This document shows, piece by piece, positions 1 to 64,000 of a stretch of 64,000 nt of DNA. Location of the stretch: NCBI GenBank assembly GCA_026707285.1, contig JAPOXD010000021.1, forward strand, positions 2,559 to 66,558, given 5' to 3'. The stretch comes from Chloroflexota bacterium (GTDB lineage Bacteria > Chloroflexota > UBA11872). Position 1 is the stretch's first letter. Every line of letters starts with the position of its first letter. A program made the translations under genes and the position numbers. The notes under the pieces were generated by a model, which did no database searches, had not been told where the DNA came from, and saw only the letters and a program-made list of their open reading frames with translations.

Positions 1-294
1 CAGTTGCAGGTGTTGCCGAACGGCGTGCTGGCGTGCTCATCCGGGCGCGGGGCCTACGGCCATCCCCAGGTGACGCACGTGATGATCAGCATCGACGGCA
101 CCGGGCAGCGCTGGGAGCCGCCGTTCTGCTTCCACACCGGCCCGGGCTGCTCTTACACGACCACCATGCAGCGCGACGGCAAGCTGCACGTGATCTTCTC
201 GGACTCCGACTTCACCCGCGACATGGGGACGCACGGACTCCCCGTGCAACGCATTCGCCGGGCCGTGATCGATATCTCGACCGACGCCGCATGA
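1..294 (+). CDS. BNR/Asp-box (sialidase-like) repeat protein, C-terminal fragment (5' end outside window); near-identical to the C-terminus of the next gene
   Basis: ORF 4..294 translation aligns residue-by-residue with aa 315-408 of the 314..1540 product (QVLPNGVLAC..GRGAYG.PQVTHVM..DGTG..WE.PF.FHTGPGCSYTTTMQRDGKLHV.FS.SDFTR.MGTH.LP). Confidence 0.6.
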   Translation, partial: QLQVLPNGVLACSSGRGAYGHPQVTHVMISIDGTGQRWEPPFCFHTGPGCSYTTTMQRDGKLHVIFSDSDFTRDMGTHGLPVQRIRRAVIDISTDAA

Positions 295-328
295 GCACCG
301 CTCATTCAGCCCCATGCAGGGAGCAGCC

Positions 329-1540
329 ATGATCAACCAGGCCAGCTACAGCGACGGCACCCGCACCGCCACCATCACCCTCGAGCGCATCGACACCTGG
401 CTCGAAGAGGACCAAACGGTCATCAACTTCCCCGGCGTCGTCCCGCTCGACGGCGACCGGCTGTTCATGACCATTCACTGGTCGCGGCACGGCGACGAGG
501 GCAAGTTTGGCGACCCCACCCGCGCCTACCTTTCCGATGACGCCGGCGAGACGTGGTCCGAAGCCCCGCGAGACTTCCCCATGGTCACCCGCGACCCCCG
601 CACCGGTTGGATGACCGAGAACTGGGACTCGGGCGCGTGGGGGTACCTGCGCGACGGCTCGATCGCCCGCGTCGATCACAACACGCACAAGCAGCACACG
701 CTGGGCCACGACCGCTCGCAGGGGCACATGCACGAGCGCTTCCAGCAGGAAGACCCGGAGTTTCGCTGGCACCGCTACGCCCGCGACGGCTCCAAGCTGG
801 AGCACTGGACGTTCAAGGTCGACGAGACGCCGCGCGAGCGGGCGTCCTACCAGTGCTATTCCCGCATCCTGGAGCTGGACGACGGCGACATCCTTGTGGC
901 GCTGGAGTGGGTCGACCTGCTGTCCGAGTCCGAGCAGCACATCGACGGGAGCGGGCGCGTGCGCAAGTTCCGTTTCGGCACCTTCATCGTGCGCTCCAGC
1001 GACCGCGGGCGGACGTGGAAATCAGTCGCGACGTTCGATCCGGCGGTGGTCAACCCGGTCTACGGCATTTTCGACCGCGGGGTGGACGAGGGCCTGGACG
1101 AGGCCGACCTGGCCGTGCTGCCGAACGGCGACATCCTCTGCGTGATGCGCACGGACTCGTATGCGCCGATGTTCCAGGCGCGCTCACGCGACGGCGGCCA
1201 CACCTGGAGCGAGCCGGAGTCGACCGGCTGGCAGGGCGTGAAGCCGCGGCTGGAAGTGCTGCCAAACGGCGTGCTGGCCTGCGCGGCGGGACGCGGCGCC
1301 TACGGCAACCCCCAGGTGACCCACGTGATGCTGAGCCTCGACGGCACGGGCAACCACTGGGAATCGCCGTTCTACTTCCACACCGGCCCCGGCTGCTCCT
1401 ACACAACCACCATGCAGCGCGACGGCAAGCTGCACGTGATGTTCTCCCACTCCGACTTCACCCGCGAAATGGGTACCCACGCCCTGCCGAATCAGAAGAT
1501 CCGACGGGCCGTGCTGGACGTGCAGCTGAGCGAGGGGTAG
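329..1540 (+). CDS. BNR/Asp-box repeat glycosidase-like protein (sialidase/neuraminidase fold), no signal peptide
   Basis: Asp-box motifs SDDAGETWSE, SSDRGRTWKS, SRDGGHTWSEP (S-x-D-x-G-x-T-W); gggag RBS 6-7 nt upstream of the ATG at 329 (the ORF opens at 314). Confidence 0.6.
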   Translation: MINQASYSDGTRTATITLERIDTWLEEDQTVINFPGVVPLDGDRLFMTIHWSRHGDEGKFGDPTRAYLSDDAGETWSEAPRDFPMVTRDPRTGWMTENWDSGAWGYLRDGSIARVDHNTHKQHTLGHDRSQGHMHERFQQEDPEFRWHRYARDGSKLEHWTFKVDETPRERASYQCYSRILELDDGDILVALEWVDLLSESEQHIDGSGRVRKFRFGTFIVRSSDRGRTWKSVATFDPAVVNPVYGIFDRGVDEGLDEADLAVLPNGDILCVMRTDSYAPMFQARSRDGGHTWSEPESTGWQGVKPRLEVLPNGVLACAAGRGAYGNPQVTHVMLSLDGTGNHWESPFYFHTGPGCSYTTTMQRDGKLHVMFSHSDFTREMGTHALPNQKIRRAVLDVQLSEG

Positions 1541-1550
1541 GACTAGCCGA

Positions 1551-2549
1551 CTACTGGATGAGTCCTGCTCCCGCGGCACCGGCAAAGTACGTCGGGAAGT
1601 ACCGGGCGCAGTGCTCCCCCAACCACTCGACACTGAGCCGCACCCAGAGCTGCGGGTCGCGGTCGGGGAGGCAGGGCGGCTCCAGGCAGACGGGAATGGC
1701 GTCGGGGTCGGGCGCGCCGGCTTGCAGAATCGCGAAGATTTCGGCGATCTCGACGCTGCCGTAGCCTACCGGCGCGTGGAAGAACTTGGGCTCGCCGGTG
1801 GTAGTGATGGATTGCACGCGCATGTCGCGCAGGTGCGCCATCGCGACATACGGCGCGGCGAGCCGGGCCGCCTCGACCTGGTCCTCGACAACCGCCAGGC
1901 TGTTGGCGAAGTCGTAGTTGATCCGCAGCCACGGCGACGCGACGCCTTGGACCACCGGCACGATCTCGCTGATGCGGTAGTCCATGTGGTTCTCGAAGGC
2001 CAGCACGATTCCCAGGTCTTCCGCGACGCGCACGAGGTCCCGCAGGTTCGCGATCATGCAGTCGATCTGGACGGCGATCGGCACTTCACGGCTGAAGTGC
2101 CCGAAGCGCAATCCGCCGTTGGGCACGGGCTGCCCGGGCGGTCCCGGCGGATCGGCGTTGACGATTTCGGTGAGGCGGCAGCCGCCGGCGTGCAGAATCT
2201 CGAGGCTGCGGACGGCCTCCGCGCGCACGGCCGGCCATTCGTCGGGTTCGACCGCCCAAGCGCCGCTGACCGACCCGACCCACTCGAGACCGCGCTCGGC
2301 CATGCGGCGCCCGGTGGCTGCGCTGGCCTCGGTGTCGTCGAACCAGCTGCTCCCCATGTGCAGCGCTTCGAACCTGTGCTCCACGCAGCGGTCGATCCAC
2401 CAGTCCACGTGGTCGTCGAGCCCCGCCGGTCCCACGGTGGTGGTGCCGTAGGGATAGCGCATGCCACGGAAGCCGAACTCGGGCCGGTCGATGCGCAGGC
2501 CCGGATAGGACACCCAGCGATAGGCCGCCTGCGAGCCGCCGAGCCTCAT
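1551..2549 (-). CDS. sugar phosphate isomerase/epimerase (xylose-isomerase-like TIM barrel)
   Basis: LAFENH metal-binding motif and overall AP_endonuc_2 / xylose isomerase-like pattern; most likely start at the internal ATG (MRLGGSQAAY..) at 2549. Confidence 0.65.
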   Translation of the reverse strand: MRLGGSQAAYRWVSYPGLRIDRPEFGFRGMRYPYGTTTVGPAGLDDHVDWWIDRCVEHRFEALHMGSSWFDDTEASAATGRRMAERGLEWVGSVSGAWAVEPDEWPAVRAEAVRSLEILHAGGCRLTEIVNADPPGPPGQPVPNGGLRFGHFSREVPIAVQIDCMIANLRDLVRVAEDLGIVLAFENHMDYRISEIVPVVQGVASPWLRINYDFANSLAVVEDQVEAARLAAPYVAMAHLRDMRVQSITTTGEPKFFHAPVGYGSVEIAEIFAILQAGAPDPDAIPVCLEPPCLPDRDPQLWVRLSVEWLGEHCARYFPTYFAGAAGAGLIQ

Positions 2550-2574
2550 GACCTGGCTCTCCGAATGGCGTTTC

Positions 2575-3621
2575 CTAGACCCACCCGTGATCGGGGTGAA
2601 TCGGCGTGCCGCTGGTTTGGTGGGTCCACTCCGTGCCGCCTTCCAGCACGACTTCCCGGCCCGTGATCGCGGACTGCTCGGCAGCGAACAGGATCTCCAT
2701 AATGTGACGCGCATACGGCCCGTGCGTGGGCGGCTCGATGTCGCGCGCGATGCTCTCGGCGAAGGTCCGCCATTCATCGGTGAACTCGGCGGGCGGGTGC
2801 GTGAACGGCACGTCTTCCCACACGTCGTCCTTGCCGACGCGCAGGTACTCCTCGTAGTGGTGGCTGAACTTCAGCGTGCCGTTGGCGCAGATCACGTGGC
2901 TCGAATAGTCCGACGCGCCGTCGGCAAAGCCCACGGCGACCGCCACGCCCGCCCGACCGTTCTTGTAGCGCACGAAGATCACGTCCGAGTCGTCGCTGGC
3001 CTGGTAGTGCGCGTGGGTGCCGACGGCTGCCGACACGGACATGGCCTGCGAGCCCATGAGCCACGTGAGGCGGTCGACGACATGCATGCCGTTTGCCAGC
3101 AACATGCCGCCGCCGTGGAAGCGGCTGCGGTATTGCGGCCGGCGGTCCGCATGGTTCCAGTTCTTGGACATGTAGCAGACCGCGGTGATGACTGGTCCGA
3201 GCTGACCCGAATCGAGAATCGACTTGGCGGTGATGCTGGTCGGATAGAAGTGCTGCGTGAGCCCGACCATGAGCTTGCGGTTGTTGGCGTCGGCGGCGGC
3301 GATCATGGCGTCGCACTGGTCCAGGCTGAGGGCCATGGGCTTCTCGACCAGCACGTGCTTGCCGGCGTTCAGTGAGTCGACCGTCAGGCGATGGTGCAGC
3401 TGGTGTCCCAGCACCACCGCCACTGCGTCGACATCGTCGTCCTGCAGCAGCTCGGTGTGTGAGACGTAGCCCCGGGGAATGTCGTATTGGCGCATGTAGC
3501 GCTGCCGCGGCTCTTCCAGCAGGTCGGCCACGGCAATGACGCGCACGTCGTCCAGCGTGGCGATCGCCTCACAGTGCGAGCGCGCGATGCCGCCCAGTCC
3601 GATGATCCCGACGTTCAGCAT
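2575..3621 (-). CDS. Gfo/Idh/MocA family NAD(P)-dependent oxidoreductase
   Basis: N-terminal Rossmann motif MLNVGIIGLGGIARSHCEAI..; EKPMALSLDQCDAMI core typical of the Gfo/Idh/MocA family. Confidence 0.85.
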   Translation of the reverse strand: MLNVGIIGLGGIARSHCEAIATLDDVRVIAVADLLEEPRQRYMRQYDIPRGYVSHTELLQDDDVDAVAVVLGHQLHHRLTVDSLNAGKHVLVEKPMALSLDQCDAMIAAADANNRKLMVGLTQHFYPTSITAKSILDSGQLGPVITAVCYMSKNWNHADRRPQYRSRFHGGGMLLANGMHVVDRLTWLMGSQAMSVSAAVGTHAHYQASDDSDVIFVRYKNGRAGVAVAVGFADGASDYSSHVICANGTLKFSHHYEEYLRVGKDDVWEDVPFTHPPAEFTDEWRTFAESIARDIEPPTHGPYARHIMEILFAAEQSAITGREVVLEGGTEWTHQTSGTPIHPDHGWV

Positions 3622-3681
3622 GGAGCCACCATCCCTAACCGCCCGGCCAACGCGCCGGACGGCTCAAGGATGCCCTCTCGC

Positions 3682-4989
3682 CTACTCCTCGTACCACCCC
3701 GACCCGAAGAGCAATCCGTCGTGCCGAATCACCCAGGAGTGCTTGACCTGGTGCCGCCCGGTATCCGGATTCACGAATACGTAGTCCACCCAGATACCGT
3801 GCTCGTCGGCCTCCAGCATCTCGAGACCATAGATGCGCCCCGTGATGTCCGTCCCCAACGGCCCCTTCAGGTCGTCACCGCGCAGACTCGGGTCCGGATG
3901 CGTCAGCATGCGGTCGGCTTCGTCGAAGATGAAGACGTACCACTGGCCCTCGAGGCTCTCGGGCGTGTTGTAGTGCGCCACGGTCGCGTCCAGTCCCTCG
4001 GCGTTGTAGCGGCTGACGGCACGGGCGACGAACGCCTGGGTAAACGTCGCCGGATCGTCTTCGCGCGAAATGGGCTCATACCAGCCGGAAGCGAACGACA
4101 AGCCGTCATGCTTGATGACCCACGTGTGCTTCCGCTCCGGCTCGCCGGTGACTGGGTTGACGAACACGTAGTCCACCCAGCGCCCGTTCTCGTCGGCCGC
4201 CACCACCTCCAGCCCATATGGCTTGCCGGTGATGTCGGAGCGCACGGCCGGCGTGGTCCCCACGAAGTCCGGGCGGGCGGGATTGGCCAGCACGTAGCCG
4301 TCTTCGTCCAGCAGGAACACGTACCACGGGCCGTCAATGCTCTCGGTGGACTGGTGATAGGCGATGGACGCTTCGCGCCCGCCGGCGTTGTAGCGACTGA
4401 TGGCGGAGGCCACCACGGCCTGCGTGTAGGTCGCCGGATCGCCCTCGCGCGAGATGGGTTCGTACCAGCCGGACGCGAACGACAACCCGTCGTGCTTGAT
4501 GACCCAGGTGTGCTTGCGCTCCGGCTCGCCGGTGACCGGGTTGACGAACACGTAGTCCACCCAGCGCCCGTTCTCATCCGCCGCCACCACTTCCAGCCCG
4601 TAGGGCTTGCCGGTGATGTCGGAGCGCACCGCCGGCGTCGTGCCCACGAAGTCCGGGCGGGCGGGATTGGCCAGGACGTAGCCGTTCTCGTCGAGCAGGA
4701 ACACGTACCACGGCCCGTCGATGCTCTCCTTGGATTGGTGATAGGCGATCGAGGCCTCACGCCCGTCGGCGTCGTAGCGATCGATGGCCTCCTGCACGAC
4801 GTGCTGGGTGTAGCCGGCCGGATCGGCCACGCGCATCACCGCGTCGTCGATCATCTCCTGGGACTCGTCGCGGCTAACCCCCGTCGTCCCGGCGATCGCA
4901 ATGATGAGCGCGACGATCGCGAGGATGCCGGCGACGGTCGCCAGGATCGAATCTCCGTTGGCCCTTGTGCGTTCCCAGATTTCCTGCAT
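3682..4989 (-). CDS. membrane-anchored extracytoplasmic protein with three tandem Cache (sCache-like) domains and no output domain
   Basis: N-terminal TM helix (ILATVAGILAIVALIIAIAG), then three ~125-aa repeats each containing Y.QSxESIDGPWYVF..DE.GYVLANP..PDFVG......D..GKPYG, a Cache-domain signature; gaggaa RBS before the ATG at 4989. Confidence 0.6.
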   Translation of the reverse strand: MQEIWERTRANGDSILATVAGILAIVALIIAIAGTTGVSRDESQEMIDDAVMRVADPAGYTQHVVQEAIDRYDADGREASIAYHQSKESIDGPWYVFLLDENGYVLANPARPDFVGTTPAVRSDITGKPYGLEVVAADENGRWVDYVFVNPVTGEPERKHTWVIKHDGLSFASGWYEPISREGDPATYTQAVVASAISRYNAGGREASIAYHQSTESIDGPWYVFLLDEDGYVLANPARPDFVGTTPAVRSDITGKPYGLEVVAADENGRWVDYVFVNPVTGEPERKHTWVIKHDGLSFASGWYEPISREDDPATFTQAFVARAVSRYNAEGLDATVAHYNTPESLEGQWYVFIFDEADRMLTHPDPSLRGDDLKGPLGTDITGRIYGLEMLEADEHGIWVDYVFVNPDTGRHQVKHSWVIRHDGLLFGSGWYEE

Positions 4990-5119
4990 CGCCCGTTCCT
5001 CACGCACTGGCCGGTCGCCGTCGACCGGAAGCCGAGTCATGCCGCCTATCTTGCCACCGAACGTCAACCGGGCGACGGGGCCAGGGTCGCGAAACTTGCC
5101 TTGATTCGGACGCTACGAG

Positions 5120-6418
5120 TCACTCCGGGACGGTCAGAGGCGCCAGCATCTCGTCGGTGATGTACTTGCCCAGCGAAAAGAGCTTGCGGTCGGTGTACCA
5201 GAGGATGCGGCGCCCGTCGCGCTCAGTGAGGCTGGAATACATCGACAGCCACCACATGAAGAGCGGAAATACGCCGACCTTCTGCGTGTCGAACAGCAGC
5301 AGCGGCTGGCTGAACCACACCGGCTGATTGGCGTTCGGCCGGTACTCGCCGACGGCCAGGAACTGCGGGCGGCGGCTCTCCAATGCCAGCGGACCCTTGC
5401 CGCCATAGCCCCAGCCGTCGTGGTTCTGGAAGAGCAGCAGGTAGCGCCCGTCCTCCATCCGATACATCGGCGACGGGGAGTTGGGGTTGAGCATGGGCTC
5501 GCCGCCGTCCTTGAAGCGCAGCACCTCCGTGGGACGCCAGGTGAGGGCCTCGGCGTCGTCGGACACCGTGTACCAGAGCTCGCCGTTGGCGGTGCGCATC
5601 TCGGCAAACAGTCGGCCGTCCGGCAACAGCACCAGCCCCGGCTCCTCGCAGAAGGTATAGCCGTCGGACGCCTGCGGCTCGAAGCTGACCGGCACCTGGA
5701 TGAGGTTCTCGTCCTCGGGCAGCCAGGTGATCTGGACGTCCTTGGGGTCGGGGCCGTCGTCGATGTTCTCGAAACGCAGGAACTCGCAGCGAAACTCGCG
5801 GAACATGCCGTTGGGCCGGTCGCCCATGTGCGGCACGTAGGGCTTGGGCGTGATGTATTGCGCGGCCCAGCGAGTGAGCGCCACGACGTGACGGCCCTTG
5901 GCGTCGCGAATTGGTTTCTGCCACACGATTCCCATGGGCGGCACCGCGGGGTCGGGGTGATCGATGGGCGTGCGGCGGTACTCGATGTCGACCGCGCCGT
6001 CGATCCAGGTGTGGCCGTCGTCGTCCGAGTAGCGGCAGCGCAGCACCGCGTTGAGGGCGTTTTCGCCGTAGCCGACCGAGCGGTTGTAGTAGCAATAGAT
6101 GCGCCCGCTGGACGCAATGACGGGAAATCCGAAGCTGCTGACCTGGCCGGCCGTCCCGGCCTCGTGAATCTGCGCCGGCTCGGTCCAGGTGTGGCCGTGG
6201 TCGGAGCTGCGGGCGAAATAGACGCCGTAGTCGCGCGCGTCGGGCTCGTAGGCCAGGGTCCAGATGGCGAGCAGGTCGCCGCCGGGCGTGTAGTCCACCA
6301 GCACGTGGTCCTGGTGCTCGGGGTGTTCAGGCACCCGCGTGGGCAGGTGAAGCACCAGGTCCGGGTCCGTGCGCCGCCAGTCCTTGCTGTAGCAGGCGTA
6401 GTCGCCTTCAACCGGCAT
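5120..6418 (-). CDS. BNR/Asp-box repeat glycosidase-like protein (second subfamily)
   Basis: Asp-boxes SSDHGHTWTEP, SDDDGHTW; paralog of 8703..10004 (MPVEGDY.C.S.DWRRT.PDLV...). Confidence 0.6.
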   Translation of the reverse strand: MPVEGDYACYSKDWRRTDPDLVLHLPTRVPEHPEHQDHVLVDYTPGGDLLAIWTLAYEPDARDYGVYFARSSDHGHTWTEPAQIHEAGTAGQVSSFGFPVIASSGRIYCYYNRSVGYGENALNAVLRCRYSDDDGHTWIDGAVDIEYRRTPIDHPDPAVPPMGIVWQKPIRDAKGRHVVALTRWAAQYITPKPYVPHMGDRPNGMFREFRCEFLRFENIDDGPDPKDVQITWLPEDENLIQVPVSFEPQASDGYTFCEEPGLVLLPDGRLFAEMRTANGELWYTVSDDAEALTWRPTEVLRFKDGGEPMLNPNSPSPMYRMEDGRYLLLFQNHDGWGYGGKGPLALESRRPQFLAVGEYRPNANQPVWFSQPLLLFDTQKVGVFPLFMWWLSMYSSLTERDGRRILWYTDRKLFSLGKYITDEMLAPLTVPE

Positions 6419-6439
6419 CGGCGTTTTCCCTTCCTCGGG

Positions 6440-8542
6440 CTAGGCCTCGTCGCAGTGGAACACGCCGACGCTCCAGGGCTCCATGGTGACCGGGAAGCCG
6501 TTGTCGTCGAGGGCGACCGGGGCATGCGCGATGAGGTCCGTGACCTCCGACACCGCCCACGCCGGACGCAGCGTGGCGGCGGCTTTCTGCCGCGCCAGGT
6601 TCTGCACGAAGACGAGCCATCCGCCCTGCCGCGAGCGCCGCAGCACCGGCACGATGGGATCGCCGTCGACCGCGACCGGAGCGCTGACTTCCGCGTCGTC
6701 GACCGCCGCCTGCACGACGGCGGGTATGGCGACATCGTCGAAGCCGGCCGACAGCGTGAGGCCGTACCACGTGATGCGGCCGTCGCCGCTGCGCACGGCC
6801 ACGGTGTGATTGCCGATTCGGGCGATGGCCTCGGTCGAGCCGTGGGGCTCGAGGAGGGCGTAGCCGCACGTCGTAGTGACGGGCACCGGGCCGTGAGGGG
6901 TCTCCAGGACGTTCCTCCCGTTCGCGATGTCGCTCTCGGTCACGGCCGAGAAGTCCGCCACACGCACGCCGATCCGGTCGGCGAAGCCCTCCGGCGGGTT
7001 GTAGCTGGACTGGCCGTCATGGGAGTAGGTCCCGAAGCTGCCCTCGATCAGCACCTGCACTTCCGGATTCTCGTCAAGCGTCCGCGCCAGGCGGTCGCGC
7101 GTCGCATCGTCCATCAGCGCCACGTTCGGCAGCACCAGCAGCCGGTAGCCGGACCAATCCATCTTGGGCGTCACCGGGTCCGCCGGGATGCCCCGCAGCC
7201 AGAGCGTGCGGTAGACGCCGCGAAAGTCGGCCATAAAGCGCTCGTCCTGCTGGCCGAACTGGAACAGCTCGTGCGCGTGGGCGTCGTAGACGATGGCTAC
7301 GTCGGCGCGCGGCACCTCCAGTGGCAGGTGGTCGCTCAGGCCCTCGATCTGCTCCAGGGCCTCAACCACCGCGCGGAACCGGGGTGTGGGTTCGCCGTCC
7401 AGGGCCACCATGTTGTAGCCGGGCGACTCGAAGCTCAGGTACTCAGGGCGGTACTGCCAGAACATGGCGCCGGCCGCGCCGCCGATGAGCGTCATCCAAA
7501 GCAGCATGGTCTGCTCGCACGGATGCGACTGCTTCTTCCAGGTCACGCCCCCGCGCGACATGCCGGCGTAGATCTCCTCGTTCCACCAGCGCCCGTTGCG
7601 GCCCACCTGGCGCGACCAGTCGAAGCCAAGGGCCCGGTCGGCGATGAGGTTCGGATCGTCCACGGTGAGCAGGTGGTTTGAGGCCATGGACATGCCCCAG
7701 CTGTCCACCAGTGGCGCGCAGTACTCGTCCTTGGGCTGCGGGCGCCAGCCGCCGTGGGCGCGCTTCTCGTGCACCGGGTCGATGGAGTTGGCCAGGTCCA
7801 TCATCCATTTCAGATAGTCGGCGATGTTCTCGTGATGGAAGCGCCGGTACCAGCGCATTTCGACGACGTTGCGGTTGGATCGCGGCGGCTCAACGTCTTC
7901 CCAGCGGCGGAAGCGGCGGTCGAACACCTCGTTGAGCTCATCCAGGGTGAACTGCTTCCGCAGCCACGCCTTGTACAACGCCAAGGTGTGCACGCAGTAG
8001 CAGGGGAAGCCTTCGCCCTGGGCCGCCCAGGCCGACGACAGGTTCGGCCCGTCCCAGATGCCCCAGATGAGCAGATTGGGCCGGTCCTTGTAGCGGTTGA
8101 TGGCGTGCCGCAGAAAGTCGCCCGCCAGGCGGCGAAACTCGGGGTGGTCGAAGCAATGGACCTGGGCGCCCTGGGCATACGCCGGGTGCGCGTCCTGCAC
8201 GACCAGCTCGTTGCGGTAGTTGACGACCTGCATGTCGGGGTAGTGACGCAGCAGCCAGTCGGGACCGGCGCCGTGAGTGGCCGTGGGCACGTCCAGCCAG
8301 ACGTAGAGCCCGTGCTTCTCGGCGGTGTCGAAAAGCAGGTCGATGTCGTCCATCTCGTAGTGGCCCGGGCTCGGCTCGAACCACTGCCAGTATGGAAACG
8401 AGCGCACGATGCGCAGCCCAGCAGCGCTCAGGCGCGCAAAGTCCTCATCCCAGACCTCGGGCTTGGGCGTGGGCGGGCGGTAGTACTCCACCCCGACGGG
8501 AAACGGCACGCCGGGGATGCCGAATCGGTTGTCCTGGGCCAT
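6440..8542 (-). CDS. beta-galactosidase, glycoside hydrolase family 42-like
   Basis: N-terminal TIM-barrel pattern GVEYYRPPTP.PEVWDEDFARLSAAGLRIVR...W..FEPSPGHYEMDDIDLLFD.AEKHGLYVWL; ~700 aa length fits GH42; alternative upstream start at 8581. Confidence 0.65.
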   Translation of the reverse strand: MAQDNRFGIPGVPFPVGVEYYRPPTPKPEVWDEDFARLSAAGLRIVRSFPYWQWFEPSPGHYEMDDIDLLFDTAEKHGLYVWLDVPTATHGAGPDWLLRHYPDMQVVNYRNELVVQDAHPAYAQGAQVHCFDHPEFRRLAGDFLRHAINRYKDRPNLLIWGIWDGPNLSSAWAAQGEGFPCYCVHTLALYKAWLRKQFTLDELNEVFDRRFRRWEDVEPPRSNRNVVEMRWYRRFHHENIADYLKWMMDLANSIDPVHEKRAHGGWRPQPKDEYCAPLVDSWGMSMASNHLLTVDDPNLIADRALGFDWSRQVGRNGRWWNEEIYAGMSRGGVTWKKQSHPCEQTMLLWMTLIGGAAGAMFWQYRPEYLSFESPGYNMVALDGEPTPRFRAVVEALEQIEGLSDHLPLEVPRADVAIVYDAHAHELFQFGQQDERFMADFRGVYRTLWLRGIPADPVTPKMDWSGYRLLVLPNVALMDDATRDRLARTLDENPEVQVLIEGSFGTYSHDGQSSYNPPEGFADRIGVRVADFSAVTESDIANGRNVLETPHGPVPVTTTCGYALLEPHGSTEAIARIGNHTVAVRSGDGRITWYGLTLSAGFDDVAIPAVVQAAVDDAEVSAPVAVDGDPIVPVLRRSRQGGWLVFVQNLARQKAAATLRPAWAVSEVTDLIAHAPVALDDNGFPVTMEPWSVGVFHCDEA

Positions 8543-8702
8543 CGCCGCACCCCCACAACGCCGCCACCACGTGCCGCGCATGGTACCCGCGTGGGAACGC
8601 GGGCGTGGGGCGCGCTGGAACGTTCGCGCGGGGGCGGGGGACGGACTAGGCTGCGGCTACCTGGGCGGTGCGCGTCCGGGGTGATGGCTAGCGGGGTGTG
8701 TC

Positions 8703-10004
8703 ATGCCGGTCGAGGGCGACTACGAGTGCTTTAGCGACGATTGGCGCCGCACGAATCCTGACCTGGTCTTCTTCCTGCCCAAGCAGCCGCCGGAGTGGGT
8801 GGAGGCGGTGGATCACGTGCTGGTGTCGGAGACGCCGGGCGGCGATCTGCTGGCGATCTGGACCTATGGCACCAAGGCGGACGCCTCGGACCACACGGTG
8901 CTTTACGCGCGCAGCGAGGACGGTGGGCGCAGCTGGTCCGAGCCGGGCGAGTTCGACCCGCCGGGACCCAAGCCCGGCCAGGCAAGCTGCTTCGGGTTTC
9001 CGGTGATCAGCCGCACGGGCCGCATCTATGCCTTCTACAACAAGGGGACGGGCATCGGGCTCAGCTATCAGACGAGTTTCCTGCGCTGCAGCTACTCCGA
9101 CGACGACGGACGCACCTGGACACCGGGCGGCGTGGACATTTCCTACCGCCGCACGATCCTGAGCCATCCCGACCCGAGCATTGGCACGAACTCGATCGTG
9201 TGGCAGAAGCCGATCCGGGACGCGCTGGATCGCGTGCTGGTGGGCTATACGGAGTGGGCCTCGCCGGCGGCGCGGCAGGTAACCGGGGTGCGCCGGCCGG
9301 ACGGCAAGGTGCAGTACTACCGCAGCGACTGCCGCTGCCAGTTCATGCGCTTCGACAACATCGACGAGGACCCGGATCCGAAGGACGTGCAGATCACCTG
9401 GCTGCCGGACCACGAAGAGCTGATCACCGTCCCGCTCCAAAGCGACCCGGAGGCCCCGGAGGGCTCGTCATTCTGCCAGGAGCCGGCGCCGGCGCTGCTG
9501 CCTGACGGCCGGCTGTTCACGGTGATGCGCACGCGCAACGGGCAGATTTGGTACACGGTTTCGGACGACCACGGCCGCTCGTGGCGGCCCACGGAGATGC
9601 TGCGCTACAAGGACGGCGGCGAGCCGATGGAGAATCCGGTGTCACCGACGCCGCTCTACCGCCTCAACGACGGCCGCTATCTCCAACTGCTCCAGAATCA
9701 CGACGGGTACGGCTACGGCTCGGTGGGCATCGGCGACTCGAACAGCAGCCGCCGGCCGCAGTTCATTTCGCTGGGCGAGTACCGCCCCGGCGCGCACCAG
9801 CCGATCTGGTTCAGCGATCCGGTGCTGCTCTTCGACACCAACTGCGTGGGCGTGCCGCCGTTCTACAAATGGTGGCTCTCGATGTACGCCAGCCTGACGG
9901 AGCTGAACGGCGAGCGGATCTTCTGGTACTCCGACCGCAAGGTGTTCGGGCTGGGGCGCTACATCACGGACGAGATGCTGGCGGAGATGCCGGTGCCGGA
10001 GTGA
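8703..10004 (+). CDS. BNR/Asp-box repeat glycosidase-like protein (paralog of 5120..6418, inverted orientation)
   Basis: Asp-boxes SEDGGRSWSEP, SDDDGRTWTPG, SDDHGRSWRPT; ~45-50% identity by eye to the 5120..6418 product. Confidence 0.6.
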   Translation: MPVEGDYECFSDDWRRTNPDLVFFLPKQPPEWVEAVDHVLVSETPGGDLLAIWTYGTKADASDHTVLYARSEDGGRSWSEPGEFDPPGPKPGQASCFGFPVISRTGRIYAFYNKGTGIGLSYQTSFLRCSYSDDDGRTWTPGGVDISYRRTILSHPDPSIGTNSIVWQKPIRDALDRVLVGYTEWASPAARQVTGVRRPDGKVQYYRSDCRCQFMRFDNIDEDPDPKDVQITWLPDHEELITVPLQSDPEAPEGSSFCQEPAPALLPDGRLFTVMRTRNGQIWYTVSDDHGRSWRPTEMLRYKDGGEPMENPVSPTPLYRLNDGRYLQLLQNHDGYGYGSVGIGDSNSSRRPQFISLGEYRPGAHQPIWFSDPVLLFDTNCVGVPPFYKWWLSMYASLTELNGERIFWYSDRKVFGLGRYITDEMLAEMPVPE

Positions 10005-10111
10005 GGTGAGGGGGCGGCGACGCCGCGCCCACAGTGGAGTCCTCGACCGATAGAGGTAGGGGCCGGTCGCGACCGGGCCCTATTCATGGGTTGACGGGTT
10101 GAGCGGCCATT

Positions 10112-10148
10112 GGATCCCCGCCTCCGTACGAATGACGGAGGGGATTCG
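10112..10148. repeat. short palindromic intergenic repeat, family B (GGATyCCCGCCTCCG...CGGAGGGGATTCGC), nested hairpin
   Basis: inverted repeats cctccgt/acggagg and ggatcccc/ggggattc; the same family recurs at 15077, 20601, 22364 and 62993. Confidence 0.6.
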
Positions 10149-10260
10149 CAAGAGTCACCAGCGCAGAAACCCGGCATCGAGTCATCCGTAGGGGCAGCCT
10201 GTCTGCACAGATTGAAAGTGCTACTTGCAATGTATGCACTTCACTGATAGCGTACTGTGT

Positions 10261-11445
10261 ATGATTGAACGCGAGATTGGCGATCAACTCGCGCGGCTGT
10301 TTGCGCAGTACCCGTTTGTGACGGTGACGGGACCACGGCAGTCGGGAAAGACCACGCTGTGCCGGGCGACCTTTCCCGACCTGGCCTATGTCAACCTGGA
10401 AGCGCCCGACCAGCGAGAGTTCGCCGAATCCGATCCCCGAGGGTTCCTGGCGCAGTTCCCCGAGGGCGCGATCATTGATGAGATCCAGCACGTTCCGGAC
10501 CTGCTGTCGTACCTGCAGGTGCTGGCCGACGACCTAGGCCGCAACAGCCTGTTCGTGCTCACGGGCAGCGAGCAATTCCGACTCCCGAGCAGCATCAGCC
10601 AGTCGCTCGCCGGGCGAACGGCGCTGCTGCGGCTGCTGCCGTTTTCCCTGGCGGAACGCCAACGCACCGGCGCGAGCGCGACAATTGACAACCTGCTGTA
10701 TACGGGGTTCTATCCCCGGATTCTCGACCAGCGGCTGGAGCCACGGCAAGCGCTGGGCGACTACTTCGAGACCTACGTGGAGCGCGACGTGCGCCGGATG
10801 GGCGAGATCCGCAACCTATCGAGCTTCCGGCGCTTCGTGCGGCTATGTGCAGGCCGCGTTGGGCAACTCGTCAACTTGAGCTCGCTGGGATCGGACGCCG
10901 GCGTGTCCCACTCCACGGCGCGACACTGGCTGACGGTGCTCGAAGCAAGCTACATCATCTTTCAACTGCCACCGTTTCACGCCAACATCCGAAAGCGTCT
11001 GATCAAGTCGCCAAAGCTCTATTTCTGCGACGTTGGACTGGCCAGCTATCTCATCGGCATCGAAGACCCGAAACAGCTCGTCACGCATCCGCTGCGCGGT
11101 GCGCTGTTCGAGAACTTGGTCGTGGCGGAGGCGCTAAAGCACCGTCTCAATCGAGGCCGCCAGCCAAATCTGTCTTTTTTCCGCGACGCCAGGGGCCTGG
11201 AGTGCGATCTCTTGTACGAGACCGGCCACGGTATTGGCGCCATCGAGATCAAGGCCGGATCAACCGTGCCATCCGACGCCTTCCATGCACTGAATCGCGT
11301 TGCAGACTTGATTCCGACCATCGCAGGCAAGGCGATGGTCTACGGCGGCGCCGATAGTCAATCCCGCACCGATGGCCAGGTCGTGCCATTGCCGGACCTG
11401 TCCGGCCTGTTGGAACGATTCGACCACGATTCATCGGCTGACTGA
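10261..11445 (+). CDS. AAA+ superfamily ATPase (COG1373 / DUF4143-type)
   Basis: Walker A TGPRQSGKTT; overall pattern of the predicted ATPase family with a C-terminal DUF4143-like region; start taken at MIEREIG (10261) inside ORF 10225.. Confidence 0.65.
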   Translation: MIEREIGDQLARLFAQYPFVTVTGPRQSGKTTLCRATFPDLAYVNLEAPDQREFAESDPRGFLAQFPEGAIIDEIQHVPDLLSYLQVLADDLGRNSLFVLTGSEQFRLPSSISQSLAGRTALLRLLPFSLAERQRTGASATIDNLLYTGFYPRILDQRLEPRQALGDYFETYVERDVRRMGEIRNLSSFRRFVRLCAGRVGQLVNLSSLGSDAGVSHSTARHWLTVLEASYIIFQLPPFHANIRKRLIKSPKLYFCDVGLASYLIGIEDPKQLVTHPLRGALFENLVVAEALKHRLNRGRQPNLSFFRDARGLECDLLYETGHGIGAIEIKAGSTVPSDAFHALNRVADLIPTIAGKAMVYGGADSQSRTDGQVVPLPDLSGLLERFDHDSSAD

Positions 11446-11451
11446 GTGGCT

Positions 11452-14070
11452 CTAGGCGGTGATGCGCAGCGTCAAGTGATCGCCCGCTCCGACTAGGCGC
11501 GCAGCGGCAAGCTCGGCGCATCCCACGTCGGTGAGTTCCAGGGCCCGCAACCGAACCTCGCCGCCGAGGATATCCAGGCGCACGTGCCAGCCGTGGGCGC
11601 TCGGGGTACGGGTGCAGGTGCCCCAGGCGGAGCCGTTGGACCAGAAGACCGTGCCGGGGGCGGCGGCGAAGCGCATCTCTCCGCGGACGGCGGAGTAGCC
11701 GAAGCCGGCGACGGCGACCACGGCGCCCCAGGCGGCCATGGCCCGGGCGTAGTGATGGCCGTATTCCGGCTCGTCGAACGGATTCCGCCGGGCGCCATCG
11801 TGGCGGGCGCGCACGGCCTCGATCACTCGTAGCGCGGCGTCGGGCTGCCCCTCCTGGAGCATGCCGACGGCGGCGGTGTATTCGAGGCCCGACCAGACTT
11901 CGTTGCAATAGGGGAATGGGCGCTCGGGGCGGTCGCCGTGGGGATAGGCGGCGATGACCAGGCCGGCCTCGTCGGCGAGGGCGTAGCTGCGAAAGTGGTT
12001 CACGTGGCCCCGCATGGACGGGCGGAAGTTGTGGCGCATGATCGACTGCAGCGTCGTCGCCACGTGGTCGGGATCGAGCAGCGGGCCGAGGCCACTGAGG
12101 CGGGCGGCGGCCTGGCCGACGAGCTGGCCCACGAGGCAGCCGCTGCCGACCTGGTGCTCGGGGGCTTCCAGGTTCTGGGCGGCGTACTTCTCGGGCCGGC
12201 GCAGCCCGGGGGCGATGCGCAAGCGCTCGGGCTGGGGCCGGATCTGGTGCTCGTAGTAGTCGCCGTTGAAGAGGCTGGCGTCGATCCAGGCACGGCCCTG
12301 CTCAAACAGGCGGCGGCACTCAGCGGCAAAGCCGGTCTCGCCGAGGTGGGCGGCCATCTCCTCCCCCGCGCGCAGCGCCGCCAGGTACCAGCCGCCGATC
12401 TCGGGGTTGGGGCCGAAGTACTCCACGTCCATGGTGTTGTGCTGGCAGCCCTCCATGACGCCGTCGCGGTCGGCGTCCCAGCCGCCCTCGATCCAGCAGA
12501 ACTCGAGCGCGCGGCGGGCGCCGGGCCAGACGCGCCGCAGAAAGTCGTCGTCGCCGCTGAGCTGCCAGTCGCGGTAGAGCTTGACCAGGCAGCCAAGCTG
12601 GCCGTCGGCCGCCGCCAGACCCCAGTCGGACGAGCGCCCGCGAGGGAGCGCCGCGCGGAACTCCATGTGACCGTCGCTGCCGGTGGACTCGTTGAACTCG
12701 ATCTCGCGCATGCCCCGCGCCAGGTCGCCAAAGAGAAAGCCCGTGACGTGCTCGTAGTTCCAGACGTGGGTGCAGGTGCCGAAGCCCGCGCCGGCGTCGT
12801 CGAAGCAGCCTTCGAAGCCGTAGAAGCCGCCGTCGGCGCTGCGAAAGGCGGTCTGGGAGCGCAGGGTGCTGAGGTTGAAGAGCGCGGCCTCCTTGATCGC
12901 GTCGGGGATGTCGGCAGCGCAGAACGCGCGCACGAACCGGACCGTGTCGCGCTCGAGGTCCGGCAGATGGGCGGCGGCGGCCTCGGCGGCGGCCCAGGCG
13001 TCGGGGACGCGGGTGGCGTAGTGATTGCCGACCCGGTCGGCGCGGGCGTCGCCGGTGCGCATGACGTCCCAGGTGAGGCGGTTGGGGAAGTGCCAGGCGA
13101 GCAAGAAGGTGACGGCGCGCTCTTCGCCCGGATCCAGGTCGACGGCAGCGGCCAGCGATGCCGTGGGTGAATCGGCGTCGCCGGGTGGGCGGTCCTCGAG
13201 CCGGCCGTCGGCGCTGAAGTCGTCCCAGAATTCGAGCAGGGCGTCGCCCCAGGGGACGTCGTACCAGGACGTGCGGGCGGTGACGGTCTGGTGGCGGGCG
13301 TCGAGGACCGTGAGGGCCAGGGTGCCCCACTGCTCGGCGTGGTCGGGCACGCCGTCGGAGCGCATGTCGAGGCCACGGAGGCCATTGCCCAGGCGCCAGC
13401 GGTTGACGTTGCGCTTGGGCTCGCCGTGCTTGCCGTCCGTGCCGATGAAGTTGGCCAGAGTCGCGCAGACGGCGACTTGCAGGGGAACGTCCGTCGGGTT
13501 GGCGGCCACCCAGCGCAGCACGGCCACGGGAAGGCCGCTGTCGTCGGCGCGGCCGGGGATGAGCGGGTTGAAGGCTTCGAGCCGCAGGTCGACCGGGACA
13601 TCGGGGTCCTCGAGACTCACTTGCGCCAGCGGATAGGCGGCGTGGAACGACGCGTCGGCGAATCGCGGCAGGCCGTGGTGGGGCGCGGGCGAGCCGAGAG
13701 TCCCCTCGTAATCGGCCCGGTCGAGATCGCCTTCGAGCAGCCGGGTGGCGGGCGGGCGGCCCTGGGCTTGTACGCGGACGGCGAAGAAGGCGCGGGGCTC
13801 GGTCATGTTGCGCGTGATCGGCACGTTGGGGACAAAGCCCTTGGCCGGGCGGTTGACGATTTCCCAATCGCGTAGATCGCCGCGTCCGCCCAGCGAGACG
13901 GTGCCCGTGCCGATGCCGCCGATGGGCATGGCCACGCGCCGCAAGTGCTCGCCACGATAGGCGCGCAGCACGGGCCAGGCGGGGTTGAGGCGGAGACGGT
14001 CGTTGGGCATGGACGAATCGTGCCTCACGTGCGCGGGCACGTCAGCATCAGCATTGGGCATGCGCGGCAT
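11452..14070 (-). CDS. glycoside hydrolase family 116 (GBA2-type beta-glucosidase/glucosylceramidase-like)
   Basis: N-terminal GBA2_N signature MPIGGIGTGTVSLGGRGDLRDWEI; ~870 aa with a C-terminal (alpha/alpha)6-type region typical of GH116; start could also be 14010. Confidence 0.7.
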   Translation of the reverse strand: MPRMPNADADVPAHVRHDSSMPNDRLRLNPAWPVLRAYRGEHLRRVAMPIGGIGTGTVSLGGRGDLRDWEIVNRPAKGFVPNVPITRNMTEPRAFFAVRVQAQGRPPATRLLEGDLDRADYEGTLGSPAPHHGLPRFADASFHAAYPLAQVSLEDPDVPVDLRLEAFNPLIPGRADDSGLPVAVLRWVAANPTDVPLQVAVCATLANFIGTDGKHGEPKRNVNRWRLGNGLRGLDMRSDGVPDHAEQWGTLALTVLDARHQTVTARTSWYDVPWGDALLEFWDDFSADGRLEDRPPGDADSPTASLAAAVDLDPGEERAVTFLLAWHFPNRLTWDVMRTGDARADRVGNHYATRVPDAWAAAEAAAAHLPDLERDTVRFVRAFCAADIPDAIKEAALFNLSTLRSQTAFRSADGGFYGFEGCFDDAGAGFGTCTHVWNYEHVTGFLFGDLARGMREIEFNESTGSDGHMEFRAALPRGRSSDWGLAAADGQLGCLVKLYRDWQLSGDDDFLRRVWPGARRALEFCWIEGGWDADRDGVMEGCQHNTMDVEYFGPNPEIGGWYLAALRAGEEMAAHLGETGFAAECRRLFEQGRAWIDASLFNGDYYEHQIRPQPERLRIAPGLRRPEKYAAQNLEAPEHQVGSGCLVGQLVGQAAARLSGLGPLLDPDHVATTLQSIMRHNFRPSMRGHVNHFRSYALADEAGLVIAAYPHGDRPERPFPYCNEVWSGLEYTAAVGMLQEGQPDAALRVIEAVRARHDGARRNPFDEPEYGHHYARAMAAWGAVVAVAGFGYSAVRGEMRFAAAPGTVFWSNGSAWGTCTRTPSAHGWHVRLDILGGEVRLRALELTDVGCAELAAARLVGAGDHLTLRITA

Positions 14071-14127
14071 GTTTTACATCGCGGGCCTTCGGTATGGACG
14101 ACTAGGGGGATGATCGAACGGCGGCGC

Positions 14128-14215
14128 AAACCCGTTGTGGTTCGACGGGATCACCACGAACGGTTGGACCGAGCCTGCCCTGAGCTTGCCGAAGGGCTCA
14201 CCACGAACGGGCTGG
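14128..14215. repeat. intergenic repeat, family A (..TCACCACGAACGG.. / CCTGAGCTTGCCGAAGGGCTCACCACGAACGG), two partial tandem units
   Basis: core TCACCACGAACGG at ~14150 and ~14198; reverse strand translates to VRGEPFGKLRAGS, a repeat type common in Chloroflexi genomes; second locus at 14906..14960. Confidence 0.55.
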
Positions 14216-14341
14216 CGGATCGCATGGACTGTGGTCACTGCCACGTTCCGATCGTGAACGCGTGGCGCAAGGACCCTGCGGCGCGTTCTACATGGGGATA
14301 GAGCTGCCGGGGCGCGGGAGCAATCGAAGGAGAAACGAGCA

Positions 14342-14854
14342 ATGCCCAAGCCAACCAAGAAGCTCAAGCTGCCGCATCCGGAGCTTCAAGAACTCGTGGC
14401 GGTCCTCCAGGCCAACGTGACCCGCGTGGGTGCCTGCGAGGTGGACGGGACCGAGGTCCGGTATTTCATCTGCGATCCGTGGCCTGAGTGGGCGGACCTG
14501 GCGATGTACGACGAGGATGGCAACATCTATCTCCCTGAGAGCTTCGTGAACGCCGAACCGGAGTTCGCCTACCTGGTGGTGCTGCATGAGCACGTTGAGA
14601 TCGGACATAAGCTGGCGGGGCGATCCCACGCCTACGCCCATCACCGGGCGTACCTGGCGGAGCTGTTGGCGGCGAAGGAGATGTTCAGCGGGCCGGGTGA
14701 GCTGCGGCAGTTCCTCAAGCGGAGGATCGGCGGATATCCCGACTGGAAGGTGCCAAACAAGGCTGAGGTCGAGGAGCGGCTCTACGAGCTGCTGCAAGCC
14801 CCGAGGCCGTTGCGGGGTCGACTGATTGAGGTGATGACCAAGGCGAGGCTCTAA
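14342..14854 (+). CDS. hypothetical protein
   Basis: clean 170-aa ORF with ATG start, flanked on both sides by family A repeats; contains LHEHVEIGH (H-E-x5-H), a possible metal-binding motif. Confidence 0.4.
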   Translation: MPKPTKKLKLPHPELQELVAVLQANVTRVGACEVDGTEVRYFICDPWPEWADLAMYDEDGNIYLPESFVNAEPEFAYLVVLHEHVEIGHKLAGRSHAYAHHRAYLAELLAAKEMFSGPGELRQFLKRRIGGYPDWKVPNKAEVEERLYELLQAPRPLRGRLIEVMTKARL

Positions 14855-14905
14855 GGCGGGCAACCGTGCCGCTTTCGAGCACTCATTCGGTGGCACCCAC
14901 CTGCA

Positions 14906-14960
14906 GTGGTTCGTGGAGCCTGTCCTGAGCTTGCCGAAGCGCTCACCACGAACGGGTGGG
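14906..14960. repeat. intergenic repeat, family A (palindromic: GTTCGTGG ... CCACGAAC)
   Basis: GTGGTTCGTGGAGCCTGTCCTGAGCTTGCCGAAGCGCTCACCACGAACGG; 8-bp stem gttcgtgg/ccacgaac. Confidence 0.55.
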
Positions 14961-15076
14961 CGGCGCGGCTGTGAACGGGCGAGTTTGAAACTCCCCCCTA
15001 TTGAGACCCCTGCGGAATCCAGCCAAGCTTGGGGATGACCGCGCGAATACTGTCCGCCCCCAGGTTCAATGCAGGG

Positions 15077-15131
15077 TGGATTCCCGCCCCGTATCAAGTA
15101 CGGGGCAGGCTCTTCGCGGGAATGACGAAGG
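15077..15131. repeat. short palindromic repeat, family B, with nested hairpin ccccgta-tcaag-tacgggg
   Basis: GGATTCCCGCCCCGTATCAAGTACGGGGCAGGCTCTTCGCGGGAATGACGAAGG. Confidence 0.55.
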
Positions 15132-15229
15132 ACAATGTAAGGGTCGCCTACGGGCGGCGCGGGCGCCGAGCGGATGGCCGATACTTGGCGGAGTCTTGCC
15201 AGACGCCGACGATCGCGGAGGAGTGATGC

Positions 15230-15778
15230 ATGGACAACGGCGTCTACATCGCGCTGCTGCGGGCCATCAACGTCGGCGGCACCAAGAAGCTGCTGATGGC
15301 CGACCTGCGGGCGATGTTCGAGGCGGCGGGGTGCACGGAGGTGCGGACATACATCCAGAGCGGCAACGTGGTATTCCGGGCGGACCCGGCGCTGGCGGAG
15401 CGTATTCCAGAACTCATTGAAGGGGAGATCGCCGCCAGCAAGGGGTTCCAAGTTCCCGTTGTAACGCGGTCGGCGGCGGAGTGGAGCGCGGTCGTGAGCG
15501 GCAATCCGTTTCTGGCGGCCGGCGCCGACCCGGCGCAGCTCCACGTGGGATTCCTGGCCGAGGAACCGGGCACGGCCCGCATCGCGGAGCTAGACCCAAA
15601 CCGCTCGCCGCAGGACGCCTTGGAGGTGAGAGGACGCGAGGTCTACCTGCACTTTCCGAATGGCACGGCGCGGTCGAAGCTGACGGTTGACTATTTCGAC
15701 CGCACCTTGGGAACGACGATCACGATTCGCAACTGGCGCACGGTCGGCAAGCTGCTCGCTATGGCTGGGGGCGACTGA
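15230..15778 (+). CDS. DUF1697 family protein
   Basis: N-terminal YIALLRAINVGG.KKLLMADLRAMFEAAG; typical ~180 aa. Confidence 0.7.
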   Translation: MDNGVYIALLRAINVGGTKKLLMADLRAMFEAAGCTEVRTYIQSGNVVFRADPALAERIPELIEGEIAASKGFQVPVVTRSAAEWSAVVSGNPFLAAGADPAQLHVGFLAEEPGTARIAELDPNRSPQDALEVRGREVYLHFPNGTARSKLTVDYFDRTLGTTITIRNWRTVGKLLAMAGGD

Positions 15779-16022
15779 GCCGGGGGACCAGCGGTTCGGG
15801 ATGCCGATGCGCCGAGTGGCTGGATTCCGGGCTCCGCCGAAATGACGTAGAGGTCGGGTGCTCGGTGCGACCCGGCAGGGTACGACGTGCGGGACTCCCG
15901 AAGTCAACAGCGTCGGATTTGTGCTGCGGGAACGGCGGGGCGTAAGGTGCGGCAATCTCCGTGGCGCCGGGGCCTGCCGCGCGGCTGGGGCCTGAGCGAC
16001 CGCGGTCCTTGCTGAGGGCGAG

Positions 16023-17795
16023 GTGCGTATGACGGACCGCATCGCCGACCGCGGGTTGGTCAACGACCCGGTCTACATCACCGACCTGAGCGCGGTGGAG
16101 CCGGCCGACGCCGTGGGTCCGGTGCCGGCGTTTCACCGCTGGCGCTCGATGGCCTACACCGCCGGGGAGCTCAGCGGCCGGATGCTGCTGGCGGGTCCCG
16201 AGACGGCCGCGCCGGACGTGACGCTGGACCTGAACGCGAGCGGGTGGCATGCAGTCACGCTGGGTCTGATGCCGCCGCCGGGTTACGAAGGCGCCCCATT
16301 GAAAGTGCTGGCGCGCCTGAGCGGCGACGCGACGCCGACGATGCTCACGGCGCAGCCGGCGCATCCCGAGATTGGGCATGACTTGCAACTCGTGGAGCTC
16401 TATTGGCGCACGGCCGATTTGACCGGCCGGCAGCTGGTGCTGGGGCAGCCGCAGTGGCAGACGGCGCCGGTGGACGCGGTGGGCGCCTGGCGGTCGGAGA
16501 TCGTGCGCATTGCTTATGTCAAGCTGGTGCCGTTGACCGACGCCGAAGTGGCGGAGGCGCAAGCCGAGCGCCGGCGCACCGACACCCGCCGGCTCTTCGC
16601 CCACCAGGACGCGCACGGACCGCACTACCTGTGGCGGTTGAACGATGCCGAGGGCATCCGGCGCGAGATCGAGCCCTATCGCGACAGCGACTTCTCCCGC
16701 ATGTATTGGGAAGCCGGCGAAGGCGACATCAGCTACTACTTCAGCAAGATTGCGCGCTGGTGCACGTTCGACGAGGCCGAGGACTTCGCGCGCGTGGGCG
16801 ACCGGCTGCACGCCGAGAGCTGGCGGGAGTTTCGCGACCTGGGCGTGGATCCGCTCGATGTCGCCATCGAGCACTGTCACGACGCCGGGCTGGAGATTCA
16901 CGCGTCATATCGCGTGGCGGGCTTCTGGTATCCGCCGCCAATCGATCATTTCAACCTGGGCGACACTTTCGCCGCGGCGCACCCGGAATGGCGCGGGCGG
17001 GACCGCAACGGCCAGACGACGCCGCGCATTGCCTATTCCTATCCCGAAGTGCGGGCCTACATAGTGTCGCTGCTGCGCGAGATGGCCGAGCGGCCCATCG
17101 ACGGGGTGTGCCTGCTTTACAACCGACGCCTGCCCCTGGTGGAGTACGAGCCGCCGGTGGTCGCGGCCTTCCAGGACGAATACGGCCTCGATCCGCACGC
17201 GCTGCCGGCGGACGACGACCGCTGGCTGCGGTTCCGCGCGCGCGAGCTGACCCAGTTCGTGCGCGAGGTGCGGCAGGCGATGGACGAGATGGGCGCGGTG
17301 CACGGCAAGCGGCTTGGCGTCTCCGCCGTGGTGATGAGCAGCGAGCAGGAGAATCTCCAAAACGCCATCGACCTGGGAGCGTGGGTGGAGGAAGGCATCG
17401 TCGACACGCTGATTCCCTACACCTCGGTCCCCGGCGGAGACTCGCACGCGGTGTCGTGGGAGGATCCGGCGGATCTGGCGTATTTCGTGGAGCTGGTGCG
17501 CGGGACGGATTGCGTGCTGGCCCCGGGGATGATGCCGCGGCACCGCCCGCCCGAGGACGTGCGCCGCCAGGCAGCGGGCATCTACGGCGCGGGCGCCGAT
17601 CACCTGTTTTTCTGGGACGCGGCGGGAGGCTCCGGGCGGGCGAACCACGGCGCGATGTGGAACGCGCTGCGGCGGCTGGGGCACCGCGACGAGATCGAGG
17701 CCTGGCGCGCGGCGGGGGAGCCCTCGCTGCAACCCACCGCCCACGACGTGGACGTGCTGGACGATTGGGACCTGTCCTACACGACGCCGGGATGA
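16023..17795 (+). CDS. uncharacterised TIM-barrel glycoside-hydrolase-like protein (paralog family 1 of 3)
   Basis: ~50% identical to the 17976..19775 product across the full length (..RRLFAH.D.HGPHYL.RL..EE..RREIEPYRD.D.SR.YWEAG.GD.., ..GVCLL.NRR.PLVEYEPPVV..FQ.EYGLDP..); family assignment is inference. Confidence 0.45.
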   Translation: MRMTDRIADRGLVNDPVYITDLSAVEPADAVGPVPAFHRWRSMAYTAGELSGRMLLAGPETAAPDVTLDLNASGWHAVTLGLMPPPGYEGAPLKVLARLSGDATPTMLTAQPAHPEIGHDLQLVELYWRTADLTGRQLVLGQPQWQTAPVDAVGAWRSEIVRIAYVKLVPLTDAEVAEAQAERRRTDTRRLFAHQDAHGPHYLWRLNDAEGIRREIEPYRDSDFSRMYWEAGEGDISYYFSKIARWCTFDEAEDFARVGDRLHAESWREFRDLGVDPLDVAIEHCHDAGLEIHASYRVAGFWYPPPIDHFNLGDTFAAAHPEWRGRDRNGQTTPRIAYSYPEVRAYIVSLLREMAERPIDGVCLLYNRRLPLVEYEPPVVAAFQDEYGLDPHALPADDDRWLRFRARELTQFVREVRQAMDEMGAVHGKRLGVSAVVMSSEQENLQNAIDLGAWVEEGIVDTLIPYTSVPGGDSHAVSWEDPADLAYFVELVRGTDCVLAPGMMPRHRPPEDVRRQAAGIYGAGADHLFFWDAAGGSGRANHGAMWNALRRLGHRDEIEAWRAAGEPSLQPTAHDVDVLDDWDLSYTTPG

Positions 17796-17975
17796 TGACG
17801 GGCGTGGGACTTGGGTCGGATCACCCTCACCCCAGCCCTCTCCCGTCAAGGGAGAGGGGGGCGGTCCCTGGTTCCGCCGCACCGCCGAACGACGCCAAGC
17901 GGGCGGCCACAAGGGCCGCCCCTACCCGGCTGGACGATGCGCGGAACCTCCGATGAGCGCTAGAAGGAGCTAGGC

Positions 17976-19775
17976 ATGACGGCAGCCACTACCGATCTCT
18001 TTGCCGACGGCTGGCTCAGCAGCCCGCCGCAATACCGCGCGGACCTGGATCGCTGCGAGCCGGCCTCGGCGCTGAGCGCCACGGGCAAGCGCGGACATTG
18101 GCGGACGATGTCGTTCGAGACCGACGACGTGGCGGGCACCATGATCGCGGCGGGGCCGGAGACGGCCGCGCCGGCGGTGAGCTTTCCGCTGCGCGCCAGC
18201 GGCTGGCACGCGGTGTCGGTGGGCATCGTGCCGAACTTCAAGTGCACCGATGACACCGCCACGGTGGCGGTACCGGTCAAGCTCAGCAGCGACGACACCT
18301 ACTCGTTGCTCACGCTGAACCTGTCCTCGCTGCAAACCCGGCTGCTGCCGGATTGGCACGGGCCGGCGGTGGCCGAGATGTTCTGGAAGATTGCCGACCT
18401 CACGGACATGAGCCTCGATATCTGCCAGATGGTCCGGCGGGTGGCGCCGGGGGACGCGCCGGGGTCGTTCAGCGGCCCGGCGGCGCGCGTGGCCTACGTG
18501 AAGCTGGTGCCGCTGACCGACGACGAAATCGAGACCTGGCAGGCGGACCAGGCGCGGACGGATACGCGCCGCCTGTTCGCCCACAACGACTCGCACGGGC
18601 CGCACTACCTGTTCCGCCTCACCACCGAGGAAGAGGTGCGGCGCGAGATCGAGCCCTATCGCGACACCGACGTCTCGCGCATCTACTGGGAGGCCGGCGG
18701 CGGCGACCGCACGCGCTTTTTCAGCCGCGTCGCCCGCGCCGAGGTCATGGAGGGGCAGGAGGATTTCGGGCGGCGCGGCGACCGCATGCACGCCGAAAGC
18801 TGGCGAGACTTCCAGCAGCAGGGCGTGGACCCGTTCGACGTGGCGTTGGCGCACACGCACGCGCTGGGCATGGAATTCCACGCGTGCTATCGCGTGGCGG
18901 GGTTCAAGTACCCGCCGCCGCTGGATGGCGCCAGCCTGGGGGAGGTCTTCTTCGACCGGCATCCCGAATGCCGCGGCGAGGACCGCGCGGGCAACCGCAC
19001 GCCGCGCATGGCCTACAGCTATCCCGCGGTGCGGGAGTTCGTGGTCTCGCTGCTGCGCGAGATCGTGGAGCGGCCCGTGGACGGCGTGTGCCTGCTGTTC
19101 AACCGGCGCATGCCGTTGGTGGAGTACGAGCCGCCGGTGGTGGAGGGGTTCCAGCAGGAATACGGGCTCGACCCGCGCGAGCTTGCGGCGGACGACCCGC
19201 GCTGGCTCGCCTACCGCGCGCGGACGCTGACGGGCTTCATGCGCGAGGTGCGCGCGGCAATGAACGAGGCGGGCGAGGCGCGGGGGTCGCGGATCGACGT
19301 GGGCGCCGTGGTGGCGGCCACCGAGCAGGAGAACCTGCAGGACGGCATCGACCTGCGCGCCTGGATGGACGAGGGACTGATCGACACGCTAATCCCCTAT
19401 AGCTCGGAGCCGGTCTACGACAGCCACCATCCGTCGTGGACGGATCCGTCACAGCTGGCGTTCTTCGTGGACCTGGTGCGCGGCACCGACTGCGTGCTGG
19501 CGCCGAACCTGATGCCGAGGCATCAGTCGCCGGAGGACTTTCGCCGCCGGGCGTCGACCGTCTACGAGGCCGGCGCCGGACACATGTTCTTCTGGGACGC
19601 CGCCGGCGGCTGCGGCCGGGCCAACCACCAGCCCATGTGGAGCGGCCTGAAACGCCTGGGCCACCAGGACGAAATCGCCGCCTGGCAAGCCGCCGGCGAG
19701 CCCGACCTGCCGCGCACCATCAAGCCCCTGCGCAAATGGGACGGCTGGGATTTCGCCTACGAGACGCCGGGGTAG
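17976..19775 (+). CDS. uncharacterised TIM-barrel glycoside-hydrolase-like protein (tandem paralog)
   Basis: tandem duplicate of 16023..17795; a third, more distant paralog lies at 31450..33048. Confidence 0.45.
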   Translation: MTAATTDLFADGWLSSPPQYRADLDRCEPASALSATGKRGHWRTMSFETDDVAGTMIAAGPETAAPAVSFPLRASGWHAVSVGIVPNFKCTDDTATVAVPVKLSSDDTYSLLTLNLSSLQTRLLPDWHGPAVAEMFWKIADLTDMSLDICQMVRRVAPGDAPGSFSGPAARVAYVKLVPLTDDEIETWQADQARTDTRRLFAHNDSHGPHYLFRLTTEEEVRREIEPYRDTDVSRIYWEAGGGDRTRFFSRVARAEVMEGQEDFGRRGDRMHAESWRDFQQQGVDPFDVALAHTHALGMEFHACYRVAGFKYPPPLDGASLGEVFFDRHPECRGEDRAGNRTPRMAYSYPAVREFVVSLLREIVERPVDGVCLLFNRRMPLVEYEPPVVEGFQQEYGLDPRELAADDPRWLAYRARTLTGFMREVRAAMNEAGEARGSRIDVGAVVAATEQENLQDGIDLRAWMDEGLIDTLIPYSSEPVYDSHHPSWTDPSQLAFFVDLVRGTDCVLAPNLMPRHQSPEDFRRRASTVYEAGAGHMFFWDAAGGCGRANHQPMWSGLKRLGHQDEIAAWQAAGEPDLPRTIKPLRKWDGWDFAYETPG

Positions 19776-19916
19776 GGATAGGTCGTTCGTCAGAAGGCGA
19801 TTCGGAACTTCGTTGATAGAGCCCACGCCGCGGATGATTCGCCGCGTCGCGATTGCAGCCCAATTGGCAGGAGTGTCAATTGACAAGCGACGGGCGACAC
19901 TTCACAATGATTTGGC

Positions 19917-20195
19917 GTGATCGTTTCGTTCAAGCACGGAGGACTTCGGGCGCTCTATCTTGGTCGAGGCGCACAGCGTGTGGCACCGGCTCACGTCCGC
20001 AAACTGCGGGACATTCTGGCGGTGCTGGACCAAAGTCGCGGGCCCCACGACATGGATCTTCCAGGGTTTCGGCTGCATCGATTGAAGGGCGACCTGCGAA
20101 ATCACTACGCCGTCTCGGTGTCGGGAAACTGGCGAGTGACCTTCCGCTTTGAGAATGGTCACGCGGTCGACGTCGACTACACGGACTATCACTGA
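19917..20195 (+). CDS. higB: type II toxin HigB (RelE/ParE superfamily, 'plasmid maintenance system killer')
   Basis: MIVSFKHGGLRALY...HRLKGDLRNHYAVSVSGNWRVTFRFENGHAVDVDYTDYH matches the HigB family pattern end-to-end. Confidence 0.8.
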   Translation: MIVSFKHGGLRALYLGRGAQRVAPAHVRKLRDILAVLDQSRGPHDMDLPGFRLHRLKGDLRNHYAVSVSGNWRVTFRFENGHAVDVDYTDYH

Positions 20196-20206
20196 AAGGA
20201 GAAGTC

Positions 20207-20512
20207 TTGACCATGCATGCGCCACCGCATCCGGGTGGGATTGTGAAGCGGCAGTGCCTGGAGCCCCTTGGGTTGTCGGTGACGCGAGCGGCTCTGGGCC
20301 TTGGCGTGACTCGGCAGGCACTGTCGGAGTTGGTGAACGAACGAGCGGGGATATCGGTGGAGATGGCGGTGCGGTTGTCCAAGGCATTCGGCTCGACGCC
20401 CGAGACGTGGCTGGGGATGCAGACGGCTTTCGACTTGTGGCAGGCGCGCGAGCGTACGGCGCAGTTGGAGGTTGAGCAGTTTGCGCCGGCGCTGGCCGAG
20501 GGCGGTGGCTAG
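20207..20512 (+). CDS. higA: antitoxin HigA (XRE-type HTH)
   Basis: HPGGIVKRQCLEPLGLSVTRAALGLGVTRQALSELVNERAGISVEMAVRLSKAFGSTPETWLGMQTAFDLWQA; 11-nt gap after higB. Confidence 0.8.
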   Translation: MTMHAPPHPGGIVKRQCLEPLGLSVTRAALGLGVTRQALSELVNERAGISVEMAVRLSKAFGSTPETWLGMQTAFDLWQARERTAQLEVEQFAPALAEGGG

Positions 20513-20600
20513 ACCGTCGGAGGCGGGGCGCTAGGCGCAGTCGCAAAAAGGGCAACGACTACGGTTGCCTATACGGCGGACACCCATGGACGCAGGGGTA

Positions 20601-20630
20601 GATTCCCGCCCTCGCGCGAATGACGGAGAG
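20601..20630. repeat. family B palindromic repeat (partial copy)
   Basis: GATTCCCGCCCTCGCGCGAATGACGGAGAG located where the toxin partner of the 20726..21028 antitoxin would be expected. Confidence 0.5.
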
Positions 20631-20725
20631 ACTACGCGCAGGTCTCCATCACGAGTGGAAGGTCGGGGCCCGAAGGGGGAGGGACTCGACCGGCAGCACG
20701 ACCAGCGCCGGCAAGACCAAACACC

Positions 20726-21028
20726 TCAGCGGCTCTGATCCCGCTCCTTCGCGATGGTGCCGCTCGCGCTGAAACCCTCGCCTAGCAGCGGCGCGGGTTT
20801 GGCTAGGAATCGCTCGACGTCGAGCACGGCCCGCGGCCGGTCCGCTACCTGCCGCCCTACCAGCCGCTCCGCCGCTTCATCCAGCCTCATCGCGGAGGCG
20901 AGATATTGCTCGATTCGCGCCACAGGTTCGCCGTTGTGCGTGACGATCACGGACTCACCGCGACGGACATCATCTACTAGCGCGTAGAGGTCGTTCCGAG
21001 CTTCGCTGTCACGTACGCCTCTCATCAC
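20726..21028 (-). CDS. Phd/YefM-family antitoxin, apparently orphan
   Basis: RNDLYALVDDVRRGESVIVTHNGEPVARIEQY.. is a classic Phd/YefM N-terminus; no downstream toxin ORF of 60 aa or more. Confidence 0.6.
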   Translation of the reverse strand: MMRGVRDSEARNDLYALVDDVRRGESVIVTHNGEPVARIEQYLASAMRLDEAAERLVGRQVADRPRAVLDVERFLAKPAPLLGEGFSASGTIAKERDQSR

Positions 21029-21057
21029 GCCAATCTGCTGAGCATTTACGGTTTAGC

Positions 21058-22269
21058 CTACCGCCACGAAAGCTCCCGCCTATCGGTAACGGTTGATTCG
21101 TCGATGTCGAGGCCGAGGCCTGGGGTGTTGGTGGGGGCGATGCGGCCGTTGACGGGTTGGGTCTTGTGCTCGAGGTGCAGCTGGCGGATGTCGTTCCACT
21201 TGATGAGGTATTCGACGTAGGGGCAGAGGGTGGGCGGCAGCGCGGCGCTGAGGTGGACGTTCACCGGCACGCTCGAACCGTGGAACACGATTGGGATGTC
21301 GTAGACCGAGCAGATGGTGGCCATCTTCATGGTCTCGCTGATGCCGCCGCACCACATGGTGTCGGGCTGGAAGACGTCGACGGCGCCGGCGCGCATGTAG
21401 TCGCGCGTACCCCAGCGGGTGTATTCGTGCTCGCCGCCGGCGATGGGGACCGGTGAGGCGGCCCGGATGCGGGCGTAGGCCGGAATGTCGTCGGGCTTGA
21501 CCGGCTCCTCGATCCAGCGGGGGCGGTATTCGGCCATACGGTGGGCCATGTCGATGGCGTAGCGCGCGTTCCAGCTATTCCAGGCGTCGAGCATCACCTC
21601 GACCTCATCACCCACGGCCTCGCGCACGGTGCGCGCAAGCTCCACGTTGGCGCGAGCGCCCGGCTCGCCGTCGTCGGGACCGTGGCGCATGAACCACTTG
21701 GTGGCGGAGAAGCCGGCATCCACGACCTGGCGCGCGCGGGCGGTGACGCGGTCGGGCTCCAGCGAATAGCCCAGCATGCTGGCGTAGGCCGGGATGCTGT
21801 CGCGCACCGGGCCGCCGAGCAGCCGGTAGACCGGCTGGCCGAGCCACTTGCCCTTAAGGTCCCACAGCGCCACGTCCAGCGCGCTGATGGCGAACATCGG
21901 CTGGCCCTTGCGGGCGTGGATGAGCTGGCGGTAGAGCTTGTCCCAGATGCGCTCAATGGCCAGTGGGTCTTCGCCGACAACGAGCGGCGCGACGTCAGTG
22001 TCGATGACGAAGGCCGTTTGCCGGTCGATGGTGCCCGCCAAACCGCTGACGCCCTCGTCGGTCTCGACCGAGACGAAGATCGACGAGACGGGGTAGGCAC
22101 CGCGCGCGTTGCGCTGCTGCCCGACACCGCCGCTGGCGATGGGATAGCCGCGCTCGTGCTTGTGCTCGGGATAGACGTCGATGGGACGGACGACGCGTTC
22201 TTCCCAGAGCTCGCCGTCGTAGTCCAGCTCGCCGTGAAGCTCGAAGAGCCGCACGCGGGTGATGCGCAT
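21058..22269 (-). CDS. enolase-superfamily enzyme (mandelate racemase / sugar-acid dehydratase-like)
   Basis: PMFAISALDVALWDLKGKWLGQPVYRLLGG; metal-ligand region EVMLDAWNSWN / WIEEP / DVFQPD typical of MR/MLE and D-galactonate dehydratase-like enzymes; start at the MRITRV ATG (22269). Confidence 0.7.
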   Translation of the reverse strand: MRITRVRLFELHGELDYDGELWEERVVRPIDVYPEHKHERGYPIASGGVGQQRNARGAYPVSSIFVSVETDEGVSGLAGTIDRQTAFVIDTDVAPLVVGEDPLAIERIWDKLYRQLIHARKGQPMFAISALDVALWDLKGKWLGQPVYRLLGGPVRDSIPAYASMLGYSLEPDRVTARARQVVDAGFSATKWFMRHGPDDGEPGARANVELARTVREAVGDEVEVMLDAWNSWNARYAIDMAHRMAEYRPRWIEEPVKPDDIPAYARIRAASPVPIAGGEHEYTRWGTRDYMRAGAVDVFQPDTMWCGGISETMKMATICSVYDIPIVFHGSSVPVNVHLSAALPPTLCPYVEYLIKWNDIRQLHLEHKTQPVNGRIAPTNTPGLGLDIDESTVTDRRELSWR

Positions 22270-22363
22270 GGCGGGGTCCAGGTGAGGCCCGAGGGCCGCG
22301 GGTGGGGTCCAGTCTATAGCGGGAGCGGGAAATGCCCGGTTGGCACGGAGGTCATGGAGGGGT

Positions 22364-22410
22364 GGATTCCCGCCTCCGCGGGAATGACGGAGGGGGCGCG
22401 AGAATGACGG
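22364..22410. repeat. family B palindromic repeat plus partial second unit
   Basis: GGATTCCCGCCTCCGCGGGAATGACGGAGGGGG then CGCGAGAATGACGG. Confidence 0.55.
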
Positions 22411-22457
22411 TCGAGCGCGGGCTACTTTCGGTGGCGGCGCTGCCGTATCCTTGCCGC

Positions 22458-23009
22458 ATGAAATCTCTGTTCGCTCTGGTTGCTCTCGCGCTGGTCGGCA
22501 GCTTGCTGCTGGCGTGCGGCGAGGAGGGTCCACCCGAGGGCGCGGAGATCGCGCCGGACTTCACCGTGCAGGACGCGCACGGGAACGCGGTGACGCTCTC
22601 GGGCCTGGTCGAGGACGGTCAGGGCGTCATTCTGGTGTTCTACCGGGGCTTCTTCTGAGGGATCTGCCGCGCGCAGCTCGTGGAGCTGCAGGGAGCCATC
22701 CCCCTCTTCGCCGAAGTGGGGTACCGACCGGTCGCGATCAGCACGGACGATGTCGAGGGGGCCGCGGATATGGCGCAGTACGTGCGAGCCGAATACCCAA
22801 TCCTCGCCGACCCGGATCACACGGTTGCCGAGAGTTTCGGCGTGTTCAATCTGCTGAACGACGATGTGGCCGCGCCGGCGGTGCTCCTGATCGGGAAGTG
22901 GCGCGTGGTGCACTGGCGGCAGGTGGGCGAGGGCATCGGCGACCGTCCGTCGCTCAACACGATTCTGGACGCGATTCTCGAGGTGGAGGGGACGCTGGAC
23001 GGGAGCTGA
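22458..23009 (+). CDS. thioredoxin-fold lipoprotein (TlpA/ResA/AhpC-TSA 'redoxin' family) with in-frame TGA at the first active-site Cys: candidate selenoprotein (UxxC)
   Basis: ORFs 22332..22658 and 22680..23009 are in the same frame, separated only by TGA at 22656..22658; joined product reads ..GVILVFYRGFF-U-GICRAQLVELQ.., the F/W-C-x-x-C position of thiol:disulfide oxidoreductases; signal peptide MKSLFALVALALVGSLLLAC; hairpin gcagctc-GUG-gagctgc ~13 nt after the TGA. Confidence 0.55.
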
Positions 23010-23246
23010 GGCGCGCGCAAGGGCGGGCCGTGCGTTGGTGCTGCCCTTCCGTGCGGCCGCGGATGAACGTCTGAGATTCCTCGCTGCGCTCGGAATGACA
23101 GACAGGGGGGCGCGGAAGGACGCGAGGACACGCACTTGGGTAGGTAGCGCTGGGTGGTGAGTAACCGTTGCTACATCTCAAGGCCGGTCCGTGCGGTACC
23201 GTCGCGCCTGGCTGCATTCTGAGGCCTTTGCCGAGCACGCAACCTG

Positions 23247-24434
23247 ATGTACGTGGTCCGCATTCTGCGCAACCTGACCCGCCGGAGATTCCGCACGGCG
23301 CTCACCGTGATTGGAATCACTATCGGCATATGGGTGCTGGTCGTGATGAGCTCGATGGCGAACCGGATCAACTTCATCGTGGACGGTGGTGCGACCTACT
23401 ACCAGGACAAGATCATCGTGAGCGACGCTACGAATCCCGCGTTTGGCCTCGGGTCCACGCCGATGCCGCTCAGCGTGGCCGACGAGATCGCCAGCGTCCC
23501 GGGTGCGGCGGTCGTAGTTCCCGAAGTCCAACTGCTGCTCGACCCGAACGAGGCGGGGGGCGGAGGATTCGGCCTGCCGGACTTCATCGTCGGCGCCGTC
23601 GCAGACGCCGACCAGGGGCGTGAAGCGTTGCAGGTCCGAGCGGCCCAAGGGCGGCTCACGACGCCAGACGACGAAGGAGCGAACGTGGTGGTCCTGGGCG
23701 CCGATCTGGCCCGCAAGTTTGGCAAGCGCGCCGGAGACTCCATCGAACTGCGCCAGGTGGAATTCGAGGTCATCGGCGTGCTCGAACCCACCCTGACCGC
23801 GCCGGACACCCTGGCGTACATCCCGCTCCAGGCGGCCCAGGCGCTGCTCACCGCCGACGCGCCCATCCTGGCCACGGCCGGTCTGGGGGCCGACCAATTG
23901 ATCTCCCAGGTGACGGTCTACCCAGAGGCGGGCATGGACACGGAAGTCCTCGCCGACGCCATCGAGGCGAGCGTGGCGCAAGTGGGGACGTTGACGGGGG
24001 CGGACTTCGACCGGGAGATCACCTCGGCAACGGAGATCTTCAACGCCATCGTGGTGGGCATTGGCCTCATCAGCCTAGTCGTGGGCGGCCTGTCGGTGAT
24101 CAACACCATGGCCATGAGCGTGGCGGAACGGACGCGCGAAATTGGCATCAAGCGAGCGATTGGGGCCACGCGCGGACGCATCATGCGGGAGATCGTTATC
24201 GAGGCCGCCAGCATCGGCCTGCTCGGGGGACTGCTGGGACTGGGGCTCGGCGCCCTCGTGGTGACCGTGGCGAACGAGCTTGGACGCGATTCGGGGAACA
24301 TCCTGTTCCAACTGACGGCGCCGACCGCGGTGGTGGCGCTGGCGTTCGCCACCGTGCTCGGCGCGGTGGCCGGGCTGCTGCCAGCCTGGAACGCCGCCCG
24401 GCTCGATCCGGTCCAAGCGCTCAGGTACGAGTAG
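23247..24434 (+). CDS. ABC transporter permease, FtsX/MacB family
   Basis: N-terminal TM helix, large periplasmic domain, C-terminal FtsX 4-TM region (..GLISLVVGGLSVINTMAMSVAERTREIGIKRAIGATRGRI..). Confidence 0.8.
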   Translation: MYVVRILRNLTRRRFRTALTVIGITIGIWVLVVMSSMANRINFIVDGGATYYQDKIIVSDATNPAFGLGSTPMPLSVADEIASVPGAAVVVPEVQLLLDPNEAGGGGFGLPDFIVGAVADADQGREALQVRAAQGRLTTPDDEGANVVVLGADLARKFGKRAGDSIELRQVEFEVIGVLEPTLTAPDTLAYIPLQAAQALLTADAPILATAGLGADQLISQVTVYPEAGMDTEVLADAIEASVAQVGTLTGADFDREITSATEIFNAIVVGIGLISLVVGGLSVINTMAMSVAERTREIGIKRAIGATRGRIMREIVIEAASIGLLGGLLGLGLGALVVTVANELGRDSGNILFQLTAPTAVVALAFATVLGAVAGLLPAWNAARLDPVQALRYE

Positions 24435-24440
24435 ACGCGC

Positions 24441-25139
24441 ATGGCATTCCTCGAAGCCCGTCACCTGCACAAGACCTATCGGCTCGGGCGCCAGAACCTC
24501 GTGCACGCGTTGCGGGGCGCCGACATCGCCATCGAAGCCGGAGAGATGGTGGGGATCATGGGGCCGTCGGGCTGCGGCAAGAGCACCCTGATGCACATCC
24601 TGGGTCTGCTGCACGCGCCCGACGACACGGACCCGCCGGCGAGCCTGGTGATCGGCGGCAACGACGTGGCCGACCTGTCGGACCGCGAGCGGACCAAGAT
24701 GCGGGCGGAGCGGATGGGCTTCGTCTTCCAGGCCTTCAACCTGGTGCCGACGCTGACGGCCATCGAGAATGTGGCGCTCCCCGCTGAATACGCGGGCCGC
24801 CGCCGCTCCGAGGCCATGAAAGCGGCGGCAGAGGCTCTGAATTGGGTCGGGCTCGCGGATCGCGGCGACCACCGGCCGACGGAACTCTCAGGCGGTCAGC
24901 AGCAACGAGTCGCCGTCGCTCGCGCCTTGGTGACCCAGCCCGACCTGATGCTGGCCGACGAGCCGACGGGCAACCTGGACTCGGAGAGCACGAACGAGGT
25001 GCTGGACCTGCTGCGCCGGTTCAACACCGAGCGCGGGCAGACCATCCTGATGGTCACGCACGACCCGCGCGTGGGTGAGGCGTGCGGCCGCATCGTCGAG
25101 ATGCTCGACGGCCAGATCACGAACGGTCAGGCGGAGTAG
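24441..25139 (+). CDS. ABC transporter ATP-binding protein (MacB/LolD-like)
   Basis: Walker [10 protein letters not shown], signature [15 protein letters not shown], Walker [13 protein letters not shown]. Confidence 0.9.
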
Positions 25140-25203
25140 GCAAGCCGTTCAGTCTGGCGCAGGCTGCGCGCCGGCCGGACCCGCTCGACCGCTAGACTTG
25201 GCC

Positions 25204-25279
25204 GGGTCGGTAGCTCAGTTGGTAGAGCAGCGGACTTTTAATCCGAAGGTCGTGGGTTCGAGTCCCACCCGGCCCACCA
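25204..25279 (+). tRNA. tRNA-Lys (anticodon UUU)
   Basis: GGGTCGGTAGCTCAGTTGGTAGAGCAGCGGACTTTTAATCCGAAGGTCGTGGGTTCGAGTCCCACCCGGCCCACCA; cloverleaf with anticodon loop CUUUUAA; CCA encoded. Confidence 0.9.
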
Positions 25280-25594
25280 CCATAGGCCTTCCCACGGCAA
25301 AACTCACGGTAAGTGATAGCGAACCTCAGCGCCGAGTACCAAATCATCTATAGGCGACTTCAAACCGTCCAAGGCTGGACAGGATTCGGTGTCATGACCA
25401 TCCAAGCCCAACCGTCGGTCAACGATTGGCTTTCAGTTATTTCTGGTCCGGCTTGCGGCGCGGCCTCTTCACACGGGCACTCACCAACTACCAGTCTCCG
25501 GAGTTGTCCTGGCCCAGACTCGCTCTAACTGCGGCTCGTGTGCCGCCACCGTCCCCTGACCAGAGGCCGGCCGGCGGCAGGTCCCAGCTTCAGT

Positions 25595-26275
25595 CTATTG
25601 CCACAGCAGGGGATCGGGGCGCCTCATCAGTCCGAAGCCCAGATATCCGAACCAGATCACCAGGAGCACGTAGAAGCTCCGGGCCAACGAGATGAAGGTG
25701 TCGCGGCCGTCGTTGTGGAGTATGGCTATCGCGAAGAAGACCATGATGGCCAGGCTGACAAGGGCGGCCAACAGGGCGACGATCCGGTTGTGGTCGTCTC
25801 TCGTGGAGAGGCCCAGCGCGAAAATGAAGCCGCCAAAGCCAAGGGCAATTCCACCGGCGTAGACGAGCGCAGAGCCGGCGTAGTAGACGGGAATGCTTCC
25901 GCTGATCTGATCACTGGTTTCAGCATCGGCCAGTATGAAGTCCACGCCGCCGGAAAGAATCCAACCGGTCAGTCCGACGAACATCATGAAGAAGCCCATC
26001 TGAACCAGCGCCTTGCCATTGCCCTGCAAGGTCACGTTCCGCATGAGCGCATAGAGGCCCGAGAGAATGAGGCTCAGGCCAAGAATGATCCCGATGTTGG
26101 TGACGTTGGTGAGCGCGGCGTTGGCGCCTTTGGCCGTGACGGAGCCAACGGCGTCTGACACCGGGGCGCTGTCGATGAAGAGTCCGCCCGGCTCAATGAG
26201 AAAGAAGACGAAGGCGATTGTCGGGCCAAATATGAGGGACAGACCCGCCAGCCGGTTTACGGATATTGCGCCCAT
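25595..26275 (-). CDS. hypothetical integral membrane protein (6-7 TM)
   Basis: hydrophobic segments throughout; start at MGAISVNRLAGLSLIFG (26275); sits in a lower-GC patch just after tRNA-Lys. Confidence 0.5.
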   Translation of the reverse strand: MGAISVNRLAGLSLIFGPTIAFVFFLIEPGGLFIDSAPVSDAVGSVTAKGANAALTNVTNIGIILGLSLILSGLYALMRNVTLQGNGKALVQMGFFMMFVGLTGWILSGGVDFILADAETSDQISGSIPVYYAGSALVYAGGIALGFGGFIFALGLSTRDDHNRIVALLAALVSLAIMVFFAIAILHNDGRDTFISLARSFYVLLVIWFGYLGFGLMRRPDPLLWQ

Positions 26276-26618
26276 GTTCGAATCTCCTTTATGTGCTGCC
26301 CTGAGCAAGATCCATTGGGTTCGATCCCTCCTGGCAGACATCGTGACGCAAATGTTGTGGCGTGGCAATCGGGAAGCGACCTGCCCCCAAAGAGCTGCAT
26401 CACCCGCGACGTTCGTCTCGTGGGGCGTCGGTGGCCACTAACGTATCCCTCGCGCATCCTCTGAAATGCGACGGCTGAAGGCTCGATAAGGTCCAGAGTC
26501 GGATTCCTCATGTGGGGAGCTCCCAGCAAAGCGCTGTGAGCTCCGCCTTCCCTGCCCCACCAGCGTGCCGGAATTGGTCTTCGGCGCGGATGTCGGGGCG
26601 ACTTGACACTCCCGGCAT

Positions 26619-28154
26619 TCACCAGGGGTTGGTGGCGTCCATCTCCCACTTGACGAGGTTCGTGACCCGGACGGGCCGATCCTCGGTGAAGAGCTTGAAT
26701 TGCTTGCTGTCGTCCCTGGTTGGGTAGACCCGCTGGACGATGCAGATCCGCGAATTGACGAACATCTCGATGACGGAGCGGTCGACGAACAGGTCGATGT
26801 CGAGTCGGCCGCCGCCCTCCAGGGTGAAGGGCACGACTTGCCGGCGGACGCCCCTGGAGTACCGCCCGGCGTCATAGCCGTAGGTCAAGCCCTGGTCTTC
26901 GCTGGCCCGCTCGAAGTCGACCACGAACTGCTGCCGCTCGGCGTCGTAGGTCACCACCGTTTCCTCCCGGCCTCCAGGCGAGCACAGCACCTTGAGCCCG
27001 AACCGAGCGGCGTCGTTGGCCTCGATGGTCAGCTCGATCTCCATACAGTCCGACGCGAAGCCCTGGACCGTCCGTTCCTCGCCCTCAGACAGGGTGACGT
27101 CGACATGCCGCCGCTCGTCGCAGCGCAAGGCGCGAAGCTCGGTGACCGGATCGATGCGGAGGCTGTTGTCGGCCGCAGGCGTGAAATGCCAGGGCAGGGT
27201 CATGACGCCGGCCCACCCATGTTTCTCCCATTGGTGCTCCCGCGCGTCCCTGATCCAGCCCCAGAAAATCCTCCGGCCCCGGTCGTCCACCAGCGTCTCG
27301 GGTCCGGCGACCAGGCTGCCCAGATGGCTCAGTTGCCCGTGGATCTCGGGGATGAACTGCTCGTGCGCGTAGCGCCCGATGTAGTACTGGGCCTTGTTGT
27401 AGGGCCAGTGGGTATGCATCAGCAGCATGTGCTTGTCGCCGAACGGAAAGAAGTTGGAGCAGGCGCAGTCCTCGACTTCCGCCGTCCACCGTCGATCGGA
27501 CTTGTAGAAGGGACCGACGTACTCCCACTGCTTGAGGTCCTTGGACTTGAAGAGGCTTGTTGAGTCTCCCTCGTAGCCGGGGCGGTGGTTCTTGTTTCCG
27601 ACGAGGGCGAAGTAGAAATCGCCCTCTTTCCAGCCGCTGGGATCGAAGATCACGCACTCCGCGAATTTGCTGGAGGACTTGGGCGGTGCGCCCTCCCGGG
27701 GCGGGTCCAGGGGTATGACGGGGTTCTCGGCCAGTGGGACCCAGTGATCCAAGTTGTCGTCGTGGCACTGGTAGATGCAGATGCCCCGCGTGGGCATGTT
27801 GGTGATGATGGCGGGCGGGTCCGTGCCCTCCATCACATCGCCGCTGTTGAAGTAGTCGCCCTTGGCGCCCGCCAGGGGCTCACGCAGCGAGGCTTTGTGG
27901 AAGCGCCAGTGGAGCAGGTCTCGGCTGCTGATGTGCTGCCAGCTCGAGAAGTAGATCTGGCCCGGCCCATTGGCGATCTTCTGCAGGTAGCCGAGGTGAT
28001 ATCGGCCCTTCCAGTAGATGGCGCCGTTGATGTCGTTCCAGCGGCCTTCCGGCGGGACGAAGTGGTACCTGGGCCGGAATTTGTCCGCGACCAGCTTCTC
28101 CCGCAGCTCGTAGGACTCCATCAGGTAGTCGTCGAAGTCGCTCATCAGGTACAC
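26619..28154 (-). CDS. glycoside hydrolase family 32-like (beta-fructofuranosidase/levanase-type five-bladed propeller plus beta-sandwich)
   Basis: N-terminal YHFVPPEGRWNDINGAIYWKGRYHLGYL resembles the GH32 YHF.P..WMNDPNG catalytic block; WIRDARE ~ RDP region; no signal peptide. Confidence 0.6.
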   Translation of the reverse strand: MYLMSDFDDYLMESYELREKLVADKFRPRYHFVPPEGRWNDINGAIYWKGRYHLGYLQKIANGPGQIYFSSWQHISSRDLLHWRFHKASLREPLAGAKGDYFNSGDVMEGTDPPAIITNMPTRGICIYQCHDDNLDHWVPLAENPVIPLDPPREGAPPKSSSKFAECVIFDPSGWKEGDFYFALVGNKNHRPGYEGDSTSLFKSKDLKQWEYVGPFYKSDRRWTAEVEDCACSNFFPFGDKHMLLMHTHWPYNKAQYYIGRYAHEQFIPEIHGQLSHLGSLVAGPETLVDDRGRRIFWGWIRDAREHQWEKHGWAGVMTLPWHFTPAADNSLRIDPVTELRALRCDERRHVDVTLSEGEERTVQGFASDCMEIELTIEANDAARFGLKVLCSPGGREETVVTYDAERQQFVVDFERASEDQGLTYGYDAGRYSRGVRRQVVPFTLEGGGRLDIDLFVDRSVIEMFVNSRICIVQRVYPTRDDSKQFKLFTEDRPVRVTNLVKWEMDATNPW

Positions 28155-28339
28155 ACCATGCGATATAGCCGACGAACGCTGCGGCCGGCGTGGTTGGCCG
28201 TTATAGCGCCTCGGCCGGCTGTGCCGACCGGTGGGGCCGCCGGCGCCCGATCACCACCGGCCGCGCCGCGATAGTCCCCGACCCCGGCCGCGCGACGCGC
28301 GGCCGGGGTCGGAAGTGGACCGTGTGCGCTAGACCGGCG

Positions 28340-28846
28340 CTACATCATGTCCATCGACATGTCGCTCATCTTGTTGAGCTCGTCCTCCGAGGTCCCCACG
28401 CCGTAAATCACACCCTCGTCGGTGCCGGCCAGGAACTCGGCCTCGGTGCCGCGACTGATCACGTCAACCGCGATGCGGTGCGACAGACCCATGCCCATGT
28501 CGTCGTCCATGCTCATGTCGTCGTCCATCGACATGTCGTCGTCCATGGACATGTCATCGCCCATCATGGCCATGCCCGCAGCGATTCGAGCTTCGGCCAC
28601 GGCGACGATGCGGTCGTAGTACATGTTGTCGGTCGGGGAGTCCATCATCATCATCGCGTCGAGCTCGGCGTTGTGATCGTGGATCCACTGACCCGCGGCG
28701 TCATCGCCGTAGATCGCGCGGTAGGTCGCCTGCACATCCGCCGACTGGTCTTCGAGCCGCTGGCCATCCTTTGCGGCCGGATGCATATCCGCCAGTGCCG
28801 GCGACAAGGTGGCGAGGACCAATGCACTGACGACGACCAAGAGCAT
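28340..28846 (-). CDS. secreted Met/Asp-rich low-complexity protein (MrpX-like candidate oxidant sink or metal-binding protein)
   Basis: signal peptide MLLVVVSALVLATLSPALA|DM; mature region contains MMMMDSPTDNMYY..MAMMGDDMSMDDDMSMDDDMSMDDDMGMG..KMSDMSMDMM. Confidence 0.55.
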   Translation of the reverse strand: MLLVVVSALVLATLSPALADMHPAAKDGQRLEDQSADVQATYRAIYGDDAAGQWIHDHNAELDAMMMMDSPTDNMYYDRIVAVAEARIAAGMAMMGDDMSMDDDMSMDDDMSMDDDMGMGLSHRIAVDVISRGTEAEFLAGTDEGVIYGVGTSEDELNKMSDMSMDMM

Positions 28847-29221
28847 CAGCGCGCGCCACGGCGCGGGCACGGAACTGGTACGAATCAATGGAGCAAGCCT
28901 TTCTCCGGTTTCATCCGCCACCGTGGCGGGTGAGAAGGGACCATTAGTTTTCTACAGGGTCAAGAGACCGTCAAACCTGACGCGCGGACCGTGCAAAGAC
29001 TTACCGAAATGGGCTCGAATCGCTCGAATACACCATAAAATGACGTGGGGCTGAGAGGTCGCTTGCGGCGGCTGTGCATAAATTCGAAGGGCGGCGCCGT
29101 GCATCGACCCGGCGATGGGAAGCAGGGCAAGTTCTGCCCCGAACATGCGGCGCACTCGGCATCCGAGCCAACCGCATGCACGTATAGGTGGTTGGGAGCG
29201 CTGTGCGCCTAGGAGATACGG

Positions 29222-31369
29222 ATGGCTGACGAGATCGCCCGGCGGCTGGCCCGCACATTGAAGTCGTGGGCGCCCGCCGGCCTGGCGGGGGTCTTGTCCG
29301 GACTGCTGGCCGTGGGCGTGAGCGAGCTCTACGCCGGGATTTTCGGTGGTCTGCCATCGCTGCTCGTCTCCATCAGCGGCCGGATCGTCGACCTGAGTCC
29401 GCGGGCCATGGAAGAGTTCGCGATCAGCGTGTTCGGCACCAGCGACAAGCTGGCGCTCGTCATCTTCCTCGTGGTGCTCACCGCAATCTTCAGCGCCACG
29501 CTCGGCGTCGTGGCCCTGCGGTCTCGACCGGTGGCGGTGGCGGGCTTTGTGGCGTTCGGAGTCCTGGCAGGTCTGGCAAACGCCTTCGACGCCCAGTCAA
29601 CACCGGCCCATACCGCGGCGGCGGCGGCGATTTCGGTGGGGCTGCCGGTGGCGGCGCTCTTGTGGCTCATCCGCCTAATCCGGGAGCCCACGACGGCCAC
29701 GGTAGCGATGTCGGCGAGCCGGATGCGGCGACAGCGACGGCTCTTTCTTGGTACGGCCACGGTGGTTGCAGCGGCCTCGGTCGCGACCGGCATCGTTGGG
29801 CGCAATCTGATCGAGCGCGCCAAGGTCGTCGTGGCCAAGCGCGAGGATGTGGTGCTGCCGCCGGTGAGCGACCGCGCGGCGGTGACGCTGCCGGGGCCGG
29901 CGCCGACGATCACCGTCGCGGAGGCGCTCGCGCCCACGCCAACCCCCGAGCCCACGCCCACCCCCGCACCCGAGCCGACATCGACTCCTACACCCGAGCC
30001 GACACCCACTCCGACGCGGGAGCCCACGCCCACTCCAACGCCCGAACCCACCCCAACCGCCACGCCCGAGCCCACCTCGACGCCCACGCCGACGCCAACC
30101 CCCGAACCGACGCCGACGCCCACACCCGAGCCCACGCCAACTCCTACGCCCGAGCCCACGCCCGCAACCGTGGCCCGCGCGGAGCAGGCAGCCGCGTCGC
30201 AGGCAACCCCGACGCCCACACCCGAGCCGACACCCACTCCGACACCGGAGCCCACGGCCACGCCGACTCCAGAGCCAACGCCAACGCCTACGCCGGAGCC
30301 GACTCCCACCCCCACGCCGGAGCCCACGCCGGAGCCCACGCCCACGCCCACGCCCGAGCCAACCCCGACTCCCACGCCGGAGCCAACCCCGACTCCCACG
30401 CCGGAGCCGACGCCCACACCTACGCCGCCCCCCACGCCCGCGCCAGTTCAGCCGCTGACAACGACGACGGTTCCCGTGGACGGGATGACGCCGCTGGTCA
30501 CGCCGAACAACGACTTCTACCGGATTGACACCGCGTTCTCGATTCCACGCGTCGACGTCAACACCTGGCGGCTCAGCATTGGGGGCCTGGTCGAGCGTCC
30601 GTACAGCATTTCCTTCGACGAGTTGCTAGGGCTCTCGACGTTCGAGGAGTTCATCACGCTGTGCTGCGTCTCCAACCAGGTGGGCGGAAACCTGATCGGC
30701 AATGCCAAGTGGCAGGGCGTGCCGATTTGGCACCTGATCAACCACGCCGGGGTGAAGCCGGAAGCCACCCAGATCGTCGGACGGTCGGTTGACGGCTTCA
30801 CGGTCGGATTTCCGCGCGACGTGGCATTCGATGGACGTCCGGCGCTGGTGGCCGTGGGAATGAATGGCGAAGCGCTGCCGTTCAAGCATGGCTTTCCGGC
30901 GCGTCTCATCGTGTCGGGCCTCTACGGCTACGTCTCGGCCACGAAATGGCTGCAGGAGATCGAGCTCACCACCTGGGAAGGGTTCGACGGCTACTGGATC
31001 CCGCGAGGCTGGTCCAAGCGCGGTCCCGTCAAGCTGCAATCCCGGATCGACGTTCCCAGGCGCTCAGCGACGATAAGCCCCGGCCGGCAACCCATCGCCG
31101 GTGTGGCGTGGGCGCAGAACCGCGGCATCAGCAAGGTGGAGGTGCAGATTGACGGCGGCGACTGGAACGAAGCCAGGCTCGCCCTGCCGATCAGCAAGCA
31201 CACCTGGGTGCAGTGGGTGCACGAGTGGGACGCCACCCCCGGCTCGCACGTTGTCCGGGTGCGCGCCACCGAGGCCAACGGCGAAGTGCAACCCGAGGCT
31301 CCGAGGCCGCCGGCGCCGAACGGCGCCGAGGGCTGGCATCAAATCAGGTTCAACGTCTCCGACTCATAG
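29222..31369 (+). CDS. membrane-anchored molybdopterin-dependent oxidoreductase, sulfite oxidase / MsrP(YedY) family, with long Pro-Thr-Glu linker
   Basis: N-terminal ~5 TM helices; (PTPEPT)n linker; C-terminal Oxidored_molyb pattern ..[14 protein letters not shown]...SFDEL......E...TL.CVSN.VGG...GNA.W.GV......L..AG.... plus Mo-co dimerisation-like tail. Confidence 0.7.
29930..30450 (+). repeat. coding tandem repeat (18-24 nt units encoding PTPEPT / TPTPEPT), low-complexity linker
   Basis: ~25 iterations of cccacgcccgagcccacgcccact-like units; purely Pro/Thr/Glu/Ala translation. Confidence 0.8.
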
Positions 31370-31449
31370 CCGCCGCCGAATGAAGCACGTCGGGGCCGCT
31401 CGTCTTACCGCTCTCACGCGCACTGGCGCCAAGGCGCCGCGCGGAGGAA

Positions 31450-33048
31450 CTACGACGGGCCAGGCTGGTCGGCAGACTCCATCCGATAGCTGACGAGCAT
31501 CTCGACACTGGCGAGCGCCAGTTGGCAATCGACCATGGGGTTGCGCCCGATCAACTTCACGCGCAGCCGGTTCCAGCCCTGTCGCGCAAGGGGCGGGGAC
31601 ACGTCGAAGTCGAGCCAGGTGTCGTTGTAGAGCTGGCGCGCGCGGGCCTGGGACGTGTCGAGGCTGTGGCCGTTGAGGTCGAATTGAAGCTCGTCGGGCG
31701 CCGTGAGCTGCTCGATGAGCAGGCGCAAGGTGACCGACTCGAGCGCCCCGTCCTTCGCGGCTGCGTCGAGATCGTCCGCGACGTCGACCGAAACCTCCAC
31801 CTCGTCTCCGGGCTTCTCGAGCGTCGCCGGCAGTGGCCCCTCGCCCCATTCCCGCTGATCCACCAGGTAGTGCTTGTCCTTGCGCGCGATGAGGTCCGGG
31901 TCGGCCATCTCCTTCCAGGGCTGGCGGTCGTAGTCAAGATCGCGGGTGAAGGGGATGAGGTGGTTGTTGAAGAGGTAGATGCCATCGGCGCCGGCCCGCC
32001 AGTGGGCTGCGGCCACGGCTCGGCACATTTCCGTGGAGTAGTAGTTGCGCTCGTTCCACAGCATCGCCGCCGAAAACGATCGGTTCTGGCCGAACAACCC
32101 GAGGTTTTGCGCGATGACCTGCACGCCGGTACCCCGCGCGGCCTCGACATACCCCTCAACGGGAAGCCGGTGCCTGTTGCCCATGGCTTGGCCGACGACG
32201 AGGATATCGAGCAAGCCTTCGGCCAGCCACGCGCGCACGTCGATTCCCGCGGTCATGGCCTGGTCCAGCGAGCCTGGGATCCGGGCGGAGAAATAGACGG
32301 GTCGTCCGACCTGCCGGCGCTTGGCGTCGAGGGCGGCCTTGAGTTCGCGCATCAAATCGGTGAGCAGTACCGCGCCGGCCTGCTCCTCGCCGTCGCGGAA
32401 CAGCCTGGGGTAGCGGCAGAAATCCCAGTCAAGGCCGTCCAGGTCGTAGTTGGCGATGGCCTCCCGGGCCAGGGCCAGCTTGTAGTCCCGCACCTCCGGC
32501 ACGGCGAAGTCGTAGGCCGTCTTGGCCCGCTGTTGAACCCCGGCGTAGGGCCGATCGACCGCGCGCTCGGGAGCATCCTGCCCGAGAAGCCAGTCGGGAT
32601 GGGCGCGTTTCATGGGCGACATCAGCGGATCGTCCAGCCCACCGGGGAGCCTGAGGTCGTGCACGTCGTTGACGCGCATCGAGAGGAACACTTCCAGCCC
32701 GGCTCGGTGACCGTGCTCGATGACGACCGCGGCGGGATCCGCCCCCGCCTCGGTCATTTGCCGGGCGTTCTCGTAGATGCGCCAGTTGGAGGCGGTCGTG
32801 AACGGCGACCCGTCCTGTCCCCAGCGCGGACCCACCGCGGTGTCATGGCTGTAGTGGTCGGACAGGCGATGGGTCGGCGTGCCGAGGTAGGGATCGGTGC
32901 CAAGCTGCCAATAGATGGTGTCGACCTGGGTGCCGCGGAGGGGGTCGATCGCGAGCCGGGCCAGCCCTTCGGCGCCAATCGGCGCCTCCATGGTCGGAGC
33001 GACCAGCGTTCCACCGTCGTTACAAAGGATCAGTCGGTGCGGCTTCAT
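31450..33048 (-). CDS. uncharacterised TIM-barrel glycoside-hydrolase-like protein (distant paralog of 16023 and 17976) with C-terminal beta-rich extension
   Basis: shared blocks DTIYWQLGTDPY (cf. RMYWEAGEGD), EHGHRAGLEVFLSMRVNDVHD (cf. EHCHDAGLEIHASYRVAGF); start at MKPHRLILCNDGG (33048); the ORF upstream to 33678 is probably untranslated. Confidence 0.45.
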   Translation of the reverse strand: MKPHRLILCNDGGTLVAPTMEAPIGAEGLARLAIDPLRGTQVDTIYWQLGTDPYLGTPTHRLSDHYSHDTAVGPRWGQDGSPFTTASNWRIYENARQMTEAGADPAAVVIEHGHRAGLEVFLSMRVNDVHDLRLPGGLDDPLMSPMKRAHPDWLLGQDAPERAVDRPYAGVQQRAKTAYDFAVPEVRDYKLALAREAIANYDLDGLDWDFCRYPRLFRDGEEQAGAVLLTDLMRELKAALDAKRRQVGRPVYFSARIPGSLDQAMTAGIDVRAWLAEGLLDILVVGQAMGNRHRLPVEGYVEAARGTGVQVIAQNLGLFGQNRSFSAAMLWNERNYYSTEMCRAVAAAHWRAGADGIYLFNNHLIPFTRDLDYDRQPWKEMADPDLIARKDKHYLVDQREWGEGPLPATLEKPGDEVEVSVDVADDLDAAAKDGALESVTLRLLIEQLTAPDELQFDLNGHSLDTSQARARQLYNDTWLDFDVSPPLARQGWNRLRVKLIGRNPMVDCQLALASVEMLVSYRMESADQPGPS

Positions 33049-33231
33049 CCCGCCATGCGCTCCGTTTCCGCACGAGCGAAACCCGACGGTCCCGCGCCCA
33101 TAGGGTAAGGGCCGAAACGGAGATTCCGCATCGGGCCTCATTGGGCGGCCACGACCTACTTGCGGCCAGGCTCCCAGACCTCGACTACGCTGCGGACCGT
33201 CTCTCCGCACGCGAACGGCCGGTGAGAGCCC

Positions 33232-33873
33232 ATGAAGTTCGATGTCGTCCAGCACCTCGGTGCGATGGAGCGCTCGGTGTCTTTGCTGGATCGCGATGGA
33301 CTGCCCGCCAGCGCGGTCAGGCTGGCCCGCAGTTACGAGACGACGCTGGAGGACCTGTGGGACGCCACGACGAACGTCGACCGCATTCCGCGTTGGTTCG
33401 CTCCGGTGAGCGGAGAGCTCCGGCTTGGCGGACGCTATCAGGTGGCAGGCAACGCCGGAGGCGAGATCACGGCGTGCGAACGACATTCGCACTACGCGCT
33501 CACGTGGGTGTTTGGCGAGTGGGTGAGCTGGGTGGACGTGCGCGTGGCGGATGAAGGGTCGGGCCGCGCGCGGCTCGCGCTCACGCACACGGCGCATCTG
33601 TCGGAACACTGGGACACTTACGGGCCGGGAGCGGCGGGCGTCGGTTGGGAAATGGGTTTCCTGGGGCTCGCGCTGCATCTCGCGGAGCCCGACTGGCTGA
33701 AGCCCGACGAGATGGAGTTCGCCGCCTCGGCGGATGGCAAGGCGTTCATCGCCGGCAGTAGCGAGGGCTGGCGACGAGCGTCGGTGGCGGCCGGTACGGA
33801 CCCCGAAGCCGCGGCTGCGGCAGCGCGGCAGACGACCGCGTTCTACTCCGGGGAGGAGCCCGAGCCCATGTGA
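33232..33873 (+). CDS. SRPBCC-superfamily protein (AHSA1/START-like)
   Basis: ..SYETTLEDLWDATTNVDRIPRWFAPVSGELRLGGRYQ..GEITACE.HSHYALTW.. pattern of activator-of-Hsp90-ATPase-homolog / polyketide-cyclase-like proteins. Confidence 0.65.
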   Translation: MKFDVVQHLGAMERSVSLLDRDGLPASAVRLARSYETTLEDLWDATTNVDRIPRWFAPVSGELRLGGRYQVAGNAGGEITACERHSHYALTWVFGEWVSWVDVRVADEGSGRARLALTHTAHLSEHWDTYGPGAAGVGWEMGFLGLALHLAEPDWLKPDEMEFAASADGKAFIAGSSEGWRRASVAAGTDPEAAAAAARQTTAFYSGEEPEPM

Positions 33874-33914
33874 GGCCGAGGCCTCCCGACGTTACTTGAG
33901 GCCGGGCCTCTCGC

Positions 33915-34340
33915 TCAGCGCGGCGGACAGGCCGACCACTCGAGAAATGACATCTCTCCTCGCTCCCTCTGCTTGCGCCTCAACTCGGCGATCTCCTCGT
34001 CGGTCAGTCGCTCCTCAGCCGTCGACACCGTCTCTGCGATGAGCTCGAGCTTCAGCTCCCGTTCGGTCAGCCATTCCCAGCGATCGACATTCACCGGGTG
34101 CGGATGCGGGTAAACATCGTCAGGACCGATCTCTTCGGCCACCAGGTAGAGAAACCCCGGCGCCGCTCCGTCATGCCGAATCCGGGCTGTGCTGGACCAT
34201 GAGACGTGTGACGGTTGGTGGGAGAATGCCTTCGCGACATTCTTGTCTTTGGTGATCGAGCTTCCGGTTCTGAGCGTGGTCAGCATTTGATCGGATCCGT
34301 GATACCAGGGGCCACTATAGTCGTATTTGCTATCTATCAT
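33915..34340 (-). CDS. hypothetical protein
   Basis: 141-aa ORF with ATG, followed upstream by an AT-rich divergent promoter region; no family recognised. Confidence 0.35.
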   Translation of the reverse strand: MIDSKYDYSGPWYHGSDQMLTTLRTGSSITKDKNVAKAFSHQPSHVSWSSTARIRHDGAAPGFLYLVAEEIGPDDVYPHPHPVNVDRWEWLTERELKLELIAETVSTAEERLTDEEIAELRRKQRERGEMSFLEWSACPPR

Positions 34341-34550
34341 ATCTTCTAGACCTTATGAACATTTATTCTCTTATATCGGAGTTGTTCGTTGCCAATGAGT
34401 CACGAATCAAGTAGCGCACAATGTTGCGCCTTCCATAATCAATCCATGCGTGTAGTGTTATAAGATACCAGTTGGAGGTTAGGCCAACGAATCTCGATCC
34501 AATTTCAAACCGTGCTAGAGTGCGAGCGGCTCATCGCAGAGTCTTGACAG

Positions 34551-35627
34551 TTGGCGACCCGACGTAGGCGGATCGAGAACGCTCCCTTGCCCTCCCCATT
34601 TCCCGAGGGCTGGTATTTCATCGCCAGCCGGGCGGACCTAGTCAAGTCCAGACTCATCCAGCGGACGTGGATGGGCGAGAACATTGTCGCCTGGTGTGAC
34701 GCCGACGGGCGCGTCTGCGTCGCCGAGGCCTTTTGCCCGCACCTGGGAGCCGACCTGGGGCCCGAAGCCGGAGGCCGGATCTGCGACGGCCGGCTCGTGT
34801 GTCCGTTCCACGGCTATGAGTTCGACGCCGGCGGCCAGTGCGTCGCCACACCCTATGCCGATCCACCCAAGACCGCGAAACTGCGGGTCTTCGAGACGCA
34901 GGAAGTGATCGGCCTGGTCTTCGCCTGGTGGGGGATCGAGGGACGGGCGCCGCAATGGAGTCTGCCGCCGTACCCGCGGGAGGAGCCCGGCTGGACCAAT
35001 TTCAAGATCAGGACCCTGCGCTTCGCCGGCCACCCCCAGGAGACGACGGAGAACTCCGTGGACCTGGGCCACCTGCGGTACGTCCACGGCTATGACAACG
35101 TCGACCGGGTCGAGCGGTTGTCGGTCGACGGGCCCTGTCTGAAGAGCGACTTCGACTTCAAGCGGGTTCGGACGATTGCCAAGGTCGCCAAGCTGACGTT
35201 CGACATCACCGCCAAAACTCGGATCTTCGGGCTGGGGTATTCGTACGTGAAGATTCGCGAGCACTCCATCGGGATGGATTTACGGTTTTGGGTGCTGTCG
35301 ACGCCGGTCGACGGCACGCTGATCGACATGTCGTTGGTCTCGCAGATGCGGGAGATACGCAGACCGAAGCGCCGGATTGCCGGTCTGGGGTTTCTCCCGG
35401 TGAAGCTTCGCGCGCCCCTGATGAACAGATTCATCGCGGCCATGCAAAACCGGGATGTCTTGCAGGACGTGGTCATCTGGGAGCGCAAGCAGCATCGCTC
35501 CCTGCCCCGCCTGTGTCGTTCGGACGGTGAGATCATGCCGTTTCGAACGTACTGTGCGCAGTTCTATTCCGACTCGCCTGAGGTTACGACTTCACTCCCC
35601 AAGCAATCCGGCGAAACCCTACAATGA
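34551..35627 (+). CDS. Rieske [2Fe-2S] non-heme-iron oxygenase, KshA/SdmA/Neverland-like architecture
   Basis: Rieske motif CPHLGADL..(17 aa)..CPFHGYEF; mononuclear iron motif DLGHLRYVHGYD (D-x2-H-x4-H); ~358 aa single-subunit type. Confidence 0.8.
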   Translation: MATRRRRIENAPLPSPFPEGWYFIASRADLVKSRLIQRTWMGENIVAWCDADGRVCVAEAFCPHLGADLGPEAGGRICDGRLVCPFHGYEFDAGGQCVATPYADPPKTAKLRVFETQEVIGLVFAWWGIEGRAPQWSLPPYPREEPGWTNFKIRTLRFAGHPQETTENSVDLGHLRYVHGYDNVDRVERLSVDGPCLKSDFDFKRVRTIAKVAKLTFDITAKTRIFGLGYSYVKIREHSIGMDLRFWVLSTPVDGTLIDMSLVSQMREIRRPKRRIAGLGFLPVKLRAPLMNRFIAAMQNRDVLQDVVIWERKQHRSLPRLCRSDGEIMPFRTYCAQFYSDSPEVTTSLPKQSGETLQ

Positions 35628-35715
35628 CCGGCCAAATTGGCCCTGACTCCCAGGTACCGAATCGGGACGCCATGCGCAACGCTTCCCGAACCAAATCGAG
35701 ATTGAAGGGCAGGCA

Positions 35716-38208
35716 ATGAATCAGGTACTCGGCAAGCTGAGCTCGCTGGTCACGGCCCGCCCGTGGATCACGCTCCTCGTCCTTCTTCTCGTCACCCTCG
35801 CGCTGGGAGCCGGAGCGGTCGTCCGCGCGCCGCCTCCGACGACCGCCGAGACGCTCCCCGACAACAGTCCCATTTCCGACGCGATGGCCGAGATCAATGA
35901 GCTCTTCGGGGACCACGGCGAGATCAGCGCCGTCACCCTCATTTTCCGCGGAGACGCGCTCACGCCCACCGGGCTCGCCCAGATGGATGCACTGATCAAC
36001 GACATCGTCGGCGACGCGGGGGTGCAGGAGCTCCTGGCTCCGACCAATCCGGTCTTTGCGCCGTCGGGGCTGATCAAGTTCGCGCTCCAGACCGACAGCT
36101 TCGATGCGGTGACACAGGCCCAAATCGATGCCGTCCGCGTACTCCCGGAGATTCAACCGGCCCTGGCGGCAATGACCGGCACCGACACCGACGGCACGCG
36201 GGTCGCGATCGGCAGTATCAGCTTGCTCGACACCGGCGACGAGCGCCTGAAGACCGCCGAGCGAACGATCAATGCACTGTCTAAATCTTCTGAGGGTCCG
36301 CTAAGCGCAAGCAGCGTGTCGTTCATCATCCTCGAGGACGAGTACACAGAGGCCACGGAGACGGGAATGGGTCCCCTCATCGGCGTGGCGTTCATTCTGA
36401 TCGCGTTGCTGCTGGTGCTTTTCATGCGCACGGTGTCCGACATGTTGCTGACGCTGGGCGGACTACTCGTGTCGATCATCTGGATCATTGGCGCCGAAGG
36501 CTGGCTCGGTCCGAATGCGCTGGGGCTCATCGGCCCGCCGAACTCGCTGACCACCATGGTGCCGATCATCGTGATCGGCCTCACGGTGGACTACGCCATT
36601 CAGACCATCTCGCACTACCGCGAGCAACGTCTCGAGGGCGGCGAGGTGCGCGAGGCCATTCGCACGGGACTGCGCATTGTGTCCGTCCCGCTGATGCTGG
36701 CGGCCATCACGACGATCGTCGGAATGTTGGCCAGCCTGTTTTCCCCGATCGGTATCGTGCGTGACTTCGGCGTCGTCGCGGGCCTGGGCATCGCGATGAG
36801 CCTGATCGTCATGCTGACGCTTGTCCCGGCCAGCCGGACGATCATGGACCGGCGACGCGAGAAGAAGGGTACGTTGAAGCCGCCGCGTCCAATCGTGCAC
36901 GCCTTGCCGGGCATCGAGCGACTGGCCGGCCTGCTGGGCCGCAGCGTGACCCGCCGGCCGGCGTACTACATCATCGCCGTGGCCGCGGTCACGATCGGGC
37001 TCGGAATCGCGTCAACCGGGCTGAAGTCTGAATTCAACATCCGCGATGTGCTGCCCCGGGGCGGGGCCGTGCTGGCGGATTTGGACACCCTGGAAGCGGC
37101 CATCGGCGGCACGGCCGAGGTGACCAATGTGCTCATCAAGGCCGAGGCCACCGAGACACGCACCCTGCTGAACATGCAGGACCTGACGACCGCCTTCGCG
37201 GACGAGACCCGGCGCCCGCCGGCGGCCGCAGGGCCGATTCAGACCTCGTTTGAATTGCTGCTGCGCGACTGGACGACCGACAGCGGCGTGCCGGGCGACA
37301 AGTACGACCCCGAGATCGCCGCTCTCTTCCAGGAGGCCTCGGCGGGCCTGCAGCTCGATCCTGAGCTGATGCAGGAAATCCTCGACCGGCTCGAGGCCAT
37401 GGACCCGGCCGTTGGTCGCCTGCTGGTCAACGATCCGCAGGGCGTCGACTCCCTGCTGGTTCAATTTCAGAGCTACGGGGGCGACCCCAACCTGACGACG
37501 GCGCTGCAGCAGGACCTCGAGGACCTGTGGGCCGGCGACGACGAGGACATCACCGCAACATCGGAAAGCATCATCTCGATCACAGTCACGGACTCGATTA
37601 CCGAGCGACAAACCGAGGCGATCGCCACGACGGTCGCGGCGGCCCTCACGGTGCTGGCCGTCTTCTTCTACTTGACGGTGCGGCAGCCGGCGCTGGCGGT
37701 TGTCGCCGTCGGGCCCATCGTGCTCGTGCTGATCTGTGTGCTGGGCACGATGGCGCTGCTGGGAATCCCCTACTCGCTCATCACGTCGATCATCACCGCG
37801 CTATCGATCGGAATCGGCGTGGACTACACCATTCACGTGATCCACCGCTATCGGGAGGAATTCGCGCGTCTGCGCAACCCGGAGGAAGCGGCGGTGCGCA
37901 CGCTGGCGACCACGGGATCGGCGCTGCTGGGATCGGCGATGACCACGGCGCTCGGCCTGGGCGTCCTGGCGGCTTCGCCGCTCCTTGCTTCCCAGCAGTT
38001 CGGTATCACCGCGGCGATCACGATCGCCTACTCGCTCATCGTCAGCATCGTGCTGGTGCCGCCGGCCATGACGGTGTGGGGCGCCTATCAAAACATGCGG
38101 CTGCGCTCGATGGTCGAGCGCGAGTGGGCCGACCTGGACGTGGCTATCGAAGAGGTGTATCGGCGCCACGAGGACGACGAACAGGCTTCGCCGACGACAG
38201 ATTCATGA
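35716..38208 (+). CDS. MMPL/RND-superfamily lipid transporter (HpnN/BstA-like architecture)
   Basis: two blocks of ~6 TM helices each followed by large periplasmic loops; 830 aa; MMPL-type conserved membrane blocks. Confidence 0.8.
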   Translation: MNQVLGKLSSLVTARPWITLLVLLLVTLALGAGAVVRAPPPTTAETLPDNSPISDAMAEINELFGDHGEISAVTLIFRGDALTPTGLAQMDALINDIVGDAGVQELLAPTNPVFAPSGLIKFALQTDSFDAVTQAQIDAVRVLPEIQPALAAMTGTDTDGTRVAIGSISLLDTGDERLKTAERTINALSKSSEGPLSASSVSFIILEDEYTEATETGMGPLIGVAFILIALLLVLFMRTVSDMLLTLGGLLVSIIWIIGAEGWLGPNALGLIGPPNSLTTMVPIIVIGLTVDYAIQTISHYREQRLEGGEVREAIRTGLRIVSVPLMLAAITTIVGMLASLFSPIGIVRDFGVVAGLGIAMSLIVMLTLVPASRTIMDRRREKKGTLKPPRPIVHALPGIERLAGLLGRSVTRRPAYYIIAVAAVTIGLGIASTGLKSEFNIRDVLPRGGAVLADLDTLEAAIGGTAEVTNVLIKAEATETRTLLNMQDLTTAFADETRRPPAAAGPIQTSFELLLRDWTTDSGVPGDKYDPEIAALFQEASAGLQLDPELMQEILDRLEAMDPAVGRLLVNDPQGVDSLLVQFQSYGGDPNLTTALQQDLEDLWAGDDEDITATSESIISITVTDSITERQTEAIATTVAAALTVLAVFFYLTVRQPALAVVAVGPIVLVLICVLGTMALLGIPYSLITSIITALSIGIGVDYTIHVIHRYREEFARLRNPEEAAVRTLATTGSALLGSAMTTALGLGVLAASPLLASQQFGITAAITIAYSLIVSIVLVPPAMTVWGAYQNMRLRSMVEREWADLDVAIEEVYRRHEDDEQASPTTDS

Positions 38209-38226
38209 CAGGCCGGGCGCGCTCGC

Positions 38227-39327
38227 GTGTCCCCAGTCGCCGAGCCGCTGCTTGAACCAGGCGTGCAACTCCCGCTAGCCAAGGAGCTTGGACAGCTCCG
38301 CGACCTCTCCAGGGGGCTGAAAGGCGCGTACCGCGGGGGAGACGCCAACCGTCGGGTGCGGCACTTCAGCGGATGGCTGCGCCGAGCAACGGCGGATGAC
38401 GACGGCGCGAGCGGCTACGACCACGCCAAAACCGTGAAGGAGTACTACGACCTCTGCGGCGAGTTCATGGTGTTCGGCTGGGGCGAATCGCTCCACTTCG
38501 CGCCGCTGGCGCCTCACGAAAGCCTGCAGGACTCCAAGACCAGGCATCAGCGGTTGATGATCGCCAAGCTGGAGCTGCGCGAGGGCATGACGGTGATCGA
38601 CGTGGGCTGCGGCATCGGCGGCCCGCTGCGTCGGGTCATCCGCGAGGCCGGCGTGAGCGTCCTCGGGGTCAACAGCAACGAGATCCAGTTGGAGAAGGCC
38701 AAGTCGCTCGACGCCGACGCGGGGCTCGACCACATGGCCGACTACCTCGCGTGCAGCTTCATGGACATGGAGGCGATCGCGGACGACACGTTCGACCGGG
38801 GCTACGCCATTGAGTCGACGTGCCACGCCCCGGACAAGGCCGGCGCGTTCGCCGAAATTTGCCGCGTGCTAAAGCCCGGCGCGCTCTTCTGGGGACAGGA
38901 AATGTGCCTGACGGACGCGTTCGATCCTTACGACAAGCGACACCGGCACATCGAACAGGAGCTGAAGTACTCCATCGCGCTCAAGGACATCGCGACGATG
39001 GGCCAGGTCAACCGCGACCTCGAATCGGCGGGATTTCAGGTCATCGAGGGCCGGGATTTGGCGGTCGCGGGGAACGGTCCGACCACTCCGTGGTACCAGC
39101 CCATGGTGAATCGGCGCCAAACGCTCGGCAACGCCCTGCACCGGACGCCCATCGGCCGCAAGGCGTTCATGGGGGCGTCGAGGCTGGTCGAGGCGGTGGG
39201 AGTCTTTCCGAAGGGCGCCACCGACGTCGTCGCCCTGATGCATCGCACCGCCAACGCCTATGTCGCCGGCGGCAGGGCCGGGATTTTCACGCCGCTGTAC
39301 TGTTTTCTGGCGCGCAAACCCGGGTAG
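38227..39327 (+). CDS. sterol C-24 methyltransferase (ERG6/SMT family) homolog
   Basis: YYDLCGEFMVFGWGESLHFAP (cf. ERG6 YYNLVTDFYEYGWGSSFHF), SAM motif VIDVGCGIGGP, AIESTCHAPDKAGAFAEICRVLKPGALF (cf. [28 protein letters not shown]), C-terminal IFTPLYCFLARKPG (cf. LFTPMMLFVARKPE); GTG start. Confidence 0.8.
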   Translation: MSPVAEPLLEPGVQLPLAKELGQLRDLSRGLKGAYRGGDANRRVRHFSGWLRRATADDDGASGYDHAKTVKEYYDLCGEFMVFGWGESLHFAPLAPHESLQDSKTRHQRLMIAKLELREGMTVIDVGCGIGGPLRRVIREAGVSVLGVNSNEIQLEKAKSLDADAGLDHMADYLACSFMDMEAIADDTFDRGYAIESTCHAPDKAGAFAEICRVLKPGALFWGQEMCLTDAFDPYDKRHRHIEQELKYSIALKDIATMGQVNRDLESAGFQVIEGRDLAVAGNGPTTPWYQPMVNRRQTLGNALHRTPIGRKAFMGASRLVEAVGVFPKGATDVVALMHRTANAYVAGGRAGIFTPLYCFLARKPG

Positions 39328-39360
39328 GCTCGCCGCGTCACTCGGGCGAGGCTCGGCGCC

Positions 39361-41385
39361 TTAAGCGGTCAGTTCGCGTCGCTGCTTGGCAATGCGGAAC
39401 TTCAGCTTCTTGCTCGGTTTGCTCGACGGCAGCGGGCTAAACCCGAGCTCGAAGTTCGGCGGCGACACCTCGATATCGAAGTGGCGCGCGATCATCAGCA
39501 CGTTGGCCGCCAGTTGCAGTTCCACCCACCCCGTCCCGAGGCACCGGTGCGTGCCCAGCCCATACGGGGCGTAACCAGGACCGCGATGCTCATTGCGCGG
39601 CGGCTGGTAGCGGTCGATGTCAAATTTGAAGGGTTCGGGAAACACGCTTTCCGTGTAGTGCGTGGCCGTCTGGGCAATGTGAAGCCGGGACCCGACGGGC
39701 AGCTCGTAGCCTTCGACCACGCACGAATTCATCACGTTCCGAATGGACATCGGGACGATCGGGTAGACCCGCAGGCACTCCATGAGAAAGCGATGGGTGA
39801 CGTCGATCTCTCGTGGCCTGAATGCCTCTCCACTTGGGTCGCCGTTGGCGAACAACGCATCGGCTTCGTCGCGGATCTTCGCGTAGATCTCCGGCTTCGA
39901 CGCCATGGCATACAACACGAAGCTGAACATGTCGCCAAGGTAGACGCTCGCGATCAGCGCGGCTGACAGCGCGAAGGGCAGATTCGACTCCGGGACGAAC
40001 TGCGGATCGGTCGCGTGCAGGCCGAGAAGGTCGTCCGCAAGATCGCGCGGACATCCAGCCCGCTGCGCGGGCGTGTGGCCAATCCGCACCCGGTTCAGCA
40101 GTGTGTCCAAAGACCTCATCCGGCGTTTCATGCCTGGGGTCCGCAGCATGAACTTGGGCAGCACCTTTGCGACGTGAACGCTGAGCGCCCGTTCCTTGAA
40201 CCGCGCCAAATCCGCAAAGACATCCTGGGAATCAACGCTGATAAGGAGCGGCGAAAGCTGCGCGTTGATCATTCGCCGGCACATCTCCGTTGCCTGGTAA
40301 GTTTCCCCAACCTCCCAGTCCGCCATATAGCCCCGTGCATGCCGGTACACCTGGTCTAGCTGTCCCGCGAGCCTGCCGCGGGAATACCCCGGGCCCAACG
40401 ACTTGCGAAGCCGAAAGTGATCGGCGCCATCCAGGGACGGCAATACGCCCGAGGCGCCATAGACCTTCTCGAAGTCCGCAAAATAGTCCCTCGTCCGCAG
40501 GTACCTGCGCCCGCTCCGATGGACCCAGCGGTTCACCTCGAGGCCGCCAACGAAGATCATTGGTTCCACAAGAGGCGGACGGATCATGAACACCGGCCCG
40601 TACTCTTCGGTGAGCTGCGCGAATAGGGCGGGAAAGTTCCCGTTGCGAACGTGCCGATTCAGCAGCAGCCGCCACAGCGGGACGGTCGGAATCTTCTTGG
40701 ACAGGGCGGAATGCTGGAGCAGCGGTGCGGCAAGGCTCTGTGACACGGCATCGGCGATCGACCGGCCGATCAAGTCCATATTGCAGATGAAGTGAATGCG
40801 CTCCTCATCCTGTTCTTCAAGCTGGAAGATGAAGCGAAACACATCACAGGTATTGACCAGGCAGATGATGATCACGTCTCGCGGATCGGGAATTTCGTTG
40901 TTGAAGATCGCCTTGCCGATGCGGGTCTTCACAAACTGCGCCGCGGATCGCTCTGGGGAGCTTTCGAACATATCCCCCTGCCGCGCGGCCCGGGCAAGCG
41001 TCCAGAACCCGCCCTCGTGATGATCCAGAATCCCCATGTCAACCAAGCGATCCAGCGTGAGATCGATGATCGATTCGGCGCGGGGCGCCAGCCGTTCGAT
41101 CCAATACTGGGCGTTATGCCGGCCCGGCTCGCTCGCAATCTCCTCGAGGATGGGGTCCAGCGTCGGGTCGCCCGTTTCCGCCGCATCGACGAGAAACAGC
41201 GACTCGATATCCGTGTCGATGCGCGACATGAGCGAGAGCTCGGCGAGCGCCGCGCCGACGACGGCGCAGTTCAGACGCCATCCTGGAACCTGGTGAAAGT
41301 AGCCGCTCTCCTCATTGAGGAGCATCAGGAGAAGCTCTTCGGAAAGGCTTAACTGACGGGTCGACGTACTGTCTGCGACGGCCAT
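39361..41385 (-). CDS. fusion protein: N-terminal GOLPH3/GPP34-family domain plus C-terminal cytochrome P450
   Basis: N-terminus LSLSEELLLMLLNEESGYF...GAALAELSLMSRID matches the GPP34 signature; C-terminus carries EXXR and the heme-thiolate loop FDIDRYQPP...YAPYGLGTHRCLGTGWV; ATG at 41385 with aagga RBS, although the ORF opens with TTG at 41451. Confidence 0.7.
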   Translation of the reverse strand: MAVADSTSTRQLSLSEELLLMLLNEESGYFHQVPGWRLNCAVVGAALAELSLMSRIDTDIESLFLVDAAETGDPTLDPILEEIASEPGRHNAQYWIERLAPRAESIIDLTLDRLVDMGILDHHEGGFWTLARAARQGDMFESSPERSAAQFVKTRIGKAIFNNEIPDPRDVIIICLVNTCDVFRFIFQLEEQDEERIHFICNMDLIGRSIADAVSQSLAAPLLQHSALSKKIPTVPLWRLLLNRHVRNGNFPALFAQLTEEYGPVFMIRPPLVEPMIFVGGLEVNRWVHRSGRRYLRTRDYFADFEKVYGASGVLPSLDGADHFRLRKSLGPGYSRGRLAGQLDQVYRHARGYMADWEVGETYQATEMCRRMINAQLSPLLISVDSQDVFADLARFKERALSVHVAKVLPKFMLRTPGMKRRMRSLDTLLNRVRIGHTPAQRAGCPRDLADDLLGLHATDPQFVPESNLPFALSAALIASVYLGDMFSFVLYAMASKPEIYAKIRDEADALFANGDPSGEAFRPREIDVTHRFLMECLRVYPIVPMSIRNVMNSCVVEGYELPVGSRLHIAQTATHYTESVFPEPFKFDIDRYQPPRNEHRGPGYAPYGLGTHRCLGTGWVELQLAANVLMIARHFDIEVSPPNFELGFSPLPSSKPSKKLKFRIAKQRRELTA

Positions 41386-41593
41386 CCGACTTAGTCCTTG
41401 TGCTTGCCCTAAGCTCGCAAGGGCCTGTCGTCCCTGTATCGCATTATACAACCGCGACTGCCCAGCGGCAACGAGATATCAAAAGACGAATCAACGATAA
41501 AGCAGGATTAGTATTTCGACATATCTTCGGGAGTCACTTCAACAAAACTCATACACTCAAGCGACTCATATTCAGTCGACCGACGTTCGAGTA

Positions 41594-42961
41594 TTAGCCT
41601 TTTGCCTTCTTGAACCGCCAACCGTGCATGATGCTGCCGTAATGGTTGAATGACCGCCTTGCCCTGGCGTCGTCAAATGGATAGACGGCCCCGATCTGCG
41701 TTGCCGCGGCGAGACCACTCACAAAGCAAGTTTCCTGACTATTGACCAGCGTGTGCGCGCCGCAGTGCCACGTCCGCCTTCTGCCCTGAATGAACTGGAA
41801 GAGGTTCACAAGCCAGGCCACGTGGCGCACGTCGTGCACGATGTGTTGGAACCACCATCTTCCAACGATCTTTTGACCATCGATCTCGCTGATTGGATTG
41901 TAGGTAACCAGACACGGTTTGTCTGACCGATTGGCCCATGGTTGCTGGTTGTGCATGATGTACGTAATTTCATAGTTGTCGGGTCGCGCGCCATACTGCT
42001 CAATATGGTTGCTCCGCGTCTCCAGCGGTTTCACGGCGTTGTCCGGAAGCACTGAAGAATCCGAATGAATCACCGTGTGATTGTGGAGCTCGCTCTCATA
42101 TCGAATCGAAGACAGGATATAGCGCTCGAGCAGCGTGGGTTTATCGAGAATCATCAAGGTCTGGTTCGCATTGCACGCGAATACCACCTCGTCGAACGCC
42201 TCCGTCACGCCGCCTTCGTCCTCAACGACGACGCCCGAGGACTGCCGGTACACCTTTCTGACCGGACGGTTGAGGTAGAGCTTGTCTCGAAAACCCGCTG
42301 ACAAGTTCTCGTAGATGCGGCGCGTCCCCTGGTCCCATGTCTGCATTGGGGTGGCGGTTTCGATATCGAAGAAGTCGAGGTACCTCGCGAAGAGCGCGGC
42401 GGGCATGTCGAACACGTTGGTCGCCATCAGGAAATTGACGAACATGGGCTTGAGAATTTTGTACCGAAAGTCGCCGGAGAATCCCCCCAGATTCAGCACC
42501 GTGCCCATGCTGATGTAGTTGAACGGGTTGAGCGCGTTGAGCAACTTCGACTGGGTACGGCTCAGCCAGCCAATCCAGTGCAGGCGTCGCAAGAGGCGCT
42601 GGAACTTTGCGATCTCGACGTGCAGCTGGTCTCTGATCTCGGAGTCAAAGTCGTGGGCGTAGATTTGGCCGCGGTACTTCACGCTGTAGCTGAACCTGGT
42701 ATCGACCAAGTCGATGCCGAACTGCTTCATCAGCAGGACGATGTGGTCGTACACCGACGGAATGCAGGCGGTTACGGAAATGTCGAACGGAATCGAGCTG
42801 CCGTCATCCTGCGGCATATCGGCGGTGATCGCGTTTCCGCCGATCCGGTCCCGCGCTTCGAACAGACGGAAATCGAAGCGGTCCGGGTGGTGATGCAGGC
42901 CCCATGCGGCAGCTAGCCCTGAGATCCCTCCGCCGATGATGGCTATCCGCCGCAGCGTCAT
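41594..42961 (-). CDS. FAD/NAD(P)-binding amine-oxidase-like oxidoreductase (COG2907 type, usually partnered with cyclopropane-fatty-acyl/SMT-type methyltransferases)
   Basis: Rossmann IAIIGGGISGLAAAW..FEARDRIGGN; ..IPFDISVTACIPSVYDHIVLLMKQFGIDLVDTRFSYSV.. block characteristic of COG2907 proteins; noticeably lower GC than flanks. Confidence 0.65.
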   Translation of the reverse strand: MTLRRIAIIGGGISGLAAAWGLHHHPDRFDFRLFEARDRIGGNAITADMPQDDGSSIPFDISVTACIPSVYDHIVLLMKQFGIDLVDTRFSYSVKYRGQIYAHDFDSEIRDQLHVEIAKFQRLLRRLHWIGWLSRTQSKLLNALNPFNYISMGTVLNLGGFSGDFRYKILKPMFVNFLMATNVFDMPAALFARYLDFFDIETATPMQTWDQGTRRIYENLSAGFRDKLYLNRPVRKVYRQSSGVVVEDEGGVTEAFDEVVFACNANQTLMILDKPTLLERYILSSIRYESELHNHTVIHSDSSVLPDNAVKPLETRSNHIEQYGARPDNYEITYIMHNQQPWANRSDKPCLVTYNPISEIDGQKIVGRWWFQHIVHDVRHVAWLVNLFQFIQGRRRTWHCGAHTLVNSQETCFVSGLAAATQIGAVYPFDDARARRSFNHYGSIMHGWRFKKAKG

Positions 42962-43026
42962 CCTCTCCCGCCGGTTCGCGGCGCCGCCGAGCTCGCGGTT
43001 GCCGCGCTCTTCCGGTCTGAATACGT

Positions 43027-43070
43027 AACACGCCCGGAGGGATTCGAACCCCCGACCCCTGGTTCCGAAG
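43027..43070 (-). other. 44-nt duplicate of the 3' part of tRNA-Arg (anticodon loop to acceptor stem, no CCA): att-like remnant
   Basis: 43029..43070 identical to 44540..44581 of the intact tRNA-Arg; immediately followed by a 30-nt element (43071..43100) that recurs at 44474..44503. Confidence 0.7.
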
Positions 43071-43326
43071 GCCCGATCCGGCCATCTGATGAGGCTCGAT
43101 TGGACCCGATGTGAATCGGTCCAAACCTGTTAGCGAAGATCGTTCGCCCGATGGCGTGGGACCTCGTCCGGTCAAAGTCAATCCAAAACTAGCGCAAAGC
43201 CCGGGGGATCTCCGCCGGCTTGCTTCCAGGAGATCAGCGCTCTTCGAGAGCCTCAGCACTGGTCTGCAGTCGCCACCGCAGCGCTGGGGAATTGGCGCGG
43301 GCAGGGGGAATCTCAGACTTCCCCGG

Positions 43327-44274
43327 CTAGCGGTCGGGCCGCATCACGCGCAGGGCCTGGGGCACGACCGTGATCGTGACCGGCGGGTGTGCAACGAACT
43401 CACCGTCGGCCCAGACTCCGACCTTCCGGTTTGCCGCCAGCTGCACCTGCCGGATCCGGTGATACGCCACCGCGGGATGCCCCACATGCGATCCGGCGAG
43501 AGCGCGGGGCAGCATCCGAAGGATCTCCCACTTGGGCATGCGCCGGACCAGGCAGAGATCCAGGCGACCGTCGTCAGGACGCGCGTCCGGCGCGACCCGG
43601 ATCCGCCCGCCATAGCGGCTCGTGTTGCCCACGGCCGCCAGGAGGAGTTGCCCGCGGAAGGCGCCGAAGTCGCCCCGCACCGTGGCGTCGGGCCACGCGT
43701 AGGTGCGAAGCGTGACGGCTGCGCCGTAGAGGTACGCGCCCGACGCGCCCAGGATGGCTGGGGCCCGCCCATCCGCCACGAACTCCGCGACCTCACTGTC
43801 GAACCCGAACGTCGCGACCGTGATGAAATACGCGCTCCCGCGTTCCTGGCTCACCGGATCGCTGCCGACCACATGGCCCAGGTCCAGCGTCTGGGTCCGG
43901 TGGTGCAGGAGGCCCGTGATCGCCGCGTCGGGCCCTGCCGGCAGGCCCAGCGCGTGGGCCAGATCGTTACAGCGACCGGCGGGCAGGATGCCCAACTCGA
44001 GCTCCTGCCGGGACGACGCGGGCGCCGCCATGATGCCGTTCACGACCTCGTGCACGGTCCCGTCGCCGCCAGACGCCACAATCCGCGTCGAGCCCGCCTC
44101 GACGGCTTCCCGGGCCAGCCTCGCGGCCGCTCCCGGAGCGTCAGTGGCGCGCACGTCGGCCTCCGTGCCCTGTGCGTCCAGCCTGGACGACAGACTAGTC
44201 GCCCGCGCCAGGGCACGGCCGCGCCCAGCGCGTCCGTTCGCAATGATCGTCCACCGATCCTGCGAGCGATGCAT
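43327..44274 (-). CDS. diacylglycerol/lipid kinase catalytic-domain protein (YegS/DagK family)
   Basis: ..WTIIANGRAGRGRA..; ..RIVASGGDGTVHEVVNGI.. (GGDGT motif) and C-terminal pattern of DAGK_cat family. Confidence 0.8.
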   Translation of the reverse strand: MHRSQDRWTIIANGRAGRGRALARATSLSSRLDAQGTEADVRATDAPGAAARLAREAVEAGSTRIVASGGDGTVHEVVNGIMAAPASSRQELELGILPAGRCNDLAHALGLPAGPDAAITGLLHHRTQTLDLGHVVGSDPVSQERGSAYFITVATFGFDSEVAEFVADGRAPAILGASGAYLYGAAVTLRTYAWPDATVRGDFGAFRGQLLLAAVGNTSRYGGRIRVAPDARPDDGRLDLCLVRRMPKWEILRMLPRALAGSHVGHPAVAYHRIRQVQLAANRKVGVWADGEFVAHPPVTITVVPQALRVMRPDR

Positions 44275-44536
44275 CGTCTAGCGCCGCCGATCGTTCCGCC
44301 GCATGGCGACCCCGCCGACCCAGCGCCGGCTCGGCGCTCGCGTTCGTGACATCTGGATGGTGTCGCCCCTTGGTCCGTCCTGGCGCGCAATCTTTCCCCG
44401 GGCGCACGATCGTCGCAACCCGCCGATCGGCCTTACAACGATGGGGCCAAGTGGGAGAGTGACGCCTCAGAAGGCCCGATGCGGCCATCTGATGAGGCTC
44501 GATCACCGGATGGTCGCGCAACAAGTTTGGGACAAA

Positions 44537-44613
44537 TGGCACGCCCGGAGGGATTCGAACCCCCGACCCCTGGTTCCGAAGACCAGTGCTCTAATCCGCT
44601 GAGCTACGGGCGC
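44537..44613 (-). tRNA. tRNA-Arg (anticodon UCG)
   Basis: reverse complement GCGCCCGTAGCTCAGCGGATTAGAGCACTGGTCTTCGGAACCAGGGGTCGGGGGTTCGAATCCCTCCGGGCGTGCCA; cloverleaf, CCA encoded. Confidence 0.85.
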
Positions 44614-44643
44614 CTGGCGGCATGACGATTCTAGCGAGGCGCG

Positions 44644-46257
44644 CTATCCGGCGACGGGTGCGTCGTCGCCGATCGGGGCGGGGACATAGGATTCGGCGTC
44701 GCCCAGCATCTCGAAGGGGCCTTCGATCCACCGGACGGGATCGACGGCGGCGCCCGCGACGTACATCTCCCAATGGATGTGGGGACCGGTCGAGCGACCG
44801 GTTGAGCCCACCAGACCGACGGTGGCGCCGCGCTCGACCACCTGACCGAGCAAGACCGAGAAGTCGTGCAGGTGATAGAAGAGCGTGTAGACGCCGAAGC
44901 CGTGATCCAGGATCACCGTGTTGCCACGGATCGTGAGCGGCCCGACAAAGGCGACGCGTCCTCGATTTGGCGCGGGGATTGGAGCTCCGGTCGGCGCCGC
45001 GTAGTCGACGCCTTCGTGCACCGACATGAATGATCCGGGCTGCAAGGTGCGGCGCTCGCCGTAAGGCGAAGTGACCCGGCCGACGCCGGGCCGCTGGAAC
45101 GGCCCGGACCACAGCGGCCCCCCGCTCACCCGCTGCACGATGGTGTGGAGAAACTCGCGCTCTTCCTGTGCGACGGCCTCGTCGAGCAAGTCTTCGTGGC
45201 TTTCCGGAATATGGAACTCCGCCGAGGGGTACTCGCGCTCCGCAAGCTCGACCGAGATGTCGACCATGCGCTCGCCGACGCTCACTTGCAGGTCCTGCGG
45301 GCCTGTCATGGCCGTGGAGGCCGTCCCAACCATGGCGTGCCACGTGCCGTCGAGGCAGAGCAGCGGGGCGGCTTGCCCATTCCAGGTCACCGACACGCCG
45401 GGGGCCGCCGTGTGCACTTGGATGCCGATCGCGTCGCCCGGCTGCGGCGTCTCGGAGTTGATGGTCACAAGGTCCGCATCGGCGGGCGGCGCGTGGGGGT
45501 CGATGGGCGTGGTCGCCGCCGCCGGATAGAGGCCGGCTTCCTTGGCCAAATCACCCGAATTGGCGAAGACGACCTGGCCGGCGCGGGCCCACGGCACGTC
45601 CACCAGCCACTGCTGCAGCACGGCTCGCTGCGTCCGCATCGCCACCATGCTGCCGAAGTCGCCGTAGGCGATGGGCAGCCCGAGCCGCGTGAGCCAGCTG
45701 GGCACGGCGAAGTAGGCGTCGCGAATGGCCGGATTCACGTCCAGCAGCGCCAGGTGGTTCTCCATGATCTGGGAAAACGGCACGCCGGCGTCCTCGGGCA
45801 GCGTGGCGTGCCTGGGCACCTGCCGGAACGATTCCAGCCAATCGTCGTGGCCCTCTCGATTCATGACGTCCATGGTGTTGGCCACGTTGACGCCGTCCTT
45901 GGACGGGTCCCACTGCAGCACCATCTTTTGAAACGCTTGCACGAGAAAGCCATGCAGGAGGAAGCGGTGCGACACCGGGTAGCCGACCACCTGGATGCCG
46001 CCGAGCTCCTGAAACGCCGTCCAGAACTTGGCGGCGTCGTCATCCCGCACGGGATAGCCGCCGCCGGTGTCGCCGCCCGTCTGGGTAAAGAAGCGGCCAC
46101 CGTTGATCGGAAAGTCGGGCCCGAAACCGCAGGCCGTGCCGAACGGTACTTCGGGCACCTCTGCCGCCAGCGGCACGGGCAGCGCAGCCAGCGCGAGGGC
46201 GAGGACGAGAGCCACGGCCACACGGCGCATGGCGGACCGAGTGCGGGGGGATTTCAC
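44644..46257 (-). CDS. secreted M23-family metallopeptidase (LytM/lysostaphin-type) with large N-terminal domain
   Basis: signal peptide MRRVAVALVLALALAALPVPLAA; C-terminal M23 motifs HEGVDYAAP...HLHDFSV..G..VG.VGSTGRSTGPHIHWEM. Confidence 0.8.
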   Translation of the reverse strand: MKSPRTRSAMRRVAVALVLALALAALPVPLAAEVPEVPFGTACGFGPDFPINGGRFFTQTGGDTGGGYPVRDDDAAKFWTAFQELGGIQVVGYPVSHRFLLHGFLVQAFQKMVLQWDPSKDGVNVANTMDVMNREGHDDWLESFRQVPRHATLPEDAGVPFSQIMENHLALLDVNPAIRDAYFAVPSWLTRLGLPIAYGDFGSMVAMRTQRAVLQQWLVDVPWARAGQVVFANSGDLAKEAGLYPAAATTPIDPHAPPADADLVTINSETPQPGDAIGIQVHTAAPGVSVTWNGQAAPLLCLDGTWHAMVGTASTAMTGPQDLQVSVGERMVDISVELAEREYPSAEFHIPESHEDLLDEAVAQEEREFLHTIVQRVSGGPLWSGPFQRPGVGRVTSPYGERRTLQPGSFMSVHEGVDYAAPTGAPIPAPNRGRVAFVGPLTIRGNTVILDHGFGVYTLFYHLHDFSVLLGQVVERGATVGLVGSTGRSTGPHIHWEMYVAGAAVDPVRWIEGPFEMLGDAESYVPAPIGDDAPVAG

Positions 46258-46370
46258 AGGCGATTAGCCTAGCATCGGAACGGCGGCGGCACCGGTGATC
46301 AAACGCCGGCGCACGCCCGGTGTGACGCGCCGCCGCACGCCCGAAACTCTGGCACTCTTGGTCGCAGATC

Positions 46371-47396
46371 ATGGATGGCGACGCACCCGTGAAGCAGCGC
46401 GGATTCCGACGGCGGGTGGGCGGGCTGGCTCGGGCCGCGAGAACCATGTCGCGGAGCATTGCGGACACCGCGCGGCGCGCCCAGGATCACGTCGGCGAGA
46501 GCGTTGAGGCGACCACTCGCGCCACGATGGCGTGGATCGAAGCCCATACGCAGCTCCGCGTGCTGTACCTGACGGCGGACCGGTTTGGCACCCAGCAGCT
46601 TCCCACGTTCGCCGCCGCCATCAGCTTTCAGACCTTTGTCTCCCTGTTTCCGCTGATTGGCTTCGTCACCGCCATCGCGGCGTTCCTGGTGGAGCCCGAC
46701 GTATTGGTGCAATTCGTCGCGGATCAGTCCGGTGACCTGGCCCCCGGGGCGGAGGATTTTCTGGAAAGCACGCTGCCGTCGATGGCGGCCGTGCGCGAGA
46801 GCGTCGGCGTCATCTCGCTCATCGCGCTCCTGTGGACCGGCAGCAATCTCTTCGGCGCGCTGCGCCGCGGTCTCGACGCGGCAACCGGCGCGACGCGGCG
46901 GCGCACGTTCGTTCAGGGCCGCGCGCTGGATCTCGCCACCACCATGGCTACCGGCGTGTTGCTCGGCGTGTCCGTGACCGTGACCGCCGTGCTGACGTTT
47001 CTGCTGCAATCCGAGCTGCTCGGCGGCGGCTCGCCGTTTGCCTGGCTCGGGTGGCTGCTGCGCTGGCTTGGCGTGCTGCTGCCGATCCTCTTCGCCACCG
47101 GCGTGTTCGGTCTGATGTATCACCTGGTGCCGGCCGAGCGCCTGGCGTGGCGTCCGGCGCTGGCGGGCGGACTGGTGGGAGCCGTCGGGTTCGAGATCGG
47201 GAAGAACGCCTTCGTCTGGTACACGGCCAACTTCGGTTCGTTCAACGCGATCTACGGCCCGATTGCGACGGTTGTCCTGCTGCTGATCTGGATCTACTTC
47301 AGCAGCATGATCTTCCTGGCCGGAGCGGCGTTCGGCTCGGCGGTGTCCGCCGCGATGGCGCGCGGTGAGCCCCCTCGAGCCGGCGCGGGCGCCTAA
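46371..47396 (+). CDS. YihY/BrkB (ribonuclease BN-like) family membrane protein
   Basis: conserved FAAAISFQTFVSLFPLIGFV..; six TM segments; true start may be downstream (e.g. 46527). Confidence 0.7.
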   Translation: MDGDAPVKQRGFRRRVGGLARAARTMSRSIADTARRAQDHVGESVEATTRATMAWIEAHTQLRVLYLTADRFGTQQLPTFAAAISFQTFVSLFPLIGFVTAIAAFLVEPDVLVQFVADQSGDLAPGAEDFLESTLPSMAAVRESVGVISLIALLWTGSNLFGALRRGLDAATGATRRRTFVQGRALDLATTMATGVLLGVSVTVTAVLTFLLQSELLGGGSPFAWLGWLLRWLGVLLPILFATGVFGLMYHLVPAERLAWRPALAGGLVGAVGFEIGKNAFVWYTANFGSFNAIYGPIATVVLLLIWIYFSSMIFLAGAAFGSAVSAAMARGEPPRAGAGA

Positions 47397-47474
47397 GGCG
47401 CCGCAGGAACGTTACATTCGTCACCTGAGAGACACATGCGTCACCGGCGCGGCGTTGTAGGGTAGGCATCCGGG

Positions 47475-48620
47475 ATGGCTCACATCGCCCTCAACGCGCT
47501 GCCGGTATTCACCGAAGCCACATTTCGCAACGCCGGCGTGAGCCGCTTCAGCGCGCGCCTCATCGATGCCGTGCTTGAGACCGACGCCACGCATAGGTAC
47601 TCGGTCTTCCTCAATGACAGCGTGCGCGAGCCGCCGTTTCGTACCCGGCCCGGAGTCCGCCTGCGGCGCACGCGGCTCCCAACGTCGCGCACCTGGGTGC
47701 GGATTCTCTGGGAGCACCTGGTGGCGCCGGGGTACCTGGCCCTGGTCGGCGCCGACGTCGTGCATTCGTTTCTGAACGTGACGCCGCTGGCCGCGCCGGG
47801 ACGGCATGTGGTGGTGGTTCACGACCTGTCCTTTCTGCGGGCGCCCGAGACCCACCCGTCCCACCGACGGTGGTACCTGAATGCAGCCACCCGCTTGTCC
47901 ACCCGGCGAGCGAGCGCGGTGCTGGCGGATTCCAAGTCGACGCGCCGCGACCTCATTGAGCTGTTCGGCGTGCCGCCGGACAAGATTTCCGTGGTCTACG
48001 CCGGTGTGGAACCTCAGTTTCATCCGCGCCCCGAGGCCGAGGTCGAGGCGTTCTGCGCGGCGCACGGCGTGCGGCGGCCCTTCGTGCTCAGCGTAGGGAC
48101 CATCGAGCCCCGCAAGAACGTCGACGTACTGATACGAGCATTCGCCCGTCTGAGACGCGAGGGCCGTTACGCGGGCTCGCTGGTCATCGTTGGAGGACGT
48201 GGATGGATGGGCGTGGATGTGCCCGACCTTATCCAAGCGGCACAGGTGGGCGATTGCGCGCGCTGGCTCGGTTACGTCGATCAACGGGAGCTTCCCTTTT
48301 GGTACAGTGCAACTGACTTGCTGGTGTACCCCTCCAGCTATGAGGGGTTCGGCATGCCACCGCTTGAAGCCATGGCCAGCGGCGCGCCTGTGATCACGTC
48401 CAACCGGTCGTCCTTGCCGGAAGTCGTGGGAGACGCCGGGATCACGGTCGAACCACGGGATGAAGCCGCCCTCGCCGACGCCATGGCCCGAGTCCTGGAG
48501 TCACCCGAACGCCGCGACGCCATGCGCTCGCGGGGCCTCGTCCAAGCCCAGCGATTCAGTTGGCAATCGGCAGCTGAGACATGTCTCAACGCGTATCAGA
48601 GCGTCCTGAAATCGCGGTAA
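47475..48620 (+). CDS. glycosyltransferase family 4 (GT-B)
   Basis: C-terminal ..VYPSSYEGFGMPPLEAMASGAPVITSNRSSLPEVVGDAG.. EX7E-type motif. Confidence 0.8.
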   Translation: MAHIALNALPVFTEATFRNAGVSRFSARLIDAVLETDATHRYSVFLNDSVREPPFRTRPGVRLRRTRLPTSRTWVRILWEHLVAPGYLALVGADVVHSFLNVTPLAAPGRHVVVVHDLSFLRAPETHPSHRRWYLNAATRLSTRRASAVLADSKSTRRDLIELFGVPPDKISVVYAGVEPQFHPRPEAEVEAFCAAHGVRRPFVLSVGTIEPRKNVDVLIRAFARLRREGRYAGSLVIVGGRGWMGVDVPDLIQAAQVGDCARWLGYVDQRELPFWYSATDLLVYPSSYEGFGMPPLEAMASGAPVITSNRSSLPEVVGDAGITVEPRDEAALADAMARVLESPERRDAMRSRGLVQAQRFSWQSAAETCLNAYQSVLKSR

Positions 48621-50089
48621 CCGCACCGGCGCCCCCACCCGAATCCGTGGGCCGCGCCCGCGGGTCGCCGTGGCGCGTCCTCACGTCACCGTGGCTCACC
48701 GCCCTGGGCGACGTGGCCGTACTGTTCGGCGCCTTCGTGTTCGCGTACGCCCTGCGCTACGTCTGGAGTCTGGGCCCGGAGCTCAACGAGTTCCAGTTCA
48801 CGCCCATCGACGCCTACTGGGTCGTCGCCGGCCTCTTCATCCCCGTCACAGTGCTGAGCTTCTACGTGCTGGGGCGCTATTCGGGGCGGCGCAGCGTGTC
48901 GCTCCTGGACGAGTTGCCGCGGATTGCGGCGGGCGTGGTGATCGGCACGGCGGCGGTGGTCTTCGTGTTCTTCGTGTCGCGGCCGTTGTTCTTCTCGCGC
49001 CTGATGTTCATGTACCTCGGGGCGGCCGGGGCCGTGGGCACGCTGGTGTGGCTGGGATTGCGGCTGGGCCTGGTGCAGGTGGTGCGCCGGGCCGGCTTCG
49101 ACAACCAGCGCATCGTAGTCGTGGGCAGCGGGGTGGTGGCCAAGTACCTGATGCAGCAGCTGTCCGCGTCGCCGGCATCGGGCAACCGCGTGATCGGCTA
49201 CCTGGAGGAGAGCGACGACCAAGGCAATGGCTCGGGATTCGGCCGGTTTCAGCGACTGGGCGACCTCAACGACCTGGAAGTGCTGATCCGAACCGAGACG
49301 ATCGACGTGGTGTATATCGCGTTGTCGGCGACGACGCAGCACAACCTGGAACCGCTCATCGAGCGCTGCCGGGTCCACGGCGTGCGCTTCCGAGTGGTGC
49401 CCGACCTGCTGGAGGCGCAGTTTGGCCGCATGGAGATCCACCCGTTGGCGGGGATCCCCCTGGTCACACTGAGCGACAACGCCATCGTCGGCTTCAAATA
49501 CGTGCAAAAGCGCGCGCTGGACATCGTGGTGAGCCTGCTCGGGCTCATCATCAGCGCGCCGCTGTGTCTGGTGATCGCGATTGCCATTCGGGTGGATTCG
49601 CGGGGCCCGGTCCTGTTTCGCCAGACGCGCATCGGCAAAGACGGCGCCGAGTTCACCCTCTTCAAGTTCCGGTCGATGGTGGTGGACGCGGAGGCCTTGA
49701 AGCGCCAAATGATCGCCGGCGGCCCGCACCCCGCGCTTTTCAAGATTCGCGACGACTCGCGTCGCACCCGGGTCGGACGCGTCCTGCGCCGCATGAGCCT
49801 GGACGAGCTGCCGCAGCTCTTCAATGTCCTGACCGGCAGCATGAGCCTGATCGGACCGCGGGCGCAGGTATCCGACGAGGTGGCCCAGTACGACGAGTGG
49901 GCGCGACACCGCCTGCGCGTGCATCCCGGCCTCACCGGGCTGTGGCAGGTCAGCGGACGCAGCGACCTCCCCTTCGAGGAAATGGTGATGCTCGACACGT
50001 ACTACGTCGCCAACTGGTCGCTCGGCCTCGACCTGAAGATCCTGGTGAAGACTATTCCGGCCGTGCTGTCCGGACGCGGCGCATTCTGA
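48581..50089 (+). CDS. polyprenyl-phosphate sugar phosphotransferase (WbaP/WcaJ-type priming 'bacterial sugar transferase')
   Basis: N-terminal TM helices plus C-terminal ..PLCLVIAIAIRVDSRGPVLFRQTRIGKDGAEFTLFKFRSM..DELPQLFNVLTGSMSLIGPR.. Confidence 0.85.
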   Translation: MSQRVSERPEIAVTAPAPPPESVGRARGSPWRVLTSPWLTALGDVAVLFGAFVFAYALRYVWSLGPELNEFQFTPIDAYWVVAGLFIPVTVLSFYVLGRYSGRRSVSLLDELPRIAAGVVIGTAAVVFVFFVSRPLFFSRLMFMYLGAAGAVGTLVWLGLRLGLVQVVRRAGFDNQRIVVVGSGVVAKYLMQQLSASPASGNRVIGYLEESDDQGNGSGFGRFQRLGDLNDLEVLIRTETIDVVYIALSATTQHNLEPLIERCRVHGVRFRVVPDLLEAQFGRMEIHPLAGIPLVTLSDNAIVGFKYVQKRALDIVVSLLGLIISAPLCLVIAIAIRVDSRGPVLFRQTRIGKDGAEFTLFKFRSMVVDAEALKRQMIAGGPHPALFKIRDDSRRTRVGRVLRRMSLDELPQLFNVLTGSMSLIGPRAQVSDEVAQYDEWARHRLRVHPGLTGLWQVSGRSDLPFEEMVMLDTYYVANWSLGLDLKILVKTIPAVLSGRGAF

Positions 50090-50117
50090 GATCGCGCCGA
50101 GTCGCCGGAGTGCCGGA

Positions 50118-51227
50118 ATGAGCGTCGCCCTCGTCCACGACTGGCTCAATCAGCAGGGCGGCGCCGAAGTGGTGCTGGAACAACTGCACGCGATGTATCC
50201 GGACGCCCCCGTATACACGTCGTTCTATGCCCAGGACCTCGTGGACCCCGCCTTTCGTCAACTGGACGTTCGCACCAACTGGCTGCAACGCCTGCCCGGC
50301 TGGCGCACGCGGCATCAGGCCTTTCTCCCGCTCTACCCGCTCGCGTTTCAGTCGACGCGGGTCCGAGACGCCAAGGTCGTGGTGAGCAACGTGAGCGCGT
50401 TTTGCAAGGGCATTCAGACGCCGCCAGGGTCGATCCACGTCTGCTACTGCCTCACCCCGACGCGATTCATCTGGATGCCGGAGGCGTATCTGCTGCGCGA
50501 AGGCTATCCCGCCTGGCTGCCCCGCGCGCTGGCGCCGCTGCTCTGGTGGATGCGGCGGTGGGACCGCGCGGCGGCGCAGAAGGTGACGCAGTTCGTCGCC
50601 ATCTCGCAGGCCGTGGCCGAGCGGATCCGCCGCTTCTACGGGCGAGAGGCCATGGTCGTGCACCCACCGGTGCACACGACGCGGTTCGCGCCCACGACGG
50701 AGGTGGGCGACTACTTTCTGGTCGTGTCGCGGTTGATTCCCTACAAGCGCATCGACCTGGCCGTGCGCGCGTGCACGGAGGCGTCGCTGCCGCTTGTGGT
50801 CGTGGGCGACGGCCGCGACCTACACTCCCTGCGTCGGATGGCCGGGCCGACCGTCAGGTTCGCCGGCCGCGTGTCCGACGACGAAGTGCGACGGCACATG
50901 GCGCGCTGCCGCGCGTTCGTGTTCCCCGGTGAGGAGGATTTCGGCATCGCTCCGGTAGAGGCCCAGGCCGCCGGCCGCCCGGTGGTGGCATACGCCGCCG
51001 GCGGCGCGCTGGAGACCGTGCGCGACGGCGAGACGGGCGTGCTGTTTCCCGAACCGACCGTGCCCAGCCTGCTGCAGGCCCTGGAGCGCGTCACCGACAT
51101 GCCCATCGATGCCGCGCGTCTCGTGCGACATGCCGCGCAATTCGACGCCTCCGTGTTTCGGTCCAAGCTGCGGCGCGCCATCGAGCTGACCGTCGAGCGG
51201 GCGCGCGCGCCCGAGGCGGCGACCTAG
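50118..51227 (+). CDS. glycosyltransferase family 4 (GT-B)
   Basis: ..RCRAFVFPGEEDFGIAPVEAQAAGRPVVAYAAGGALETV.. Confidence 0.8.
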   Translation: MSVALVHDWLNQQGGAEVVLEQLHAMYPDAPVYTSFYAQDLVDPAFRQLDVRTNWLQRLPGWRTRHQAFLPLYPLAFQSTRVRDAKVVVSNVSAFCKGIQTPPGSIHVCYCLTPTRFIWMPEAYLLREGYPAWLPRALAPLLWWMRRWDRAAAQKVTQFVAISQAVAERIRRFYGREAMVVHPPVHTTRFAPTTEVGDYFLVVSRLIPYKRIDLAVRACTEASLPLVVVGDGRDLHSLRRMAGPTVRFAGRVSDDEVRRHMARCRAFVFPGEEDFGIAPVEAQAAGRPVVAYAAGGALETVRDGETGVLFPEPTVPSLLQALERVTDMPIDAARLVRHAAQFDASVFRSKLRRAIELTVERARAPEAAT

Positions 51228-51899
51228 GTGTCGTCGGCACGCTTCGGGCGAGTGGTGCAGCGCTGGTGGGTATTCATCGCCGCCGTCACCGGCGCCACGA
51301 TCATCGCCGCCATCGTGTGGCAACTCGTGGGACCGGTGGGGCTGCGCGCCGAGGCCGAGCTCGTCCTCACGCTGAACCTGCCGGAGGAAAGCCAGCGCCT
51401 GCAATACGGCGCCGAGAGCAGCCGGGCGCAGGCGGCGGGAATCGTGATAGAGGACCTGGCGCGTCTCACGCGCGGCCGAGAGTTGCTGCGGCTGGCGCAC
51501 GCGGAGGTGACCGACGCCGGCCACACCATGGACTTCCGGACCATGTTCGAGACCATCGACGTCTATCCGCTCTCGCGCGGGCTGCGCATCGAGCTGGATT
51601 GGGGCGACGGCCCGGCGGCGCAGGCGCTGATCGACAGCATCGTGACGCTGCTGATCGACAATCAGGATTCCTACTACCCCACGCTGGGCGAGATTGGCAC
51701 GCTGCGGCTGAGCGACAAGACTGACGAGCCCGAGCGCCCGCCGCGAGCGCTGGCGGCGCTTGACGTTGTGCTCAAGTCGGCGGTGGCGCTGATTCTTGCC
51801 GTTGCCGTAGCGCTGGTCGCGGATTGGCGGCTCAATCGGCTGCACGAGTCCGACGTGACCGACCTGATCGACGCGCCGGTGATCGGCCGCCTGCCGTGA
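51228..51899 (+). CDS. Wzz/polysaccharide co-polymerase-like protein (2 TM flanking a periplasmic domain)
   Basis: N-terminal TM (WWVFIAAVTGATIIAAIVW) and C-terminal TM (AVALILAVAVALVADW); immediately follows the GT genes; start overlaps the upstream stop. Confidence 0.5.
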   Translation: MSSARFGRVVQRWWVFIAAVTGATIIAAIVWQLVGPVGLRAEAELVLTLNLPEESQRLQYGAESSRAQAAGIVIEDLARLTRGRELLRLAHAEVTDAGHTMDFRTMFETIDVYPLSRGLRIELDWGDGPAAQALIDSIVTLLIDNQDSYYPTLGEIGTLRLSDKTDEPERPPRALAALDVVLKSAVALILAVAVALVADWRLNRLHESDVTDLIDAPVIGRLP

Positions 51900-51919
51900 C
51901 GGAAGCCCACCCCGGATCG

Positions 51920-52507
51920 ATGCGTTGGCCATTCGTCGCCATCGCGGGCGCGGCGGCGGCGGTGATCGCCGTGATCGTGAGCGCCATCGTGGTGGCGGTG
52001 GCCGAGCCGGTCTACCGCGCGTCGACGGACGTCTCGATCCGACCGAGGATCGCCGACCTGGGAGCCTCGGAAGCCGCATCACGTTTGATCCGCAACTACG
52101 CGGTCTGGGTCGACTCGGAGGGCTACGCCGCGCGGCTGAGCCCGGAGATTCGGGGCGGCCTGTCCGACGCCGAGATCGTCAAGCGCGTGCGGACCAACGG
52201 CGACTCCGACCGGCTGGTGGTGACCATTCAATCCGAGGACGAGGACGCCGACCGCGCAGCGGCGGTGGTGAACGGGCTGGCCGACGCGCTGGTGGCCGAA
52301 GTGGCCACGCCGGCGCGCTTGAACGACCCGGAGAAGGGACTCGAGGTCTCGGTCATCGACGCCGCGAAGGCGCCCGGCGCCCCGACGTGGCCGCGGGGCG
52401 AGGTGGTGATCCCGGTCGCGGCCATCGTGGGCGCCGTGGTGGGCGCCGCCGTGGCCTGGCTCATCGCCCCGGCGATGCCACGCGCGCGCAATGAAGGCGG
52501 CGCCTGA
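51920..52507 (+). CDS. second Wzz/polysaccharide co-polymerase-like protein
   Basis: TM MRWPFVAIAGAAAAVIAVIVSAIVVAVA, periplasmic region, C-terminal TM VVIPVAAIVGAVVGAAVAWLIA; start at internal ATG 51920. Confidence 0.5.
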   Translation: MRWPFVAIAGAAAAVIAVIVSAIVVAVAEPVYRASTDVSIRPRIADLGASEAASRLIRNYAVWVDSEGYAARLSPEIRGGLSDAEIVKRVRTNGDSDRLVVTIQSEDEDADRAAAVVNGLADALVAEVATPARLNDPEKGLEVSVIDAAKAPGAPTWPRGEVVIPVAAIVGAVVGAAVAWLIAPAMPRARNEGGA

Positions 52508-53034
52508 TGGGGCAGAGCGGCGGCGGAGCAGCCATGCCCGGCATCGACGAGCTGCGCACCAACGTGCTCGTGGCCCTGGCCGACACGCCGCATCCGCTCG
52601 TGGCCGTGACCAGCCCCCGCGCCGATACGCGGCGGCTGGACGTGGCAGCGGCGCTGGCGGCATCGGTGGAGCAGACCGGACGCCGGGTGGCGCTGGTGGA
52701 CGCGGACGTGTCCGAGCCGCGCGACGGCACGGCGGCGGCCGCAAGCACCGCGACCAAGACCGCGCCGGCGGTCTCCGAATCGAATCCAGCGCTGCTCGTA
52801 GCCGAGGCCTTTCGGGACCTGCTGGCCGACACCGCCGACGCCAACGACCTGGTGGTGGTGGCGTGCCCGCCGGTGCTCGACGTGGCCGAGACGCGCGCCA
52901 TCACCGCGGCGTGCACCGCCACCGTGCTCGTGGCCTCGCAGCGCACCTCACGTCGCGATTCGACGGTGCAGGCCGCCAGGGTGCTGCGCGAGGCTGGCGC
53001 GCGGCTGCTGGGCGTGGCCCTGCGACGCTCCTAG
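52507..53034 (+). CDS. BY-kinase-like (CpsD/CapB-type P-loop) domain protein with degenerate Walker A: probable pseudo-kinase or modulator
   Basis: ..LVAVTSPRADTRRLDVAAALAASVEQTGRRVALVDADV.. aligns to the BY-kinase pattern ..ITS..pgEGKST.a.NLA...A..G.rvLLiDaD.R.P but lacks GxGK[ST]; no C-terminal Tyr cluster. Confidence 0.4.
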   Translation: MGQSGGGAAMPGIDELRTNVLVALADTPHPLVAVTSPRADTRRLDVAAALAASVEQTGRRVALVDADVSEPRDGTAAAASTATKTAPAVSESNPALLVAEAFRDLLADTADANDLVVVACPPVLDVAETRAITAACTATVLVASQRTSRRDSTVQAARVLREAGARLLGVALRRS

Positions 53035-54047
53035 GCGTTCCGGCGCAGCGGACCGAGGTCGGCCGGCGGTAGCTCGTCCGCCAGCATGCGCTCGTAGGCC
53101 GCGCGCGTGGCGGCGTCGGCTTCCTCCATGACGGCGGCGGGAATGTCGGCCTCGGCTGCAGCCACCGCCGTGGCGACCTCGTCCGGATTGCGGAAACCCA
53201 CCAGCGCGGTCGAGACGGTCGGATTCTCGATGACCCAGCGCAGCGCCAGTTGCGGCAGGTCCAGTCCGGCCTGCTGCGCCAGCGCGCGCACCTGGTCCAC
53301 CACCTCGAGGTTCCGCGGCAGGTGATCGGCGCGAAACAGCGGGAGGCCGAAGGCATAGCCGGTGCCCCGCCAATCCTCCTCATCGAGCTTGGTGTCGGCG
53401 GTTAGCTGCCCGGCGAGCACACCGTGCGCCAAGGAGCCATAGGCCATTACCCCGACGCCATGCTCCTCGCAGGCGGGAAACCTGCGCTCGGCGTGGCGCC
53501 GGTCGAGCATGTGATAGCCGACCTGGTTGGCGACCATGGGCAGGACGGCCGAAGCCTCGACCATCTGCTCGGGCGTGTAGTTGGAGACGCCGACGAACCG
53601 GACCTTGCCCTCGTCGACAAGCTCCTTGGCCGCGCCCATGGTGTCGGCGATGGGCGTATCGGGGTCCGGCCAGTGGTGCAGGAACACGTCGACGTGGTCC
53701 ATGCCGAGGTTCCGCAGGCTGCGCTCGCAACTGCGGCGGACCGTCGCGGGCCGGGCGTCCAGCCGGTTGGCCTGCACGGACTCGTCGTACTCGATGCCGA
53801 ACTTAGTGACCACGATCGCTTCATCGCGTCGTCCGCGCAGGGCCGCGCCTAGCAGATTCTCGGAGTGCCCGAAGCCGTAGCCGGCGGCGGTGTCGAACAG
53901 ATTGACTCCCTGGTCGAGCGCGGCGTGGATCGTGGACGTGGCCTCGTCGTCCATGGCCGCGCCGTAAAAGCGCCCGCCCATGGGCCAGCCCCCGAATCCG
54001 ACCACGCTCACGCGCAGCTCAGGCGTCCCCAGCTCGCGGTATTGCAC
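53031..54047 (-). CDS. aldo/keto reductase
   Basis: ..GTPELRVSVVGFGGWPMGG..LFDTAAGYG.GHSE..LG.AL.....VVTKFG..; GTG start. Confidence 0.85.
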   Translation of the reverse strand: MQYRELGTPELRVSVVGFGGWPMGGRFYGAAMDDEATSTIHAALDQGVNLFDTAAGYGFGHSENLLGAALRGRRDEAIVVTKFGIEYDESVQANRLDARPATVRRSCERSLRNLGMDHVDVFLHHWPDPDTPIADTMGAAKELVDEGKVRFVGVSNYTPEQMVEASAVLPMVANQVGYHMLDRRHAERRFPACEEHGVGVMAYGSLAHGVLAGQLTADTKLDEEDWRGTGYAFGLPLFRADHLPRNLEVVDQVRALAQQAGLDLPQLALRWVIENPTVSTALVGFRNPDEVATAVAAAEADIPAAVMEEADAATRAAYERMLADELPPADLGPLRRNA

Positions 54048-54055
54048 GCCCGCGC

Positions 54056-55072
54056 CTAAGCCTCCCGTCGCAGCGGACCGACCCCGGCCGGCGGCTGCTC
54101 GTCCGCCCGCATGCGCTCGTAAGCCGCGCGGGTAACGTCCTCAGCCTCTTGCATGACGGCAGCAGGGACGTCCGCATCGGCCGCGGCCGCCGCCGCGGCG
54201 ACTTCGTCTGGATTGCGGAACCCAACCAGCGCGGTCGAGACGGTCGGATTCTCGATGACCCAGCGCAGGGCCAGCTGCGGCAGGTCCAGTCCGGCCCGCT
54301 CGGCGAGCGCCCGCACCTGGTCCACGACATCCAAATTCTGCGGCAAGTGGTCGGCGTGAAAGATCGGCAAGCCGAAGGCATAGCCCGTGGCGCGCCAGTC
54401 GTCGTCGTTGAGCTTGGTGTCGAGCGTGAACTGCCCGGCCAGCACGCCGTGCGCCAGCGACCCGTAGGCCATCACCCCGACGCCGTGCTCCTCGCACGAC
54501 GGGAAGATCCGCTCGGCGTGGCGCCGGTCGAGCATGTGGTAGCCGACCTGGTTGGCGACGATCGGCAGGACCGCCGACGCCTCGGCCATCTGCGCGGGCG
54601 TGTAGTTGGAGACGCCGACGAACCGGACCTTGCCCTCGTCGACCAGCTCCTTGGCGACGCCCATGGTGTCGGCGATGGGCGTATCGGGGTCCGGCCAGTG
54701 GTGCAGGAACACGTCGATGTGGTCTATGCCCAGGTGCCGCAGGCTGCTTTCGCAGCCCCGGCGGACCGCCGAGGGGCGCCCGTCGCGGCGGTAGGCGTGC
54801 ACGGACTCATCCCGGTATATGCCGAACTTGGTGACCACGATCACCTCGTCGCGCCGCCCGCGCAGCGCGGCGCCCATCAGCGCCTCGGAGTGCCCCATGC
54901 CGTAGCCGGCGGCGGTGTCGAACAGGTTGATGCCCTGGTCGATCGCCGCGTGAATCGTGGACGTGGCCTCGGCGTCCATGTCCGCGCCGTAGAAGCGCCC
55001 GCCCATGGGCCAGCCGCCAAACCCGACCACGCTGACCCGAAGCTCCGGCGTTCCCATCTCGCGGTACTGCAC
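54056..55072 (-). CDS. aldo/keto reductase (tandem paralog, ~85% identical)
   Basis: near-identical to 53031..54047 at nucleotide and protein level; GTG start at 55072 (the ORF extends artefactually to 55195). Confidence 0.85.
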   Translation of the reverse strand: MQYREMGTPELRVSVVGFGGWPMGGRFYGADMDAEATSTIHAAIDQGINLFDTAAGYGMGHSEALMGAALRGRRDEVIVVTKFGIYRDESVHAYRRDGRPSAVRRGCESSLRHLGIDHIDVFLHHWPDPDTPIADTMGVAKELVDEGKVRFVGVSNYTPAQMAEASAVLPIVANQVGYHMLDRRHAERIFPSCEEHGVGVMAYGSLAHGVLAGQFTLDTKLNDDDWRATGYAFGLPIFHADHLPQNLDVVDQVRALAERAGLDLPQLALRWVIENPTVSTALVGFRNPDEVAAAAAAADADVPAAVMQEAEDVTRAAYERMRADEQPPAGVGPLRREA

Positions 55073-55209
55073 GCCCACACCCTTTCCCCGACCCGTTGCG
55101 TGCGAAGCATGCGCCCGGCACCGGCGCGGGTCAACCGCGACTGATACCATATGCACGGCGCGCCTTGCCCGGCATCCGGCGCCCGCCCCACGCATCCACG
55201 AGGAGTCCT

Positions 55210-55539
55210 ATGTCGTTCGCGGTGATCCGCTCGGGTGGCCAGCAGTTCCGCGTGCAGCCCGGAGACGTGATCGACGTGGAGCTGCGGGACGAGTCGTCCG
55301 GACCGGTGGCGTTCGAGGACGTGCTGCTGATCGATGACGACGACGGCCGGCACGTGGGCACGCCCACGCTGGACGGCGCGACCGTGCGCGGTACGGCGCT
55401 GGGCGAGGTCAAGGGGCGCAAGGTGCGGATCTTCACCTACCACGCCAAGAAACGACACCGGCGGCGCATGGGCCACCGGCAACGCTATACCCGGATTCGC
55501 ATCGACGGCATCGACCGAGAGGCGTCGGCGGGCGACTAG
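55210..55539 (+). CDS. rplU: 50S ribosomal protein L21
   Basis: [24 protein letters not shown]..; aggag RBS at 55201. Confidence 0.9.
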
Positions 55540-55559
55540 ACAGAGAAGCGGGGAACCTC

Positions 55560-55814
55560 ATGGCACATAAGAAAGGCCTCGGCAGCAGCCGCAACGGACG
55601 CGACAGCAACCCCAAGATGCTGGGCGTCAAGCGCTCGGACGGCGAGTTCGTGCGCCCGGGCGAGATCATCGTGCGGCAGCGCGGCACCAAGCTGCTGCCC
55701 GGACCCAACATCGGCGTCGGCCGCGACCACACGCTCTTCGCGCTCATCGAGGGCCACGTCGTCTTCGAGCGCATGCGCGGGCGCACCCGCGTGCGCGTGG
55801 CGGACGCGGCCTAA
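55560..55814 (+). CDS. rpmA: 50S ribosomal protein L27
   Basis: [44 protein letters not shown].. Confidence 0.95.
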
Positions 55815-55826
55815 ACTACAGCTTCA

Positions 55827-55902
55827 GGGCCGATAGCTCAGTCGGAAGAGCGCCGCACTCGCATTGCGGAGGTCGTGGGTTCGAGTCCCATTCGGTCCAC
55901 CA
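55827..55902 (+). tRNA. tRNA-Ala (anticodon CGC)
   Basis: GGGCCGATAGCTCAGTCGGAAGAGCGCCGCACTCGCATTGCGGAGGTCGTGGGTTCGAGTCCCATTCGGTCCACCA; G3:U70 identity pair; CCA encoded. Confidence 0.85.
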
Positions 55903-56037
55903 AGTGATGTCGTTTGTAGGCGCCAGAATCCATTCCGACGACCTTACGCGTATGCTTCTAAGGCGTGCACACATTGCGCTCGCTAGGCTGGGCCGCTCGC
56001 GTGTGCTACATTCCCGTACCACAGATACGGTCAGGAA

Positions 56038-56718
56038 ATGTTGCACATGCCAAGCGGACTCGAAGCACCCCGAGAATCCTCGGGGTGCATTGTGTTGACC
56101 GGCGTCGACGCCATCGCCGCGCTGGCGAAGTTGGGGCTCGACCATCCGGATGACGCTGATCGAATTCGGTCCTTCGTCAGGGTTGCAGTGCGCACGGCTC
56201 GGGAAAAGCAAGTTGGCTACGCCTCAAACTATGCGGGCATCGTCGCGCACAACGAAGTCCTCCACGGACTTTGCAGCATCCTACGCGACCGAGGTTGGAA
56301 TGAGCTTGAACGCAAGAATCACCTATTGATTGCCCATCCCGATTCGGGGGTTACTTTCGGCGTATCGTCGGCCGATCAAGACACCGGGATTCGCCAAGGG
56401 GACCCATGTACCCGGTACCCGAAAGGTCAAATGACCAGGCGGGTGGTGATCGCCAACCATCTTCGGTTTGATCAAACCACGCCGACATTTCCCAAGCCGG
56501 CACTGCTTCGGCGTAACACCTATCTGCTGCTGTTTTACGATGACATCGACCGGAAGCAGATTCGCTTAGAGATTTCACGACCGCTTTTCATGGGTTCCAC
56601 CAATCGCCTAGCCGGCTGGGATCGCCGGAACATTCTTCCTCCAATCGACCTGTCGGGTGCGCCTGCGATCAAACAGCCAGGACCCGTCAGCTTCGACGTG
56701 AGAGTGAGACGCAATTAG
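56038..56718 (+). CDS. hypothetical protein (islet cargo, no recognisable family)
   Basis: 226-aa ORF; lower GC than the genome average; lies between two tRNA-Ala copies. Confidence 0.4.
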   Translation: MLHMPSGLEAPRESSGCIVLTGVDAIAALAKLGLDHPDDADRIRSFVRVAVRTAREKQVGYASNYAGIVAHNEVLHGLCSILRDRGWNELERKNHLLIAHPDSGVTFGVSSADQDTGIRQGDPCTRYPKGQMTRRVVIANHLRFDQTTPTFPKPALLRRNTYLLLFYDDIDRKQIRLEISRPLFMGSTNRLAGWDRRNILPPIDLSGAPAIKQPGPVSFDVRVRRN

Positions 56719-56977
56719 CGAATATACAGCTTCGCGGCTTAGCCCGACACGGCTGGAGGTCGCCCGCAAGCGGCGTGGCCTGACTAGCAAGGCCCTCGCA
56801 GAAGCTGTCAGTCTCTCGGCATGGAGTCTAAGGGCCTATCAGCGTGGTGAGCGTACGCCTACTGCCGACACGGTCCGGCGCCTAAGTGAAGCTGTTGATT
56901 TCCCGGAGGCCTTCCTGACGGCTCCTGAGATTGACAAACTCGCACCAAGGTCCATTAGTTTCCGCTCGCTGCATCGC

Positions 56978-57832
56978 ATGTCACAGCGCGTGCGCGACAA
57001 GGCAGTCGCGACCGCGACAATCGCCATTCAGTTGGCCACCTGGGTTGACGGGGAGTTTGTCTTACCGAAGCCCAAGATACCTGACTGGCAGTCTGTACCA
57101 CCGGAGGAAGCTGCGTTGGGGCTTCGCCAGAATTGGGACGTGGGGATGGACCCGTTGCCCAATATGGTCCACTTGTTGGAGTCACGTGGCGTAAGGGTGT
57201 TCTCGTTGGTCGAGGAGTGTCGAGACCTCGATGGCCTGTCGCTTTGGCACGATTCGACACCTTACGTATTTCTCAATACGACTAAACCAGCAGCCAGAAG
57301 TCGATTTTCTGCGGCCCACGAGCTTGGACACCTATTGCTCCATCGGGCCTTCGGTCCTTCCGGTCATCGGACGACCGAGGCGGAAGCTAACCGGTTTGCT
57401 TCCGCATTCCTAATGCCGCGAGACAACATCATTGATAGTGTGCCCAAGGACAGCACGTTGAAAGAACTTGAGCATCACGCACGCACGTGGAACGTTTCGG
57501 TTCAGGCTCTCATCTATCGTATGCACGAAATCGGCATGACGACCCGGTGGCGCTACCGGTCATTGTTTATCGGCTACAACCGACGCCCGTTAGACGACTC
57601 AGGGCCAGGCGAGACGTCCAAGGTTTATCGGCAGGTGTTTGACCTGTTGCGCGCACAGGGTCGAGACCGATCCGATGTGGCCGACGCCATTCACCTGCAC
57701 CTCGAAGATCTTCATGCGCTAGTGTTCGGCCTCGTCCCAACCATCCTTCCAGACGATCCAAGTCCCAGCCAGGTGCCCTATGACTCCATTCCGGAGACGG
57801 TGACCGGTACAGGTCCCCAACTTGTGCCCTAA
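56978..57832 (+). CDS. ImmA/IrrE-family (DUF955) zinc metallopeptidase domain; the open frame continues upstream into an XRE-type HTH domain (from ~56740) that has no canonical start codon
   Basis: HEXXH motif AAHELGHLLLH and typical ImmA/IrrE context; upstream in-frame translation ..LEVARKRRGLTSKALAEAVSLSAWSLRAYQRGERTPTADTVRRLSEAVDFPEAF.. is a classic XRE HTH. Confidence 0.65.
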   Translation: MSQRVRDKAVATATIAIQLATWVDGEFVLPKPKIPDWQSVPPEEAALGLRQNWDVGMDPLPNMVHLLESRGVRVFSLVEECRDLDGLSLWHDSTPYVFLNTTKPAARSRFSAAHELGHLLLHRAFGPSGHRTTEAEANRFASAFLMPRDNIIDSVPKDSTLKELEHHARTWNVSVQALIYRMHEIGMTTRWRYRSLFIGYNRRPLDDSGPGETSKVYRQVFDLLRAQGRDRSDVADAIHLHLEDLHALVFGLVPTILPDDPSPSQVPYDSIPETVTGTGPQLVP

Positions 57833-57906
57833 CCACTCTAGGCTGCTGGTTGAGGACGGTTGAGGCATCTACGGCGCTGTCGGAGATTTGTTCGGAGGGG
57901 CCAGGC

Positions 57907-57978
57907 GGCCGATAGCTCAGTCGGAAGAGCGCCGCACTCGCATTGCGTAGGTCGTGGGTTCGAGTCCCATTCGGTCCA
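57907..57978 (+). pseudogene. second, slightly degenerate copy of tRNA-Ala(CGC): probable att-site duplicate
   Basis: identical to 55831..55902 except G->T in the anticodon stem (C27:U43 mismatch) and an altered 5' end (GGCGGCCGA vs GGGCCGA) that disrupts acceptor pairing. Confidence 0.6.
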
Positions 57979-58130
57979 CCAGCACTTCTTGAACATGCCG
58001 TTGCAACACGCCAACGATTGCCCGATGCCACGGACCTCCCATGGGACGGGCTCCTTTCGTCAGTTCAGTAGGGTATTGGTACGATAGAGCCACATCGTAA
58101 AGGCTCTTAACTTTGCGGAGGCAATAGTCA

Positions 58131-59120
58131 ATGGAAAGCTCCATTTACACACCTGAAAGCTACACGGATCGAATACGACATGTACTCGGCAACTGCCTCA
58201 TCGAGACGAGTGTTTCTCAAAGTGAGAAGCTCATCGGCAAAGTACGTGATCGGTACGATCTCGGGGACCGTTTAGCACTCATCACCACCGACCGTCAGAG
58301 TGCCTTCGACCGGGTGCTGGCCGCTATCCCCTTCAAAGGCCAGGTCCTCAACATGACGAGCGCATGGTGGTTTGAACAGACCCGCCATATCGTGCCAAAT
58401 CACGTTTTATCCGTTCCCGACCCAAACGTCACAATTGCGAAGAAATGCACCGTTTTCCCAATTGAGTTCGTGGTGCGTGGATACATTACCGGAACCACCA
58501 GCACCGCCCTCTGGACGGTCTACCAGAGTGGTCAGCGGAACTATTGTGGAATCGACCTGCCCGAAGGCCTGGTCAAAAACCAGAAGCTTCCGACGAATTA
58601 TCTGACACCGACCACCAAGGCGGAGGATCACGACCGTCCGATCAGCCCGGACGAGATCGTGTCCGAGAACTGGATGACGGCCGATGATTGGGAACAATGC
58701 AGTCGCATCGCCCACGAGCTCTTCGCTTTCGGTCAAGCCAAGGCAGCCGAGCACGGCCTGGTTCTCGTGGATACCAAGTACGAAATGGGCCATGACGAAA
58801 ACGGTGAGATCCTTTTGATTGACGAGATTCATACCCCTGACTCCAGTCGCTACTGGATCGCCGACTCGTATCAGCATCGCATGCGCGAGGGACGGGAACC
58901 CGACAACGTCGACAAGGAATTCCTCCGGCTATGGTTCACGGAGAATTGCAATCCCTACGAGGATGAGGTCCTCCCGCCGGCGCCGGACGACCTTGTCGTC
59001 GAGCTTTCACGACGCTACATCTACCTGTACGAGAAGATCACCGGTCGCTCTTTCGAGTTTCCAGGGACGGACCAGCCCATCGACACGCGATTGGCCAGCA
59101 ACCTTCAAGGAATTGCATGA
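58131..59120 (+). CDS. purC: phosphoribosylaminoimidazole-succinocarboxamide (SAICAR) synthase, long eukaryote/ADE1-type
   Basis: block-by-block match to ADE1-type PurC: IGKVRDRYDL..LALITTDRQSAFDRVL, FPIEFVVRGYITGT, YLTPTTKAEDHDRPISP, LVLVDTKYEMGHDENGEILLIDEIHTPDSSRYW, DKEFLRLWF. Confidence 0.8.
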   Translation: MESSIYTPESYTDRIRHVLGNCLIETSVSQSEKLIGKVRDRYDLGDRLALITTDRQSAFDRVLAAIPFKGQVLNMTSAWWFEQTRHIVPNHVLSVPDPNVTIAKKCTVFPIEFVVRGYITGTTSTALWTVYQSGQRNYCGIDLPEGLVKNQKLPTNYLTPTTKAEDHDRPISPDEIVSENWMTADDWEQCSRIAHELFAFGQAKAAEHGLVLVDTKYEMGHDENGEILLIDEIHTPDSSRYWIADSYQHRMREGREPDNVDKEFLRLWFTENCNPYEDEVLPPAPDDLVVELSRRYIYLYEKITGRSFEFPGTDQPIDTRLASNLQGIA

Positions 59121-59149
59121 AGGTGTTCGGAGTGCAGTAGGGACCAACG

Positions 59150-59794
59150 GTGAAGAAATACATTCTCTTCGACCACGATGGGGTTCTGGTGGAAACCGAA
59201 TACTGGTATTTCAAGGCCGGCGAGCGCGCCCTGGCTGACGTTGGGTTTGCCATGGATCGAGACCAATACCTCCGAGACATGACCCAGGGAAATGCCACCT
59301 GGGCCCAAGCCATCGCGGCAGGTGTTGATGAACAGATCATCGACAGGCAGCGCGAGGTCCGTAACGCCTATTACCAGGAATATCTTCGAACCGAGGACAT
59401 CGAGATCGATGGAGTCTTGGAAACGCTGGACGTTCTCGCAGGTGCGTTCAGGATGGGCATCATTACCACGTCCAAACCAGATGATTTCGCCCTAATACAC
59501 AAGAGGCGAACCATCCTGGACTATATGGAATTCCATTTGGCTCGGGATGACTACGAACGAGCCAAACCACATCCCGAACCCTATCTGCGAGGGCTCGAGC
59601 GCTTCGGCGCCACTGCCGCTGAAGCGGTGGTCATTGAAGACTCGGCGAGAGGGTTGGAGTCGGCCATTGCGGCGGGTATTGACTGCATCGTGGTTGCGAA
59701 CGAGTTCACGGCATCTCACGACTTGTCCAAAGCAACCGCCAAGGTCGATACGTTTAGGGAATTGCCAACTGCTATAAAGGGATTAGCAAGCTAG
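59150..59794 (+). CDS. HAD-superfamily hydrolase (subfamily IA, phosphatase-like)
   Basis: motif I ILFDHDGVLVET; ..IITTSKPDD.. (motif II); ..KPHPEPY.. and ..IEDSARG.. (motifs III/IV). Confidence 0.75.
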   Translation: MKKYILFDHDGVLVETEYWYFKAGERALADVGFAMDRDQYLRDMTQGNATWAQAIAAGVDEQIIDRQREVRNAYYQEYLRTEDIEIDGVLETLDVLAGAFRMGIITTSKPDDFALIHKRRTILDYMEFHLARDDYERAKPHPEPYLRGLERFGATAAEAVVIEDSARGLESAIAAGIDCIVVANEFTASHDLSKATAKVDTFRELPTAIKGLAS

Positions 59795-59858
59795 CCAGGC
59801 GCTATTGCCGCCGCGCCAGACGCCTGCGCGATAGAGGCCGGGCGGCGAGACGGGAGCC

Positions 59859-61232
59859 GTGCACATGAGCACCGGGCGGGTCGTCATTGTTGGCGGGGGA
59901 TTCGCCGGGCTCAGCGCCGCCTACACGCTCATGAAACGGGGCATCACGCCCCTCCTGCTGGAAGCCAACGAGCGCGTGGGCGGACGCGGCCGCGGCGAGC
60001 GGGTGGACGGGTTCTCCCTGGACATGGGCGCCTTCGTCTTCACCTCCACCTACGACACCGCCTTCCGCATGTGCGAAGAGCTGGGCCTGCCGCTCGTGCC
60101 GTCGATGATGAAGTTCGGCCACCACCGCAATGGACGCTGGGTGACCACGACGCCGGACCAATCGCTCTGGAATTTCATCCGGCACCTGCGGACGGCCATC
60201 ACCATGGGCTTTCTCTCGCCCGCGGGCATGCGGGCGGGGTTCAAGGTGATGCGGGAGATCCATCGCCAGGCCGAGTACATGAGCTTCGCCAGCGACAGCC
60301 CTATCGCCGAGATCGACGACGACGAGTCTTTCGGCGACTACATGCAGCGGCTCAACGTGCCCGAGAACTTGCAGCTGACGCTCGAGGCGCCTCTCAAGAT
60401 GATTCTGGGCGATCCGCGGCCCGCGGGACAGGCGCTGATGCGGGCCTACATCGGCGAAACGATGCTGCACGAGGGCCAGGTTTCCATGCCCGAGCGAGGC
60501 ATCGGCTCCCTGAGCGAGACGCTGGCCACATACTGCGCCGACGCGATTCGCGTCTCGACCCCCGTCAGGAAAGTGGTCGTCGCGGACGGGTCGGCGACCG
60601 GCGTGGTCACGGACGGCGAGACGATCGAGGCGGACGCCGTCATCTGCGCCGTCCCCGGCACCAAGGTCGCGGACCTTATCCCCGACCTGCCGGCCGAAAC
60701 GCGCCGCGCGCTCGGCACCGTCAGCTACTCGACCGGTTGCCGGGTGGTGATCGGCCTCGACCGCTCCCCGCTCCCTCCCGGCTGGCACGGCGCGCTCTAC
60801 CCAGAGGACGACGACGCCCCGCTGCTGCTGGACCGGACCGCCTTCCTGCCGTCCTGCGCGCCGCCGGGCAAGGGCATTCTCGACCTGCTCATCGGGCGCG
60901 ACCGCGCCAAGGAGCTCATCCCGCTCGACGACGAGGAGATCAAGCGCGAGATGCTGGGCGCCGCTCGCCGTAACGCGCCGCCCGGCTCAGCGCTTCCCGG
61001 CGACGACGAGGGCCTCTTCTATCGGGTATACCGCTGGGAAGAGGCGCTGTGCATGGGCACGCCCGGCATGCTGGCGGCGGTGGCGAAGATCCCGGAGCAG
61101 CTCGCCGGACGCATCGACAACCTGTTCCTGGCGGGCGATTACATGGCCGTACCGTCGGTCAACGGCGCCCTCTCGAGTGGCCAGAGCGCCGCCATAGAGG
61201 TCGCGGACCTGTTGGCGGCTCACGTCAGTTAG
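59859..61232 (+). CDS. FAD-dependent oxidoreductase (amine oxidase / protoporphyrinogen-oxidase / phytoene-desaturase-like)
   Basis: N-terminal VVIVGGGFAGLSAAYTL..LLEANERVGGRG dinucleotide-binding motif; C-terminal ..NLFLAGDYMAVPSVNGALSSG.. typical of this fold. Confidence 0.7.
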   Translation: MHMSTGRVVIVGGGFAGLSAAYTLMKRGITPLLLEANERVGGRGRGERVDGFSLDMGAFVFTSTYDTAFRMCEELGLPLVPSMMKFGHHRNGRWVTTTPDQSLWNFIRHLRTAITMGFLSPAGMRAGFKVMREIHRQAEYMSFASDSPIAEIDDDESFGDYMQRLNVPENLQLTLEAPLKMILGDPRPAGQALMRAYIGETMLHEGQVSMPERGIGSLSETLATYCADAIRVSTPVRKVVVADGSATGVVTDGETIEADAVICAVPGTKVADLIPDLPAETRRALGTVSYSTGCRVVIGLDRSPLPPGWHGALYPEDDDAPLLLDRTAFLPSCAPPGKGILDLLIGRDRAKELIPLDDEEIKREMLGAARRNAPPGSALPGDDEGLFYRVYRWEEALCMGTPGMLAAVAKIPEQLAGRIDNLFLAGDYMAVPSVNGALSSGQSAAIEVADLLAAHVS

Positions 61233-61245
61233 GCCGGACGTCCGC

Positions 61246-61959
61246 TTAGGGTTGGCTCGCCCCGTCGTCTGTCGATCGTGCGAGCCCCCAGCCCAACAGC
61301 CCCATGTAGACGAGGCCGGCGATGGACATCAGGGCGAACACGGGCGCCAACGCCAGCTCCAAGGCGTTTGAATGCCACGCGGCGATGAACACCACCAGCG
61401 ACGCCACGGCCAGCACCGCCACGATGGGATGCAGGACCGGGGACAGACGAATGGGTTCAGGCCGGGCAGCCAGGCCCAGCGCGAAGATCGCCGTCCCGAC
61501 AGAGCCGACGACGCCGGACGTGAAGTGGAAGCCCCACACCATCCGCTGCATGGCCAGCGCCGAATCGAGCCATTCCTGCGACTTCGCCGCCTCGCTCTCC
61601 AGCGCCGCCAGTCCCATGCCGACGATCATGTAGTCGAGGCCCCGCATCATCATCTGCAAGGTCGCGGCAATGACCATCCCCAGCAGGCCGAGCCGAGCCA
61701 CCGGACCGGCATACCGCCGCAGCGTCAGGAGTCCGTGCAGCATCAGCAGCGCGCCGCAGATGATGACCACCGGCACGGTGTAGGACAGCGTCGCGTTGCG
61801 CGCCATCGCCAGCGTGAGGTCGCTGAGGCTCGTGCTCGGCACCGTGTCCACCGCCCCACGACCCGGCGAGAGCGCATAGCCCACCCCCACCACCACCATC
61901 CCCAGCAGCAACGACCAGCCGCCGAGCTGCTTATCGGTGAAACGTCCGAGGAAACTCAC
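61246..61959 (-). CDS. hypothetical integral membrane protein (6 TM)
   Basis: hydrophobic segments throughout; no motif recognised. Confidence 0.45.
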   Translation of the reverse strand: MSFLGRFTDKQLGGWSLLLGMVVVGVGYALSPGRGAVDTVPSTSLSDLTLAMARNATLSYTVPVVIICGALLMLHGLLTLRRYAGPVARLGLLGMVIAATLQMMMRGLDYMIVGMGLAALESEAAKSQEWLDSALAMQRMVWGFHFTSGVVGSVGTAIFALGLAARPEPIRLSPVLHPIVAVLAVASLVVFIAAWHSNALELALAPVFALMSIAGLVYMGLLGWGLARSTDDGASQP

Positions 61960-62183
61960 GTTATGTATCCACGGAGGCCGGGTGGATATTGCCCGGAGTC
62001 ATTGGAGTTCCTCCACCGGCGATGTTTGCGTGATGAGTCGACATAGCTCGCCCAAGGCTCGGATCAACCTCACCCTAGCTTGCTTTGCGCGCCACGGACT
62101 ACAGGCCCGCAGAGTCCACCAGATATGACCATGGTCATGACCATGGTAGGATAGTGTCCACCTATCCAGTCGAGAAGAGGGCG

Positions 62184-62465
62184 ATGACGACGGAAGCCCC
62201 TAGGAAGCCCGGGCCGCGGACGATCAAGGCGTCGGAGTTCAAGGCCAAGTGCCTGAAGCTCATGGACGAGGTGGCGGAGAGCGGCGAGGAGATCGTCATC
62301 ACCAAGAACGGCCGTCCGGTATCGCGGCTGACGCCCTACCGGGAACGGCCCGCAAGCCTATTCGGCATTGACCGAGGCCGGTACGAGATTCTGGGCGACA
62401 TCATCGAACCGATCGACGTCGAATGGGAGGCCCAGTCCGACCCGGACCGCGTGTTGAATCCGTGA
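62184..62465 (+). CDS. Phd/YefM-type antitoxin (VapB-like)
   Basis: ..IKASEFKAKCLKLMDEVAESGEEIVITKNGRPVSRLTPY..; start at the MTTEAPRK ATG within ORF 62085..62465 (coordinate approximate); stop overlaps the toxin start (GTGA). Confidence 0.7.
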   Translation: MTTEAPRKPGPRTIKASEFKAKCLKLMDEVAESGEEIVITKNGRPVSRLTPYRERPASLFGIDRGRYEILGDIIEPIDVEWEAQSDPDRVLNP

Positions 62466-62860
62466 TCCTGCTCGATACGCACGTCATGCTGTGGCTGCGA
62501 CTGGGCGATGCGCGGCTCGGAGCCGGCGCGCGCTCGGCCATCGACCGGGCCTGGCAGTCGGATGAGGTCTGCGTTTCCGCCGTCTCGTTCTGGGAAGCGG
62601 CCCTGCTCAAGGCGAAGCAGCGGATCCAGTTTCCCGAGGACGTCGGTCTTTGGCGCCGCGAGCAATTGGAGCAAGGAGTCGTCGAGATTCCCATGAACGG
62701 CGTGATTGGAATCCGCGCGGCGACGCTCCCGGAGTTCCACGCCGACCCGGCCGACCGCTTGATCGTGGCAACCGCGCTGGAGGGTCATCGGCTGGTGACC
62801 GCCGACCGGCGGATTCTCGAATGGTCGGGGCAGGTGAGCCGTCTGAACGCTACGCAGTAG
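62462..62860 (+). CDS. vapC: PIN-domain toxin VapC
   Basis: VILLDTHVMLWL...(D)...SAVSFWEAALL...RLIVATALEGHRLVTADRRIL: PIN acidic residues in canonical spacing; GTG start overlapping the antitoxin stop. Confidence 0.75.
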   Translation: MILLDTHVMLWLRLGDARLGAGARSAIDRAWQSDEVCVSAVSFWEAALLKAKQRIQFPEDVGLWRREQLEQGVVEIPMNGVIGIRAATLPEFHADPADRLIVATALEGHRLVTADRRILEWSGQVSRLNATQ

Positions 62861-62992
62861 GCCTCGAGGCGGACCCGGTGGGTGCCCGAGCGGGTTGTCT
62901 CCTTGGGGCGGCCTTTGGGAATTGGCGAATGGGCGGGTTTGAAACCCGCCCCTACATGAGGCGCCCTGCCCGGCATAAGGTTTGACTGGACT

Positions 62993-63024
62993 GGATTCCG
63001 GCCTCCGCCGGAATGACGGACAGG
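62993..63024. repeat. family B palindromic repeat
   Basis: GGATTCCGGCCTCCGCCGGAATGACGGACAGG. Confidence 0.5.
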
Positions 63025-63096
63025 CTTGCAGAGGTCTTGCTAGACGGACGGCCCCGAAATCGCTCCAACGATGGGGACGATTCCAGCCCCCCTCGG

Positions 63097-63996
63097 TCAT
63101 TCGAACAGGTGGTGAAAGGGCTTGGACGATGTCTCCGGCTCGGCTTCCTCCGTGAAGCCGATGTGGAAGAGTGCGTCGCCTTCGTGGGCGAGGGGGAGGT
63201 TCGTGCGGCCCACGATCACGCCGTCCATGGGCGATTTGATGTCGGTTTCCGTCTCGCCCAGCGGATCCGAGACGACGGCCAGCAGCGCTCCGTCCTCGAT
63301 CTCGGCGCCGATCGGCTGTCGCATCCTGATCACGCCGCTGGCCGGGGCCCGCACCCAGCTGCTCTCGCGCAGGATCACGGGAGCTTCCGTTTCGCTGACC
63401 CGCTTTTGCTTGGGCAACATGCCGAGATGCTCCATGACCCCGATCACGCCCCATAGACCAGTGCGTATCGCCGTTTCATCGAAGCGGAGCGCTTCGCCGG
63501 CTTCGTAGACGATCACGGGAACGTCTCGCTTGTCGGCCGCCTCGCGCAGGCTCCCATCTCGGGAGGCGGAATTCACCACCAGCGGAGCGCCGAACGCCCG
63601 CGCCATGGGCTCGGCCGCGGGATTGTCCAGATCGACGCGAATTTGCGGATAGTTCTCCCGGTGCACGGCGCCGGTGTGGAGGTCGATGCCGTGCGTGGCG
63701 CTCGAGAGGATCTGGTCGACGAACATCTCGGCGAGGCGGGCGGCCAGCGAGCCTTTGGCGGACCCGGGGAAGGAGCGGTTGAGGTCGCGCCGGTCCGGCA
63801 GGTATCGACTGAGATTCAAGAAGCCGGGCACGTTCACGATTGGAACGGCGATCAGCGCTCCCTTGAGGCGCCTCAAGGCGGCCAGCTTGATGATGCGCCG
63901 GATGATCTCGACCCCGTTGAGCTCGTCGCCGTGGATGGCAGCCGAGACGAACAAGACCGGCCCATCCTCGGCGCCGTTGATGACGTGCACCGGCAT
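63097..63996 (-). CDS. succinylglutamate desuccinylase / aspartoacylase (AstE/AspA) family zinc hydrolase
   Basis: N-terminal ..GPVLFVSAAIHGDELNGVEIIRRI.. (H-x-x-E zinc motif) and length ~300 aa typical of the family. Confidence 0.7.
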   Translation of the reverse strand: MPVHVINGAEDGPVLFVSAAIHGDELNGVEIIRRIIKLAALRRLKGALIAVPIVNVPGFLNLSRYLPDRRDLNRSFPGSAKGSLAARLAEMFVDQILSSATHGIDLHTGAVHRENYPQIRVDLDNPAAEPMARAFGAPLVVNSASRDGSLREAADKRDVPVIVYEAGEALRFDETAIRTGLWGVIGVMEHLGMLPKQKRVSETEAPVILRESSWVRAPASGVIRMRQPIGAEIEDGALLAVVSDPLGETETDIKSPMDGVIVGRTNLPLAHEGDALFHIGFTEEAEPETSSKPFHHLFE

Positions 63997-64000
63997 CGCC

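Follow-up and report, generated by a model that had tools for sequence, protein, structure and literature searches.

Our analysis revealed that a bacterial gene encoding a GPP34 domain fused to a cytochrome P450 lies in a horizontally shared five-gene cassette of sterol-modifying and lipid-transport genes. The cassette occupies positions 34551–42961 of the window, the whole 64-kb stretch of DNA that was analysed, and encodes a KshA-like Rieske oxygenase, an RND transporter, a sterol methyltransferase (SMT), the GPP34-P450 protein and an FAD oxidoreductase (Table 1). Of 80 related loci from eight or more phyla, 72 contain parts of it, with protein identities of 56–87%. The adjacency of the SMT gene, mentioned in passing in the initial annotation, proved to be the most informative feature, as it is conserved across phyla. 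From the sequence, we consider it rather probable that the protein is a cytoplasmic sterol-tailoring P450 in which GPP34 serves as an adaptor, at the position where a membrane anchor would otherwise be found.

Table 1. Features of the GPP34-P450 gene and of the cassette (window coordinates)
Feature	Position	Strand	Remark
Rieske [2Fe-2S] oxygenase, KshA-type C-terminal domain	34551..35627	+	first cassette gene
RND-superfamily transporter (MMPL/HAE3, HpnN-like, sterol-sensing-type domain)	35716..38208	+	
Sterol methyltransferase paralogue, Region I GWGESLHF	38227..39327	+	
GPP34-cytochrome P450 fusion gene	39361..41385	-	674 aa
Cytochrome P450 domain, aa 233-674	39364..40689	-	Pfam; net +12, pI 9.5
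Haem-binding loop Y-A-P-Y-G-L-G-T-H-R-C615-L-G-T	39532..39573	-	C615 invariant
EXXR = E536-C-L-R539	39769-39780	-	
I-helix motif A-S-V-Y-L-G-D-M-F-S, aa 479-488	39922..39951	-	no acid-alcohol pair
Linker end and hinge S-K-K-I-P-T-V-P, aa 229-236	40678..40701	-	joins GPP34 to P450
GPP34 (GOLPH3/Vps74-like) domain, aa 14-215	40741..41346	-	Pfam; net -19, pI 4.5
Sigma-70-like promoter TTGCCG-17-TATAAT	41443..41471	-	upstream of ATG 41385; 10/12 match
FAD-dependent amine-oxidase-fold oxidoreductase (LkcE/PAI-like)	41594..42961	-	last cassette gene
Duplicated tRNA-Arg 3' fragment (att-like)	43029..43100	.	cassette edge

The fusion gene and its two domains

The open reading frame starts with a TTG and spans positions 39361..41451 on the reverse strand; an ATG at 41385 gives the protein of 674 aa. 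This ATG is favoured as the start, because homologues are 673-676 aa long, a second, independent gene caller also returned 674 aa, and the TTG at 41451 falls within the -10 box of the promoter-like site. On the same grounds, the TTG was ruled out as the start. The promoter-like site is weak by itself, the number of such sites being equal to the chance expectation. The single-frame fusion reported in the initial annotation was confirmed, with both Pfam domains (PF05719 and PF00067) scoring above their cut-offs in the 674-aa ORF. They are also both present in every one of more than 120 clusters with 70-91% identity. A frameshift or an assembly chimera joining two separate genes was ruled out, since the identical protein was found on three contigs and relatives are encoded in 364 species-representative genomes. 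The 64-kb window contains no further GPP34 gene and no further P450 gene, and the protein has neither a signal peptide nor a transmembrane segment.

With regard to the N-terminal domain, the GPP34 assignment was borne out by a Pfam match (E=4.5e-30; 105.7 bits, cut-off 29.1) that extends over positions 1-199 of the 201 in the profile. A profile built from 23 such N-terminal domains matches GOLPH3 (3kn1, 7.6e-12) and Vps74 (3e-11). GOLPH3 binds PtdIns(4)P (PI4P) through a tetrad consisting of W81, R90, R171 and R174 (PMC13408441). This tetrad is not kept: in an alignment of sequences, not of structures, R90, R171 and R174 are replaced by V43, E104 and I107, respectively, and W36 is two residues off the W81 column. 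The residue at the R90 position is mostly A or V throughout the fusion family, and the 10-residue insert carrying W161 of GOLPH3 is absent from the domain described here. The structure model predicts a beta-hairpin at aa 120-130, in the region equivalent to the membrane-inserting hairpin 190-201 of GOLPH3. The near-neutral or basic charge suited to approaching an anionic membrane was not found; the domain is strongly acidic (family median net charge -13), in contrast to residues 60-275 of GOLPH3 (net +1, pI 7.8).

Given the replacement of the three arginine residues and the net charge of -19, a role as a PI4P sensor is unsupported. Such an acidic domain would not be expected to bind anionic bacterial membranes electrostatically, so that the term "anchor" may be misplaced. 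Most likely, the domain serves as an adaptor through which the enzyme docks to a partner embedded in the membrane or to further enzymes of the pathway. The initial annotation had suggested that GPP34 could tether the P450 to a specific membrane lipid or protein; the protein form of this proposal is plausible in view of the position of the domain, which is that of the class II P450 anchor, and of the K-K-I-P hinge, whereas the residues and charge lend no support to its phosphoinositide form. Within the hinge, P233 does not vary and at least 90% of sequences retain I232; the A2 consensus is K-K-I-P, and K-x-I is found again throughout the diverse family. The preceding residues (aa 219-228) have a low pLDDT, pointing to a flexible linker, in a structure model of moderate overall confidence (pLDDT 74).

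The P450 domain (E=4.3e-30; 105.3 bits, cut-off 22.8) is complete, as had been proposed, with the EXXR motif and the cysteine ligand intact. Its I-helix, already noted as atypical, does not have the canonical A/G-G-x-D/E-T motif. A479, S480, Y482, G484 and D485 are invariant within the clade, and the position of the threonine is variable and hydrophobic. AG(L/I)DT is kept by other GPP34-P450 subfamilies and by stand-alone relatives. This clade-specific loss of the acid-alcohol pair flags unusual P450 chemistry: oxygen activation is probably non-canonical, being either substrate-assisted or peroxide-dependent.

The closest solved P450 by sequence is CYP51 of M. capsulatus (2.9e-20). A fold search with the moderate-confidence model returned generic P450 matches only, the closest being CYP184A1, CYP51 and BM3 (TM 0.75-0.80 on the target). 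The fold is as near to fatty-acid P450s (CYP184A1, BM3) as to CYP51, an observation that counts against a sterol substrate. Membership of the CYP51 family was ruled out, as the identity is only ~21% (at least 40% is the criterion) and the B'-helix and I-helix signatures (the latter of AGQHTS type) are absent; the aligned I-helix reads LIATIFAGHHTS in CYP51 and LIASVYLGDMFS in the fusion P450.

The cassette and its recurrence among phyla

The Rieske oxygenase matches the Pfam families Rieske (1.9e-16) and KshA_C (3.6e-23), and its closest solved protein is the 3-ketosteroid 9alpha-hydroxylase KshA (7e-26). Its gene lies within 10 kb at 63 of the 80 related loci. The enzyme is not an SdmA, given its ~20% identity to the SdmA-like protein of a Nitrospirales locus and the presence of KshA_C rather than VanA_C. 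The transporter has ~12 TM-like segments and matches MMPL (7.5e-48), Sterol-sensing (1.1e-13) and Patched (9e-12) in Pfam, as well as HAE3 (2e-65) and HpnN (5.6e-33) in NCBIfam. An MMPL/HAE3-type RND gene is present at 44 loci and is replaced by AcrB, HlyD and OEP genes in diderm phyla; an RND transporter of either type is found at 72.

The SMT gene is convergent with the fusion gene across a gap of 33 bp, in agreement with the adjacency originally described. It is present at 60 of the 80 loci, lying at most 300 bp from the fusion gene at 44 of them. The protein matches Sterol_MT_C (1.4e-15, 57.6 bits against a cut-off of 21.7) and Methyltransf_11, and it also scores as a methyltransferase of the CMAS/cyclopropane-fatty-acid-synthase type. 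Functional SMTs have GWGXXFHF in Region I and DXGXGXXGP in Region II (Brown & Welander 2025). Region II is intact in the cassette SMT (DVGCGIGGP), and in Region I most cassette SMTs share the change from F89 to L, which replaces the phenylalanine found in all SMTs active on desmosterol or 24-methylenecholesterol. This deviation suggests that the substrate may not be a common sterol. The cassette SMT is 69% identical to its Nitrospirales orthologue "Nitrospira sp., coral reef 2 of 2", which was among the enzymes tested by Brown et al. (PMC10070321). As this orthologue has L where functional SMTs have F, it would fall outside the functional set.

The FAD oxidoreductase (Amino_oxidase, 5.9e-18) has LkcE (2.3e-31) and the P. 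acnes fatty-acid isomerase 2b9w (1.7e-12) as its closest solved proteins, whose substrates are a polyketide amine and fatty acids, respectively. Its gene is present at 44 of the 80 loci and is the most conserved beyond the closest relatives (74-87% identity). The cassette contains no gene for a redox partner. The tRNA-Arg fragment at its edge comprises 45 nt with 98% identity to part of tRNA-Arg(TCG) at 44537-44613, and a second repeat of 37 nt.

The 80 loci belong to Chloroflexota, Nitrospirales, Latescibacterota, Gemmatimonadota, Binatia, Opitutales, Thermodesulfobacteriota and Rhodothermaceae, and 32 of them carry the SMT, Rieske and FAD oxidoreductase genes together. The genes flanking the cassette are common to the closest relatives only. 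In Nitrospirales, a complete de novo sterol cluster adjoins the cassette: at L010 and L078, two loci of this group, genes for a canonical SMT, SdmB-like and SdmA-like proteins and ERG24 directly continue the cassette, an arrangement matching the sterol cluster described by Brown et al. 2023 (PMC10070321). These are the only loci at which an oxidosqualene cyclase together with CYP51, ERG24 or SdmA/B was found beside the SMT. In the 64-kb window, no oxidosqualene cyclase, CYP51, ERG24, SdmA/B or other core sterol gene was found, and the source of a sterol must therefore be assumed; the flanks contain glycoside hydrolase, BNR protein and EPS genes.

A second GPP34-P450 subfamily (35-38% identity) is accompanied by genes for sulfotransferases, 3β-HSD, steroid 5α-reductase and SMT, with a Sulfotransfer_1 gene adjacent in five of the six places examined. 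One locus (L082) encodes three GPP34-P450 paralogues together with 3Beta_HSD, Steroid_dh, SMT and Acyl_transf_3 proteins.

Relation to known systems

The combination of domains, of which the initial annotation knew no characterisation, is not new as an architecture, having been described bioinformatically in 2025. Ferreira et al. 2025 (Microbiome 13:4, PMC11706023) reported 656 GPP34_L proteins in sponge symbionts and proposed that they are secreted PI4P-binding effectors. The window protein is a member of GPP34_L: the P450 follows GPP34 in one polypeptide of ~660-680 aa, and the proteins come from the same bacterial phyla and from host-associated MAGs. The flanks, the PI4P residues and the P450 motifs were outside the analysis of Ferreira et al. 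2025 (PMC11706023), whose text contains no sterols or methyltransferases. In the literature searched, nothing was found linking GPP34-P450 to SMT, Rieske or sulfotransferase clusters; what is new here is the location of the fusion gene in the cassette.

GOLPH3 and Vps74 share with the fusion protein a homologous domain and, if our reading is correct, the function of an adaptor placing enzymes at the membrane; the hairpin that the moderate-confidence model predicts for the fusion protein would lie in the equivalent place. In contrast to these proteins, GPP34-P450 is bacterial, is covalently fused to its "client" enzyme and lacks R90, R171, R174 and the W161 insert. The CYP51-ferredoxin fusion of M. 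capsulatus (6mcw, 7snm), the best solved sequence match with a TM of 0.80 on the target, is also a natural fusion of a bacterial sterol P450. Here, however, the fusion partner is N-terminal and is not a redox protein. Class II microsomal P450s likewise have an N-terminal targeting module, a basic and proline-containing hinge (K-K-I-P-x-V) and then the P450 fold, which belongs to the same long "eukaryote-like" class; their module is a transmembrane helix, whereas that of GPP34-P450 is a soluble alpha-helical domain of 220 aa. Bacterial de novo sterol clusters (Brown et al. 2023, PMC10070321) resemble the cassette in their SMT with Sterol_MT_C and are continuous with it in Nitrospirales. They differ in the presence of SMO-OSC, CYP51, ERG24 and SdmA/B, all missing from the window, and the cassette SMT is a paralogue only 41-44% identical to the canonical one (GWGESLHF versus GWGxxFHF).

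Possible role of the fusion protein

The fusion, the synteny, the sharing among phyla and the motif states are observations; the substrate class, the order of the steps and the adaptor role that we infer are as follows. The protein would be a cytoplasmic haem-thiolate enzyme oxidising a sterol, or a triterpenoid lipid closely resembling one, as one step of a mobile tailoring-and-transport cassette. The sterol may be host-derived in Chloroflexota and self-made in Nitrospirales. Its side chain would be alkylated and desaturated by the SMT and the FAD enzyme, oxygenation would be carried out by the P450 and the Rieske enzyme, and the substrate or product could be moved across the envelope by the RND pump. 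GPP34 would dock the P450 to a membrane-embedded partner or to pathway enzymes in the way in which GOLPH3 docks its client enzymes. The steroid-specific signals are the Sterol_MT_C and KshA_C domains, KshA as the closest solved Rieske protein and CYP51 as the closest solved P450 by sequence.

Host PI4P mimicry is the sole published functional idea for the ~650 GPP34-P450 proteins of sponge symbionts. According to Ferreira et al. 2025 (PMC11706023), secreted GPP34 binds phosphatidylinositol-4-phosphate on the host phagosome and blocks its maturation, with the P450 as an accessory. The family indeed shows a strong enrichment in the symbionts of sponges and corals, is absent from free-living relatives and is expressed in situ; its GPP34 domain is a true GOLPH3/Vps74 homologue, and the missing signal peptide is not decisive, as type III and type IV effectors need no Sec signal. 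The residues, charge and neighbourhood described above nevertheless do not support this mechanism, which we regard as very unlikely. The R90L substitution in GOLPH3 abolishes Golgi recruitment, and this is the residue that most fusions have replaced by A or V; the changes to E104 and I107, the loss of the W161 insert and the acidity of the domain argue in the same direction. An electron-requiring haem enzyme would also be an odd cargo, in one steroid cluster a separate GPP34 domain is present on each of three P450 paralogues, and the neighbouring genes encode cytoplasmic or membrane enzymes and efflux pumps rather than secretion systems. Because the shared cassette consists of sterol-modifying enzymes and a lipid transporter, a sterol oxidase is more likely than a secreted host-manipulation factor. 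The conserved neighbourhoods thereby provide an alternative and directly testable hypothesis, that of sterol-tailoring P450s.

The similarity of the Rieske enzyme to a steroid ring-opening hydroxylase could also be explained by a catabolic or detoxifying cassette that attacks sterols of the host or toxic terpenoids of the sponge, either as a carbon source or for self-protection, and expels the products through the RND pump. Efflux-type RND, AcrB/HlyD/OEP and MFS transporters accompany the cassette, and the window flanks are degradative and rich in glycoside hydrolases. This explanation is doubtful: an SMT dependent on SAM is an enzyme of biosynthesis, through which carbon is added, KstD, Hsa, beta-oxidation and meta-cleavage genes do not recur in the loci, a cluster for sterol biosynthesis adjoins the cassette in Nitrospirales, and sister subfamilies are paired with decorating enzymes, namely sulfotransferases and acyltransferases. 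It is likewise unlikely that the substrate is another olefinic membrane lipid, such as an unsaturated fatty acyl chain, a hopanoid, a carotenoid or a polyprenoid. The logic of a methylase, an FAD desaturase and an oxygenase recalls bacterial furan fatty-acid synthesis. The CMAS-type score of the SMT and its lack of the F of GWGXXFHF would fit such a lipid, as would the fatty-acid isomerase among the relatives of the FAD enzyme, the fatty-acid P450s among the top fold matches, the resemblance of the RND protein to the hopanoid transporter HpnN and the absence of sterol synthesis genes from the window. The Sterol_MT_C match is, however, specific and above its cut-off, KshA_C is also specific, and in other phyla the cassette is linked to ERG24, SdmA/B, Steroid_dh, 3Beta_HSD and DUF1295 genes.

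If the sterol-tailoring role is correct, a mobile set of tools with which sterols are alkylated, oxygenated, sulfated and exported is common to symbionts of many phyla. Such sharing would bear on the dispute as to whether animals or bacteria are the source of "sponge" sterane biomarkers (24-isopropyl- and 26-methyl-steranes), provide candidate genes for bioactive sponge steroid sulfates and offer a bacterial system in which to study an ancestral, PI4P-independent function of the GOLPH3 fold. A bolder extension, to which we give limited credence, is that GPP34-P450 genes mark horizontally exchanged clusters and that the "unconventional" steroids of sponges and corals are products of these symbiont clusters rather than of the animal, each clade having its own chemistry. 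One clade, together with the atypical SMT, the Rieske enzyme and the FAD desaturase/isomerase, would produce unusual alkylated side chains, and the unassigned methylations from which the sterane biomarkers of sponges derive may be among its reactions. In sister clades, the P450s, with 5alpha-reductase, 3beta-HSD, sulfotransferases and acyltransferases, would produce polyhydroxylated sterol sulfates or esters, a chemistry of the halistanol type. GPP34 would organise the P450s in a membrane-associated metabolon, as a prokaryotic counterpart of enzyme retention by GOLPH3.

The window belongs to ENA assembly ERZ27276916. The nearest relatives of its GPP34-P450 protein are encoded in Chloroflexota MAGs, and the names of the MAGs (SB066x, RHO, COS and Plut series) point to both sponge and coral. 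Two loci are from isolates with the prefix Plut_, which we take to denote the coral Porites lutea. The exclusivity to sponges claimed by Ferreira et al. 2025 (PMC11706023), whose text nevertheless mentions coral symbionts, needs widening.

The fusion gene and its two domains

This analysis revealed that the GPP34 and cytochrome P450 domains recognized at 39361-41385 in the initial annotation are encoded by one gene, and a genuine single fusion gene is virtually certain. The open reading frame opens with a TTG codon; because this TTG sits within a promoter-like TTGCCG-17-TATAAT site (41471–41443), the ATG at 41385 was taken as the start, which yields a protein of 674 aa with the coordinates annotated initially. 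The same length was obtained when the genes of the source contig (ENA ERZ27276916 k141_28310, 113,944 bp) were called independently, homologues comprise 673–676 aa, and three contigs encode a protein identical to that of the window. The N-terminal region does score as GPP34 (Pfam PF05719; E=4.5e-30, 105.7 bits against a cut-off of 29.1, aa 14–215, profile positions 1–199 of 201), and the remainder matches p450 (PF00067; E=4.3e-30, 105.3 bits). No signal peptide or transmembrane segment was found in the protein.

With regard to the P450 domain, the expected EXXR motif (E536–R539) and Cys loop (Y-G-L-G-T-H-R-C615-L-G, with C615 invariant) are present. The I-helix, already described as atypical, reads A-S-V-Y-L-G-D-M-F-S instead of A/G-G-x-D/E-T. 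The acid–alcohol pair was lost only in the clade of the window protein, whereas AG(L/I)DT is kept in other fusion subfamilies and in stand-alone relatives. This loss suggests a non-canonical oxygen activation, which could be substrate-assisted or peroxide-dependent. The cassette encodes no redox partner. Among solved sequences, CYP51s come closest (M. capsulatus, 2.9e-20), but at ~21% identity an assignment as CYP51 was rejected and the domain is placed in a separate family. A predicted model (pLDDT 74, pTM 0.68) matches CYP184A1, CYP51 and BM3 about equally.

The GPP34 domain had been proposed to tether the P450 to a membrane lipid or protein, and the two halves of this proposal fared differently. 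In GOLPH3, the PtdIns(4)P site consists of W81, R90, R171 and R174, and R90L abolishes Golgi recruitment (PMC13408441). In sequence/profile alignments, R90 corresponds to V43 (the majority of the fusion family has A or V here), R171 to E104, and R174 to I107, although Arg is kept at the latter position in some other subfamilies; the W161-bearing insert of GOLPH3 is missing. The N-domain is acidic, with a net charge of −19 (family median −13) and a pI of 4.5, whereas the GOLPH3 core has a net charge of +1. Given these residue changes and this acidity, a PI4P-specific, membrane-electrostatic role is unlikely. The domain occupies the N-terminal place, where class II P450s bear their anchor, and leads through a flexible linker into a K-K-I-P hinge, which is conserved. 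GOLPH3 also possesses an acidic groove that takes the basic tails of client enzymes (PMC13408441). Together, these features favour an adaptor that would dock to a membrane partner, such as the cassette transporter, or to other pathway enzymes, a role to which we give an even chance.

A recurrent cassette with sterol-related genes

We are confident that the fusion gene belongs to a cassette, in which the sterol methyltransferase (SMT) announced by the initial annotation is its immediate neighbour. Recurrence of the genes was counted by tblastn within ±10 kb in 80 related loci (see table). A second counting on called ORFs gave slightly lower figures: an RND pump of either type was found in 72 loci, at least one of SMT, Rieske and FAD enzyme in 72, all three together in 32, and an SMT at most 300 bp from the P450 in 44.

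Features of the window and recurrence of cassette genes in the 80 related loci (tblastn)
Feature	Coordinates	Strand	Recurrence	Remarks
BNR/sialidase-like genes (three)	314-1540, 5120-6418, 8703-10004			
GH42	6440-8581			
GH116	11452-14070			
GHL10 (two)	16023-19775, 31450-33678			
GH32	26619-28154			
Rieske oxygenase with KshA_C	34551–35627	+	63/80	closest solved: 3-ketosteroid 9α-hydroxylase
RND transporter, MMPL/HAE3, HpnN-like	35716–38208	+	44/80 (MMPL-type)	sterol-sensing-type domain
SMT	38227–39327	+	60/80	Sterol_MT_C
GPP34–P450 ORF	39361..41451	−		opens with TTG
FAD amine-oxidase-fold enzyme	41594–42961	−	44/80	closest solved: LkcE, P. acnes fatty-acid isomerase
45-nt copy of tRNA-Arg 3′ part	43029-43073			98% identical
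37-nt repeat	43064-43100 / 44467-44503			
DAGK/YegS-type lipid kinase	43327-44274			between the repeat copies
tRNA-Arg(TCG)	44537-44613	−		
Second Amino_oxidase gene	59859-61232			
Outer flanking genes			≤5/80	

Neighbour clustering showed that AcrB (28 loci), HlyD (19) and OEP (12) take the place of the MMPL pump in diderm phyla, directly upstream of the P450. In Dehalococcoidia, an additional MFS transporter and a lipoprotein of the LppX/LprAFG type are present. The Nitrospirales add an outer-membrane β-barrel protein. The tripartite AcrB, HlyD and OEP pump occurs in Latescibacterota, Gemmatimonadota, Binatia and Opitutales (diderm phyla, L012-L080, about 3900-9970); Chloroflexota have the MMPL-type RND, some with the MFS transporter and the lipoprotein (Dehalococcoidia, about 16800-19200). 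Transporter type tracks envelope type.

In two Nitrospirales loci, L010 (12124-21618) and L078 (12150-21877), the cassette directly adjoins a de novo sterol cluster with a second SMT of the canonical type, genes for an SdmB-like dehydrogenase and an SdmA-like Rieske protein, and ERG24. L078 is located on a contig of 70,077 bp, and its gene order agrees with that of IMG genes 2682229270–79 in the sterol cluster of 'Nitrospira sp., coral reef', which goes on with ERG11 and SMO-OSC (Brown et al. 2023). Both SMTs of this contig were tested in that study; the one beside the GPP34–P450 is its 'coral reef 2 of 2' enzyme, to which the window SMT is 69% identical. Cassette SMTs, in the window as in L001-L080, have GWGESLHF in Region I, and share only 41-44% identity with their canonical paralogues, which have GWGxxFHF. 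Since all SMTs found active on desmosterol or 24-methylenecholesterol have GWGXXFHF in common, the 'coral reef 2 of 2' enzyme was probably outside the active set, and the cassette SMT may depend on another substrate that has been modified beforehand. Neither a cyclase nor any other gene of the sterol core was found in the 64-kb window, so a substrate would have to be acquired by the Chloroflexota bacterium, most plausibly from the sponge.

A sister subfamily was searched with P0134, a 38%-identical fusion with the canonical AGxDT I-helix, and six places were examined (L082, 8287-21980; L083, L084, L086 and L087, around 8858-14532, among them). A cytosolic-type sulfotransferase (PF00685) adjoins the fusion in five of the six, often 36 bp upstream, and each P450 has its own GPP34 domain. 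Three GPP34–P450 paralogues are interspersed in L082 among genes for 3Beta_HSD, Steroid_dh (of the 5α-reductase family), an SMT and multiple Acyl_transf_3 proteins; PhyH dioxygenases are encoded a few kb further upstream. This arrangement looks like a cluster for steroid hydroxylation, sulfation and acylation. GPP34–P450s are thus repeatedly embedded among steroid-decorating enzymes. A sterol-class lipid is the probable substrate of the window protein.

Distribution, proposed exchange and function

Both Pfam domains were present in all of the >120 clusters with 70–91% identity to the window protein. Relatives were found in 364 genomes (one genome scanned per species), and the 80 loci kept for neighbourhood work, all with 68–97% identity, stem from Chloroflexota/Dehalococcoidia, Nitrospirales, Latescibacterota, Longimicrobiales/Gemmatimonadota, Binatia, Opitutales, Thermodesulfobacteriota and Rhodothermaceae. 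Two of them, L045 and L078, come from isolates Plut_88884 and Plut_88904, whose prefix we take to denote the coral Porites lutea; the fusion would therefore not be strictly sponge-exclusive. Of the representatives in a library clustered at 50% identity, 410 matched at E≤1e-30, and ~48 of these are full-length fusions with an identity of only 24–56%. This points to an old and extensive family that comprises many subfamilies. A second paralogue lies within the cluster in L013 (4987-7011 and 7434-8315), L048 (7812-9788) and L062 (12846-14813), coordinates as listed for paralogues and DUF1295. Those of L013 and L048 are very divergent, with ~49% identity to P0229, a fusion protein itself 24% identical to that of the window. 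L013 also carries a DUF1295 reductase-like gene; in Binatia, such a gene lies inside the cassette together with a second, highly divergent fusion.

Loci of other phyla share 56–62% (Rieske), 63–69% (SMT), 69–74% (P450) and 79–87% (FAD enzyme) identity with the window proteins. In our judgement, these values appear well above the expectation for vertical descent between phyla, which suggests that the cassette is horizontally shared. Beyond the closest relatives of the window, no cassette gene is better conserved than that of the FAD enzyme (74-87%, versus 68-75% for the P450). The window P450 and FAD genes have a GC3 of 0.77, compared with 0.81–0.91 for most neighbours (genes from 26.6 to 50 kb). 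The cassette ends 68 bp from the duplicated tRNA-Arg 3′ fragment, and the lipid kinase gene is present in L001 and L003 and absent from L002, L004 and L005, also among the closest relatives. This edge looks like an att-like, variable junction.

The domain combination, not known to the initial annotation as characterised, had already been named 'GPP34_L' by Ferreira et al. 2025 (PMC11706023), who reported 656 such proteins in MAGs of sponge symbionts from numerous phyla, expressed in situ and lacking in free-living relatives; it is known and catalogued bioinformatically, but not experimentally characterised. No description of the cassette was found in the searchable literature. In the proposal of Ferreira et al., GPP34 proteins are secreted and act as effectors, which by binding host PI4P would arrest the maturation of phagosomes. 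Sterols and methyltransferases are mentioned nowhere in the text of these authors, their flank analysis was limited to the short GPP34-only form, and PI4P-binding residues were outside the scope of the study (PMC11706023). The most likely function, in our view, is that of a cytoplasmic oxidase for sterol tailoring, encoded in a mobile cassette, rather than that of a secreted phosphoinositide mimic; as a whole, this explanation stands somewhat better than even.

The window flanks (314-33678) are dense in glycoside hydrolases and sialidase-like genes, a content that fits a host-glycan-degrading symbiont. Between 56000 and 60000, the GC content falls to 0.57-0.58, with a GC3 of ~0.63-0.68 for the genes at 56038-59794, SAICAR synthetase among them; this segment, too, may have been acquired, or its expression may differ.

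Follow-up and report, generated by a model that had tools for sequence, protein, structure and literature searches.

A decayed integration scar at a tRNA-Arg(UCG) gene, probably left by two tandem elements, retains a lipid kinase gene in an uncultured Chloroflexota lineage

In an uncultured lineage of Chloroflexota, the DNA that separates an intact tRNA-Arg(UCG) gene from a displaced copy of its own 3' part is a decayed, CIME-like tRNA island, a known kind of genomic scar that is without capacity for autonomous movement. The locus is probably a composite scar of site-specific integration, produced by two elements, E_a and E_b, that entered the same tRNA gene one after the other, the kinase-carrying E_a being the older of the two; the favoured history, as read from sequence comparison, would thus leave two scars in tandem, the younger that of a collapsed element and the older still with its lipid kinase gene. 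The evidence comprises direct repeats, an empty site in a relative, integrase-bearing relatives with a homologous arm, arms that are conserved across distant hosts, and an intact kinase gene under purifying selection. The features of the locus, which lies in a 64-kb stretch of DNA (the window, by which the whole of the analysed sequence is meant), are given here in the order in which they are met from the tRNA gene; L numbers denote loci of related genomes.

44537-44613, minus strand: intact tRNA-Arg(UCG) gene (ARAGORN; Rfam tRNA, 66.7 bits)
44540-44581, minus strand: attL copy of the 42-nt identity segment, the 3' part of the tRNA
44504-44536, minus strand: spacer s, 33 nt, start of the P' arm of a family element, aligning collinearly, with near-identity, to the P' arm of L034, L008 and L036
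44474-44503, minus strand: repeat X', 30 nt, with orthologous copies in L002 and L028
44460-44473, minus strand: cryptic 14-nt stretch, a candidate third tRNA remnant, overlooked in the first-pass annotation
44275-44459, minus strand: putative left end of E_a, the older element, and sequence upstream of the kinase; opens with CTCTCCCA, a truncated form of the family P' start (CCCTCCCA)
43327-44274, minus strand: intact gene for a YegS/DgkB-type lipid (diacylglycerol-family) kinase, 315 aa (Pfam)
43101-43326, minus strand: kinase 3' region and far (P) arm assigned to E_a
43071-43100, minus strand: repeat X, 30 nt at the end of the P arm, next to the crossover core and forming attR together with the fragment that follows
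43029-43070, minus strand: displaced original 3' part of the tRNA-Arg, from anticodon loop to discriminator, 42/42 match
42962-43028, minus strand: native downstream flank of the tRNA, running into the amine-oxidase gene of the sterol cluster; 88.6% match to L005

The duplication of the tRNA 3' portion, described in the first-pass annotation as a 44-nt copy without CCA, is real, with exact identity extending over 42 nt. The 42-mer CACGCCCGGAGGGATTCGAACCCCCGACCCCTGGTTCCGAAG is found exactly twice in the window (43029-43070 and 44540-44581), where shuffled sequences give an expectation of 0, and the copy that now completes the intact gene presumably stems from the most recently integrated element. 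The displaced fragment has the orientation and position expected of attR, and the insert is bounded, as tRNA islands are, by an intact tDNA and a displaced 3' tDNA fragment in direct orientation. The 5' start of the fragment is CTTCGGA, the 7-nt anticodon loop, which would place the event in the anticodon-centred crossover class, and the CCA next to it has become TTA (43026-43028). An Rfam search of positions 42500-45000 at E<=1 returned the tRNA as its sole match, and X together with the fragment is therefore not a tRNA-like gene. Among JGI metagenome contigs the 42-nt fragment has six matches, all of which are intact tRNAs in unrelated contexts and without the arms of the element family described below.

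A set of 17 Chloroflexota MAG loci was retrieved through the gene for an M23 peptidase that lies just upstream of the tRNA gene, with protein identities that range from 96% to 50%. The same tRNA-Arg is located just downstream of the peptidase gene in all 17, and the comparison across relatives that had been proposed for this neighbourhood yields both empty and occupied sites. In L005 the site is empty, with the amine-oxidase gene 68 nt after the tRNA, and the fragment, flank and amine-oxidase start of the window align with the tRNA, flank and gene of L005 at 88.6% over 299 nt; this alignment identifies the fragment as the original tRNA 3' end, and the DNA that intervenes between it and the present tRNA as inserted. 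L018 and L011 constitute a clean pair of occupied and empty sites whose flanks are 95-97% identical. The insert of L018 measures 2.26 kb and is without integrase, its interior is unrelated to that of the window and holds ORFs without a Pfam or PHROG match, and it ends in the same junction of arm, X and fragment.

The interval bounded by the tRNA and the amine-oxidase gene holds the kinase and an S9 peptidase in L002, L028 and L029, the S9 peptidase alone in L003 and L004, and the kinase with a type I-E CRISPR-Cas locus in L025-L027, while in L006 a DarT-like/ADP-ribosylglycohydrolase/UvrD module lies between two full copies of the tRNA. Since its content varies in this manner among relatives, the interval is an integration hot spot. 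The genomes with the S9 peptidase are without the fragment and without part of the native flank, so that vertical descent could account for the intact attR of the window only with recombination between lineages, a point against the favoured history.

That the arrangement is the footprint of a tyrosine recombinase at a tRNA gene, with no integrase left, had been proposed from the window sequence, and the empty site of L005, the L018/L011 pair and three elements with homologous arms now bear it out. In these three elements (L008, L034 and L036) the same tRNA is followed by a gene for an intact 435-aa protein of the Phage_integrase (tyrosine) family, with an HTH_17 excisionase-like gene upstream, and the cargo of the xis-int elements exceeds 10 kb. 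A 76%-identical integrase is found at the same tRNA in L035, in a different host context, and integrase remnants are present in L007 and L009. The parts of L034 and L036 that were seen contain xis-int and defence or unknown genes only, without conjugation or mobilisation genes; an MmeI-like gene is located in the intact L036 element. Against IMG/VR, the L008 integrase has only relatives of at most 34% identity. An integrase inside the insert and beside the tDNA is thus a feature of L008, L034, L035 and L036 and not of the window, in which a domain search and tblastn with the family integrases detected none, the only similarity being that of stretches derived from the tRNA or the arms.

The arms of these elements can be followed in some detail. 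The near (P') arm, which runs from the tRNA to the integrase, opens with CCCTCCCAAACCTGTTG in L008, L018 and L034-L036, and the near arm of L034 aligns collinearly, and almost without differences, with the spacer of the window and the initial 8 nt of X'. The spacer carries CCAAACTTGTT, the inverted counterpart of the far-arm motif AACAGGTTTGG. On the far side, a conserved arm block of about 100 nt (43101-43196), also overlooked in the first-pass annotation, holds CTAGTTTTGG, AACAGGTTTGG and the repeated motif CATCGGG. Arm, X and fragment of the window match those of the unrelated L018 insert at 87% over 107 nt, and the far arm is in addition homologous to L009 (12022-12108) and L025 (9018-9250). 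The M23 proteins of the L018 and window hosts are only 51% identical, and the arms (87% at the nucleotide level) are thus far better conserved than the host genes (51% at the amino acid level). Motifs shared by the two arms, namely near-arm CCAAAC(C/T)TGTT with its far-arm inversion AACAGGTTTGG, a CTAGTTTTG-type motif and the repeated CATCGGG, would fit putative arm-type binding sites.

The direct repeats agree with the initial description, including the one mismatch and the 33-nt spacer that precedes the tRNA. X and X' differ at 1 of 30 bases, constitute the only two occurrences in the window at up to 3 mismatches (0 expected by chance), and belong to a repeat that extends to 37 nt with 2 mismatches (43064-43100 / 44467-44503). 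The possibility that X is a common genome-wide repeat had been named as one that would overturn the integration reading, and the distribution of X argues against it: no dispersed REP- or MITE-like copies exist beyond the two in 64 kb, and across the window and 40 related loci X is found at the tRNA-Arg site only. As judged from this distribution, X is element-arm sequence beside the crossover core rather than a genome-wide repeat. Since the X-fragment junction of the window, with the arm before it, recurs in L018 (X and fragment at 14934-15005), the far (P) arm of the family ends, on its core side, in X; that X also forms the far-arm end of active elements is suggested by three loci, the window, L018 and L025.

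The kinase gene is the sole ORF with family matches between the repeats, as had been reported, and both of its domains are full-length. DAGK_cat (PF00781, 1.4e-29) covers residues 7-135 and positions 1-125 of the 125 of the profile, and YegS_C (PF19279, 1.2e-32) covers residues 153-311 and positions 2-157 of 158. In this respect the protein resembles the YegS/DgkB/BmrU lipid kinases, which combine the same two domains; it differs from homologs of approximately 50% identity in other Chloroflexota in that these sit in ordinary lipid operons (with PlsY and an acyltransferase/reductase; L031) and not at a tRNA. Orthologs with 87-93% identity are found at the same tRNA in L002, L025, L028 and L029, and the dN/dS values calculated against orthologs, 0.22-0.30, indicate that the gene is under purifying selection. 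Between the window and L002 the kinase shows 93.6% nucleotide identity and the flanking genes 90-94%; because its divergence equals that of its flanks, the kinase insert is as old as the split between the window and L002, and has been inherited vertically. On the issue of whether the gene is ancestral or inserted, insertion stands, with L005 empty, and recent insertion does not, with the kinase shared at the tRNA by the subclade of L002, L025, L028 and L029. The kinase would have arrived as cargo, and has the appearance of a selected, host-like, expressed-looking gene that is fixed in the subclade. A homolog with 67% identity lies in a region rich in mobile-element genes, and the kinase sequence is also present on an ENA metagenome contig.

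The argument for a second element centres on the DNA that separates the tRNA from the kinase. In tRNA orientation X' begins with the octamer ATCGAGCC, which continues the P' arm, while the remainder matches the P-arm end X, and the central 22 nt of X' are much closer to the far-arm X of the window and L018 than to the near arm of intact elements. X' is followed, in tRNA orientation, by CTTCTGA, GGCGTCA and C(T/C)CTCCCA, the last of which is the near-arm start of the family. The first two form the candidate remnant at 44460-44473, in which CTTCTGA matches the anticodon-loop 7-mer at 6 of 7 positions and GGCGTCA corresponds to the acceptor 3' end GGCGTGCCA with a 2-nt gap, the 29-31 nt or so between the two pieces having been deleted. 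In 2000 shuffles of the L002 ortholog, at most 1-4 attain a match of this kind (tRNA 3' end joined to a family P' start); the window gives a weaker result, about 45 in 2000, and L028 no significant one. X and X' probably do not mark opposite ends of a single element; X' can most likely be assigned to another one, now collapsed, located between the tRNA and the kinase element. Of the initial picture, in which direct repeats bracket a single element, the repeats themselves remain; their role as paired ends probably does not, X being the arm at attR and X' likely part of the second element.

The order of events and the mechanism of collapse that we infer would be the following. A family of xis-int tyrosine-integrase elements would target the anticodon loop of the tRNA-Arg and bring its own copy of the tRNA 3' part. 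E_a would have inserted first, so that the original tRNA 3' part (43029-43070) and the native flank came to lie at the far side, after a far arm ending in X. Deletion would then have removed the integrase of E_a and the greater part of its near arm but not the lipid kinase gene, so that E_a would now extend from the truncated arm start, across the kinase, to X. E_b would later have entered the regenerated tRNA and collapsed through recombination between short octamer repeats of the ATCGAGCC type in both of its arms, leaving the 33-nt spacer and an X' in which the near-arm start is fused to the far-arm end at ATCGAGCC; the tRNA copy displaced by E_b would have decayed to 14 nt (44460-44473). 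An analogous collapse is seen in L009, where the near arm is fused to the far arm at a shared CTCTAGTTTTG motif, and in L029 a further near-arm start separates the kinase from the S9 peptidase, which points to tandem accretion as a general process at this site. The two-element reading leans on short matches of 7, 7 and 8 nt, and the kinase upstream region with the E_a left end has no significant similarity beyond 8 nt to the P' arms of the family or to the integrase tail of L008 and L007. In L025 the E_a left-end sequence directly follows the CCA of the intact tRNA, and the spacer and X' are absent. L025 was considered as the pre-insertion state for these two features and rejected, since in NJ trees it is nested among the genomes that bear them, which makes its state one of secondary loss.

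The same absence can be accommodated, by the same trees, in a history with a single element, a possible but clearly less likely account. Here the spacer, X' and the kinase upstream region would form one natural near arm, X and X' would be paralogous arm repeats around an attP core, approximately 78 nt apart in the circle, and the kinase would be the lone interior gene that remains after loss of the integrase. Such a history needs fewer events; it agrees with the X-like stretch ATCGAGCC...GCCAAATCGGCCTT that the arms of L034, L008 and L036 carry at the same distance from the tRNA as X'; and it can assign CTTCTGA to a 10-bp imperfect palindrome in X' (TCAGATGGCC / GGCCTTCTGA). However, it must attribute to chance the GGCGTCA-CCCTCCCA that follows CTTCTGA, in spite of the shuffling result for L002, and it sits poorly with an X' whose central part resembles the far-arm X and far less the intact near arms, and with the near arm of L018, in which there is no good copy of X.

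An unlikely alternative sees in the 1.4-1.5 kb unit a miniature integrative element of arms and one cargo gene, non-autonomous but still active, which is moved in trans by a family integrase whose gene lies elsewhere. In its favour, the two att sites can still be recognised, the fragment has kept its 42/42 match while the adjacent CCA has changed to TTA, the L018 insert has the same arms without an integrase while its close relative L011 is empty, and the conservation of the arms exceeds that of the host genes. Movement is nevertheless difficult to reconcile with a kinase unit that occupies the same place in the whole subclade and has diverged as its flanks have, that is, with vertical inheritance; no cognate integrase lies within the window, the near arm of E_a would under the favoured history be cut to 8 nt, and the X-fragment junction AGATGGCCGNATCGGGNCTTCGGAACCAGGGG has 0 matches in IMG/VR and in JGI metagenome contigs. 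That no mobile element was ever involved, and that the tRNA 3' half was duplicated in place, or the kinase flanked by a generic repeat or by a regulatory hairpin of the terminator or REP-like type, is highly improbable: the window has no integrase and a small hairpin is possible in X', but fold energies of X are within those of shuffled sequences, no consensus terminator, promoter or stable hairpin is found, X is confined to the tRNA-Arg locus, and site-specific integration is indicated by the empty site, by the relatives that have an integrase and homologous arms, and by the L018/L011 pair.

The composite scar has a bearing on its surroundings. The kinase interval has a G+C content of 0.685, which is genome-like, and the neighbouring sterol-type cluster one of 0.56-0.59. 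The suggestion that serial integrations at this tRNA had built the entire lipid and sterol island is not supported by the comparison: the fragment separates the cluster, which is chromosomal in position, from the att-bounded segment, the cluster directly adjoins the native tRNA flank in L005 and L006, and the 64-kb window contains no additional piece of tRNA-Arg and no other copy of an arm. Serial integration did take place, but within limits set by the tRNA and the amine-oxidase gene. Genes of the window at positions below 43 kb lack counterparts in the 9.5 kb or so that follow the tRNA in L007-L018, L034 and L036. Because more distant relatives differ downstream of the tRNA, an older island origin of the cluster is possible, though the footprint lends it no support. 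Since the cluster lies outside the att-bounded insert, claims of its horizontal origin cannot lean on the footprint, a point that is also of relevance for annotation.

No new mechanism is revealed by these observations. They document an integration hot spot at tRNA-Arg(UCG) and an integrase family in an uncultured Chloroflexota lineage, with empty-site controls, and illustrate how such elements decay: arms collapse onto each other, the integrase is lost, and a useful gene, in this case that of a lipid kinase, is left stranded in the scar. As a more speculative extension, and one that we regard as rather doubtful, these Chloroflexota, whose isolate names hint at sponge or marine metagenomes, could harbour a family of integrase-less mini-islands of 1.4-2.3 kb, consisting of two attP arms and one or a few cargo genes, which the xis-int genes of full-length relatives would move between tRNA-Arg sites and divergent hosts. 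If this were true, such mini-islands would be the integrase-element counterpart of MITEs, with arm-to-arm collapse, as in E_b of the window and in L009, as their end state.

Three known systems offer a framework for the locus. With Islander-type tRNA islands (Williams 2002; Hudson et al. 2015, PMC4383910) it shares a tRNA regenerated by the element, a far-end 3' fragment that begins at the anticodon loop and is correctly oriented, an integrase beside the tRNA in intact family members, and tandem arrays at one tRNA. It differs from them in that the window copy is without integrase, and would therefore be rejected by the Islander filter, and in its size of about 1.5 kb, its one gene and a tandem member of 63 nt. 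Tandem ssrA-specific genomic islands are described in Dehalococcoides, also a member of the Chloroflexota (McMurdie et al. 2011, PMC3146451); as far as that account extends here, the two systems have in common the phylum, repeated site-specific integration at one small-RNA gene, direct repeats of the 3' end and metabolic cargo, while the ssrA islands target a tmRNA rather than tRNA-Arg and have kept their own integrases. Closest to the state of the window are the CIMEs, cis-mobilizable elements described (Pavlovic et al. 2004; for the definition, Guedon et al. 2017, PMC5704250) as decayed derivatives of ICEs or IMEs that have kept attL and attR and lost the genes for integration and transfer. 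On the definition quoted there, the window element has the same properties, being without integrase, having recognisable att sites, being a product of deletion and forming a tandem with a related element at one and the same target. Its attR consists of arm, X and the 42-nt fragment and its attL of the regenerated tRNA and the L034-like near arm, with the reservation that in the two-element model the near arm of E_a is reduced to 8 nt and the outer att pair comes from two elements; recombination and transfer genes are lacking, the kinase ORF alone having family matches between the repeats and tblastn with the family integrases being negative. It differs from the CIMEs of that source in its known parents, which carry xis-int and defence or unknown genes in the parts seen, in cis-mobilisation being putative, and in its occurrence in uncultured Chloroflexota as opposed to a Firmicute. 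With both att sites recognisable, E_a may thus be described as CIME-like, an element that could be moved, at most, by a related integrase acting in trans.

In the intact xis-int elements that reside at tRNA-Arg in three related loci (L008, L034 and L036), the integrase open reading frame, annotated in public gene calls as encoding 435 aa, has the following positions:

L008, 12113-13420, integrase reading frame
L034 and L036, 10001-11308, integrase reading frame

As judged by inspection, in all three loci this frame is free of stops up to the tRNA, crosses the near arm of the element, and terminates within the tRNA gene itself. Since the frame runs through the near arm into the tRNA gene, the integrated element would be expected to encode a different C-terminal integrase tail from that of its circular form. 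At the junction between X and the tRNA fragment in the window, the same frame would encounter a stop at TGATGA within X.

In L025 (9250-16873), L026 and L027, which are close relatives, the far arm of the kinase element is broken 9 nt into X. A CRISPR array (repeat CGGTTCACCCCCACGCGCGTGGGGATCAC) comes next, together with a complete type I-E cas operon; the two occupy the position that the tRNA fragment and the start of the sterol cluster have in the window. In L029, a JGI contig, the block of kinase, S9-peptidase and amine-oxidase genes lacks tRNA-Arg and the M23 gene in front of it, and the preceding region (1-1640) instead contains AT-rich sequence with a gene for a GAF-PAS histidine kinase; the breakpoint falls within X', and represents a rearrangement or an assembly join at an element arm.

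Beyond the fragment lies the sterol-type gene cluster, which is shared with five loci of a Chloroflexota MAG lineage (L002, L004, L005, L006 and L028):

Window 34500-42961, sterol-type gene cluster

It encodes an amine-oxidase/desaturase-like protein, a GPP34-P450 fusion ORF, a sterol methyltransferase with a Sterol_MT_C domain, an MMPL/Patched-like transporter and a Rieske KshA-like oxygenase, and its G+C content (0.56-0.65) is lower than that of the genome (approximately 0.68). The closest relatives keep the cluster beside tRNA-Arg, and it was not found downstream of tRNA-Arg in the loci examined in the 50%-identity clade.

The same tRNA-Arg has also received a defence-type module in L006 (11670-16020), where a 4.2-kb insert of low G+C content (0.59) carries genes for an ADP-ribosylglycohydrolase-domain protein, a DarT-like ssDNA ADP-ribosyltransferase and a UvrD-like helicase. 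The insert is bracketed by two complete tRNA-Arg(UCG) genes, both of which include approximately 25 nt of upstream sequence, and its insertion looks like the work of a mechanism or element class other than that of the tRNA-Arg elements of the window.

The window harbors a further tRNA-associated insert, arranged as follows:

55828-55902, tRNA-Ala(CGC) copy 1, full length (75 nt)
55903-57906, insert between the copies, approximately 2 kb, low G+C content (0.58)
56038-56718, ORF without family matches, inside the insert
56978-57832, IrrE/Peptidase_M78-like ORF, inside the insert
57907-57981, tRNA-Ala(CGC) copy 2, full length (75 nt)
58131-59120, purC, after the second copy

The two full-length copies are 99% identical over 75 nt. 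In L008, purC adjoins a single tRNA-Ala, which thus represents an empty site. With the stretch 55903-57906 the window has a second integrated element of small size, which belongs to a type that duplicates the entire tRNA.

Follow-up and report, generated by a model that had tools for sequence, protein, structure and literature searches.

The stretch of DNA analysed here, a window of 64,000 nucleotides, comes from a Chloroflexota/Dehalococcoidia genome in which about 2 kb have been inserted between rpmA-tRNA-Ala and purC, with a copy of a tRNA-Ala(CGC) gene at either end. The question raised by this locus is what such a small islet represents, the original prediction having offered either a degraded mobile element or a minimal regulator-effector module of the abortive-infection type. 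The two descriptions turn out to hold together, the first on account of empty sites and an att-type repeat, the second on account of matches to the Rosmer models in PADLOC. The reading that we consider probable, and with some confidence, is of a horizontally acquired, integrase-less cassette akin to a cis-mobilizable element (CIME) and bounded by tRNA-Ala(CGC), the whole cargo of which is one toxin-antitoxin/anti-phage module of the RosmerTA type. The islet is real but largely ordinary, as RosmerTA is already a known kind of module.

The gene pair and its assignment to RosmerTA

Both genes of the islet lie on the forward strand. The first, rmrT (56047-56718), encodes a putative toxin/effector of 223 amino acids from the second of two ATG codons, which is the start conserved in the family; use of the alternative ATG at 56038 gives the longer reading frame (56038-56718) of 226 amino acids which had been described as an unknown protein between the tRNA copies. 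The reading frame exists as described, but rather than being cargo it is the RmrT toxin partner of the XRE-ImmA protein, as judged from its match to the PADLOC RmrT profile PDLC03935 (E=8.7e-35, 195/207 profile positions covered). The second gene, rmrA, is the putative antitoxin/regulator (56714-57832, from its probable start; frame open from 56708 to 57832). It encodes an XRE helix-turn-helix (HTH) domain (HTH_3, E=9.7e-8, approximately 56762-56908) followed in frame by an M78/ImmA zinc peptidase (Peptidase_M78, PF06114, E=1.4e-20, approximately 57179-57523) with the HELGH motif encoded at 57317-57331, and the predicted order of these two domains is thereby borne out by Pfam. RmrA matches the PADLOC profile PDLC03949 with E=1.1e-119, its C-terminal region is conserved family-wide and all family-invariant residues are retained, H202, E203, H206 and E222 being invariant in the alignment. 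The two genes are adjacent and co-oriented, both PADLOC matches are near full length, the partner gene belongs to the recognised RmrT family and the peptidase domain has an intact HExxH motif; on the PADLOC matches the pair is therefore a RosmerTA module, and the search of a defence-system database suggested by the original prediction was positive for both genes.

An exhaustive HMMER search places RmrT in a family of 799 clusters of uniform length, 798 of which were reached by that search alone, a word-indexed protein search having returned a single homologue. It has no match in Pfam, NCBIfam or PHROG, none among 50,697 phage GenBank records, and no relatives in scans of JGI metagenome contigs and IMG/VR viral contigs; when 72 members of the family were compared with Pfam, two chance hits were all that was found. 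The subfamily has a soluble alpha/beta fold which is weakly restriction-endonuclease-like, and for this reason nuclease activity is possible. A sequence profile search of the PDB gave BstYI alone (E=0.37), Foldseek against the PDB gave no match below E 0.06, and a canonical PD-(D/E)xK motif was looked for in RmrT and not found. The invariant residues of the family are W87, G130, N140, E178, P182 and R197. By family membership RmrT would be a growth-arresting effector.

The module resembles the published RosmerTA systems (Millman et al. 2022, bioRxiv 10.1101/2022.05.11.491447; Ernits et al. 2023, PMC10440598) in being a two-gene operon with the toxin first, in which an antitoxin with an ImmA/M78 zinc peptidase (HExxH) and a predicted N-terminal XRE HTH is paired with a small toxin lacking a Pfam domain. 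In these systems the RmrT toxins are diverse and of unknown function, RmrA combines HTH and ImmA domains, the toxin comes first in 58% of cases, rmrA is reported to be essential in strains of other species which carry a Rosmer system, and a delta-rmrA mutant reportedly proved unobtainable. Sphingomonas and Pantoea plasmids carry the same toxin-then-antitoxin pair as well, the two Pantoea genes overlapping by ATGA. Phage defence has been demonstrated solely for other Rosmer systems, and for the module described here, from an uncultured Chloroflexota/Dehalococcoidia lineage, it is predicted. It differs further in that its rmrA has no canonical start, and in that its RmrT is predicted to be soluble, whereas the RmrT of Gordonia phage Kita depolarises membranes. 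A more distant likeness is to the spr1630/spr1629 pair of Streptococcus pneumoniae (NF052239), the antitoxin of which has the same HTH and M78 architecture; RmrA matches this family with E=6.2e-28, but at 97.9 bits it falls far under the equivalog cut-off of 335 and is thus related at a distance, outside the equivalog itself. Our understanding of RosmerTA and related systems is unchanged by these findings; what is gained is a functional assignment for a previously unannotated gene pair, and the extension of RosmerTA to uncultured Chloroflexota/Dehalococcoidia, whose defence systems have been little explored.

Translation start of rmrA and control of the operon

The HTH of rmrA lies in frame ahead of the M78 domain and no in-frame ATG, GTG or TTG occurs upstream of ATG 56978, just as had been noted originally. 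Two homologues of 66% identity (L093 and L094) have GTG 2 nt past the rmrT stop codon, where the window and its relative L001 have GCT, and the canonical GTG/ATG start of the family thus appears to have been lost. Of the two explanations put forward earlier, a non-canonical start or a decayed N-terminus, the first is favoured. Translation most likely begins at ATT 56714, which overlaps the rmrT stop codon (ATTAG), by termination-reinitiation coupling at that stop; both the ATT and the overlap are conserved in L001. ATT initiates poorly, and the sequence ahead of it (GAGAGTGAGA) is purine-rich without forming a clear Shine-Dalgarno motif. Two other solutions were considered and rejected. A start at CTG 56753 is possible, but it has no Shine-Dalgarno-like sequence upstream and residues conserved in the family would be lost; a +1 frameshift producing an RmrT-RmrA fusion at ...CGC AAT TAG would require slippage at AAU, which is not a slippery P-site codon, and the homologues are separate genes with their own starts.

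The alternative that bears most directly on this region is that the module is decaying, the start having been lost and the HTH being untranslated, so that either a 284-aa peptidase from ATG 56978 or nothing is made and the toxin is inactive or in the process of being lost. Such a reading would account for the missing start codon in both the window and L001 when homologues have GTG, for the fact that gene callers annotate solely the 284-aa product, and for a cassette which lacks an integrase and is flanked by tRNA copies in decay. We nevertheless regard it as distinctly unlikely, as both reading frames are intact in two independent copies, no invariant family residue has been lost and the ATT-stop overlap parallels the ATGA overlap of the Pantoea homologue. 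The comparison of the window with L001 argues in the same direction: dN/dS is 0.38 for rmrT, 0.145 for the remainder of rmrA and 0.175 for the HTH segment, a value that rests on 9 substitutions, 6 of which are synonymous when approximately 2.4 would be expected under neutrality. An HTH segment under purifying selection with no canonical start before it offers a small example of an antitoxin whose translation begins at a non-canonical codon, probably by coupling, and bears on how the toxin:antitoxin ratio is set where the antitoxin is an enzyme.

Since rmrT and rmrA are adjacent, share an orientation and overlap by 5 nt at the stop and start codons, they form a single operon. An imperfect palindrome on the forward strand (56002-56047, arms 56002-56020 and 56029-56047) takes in the Shine-Dalgarno sequence (AGGAA) and the start codons of rmrT. 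Its arms are complementary at approximately 15/20 positions in the window, and it is found in relatives with arms of 20 nt at 85% (L001), 19 nt at 89% (L093) and a perfect 18 nt (L094); the arms co-vary between lineages, so that where the window has A/T, L093 has G/C. The palindrome is a candidate operator for the RmrA HTH, or else a candidate 5' hairpin masking the ribosome-binding site. A scan of 55800-58200 for sigma-70-like promoters gave 0 sites.

RmrA, a fused XRE-HTH and ImmA/M78 zinc peptidase, would keep RmrT harmless and probably also act as a repressor of the operon, by way of the conserved palindrome that covers the ribosome-binding site of rmrT. By analogy with published Rosmer, ImmR/ImmA and CapH/CapP systems, phage infection or stress would be expected to disable RmrA or bring about its cleavage, with the consequence that RmrT is released and the infection aborted.

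In a second alternative, a prophage or ICE has degraded and left the XRE-ImmA gene behind as its ImmR/ImmA-like switch, the gene upstream being unrelated cargo. RmrA does share its XRE HTH and M78 domains with ImmR/ImmA of ICEBs1 and the CBASS-associated CapH/CapP, CapP, CapH and ImmR being matched in the PDB and PADLOC, and plausibly shares with them a regulation by cleavage of the HTH part; it matches phrog_2439, annotated as a transcriptional regulator, with E=2.3e-81, and the gene sits at a tRNA integration site. Set against this, the two domains are fused here into one reading frame, upstream of which one and the same family of 215-225 amino acids recurs in different phyla, both genes match models that are specific to Rosmer, and RmrT is absent from the phage records searched. 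The islet itself contains no genes of phage, conjugation, integrase or excisionase type, and has neither excision functions nor a CBASS operon for such a switch to control. A leftover switch is consequently highly improbable, and the regulator is not counted among the ImmR/ImmA excision switches of prophages and ICEs.

The tRNA-Ala copies and the variable slot between them

Copy 1, the functional tRNA-Ala(CGC) gene (55827-55902, forward strand), lies 3' of rpmA and forms the left, attL-type boundary of the cassette. It was detected by both ARAGORN and Rfam (68.6 bits), retains the alanine identity pair G3:U70 and folds at minimum free energy into a cloverleaf (-29.5 kcal/mol), in agreement with its earlier description as intact. 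Copy 2 (57906-57981, forward strand; ARAGORN and Rfam, 57.5 bits) is a decaying duplicate which forms the right, attR-type boundary. The direct repeat spans 75 nt (55828-55902 and 57907-57981, 74/75 identical), and not the 72 nt given originally, whereas the broken 5' end of the acceptor and the mismatch in the anticodon stem had been correctly described: G1->C produces a C1:C72 mismatch and G43->T a C27:U43 mismatch. The chance expectation for a 25-nt probe from the 3' part of the tRNA is 0 matches. With these two helix-breaking changes the minimum free energy fold of copy 2 (-22.9 kcal/mol) has no cloverleaf and loses the anticodon arm. The sequence of copy 1 is invariant among all close relatives, whilst the downstream copies carry disruptive substitutions which differ from relative to relative and in one case change the anticodon; copy 2 therefore has neither the paired-stem cloverleaf nor the conservation of a functional tRNA. 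No third tRNA fragment was found near 59800 or elsewhere within 50000-64000.

The inserted segment, comprising the cassette and one tRNA copy, was delimited by empty-site alignment and composition to 2,079 bp (55903-57981, forward strand). It has a GC content of 0.55-0.60, compared with 0.68-0.72 upstream, and the low-GC block does not end at copy 2 but takes in purC-HAD as well, up to about 59800. As a separate observation, this low-GC metabolic pair, purC-HAD, immediately follows a tRNA CCA end, the tRNA not being the same one from species to species.

In alignments with relatives, homology is lost precisely where copy 1 ends and is regained where copy 2 begins. Alignment with the empty-site relative L016 runs up to 55902 and then from 57907 onwards, and the arrangement rpmA-tRNA-purC with a single tRNA is found in L014 and L047 as well. 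In close relatives with flanks of 88-94% identity, the slot is either empty or filled with other cargo between the same tRNA repeats, such as a DUF6364/PIN toxin-antitoxin pair, unknown proteins, or AbiTii with a DrmC-like PLD nuclease. An intact tRNA at one end, a tRNA direct repeat at the other, empty sites in close relatives and an atypical GC content together characterise a tRNA island, and the proposed status of copy 2 as an att-type duplicate is upheld by the breakpoints, the empty sites and the invariance of copy 1. In L001 positions 55966-57896 are matched at 95.5% identity when the flanks are just 72% identical, and the cassette was therefore acquired by horizontal transfer, at a hotspot that varies between strains. 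Comparing the rpmA-tRNA-Ala locus between relatives, as the original prediction had advised, therefore shows the islet to be variable, and provides a clean natural case of the recent transfer of a defence cassette between species at a tRNA hotspot, with empty sites as controls.

Two assemblies made independently from different samples (L099 and L100) reproduce the arrangement at 100% identity, which rules out an assembly artefact. Contig L099 (2,109 bp) was considered as a circular excised form and rejected, as its ends are k-mer branch points at the repeat, i.e., assembly breaks. That a functional tRNA was simply duplicated in tandem around core genes, or that a short-read metagenome contig was mis-assembled at a repeat, is hardly credible and largely refuted, for although ARAGORN and Rfam still call copy 2 a tRNA and the second copy in the relative L005 is 76/76 identical to copy 1, copy 2 has lost its cloverleaf, the downstream copies and slot contents vary, and long chromosome-level MAGs (L013) show the same array structure.

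Arrival of the cassette and tRNA-bounded arrays

An autonomous island would carry an integrase, and none is present here, nor any other recombinase, within 55903-57905; this absence is consistent with a CIME-like remnant. Two routes are the most likely for its arrival, and the evidence fits either: site-specific recombination at the tRNA, with a large serine recombinase of the type found in the relative L006 as the enzyme acting in trans, or homologous exchange between tRNA copies. In L006 an intact large serine recombinase adjoins tRNA copy 4, its last 25 or so codons being antisense to that copy; the window contains no homologue of this gene beyond the tRNA-antisense stretch. In L001 a degenerate internal tRNA copy separates sub-cassettes, and the sequences next to the tRNA copies have nothing in common from one cassette to another.

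These tRNA-bounded cassette arrays are a more interesting side lead than the islet itself. A possible, if doubtful, extension is that tRNA genes act as integron-like docking sites for arrays of very small integrase-less cassettes, with large serine recombinases inserting and shuffling them in trans, defence modules and purC-HAD being moved, and rmrA deliberately kept at low expression. Were this so, each cassette in this lineage of sponge-associated-type Chloroflexota would end in a full-length tRNA copy, the 3' coding end of the recombinases would itself be the antisense of a tRNA copy, and RosmerTA, DUF6364/PIN, AbiTii and DrmC-like PLD modules would move between species; the ATT-initiated rmrA would be a catalytic antitoxin whose low expression is deliberate.

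A precedent within the phylum Chloroflexota is provided by the tandem ssrA islands of Dehalococcoides, together with CIMEs (McMurdie et al. 2011, PMC3146451). The target here is tRNA-Ala(CGC) and not tmRNA, the repeat is a whole tRNA of 75 nt and not 20 bp, and the cassettes, the mobility of which is predicted, are very small (0.8-3 kb) and hold mostly toxin-antitoxin/defence genes; unlike in Dehalococcoides, no DsiA-like second recombinase was seen. The likeness lies in arrays delimited by a directly repeated small-RNA gene, in integrase-less members and strain-variable content, and in the position of the serine recombinase, which in L006 is approximately 550-600 amino acids long and lies on the reverse strand beside the left repeat.

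A RosmerTA gene pair between two tRNA-Ala copies

The islet of about 2 kb lying after rpmA and before purC is, as read from its sequence, a predicted RosmerTA module inside a cassette bounded by tRNA copies and resembling a cis-mobilizable element (CIME), and adds one more example to an already known kind of system. Its two ORFs share one orientation: rmrT (56038-56718; the start conserved in the family is the second ATG, 56047) and rmrA (open from 56708 to 57832), which, as originally described, encodes an XRE helix-turn-helix (HTH) followed in frame by an ImmA/IrrE peptidase (Peptidase_M78) domain with HELGH. The rmrT protein found no match in Pfam, NCBIfam or PHROG; it matched the PADLOC RmrT model (PDLC03935) at E=8.7e-35 with near-complete profile coverage, and the HTH-M78 protein matched the RmrA model (PDLC03949) at E=1.1e-119, the pair being recognizable as both components of RosmerTA. 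The gene first described as unknown 226-aa cargo is thus not mere cargo but a predicted toxin partner, and of the readings offered by the original prediction the regulator-effector module agrees with the RosmerTA models, whilst the prophage or ICE switch gives way to a predicted Rosmer antitoxin; as a whole that interpretation is supported and sharpened.

RmrT can be placed in a populated family because an exhaustive HMMER search found 799 clusters at 50% identity, every one of about 215-225 aa. Relatives were found by tblastn on Sphingomonas and Pantoea plasmids, each directly upstream of an ImmA/XRE gene. RmrA retains all invariant residues of its family, its nearest solved relatives by sequence being 9vzy (an HTH-peptidase protein), CapP, CapH and ImmR. 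RmrT toxins are diverse, 58% of pairs have the toxin gene in first place and an N-terminal HTH is often present in the antitoxin node (PMC10440598); a delta-rmrA mutant proved unobtainable (bioRxiv 10.1101/2022.05.11.491447), and rmrA is essential in system-bearing strains (PMC13566846).

Translation and possible control of the pair

The lack of a canonical start before the HTH was confirmed, the first in-frame ATG, GTG or TTG of rmrA being ATG 56978. Two homologues with 66-67% identity and the same toxin-then-antitoxin order (L093 and L094) have a GTG two bases past the toxin stop codon, giving M-G/H-R-L-S-P-T-R-L, and more distant homologues start 1-12 residues ahead of the same F/L-x-P-x-R-L motif. 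The window and contig L001, an independent copy, both have GCT as the equivalent codon; the sole near-cognate codon upstream of it is ATT 56714, which overlaps the rmrT stop codon (ATTAG in the window, ATTAA in L001), and in a Pantoea homologue the two genes overlap at this junction in the classical ATGA form. Initiation is probably by termination-reinitiation at this ATT, with CTG 56753 as a weaker alternative. When the window is compared with L001, the 88 codons ahead of the first ATG have 6 synonymous substitutions against 3 non-synonymous ones (dN/dS 0.175, from small counts), resembling the remainder of rmrA (0.145; rmrT, 0.38), and this low ratio suggests that the HTH is most likely still translated.

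An imperfect palindrome (arms 56002-56020 and 56029-56047) spans the rmrT start codons together with the AGGAA Shine-Dalgarno sequence. In L001 the arms of this element are 20 nt long with 85% complementarity, in L093 they are 19 nt with 89%, and in L094 they are 18 nt and pair perfectly, base changes between lineages being mirrored in both arms; the palindrome is a likely operator, with RmrA as the candidate protein to bind it, or else a hairpin hiding the ribosome-binding site. A second palindrome with a perfect 10-bp stem (56065-56088; GCACCCCGAG-AATC-CTCGGGGTGC), picked up by a terminator scan, lies within the rmrT 5' end at about codons 7-14; present in L001 with one mismatch, it might serve as another operator or form a hairpin in the mRNA.

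tRNA-bounded cassettes at a variable site

ARAGORN called tRNA-Ala(cgc) at both boundaries, copy 1 at 55827-55902 (Rfam, 68.6 bits) and copy 2 at 57906-57981 (57.5 bits). The duplication originally proposed is therefore present, although the direct repeat measures 75 nt rather than 72 (55828-55902 against 57907-57981, 74/75 identical); a 25-nt probe from its 3' end had a chance expectation of zero in shuffled sequence. Two substitutions set copy 2 apart from copy 1, G1 to C and G43 to T, and produce C1:C72 and C27:U43 mismatches, both non-standard pairs by cmscan. The minimum-free-energy structure of copy 1 is the cloverleaf (-29.5 kcal/mol, 44% of the ensemble), whereas that of copy 2 is not and has lost the anticodon arm (-22.9 kcal/mol). 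Copy 1 is unchanged throughout relatives; the downstream copies carry differing substitutions, with the anticodon altered in one, and appear to vary as expected of non-functional att-type repeats.

The window is assigned to a MAG lineage of the Chloroflexota/Dehalococcoidia. ENA contig ERZ27276916:k141_28310 matches it at 100% identity, and its cassette is reproduced exactly in independent contigs from two other samples. In contigs with an identical L27 the flanks match those of the window at 88-94% identity, the homology ending exactly at 55902 and restarting at 57907. Presence or absence at the rpmA-tRNA-Ala locus, a comparison that the original prediction called for, varies among relatives: three sites are empty, with rpmA, one tRNA-Ala and then purC (L016, L014, L047; in L016 the tRNA-to-purC distance equals that from copy 2 to purC), and close relatives hold other cargo between their own tRNA-Ala copies. 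The locus is accordingly a hotspot, and the islet an insertion within it. The other cargo comprises a 543-589-aa unknown protein and a DUF6364/PIN_3 toxin-antitoxin pair in L003 and L004, fn3 and Tricorn/PD40 proteins in L005, and cassettes including DUF6364/PIN_3 among four tRNA copies in L006. Locus L013 (6079-7861) has three tRNA-Ala-derived copies around two cassettes of about 0.8 kb, one a DUF6364/PIN_3 pair and the other two small overlapping ORFs without known function; ARAGORN reads its third copy as tRNA-Ser(cga), i.e., with a mutated anticodon.

L001 shares 1,932 bp of the cassette at 95.5% identity, whereas its rplU-rpmA region is just 72% and its L27 protein 76% identical, which argues that the cassette is common to both by recent horizontal transfer. 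There the same tRNA hosts an island of 5.3 kb in which the cassette lies alongside AbiTii and a DrmC-like PLD nuclease. A degenerate internal tRNA-Ala copy (2645-2708; nhmmer E=8e-13) divides the AbiTii block from the block of nuclease and RmrTA, which indicates that the island is itself an array of tRNA-bounded cassettes.

Route of arrival and neighbouring genes

No recombinase gene lies between the tRNA copies of the islet. Locus L006 has an intact gene for a large serine recombinase (13878-15671, minus strand; Resolvase, Recombinase and Zn_ribbon_recom domains) adjoining the fourth tRNA-Ala copy, its last ~25 codons being the antisense of that copy. An element of this kind would bring along a complete tRNA copy and so account for the full-length repeats. 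The tandem ssrA islands of Dehalococcoides likewise carry, beside attL, a reverse-strand gene for a serine recombinase of ~540 aa, and their integrase-less members, which the islet resembles in having no recombinase of its own, were interpreted as cis-mobilizable elements (PMC3146451). There is some evidence for an alternative route, in which the tRNA copies serve for homologous exchange: the duplication at one L006 copy extends to 46 nt from the 3' end of rpmA, several of them mismatched, and the sequences flanking the tRNA copies of different cassettes have nothing in common.

Remnants of homologous recombinases, at 48-55% identity, occur immediately 5' of purC in four other species (L019, 6917-7852; L031, L043 and L075, about 7275-7855; all minus strand), the C-terminal end in L019 overlapping a tRNA-Lys. 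At the empty site of L016 (7776-7964) the tRNA antisense and 113 nt downstream still match recombinase residues 540-597. From these matches, the spacer that separates copy 2 from purC in the window (57982-58130) may be a recombinase vestige.

The low-GC block runs on beyond copy 2 through purC (58131-59120) and a HAD hydrolase gene (59150-59794). Across 80 species (L013-L092) this pair has a GC of 0.49-0.62, mostly 0.50-0.57 and usually lower than its flanks (0.44-0.71), and its proteins are 81-93% identical; some genomes hold it twice. Nucleotide homology begins, in several genomes, 36-41 nt ahead of the purC ATG, right after the CCA end of a tRNA (Ala-cgc, Val-cac, Lys-ctt or Ile-gat), and the pair has the look of a two-gene module that spreads horizontally and lands at tRNA 3' ends.

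Upstream of rplU-rpmA are two tandem aldo-keto reductase paralogues (53031-54047 and 54056-55195, minus strand; ~85% nucleotide identity); L003 and L004 have a single gene, so copy number is variable there. About 4 kb downstream of the islet, a PhdYeFM-antitoxin/PIN toxin pair (about 62184-62860, plus strand; coordinates as annotated on L002, an identical contig, and carried over) is kept in close relatives.
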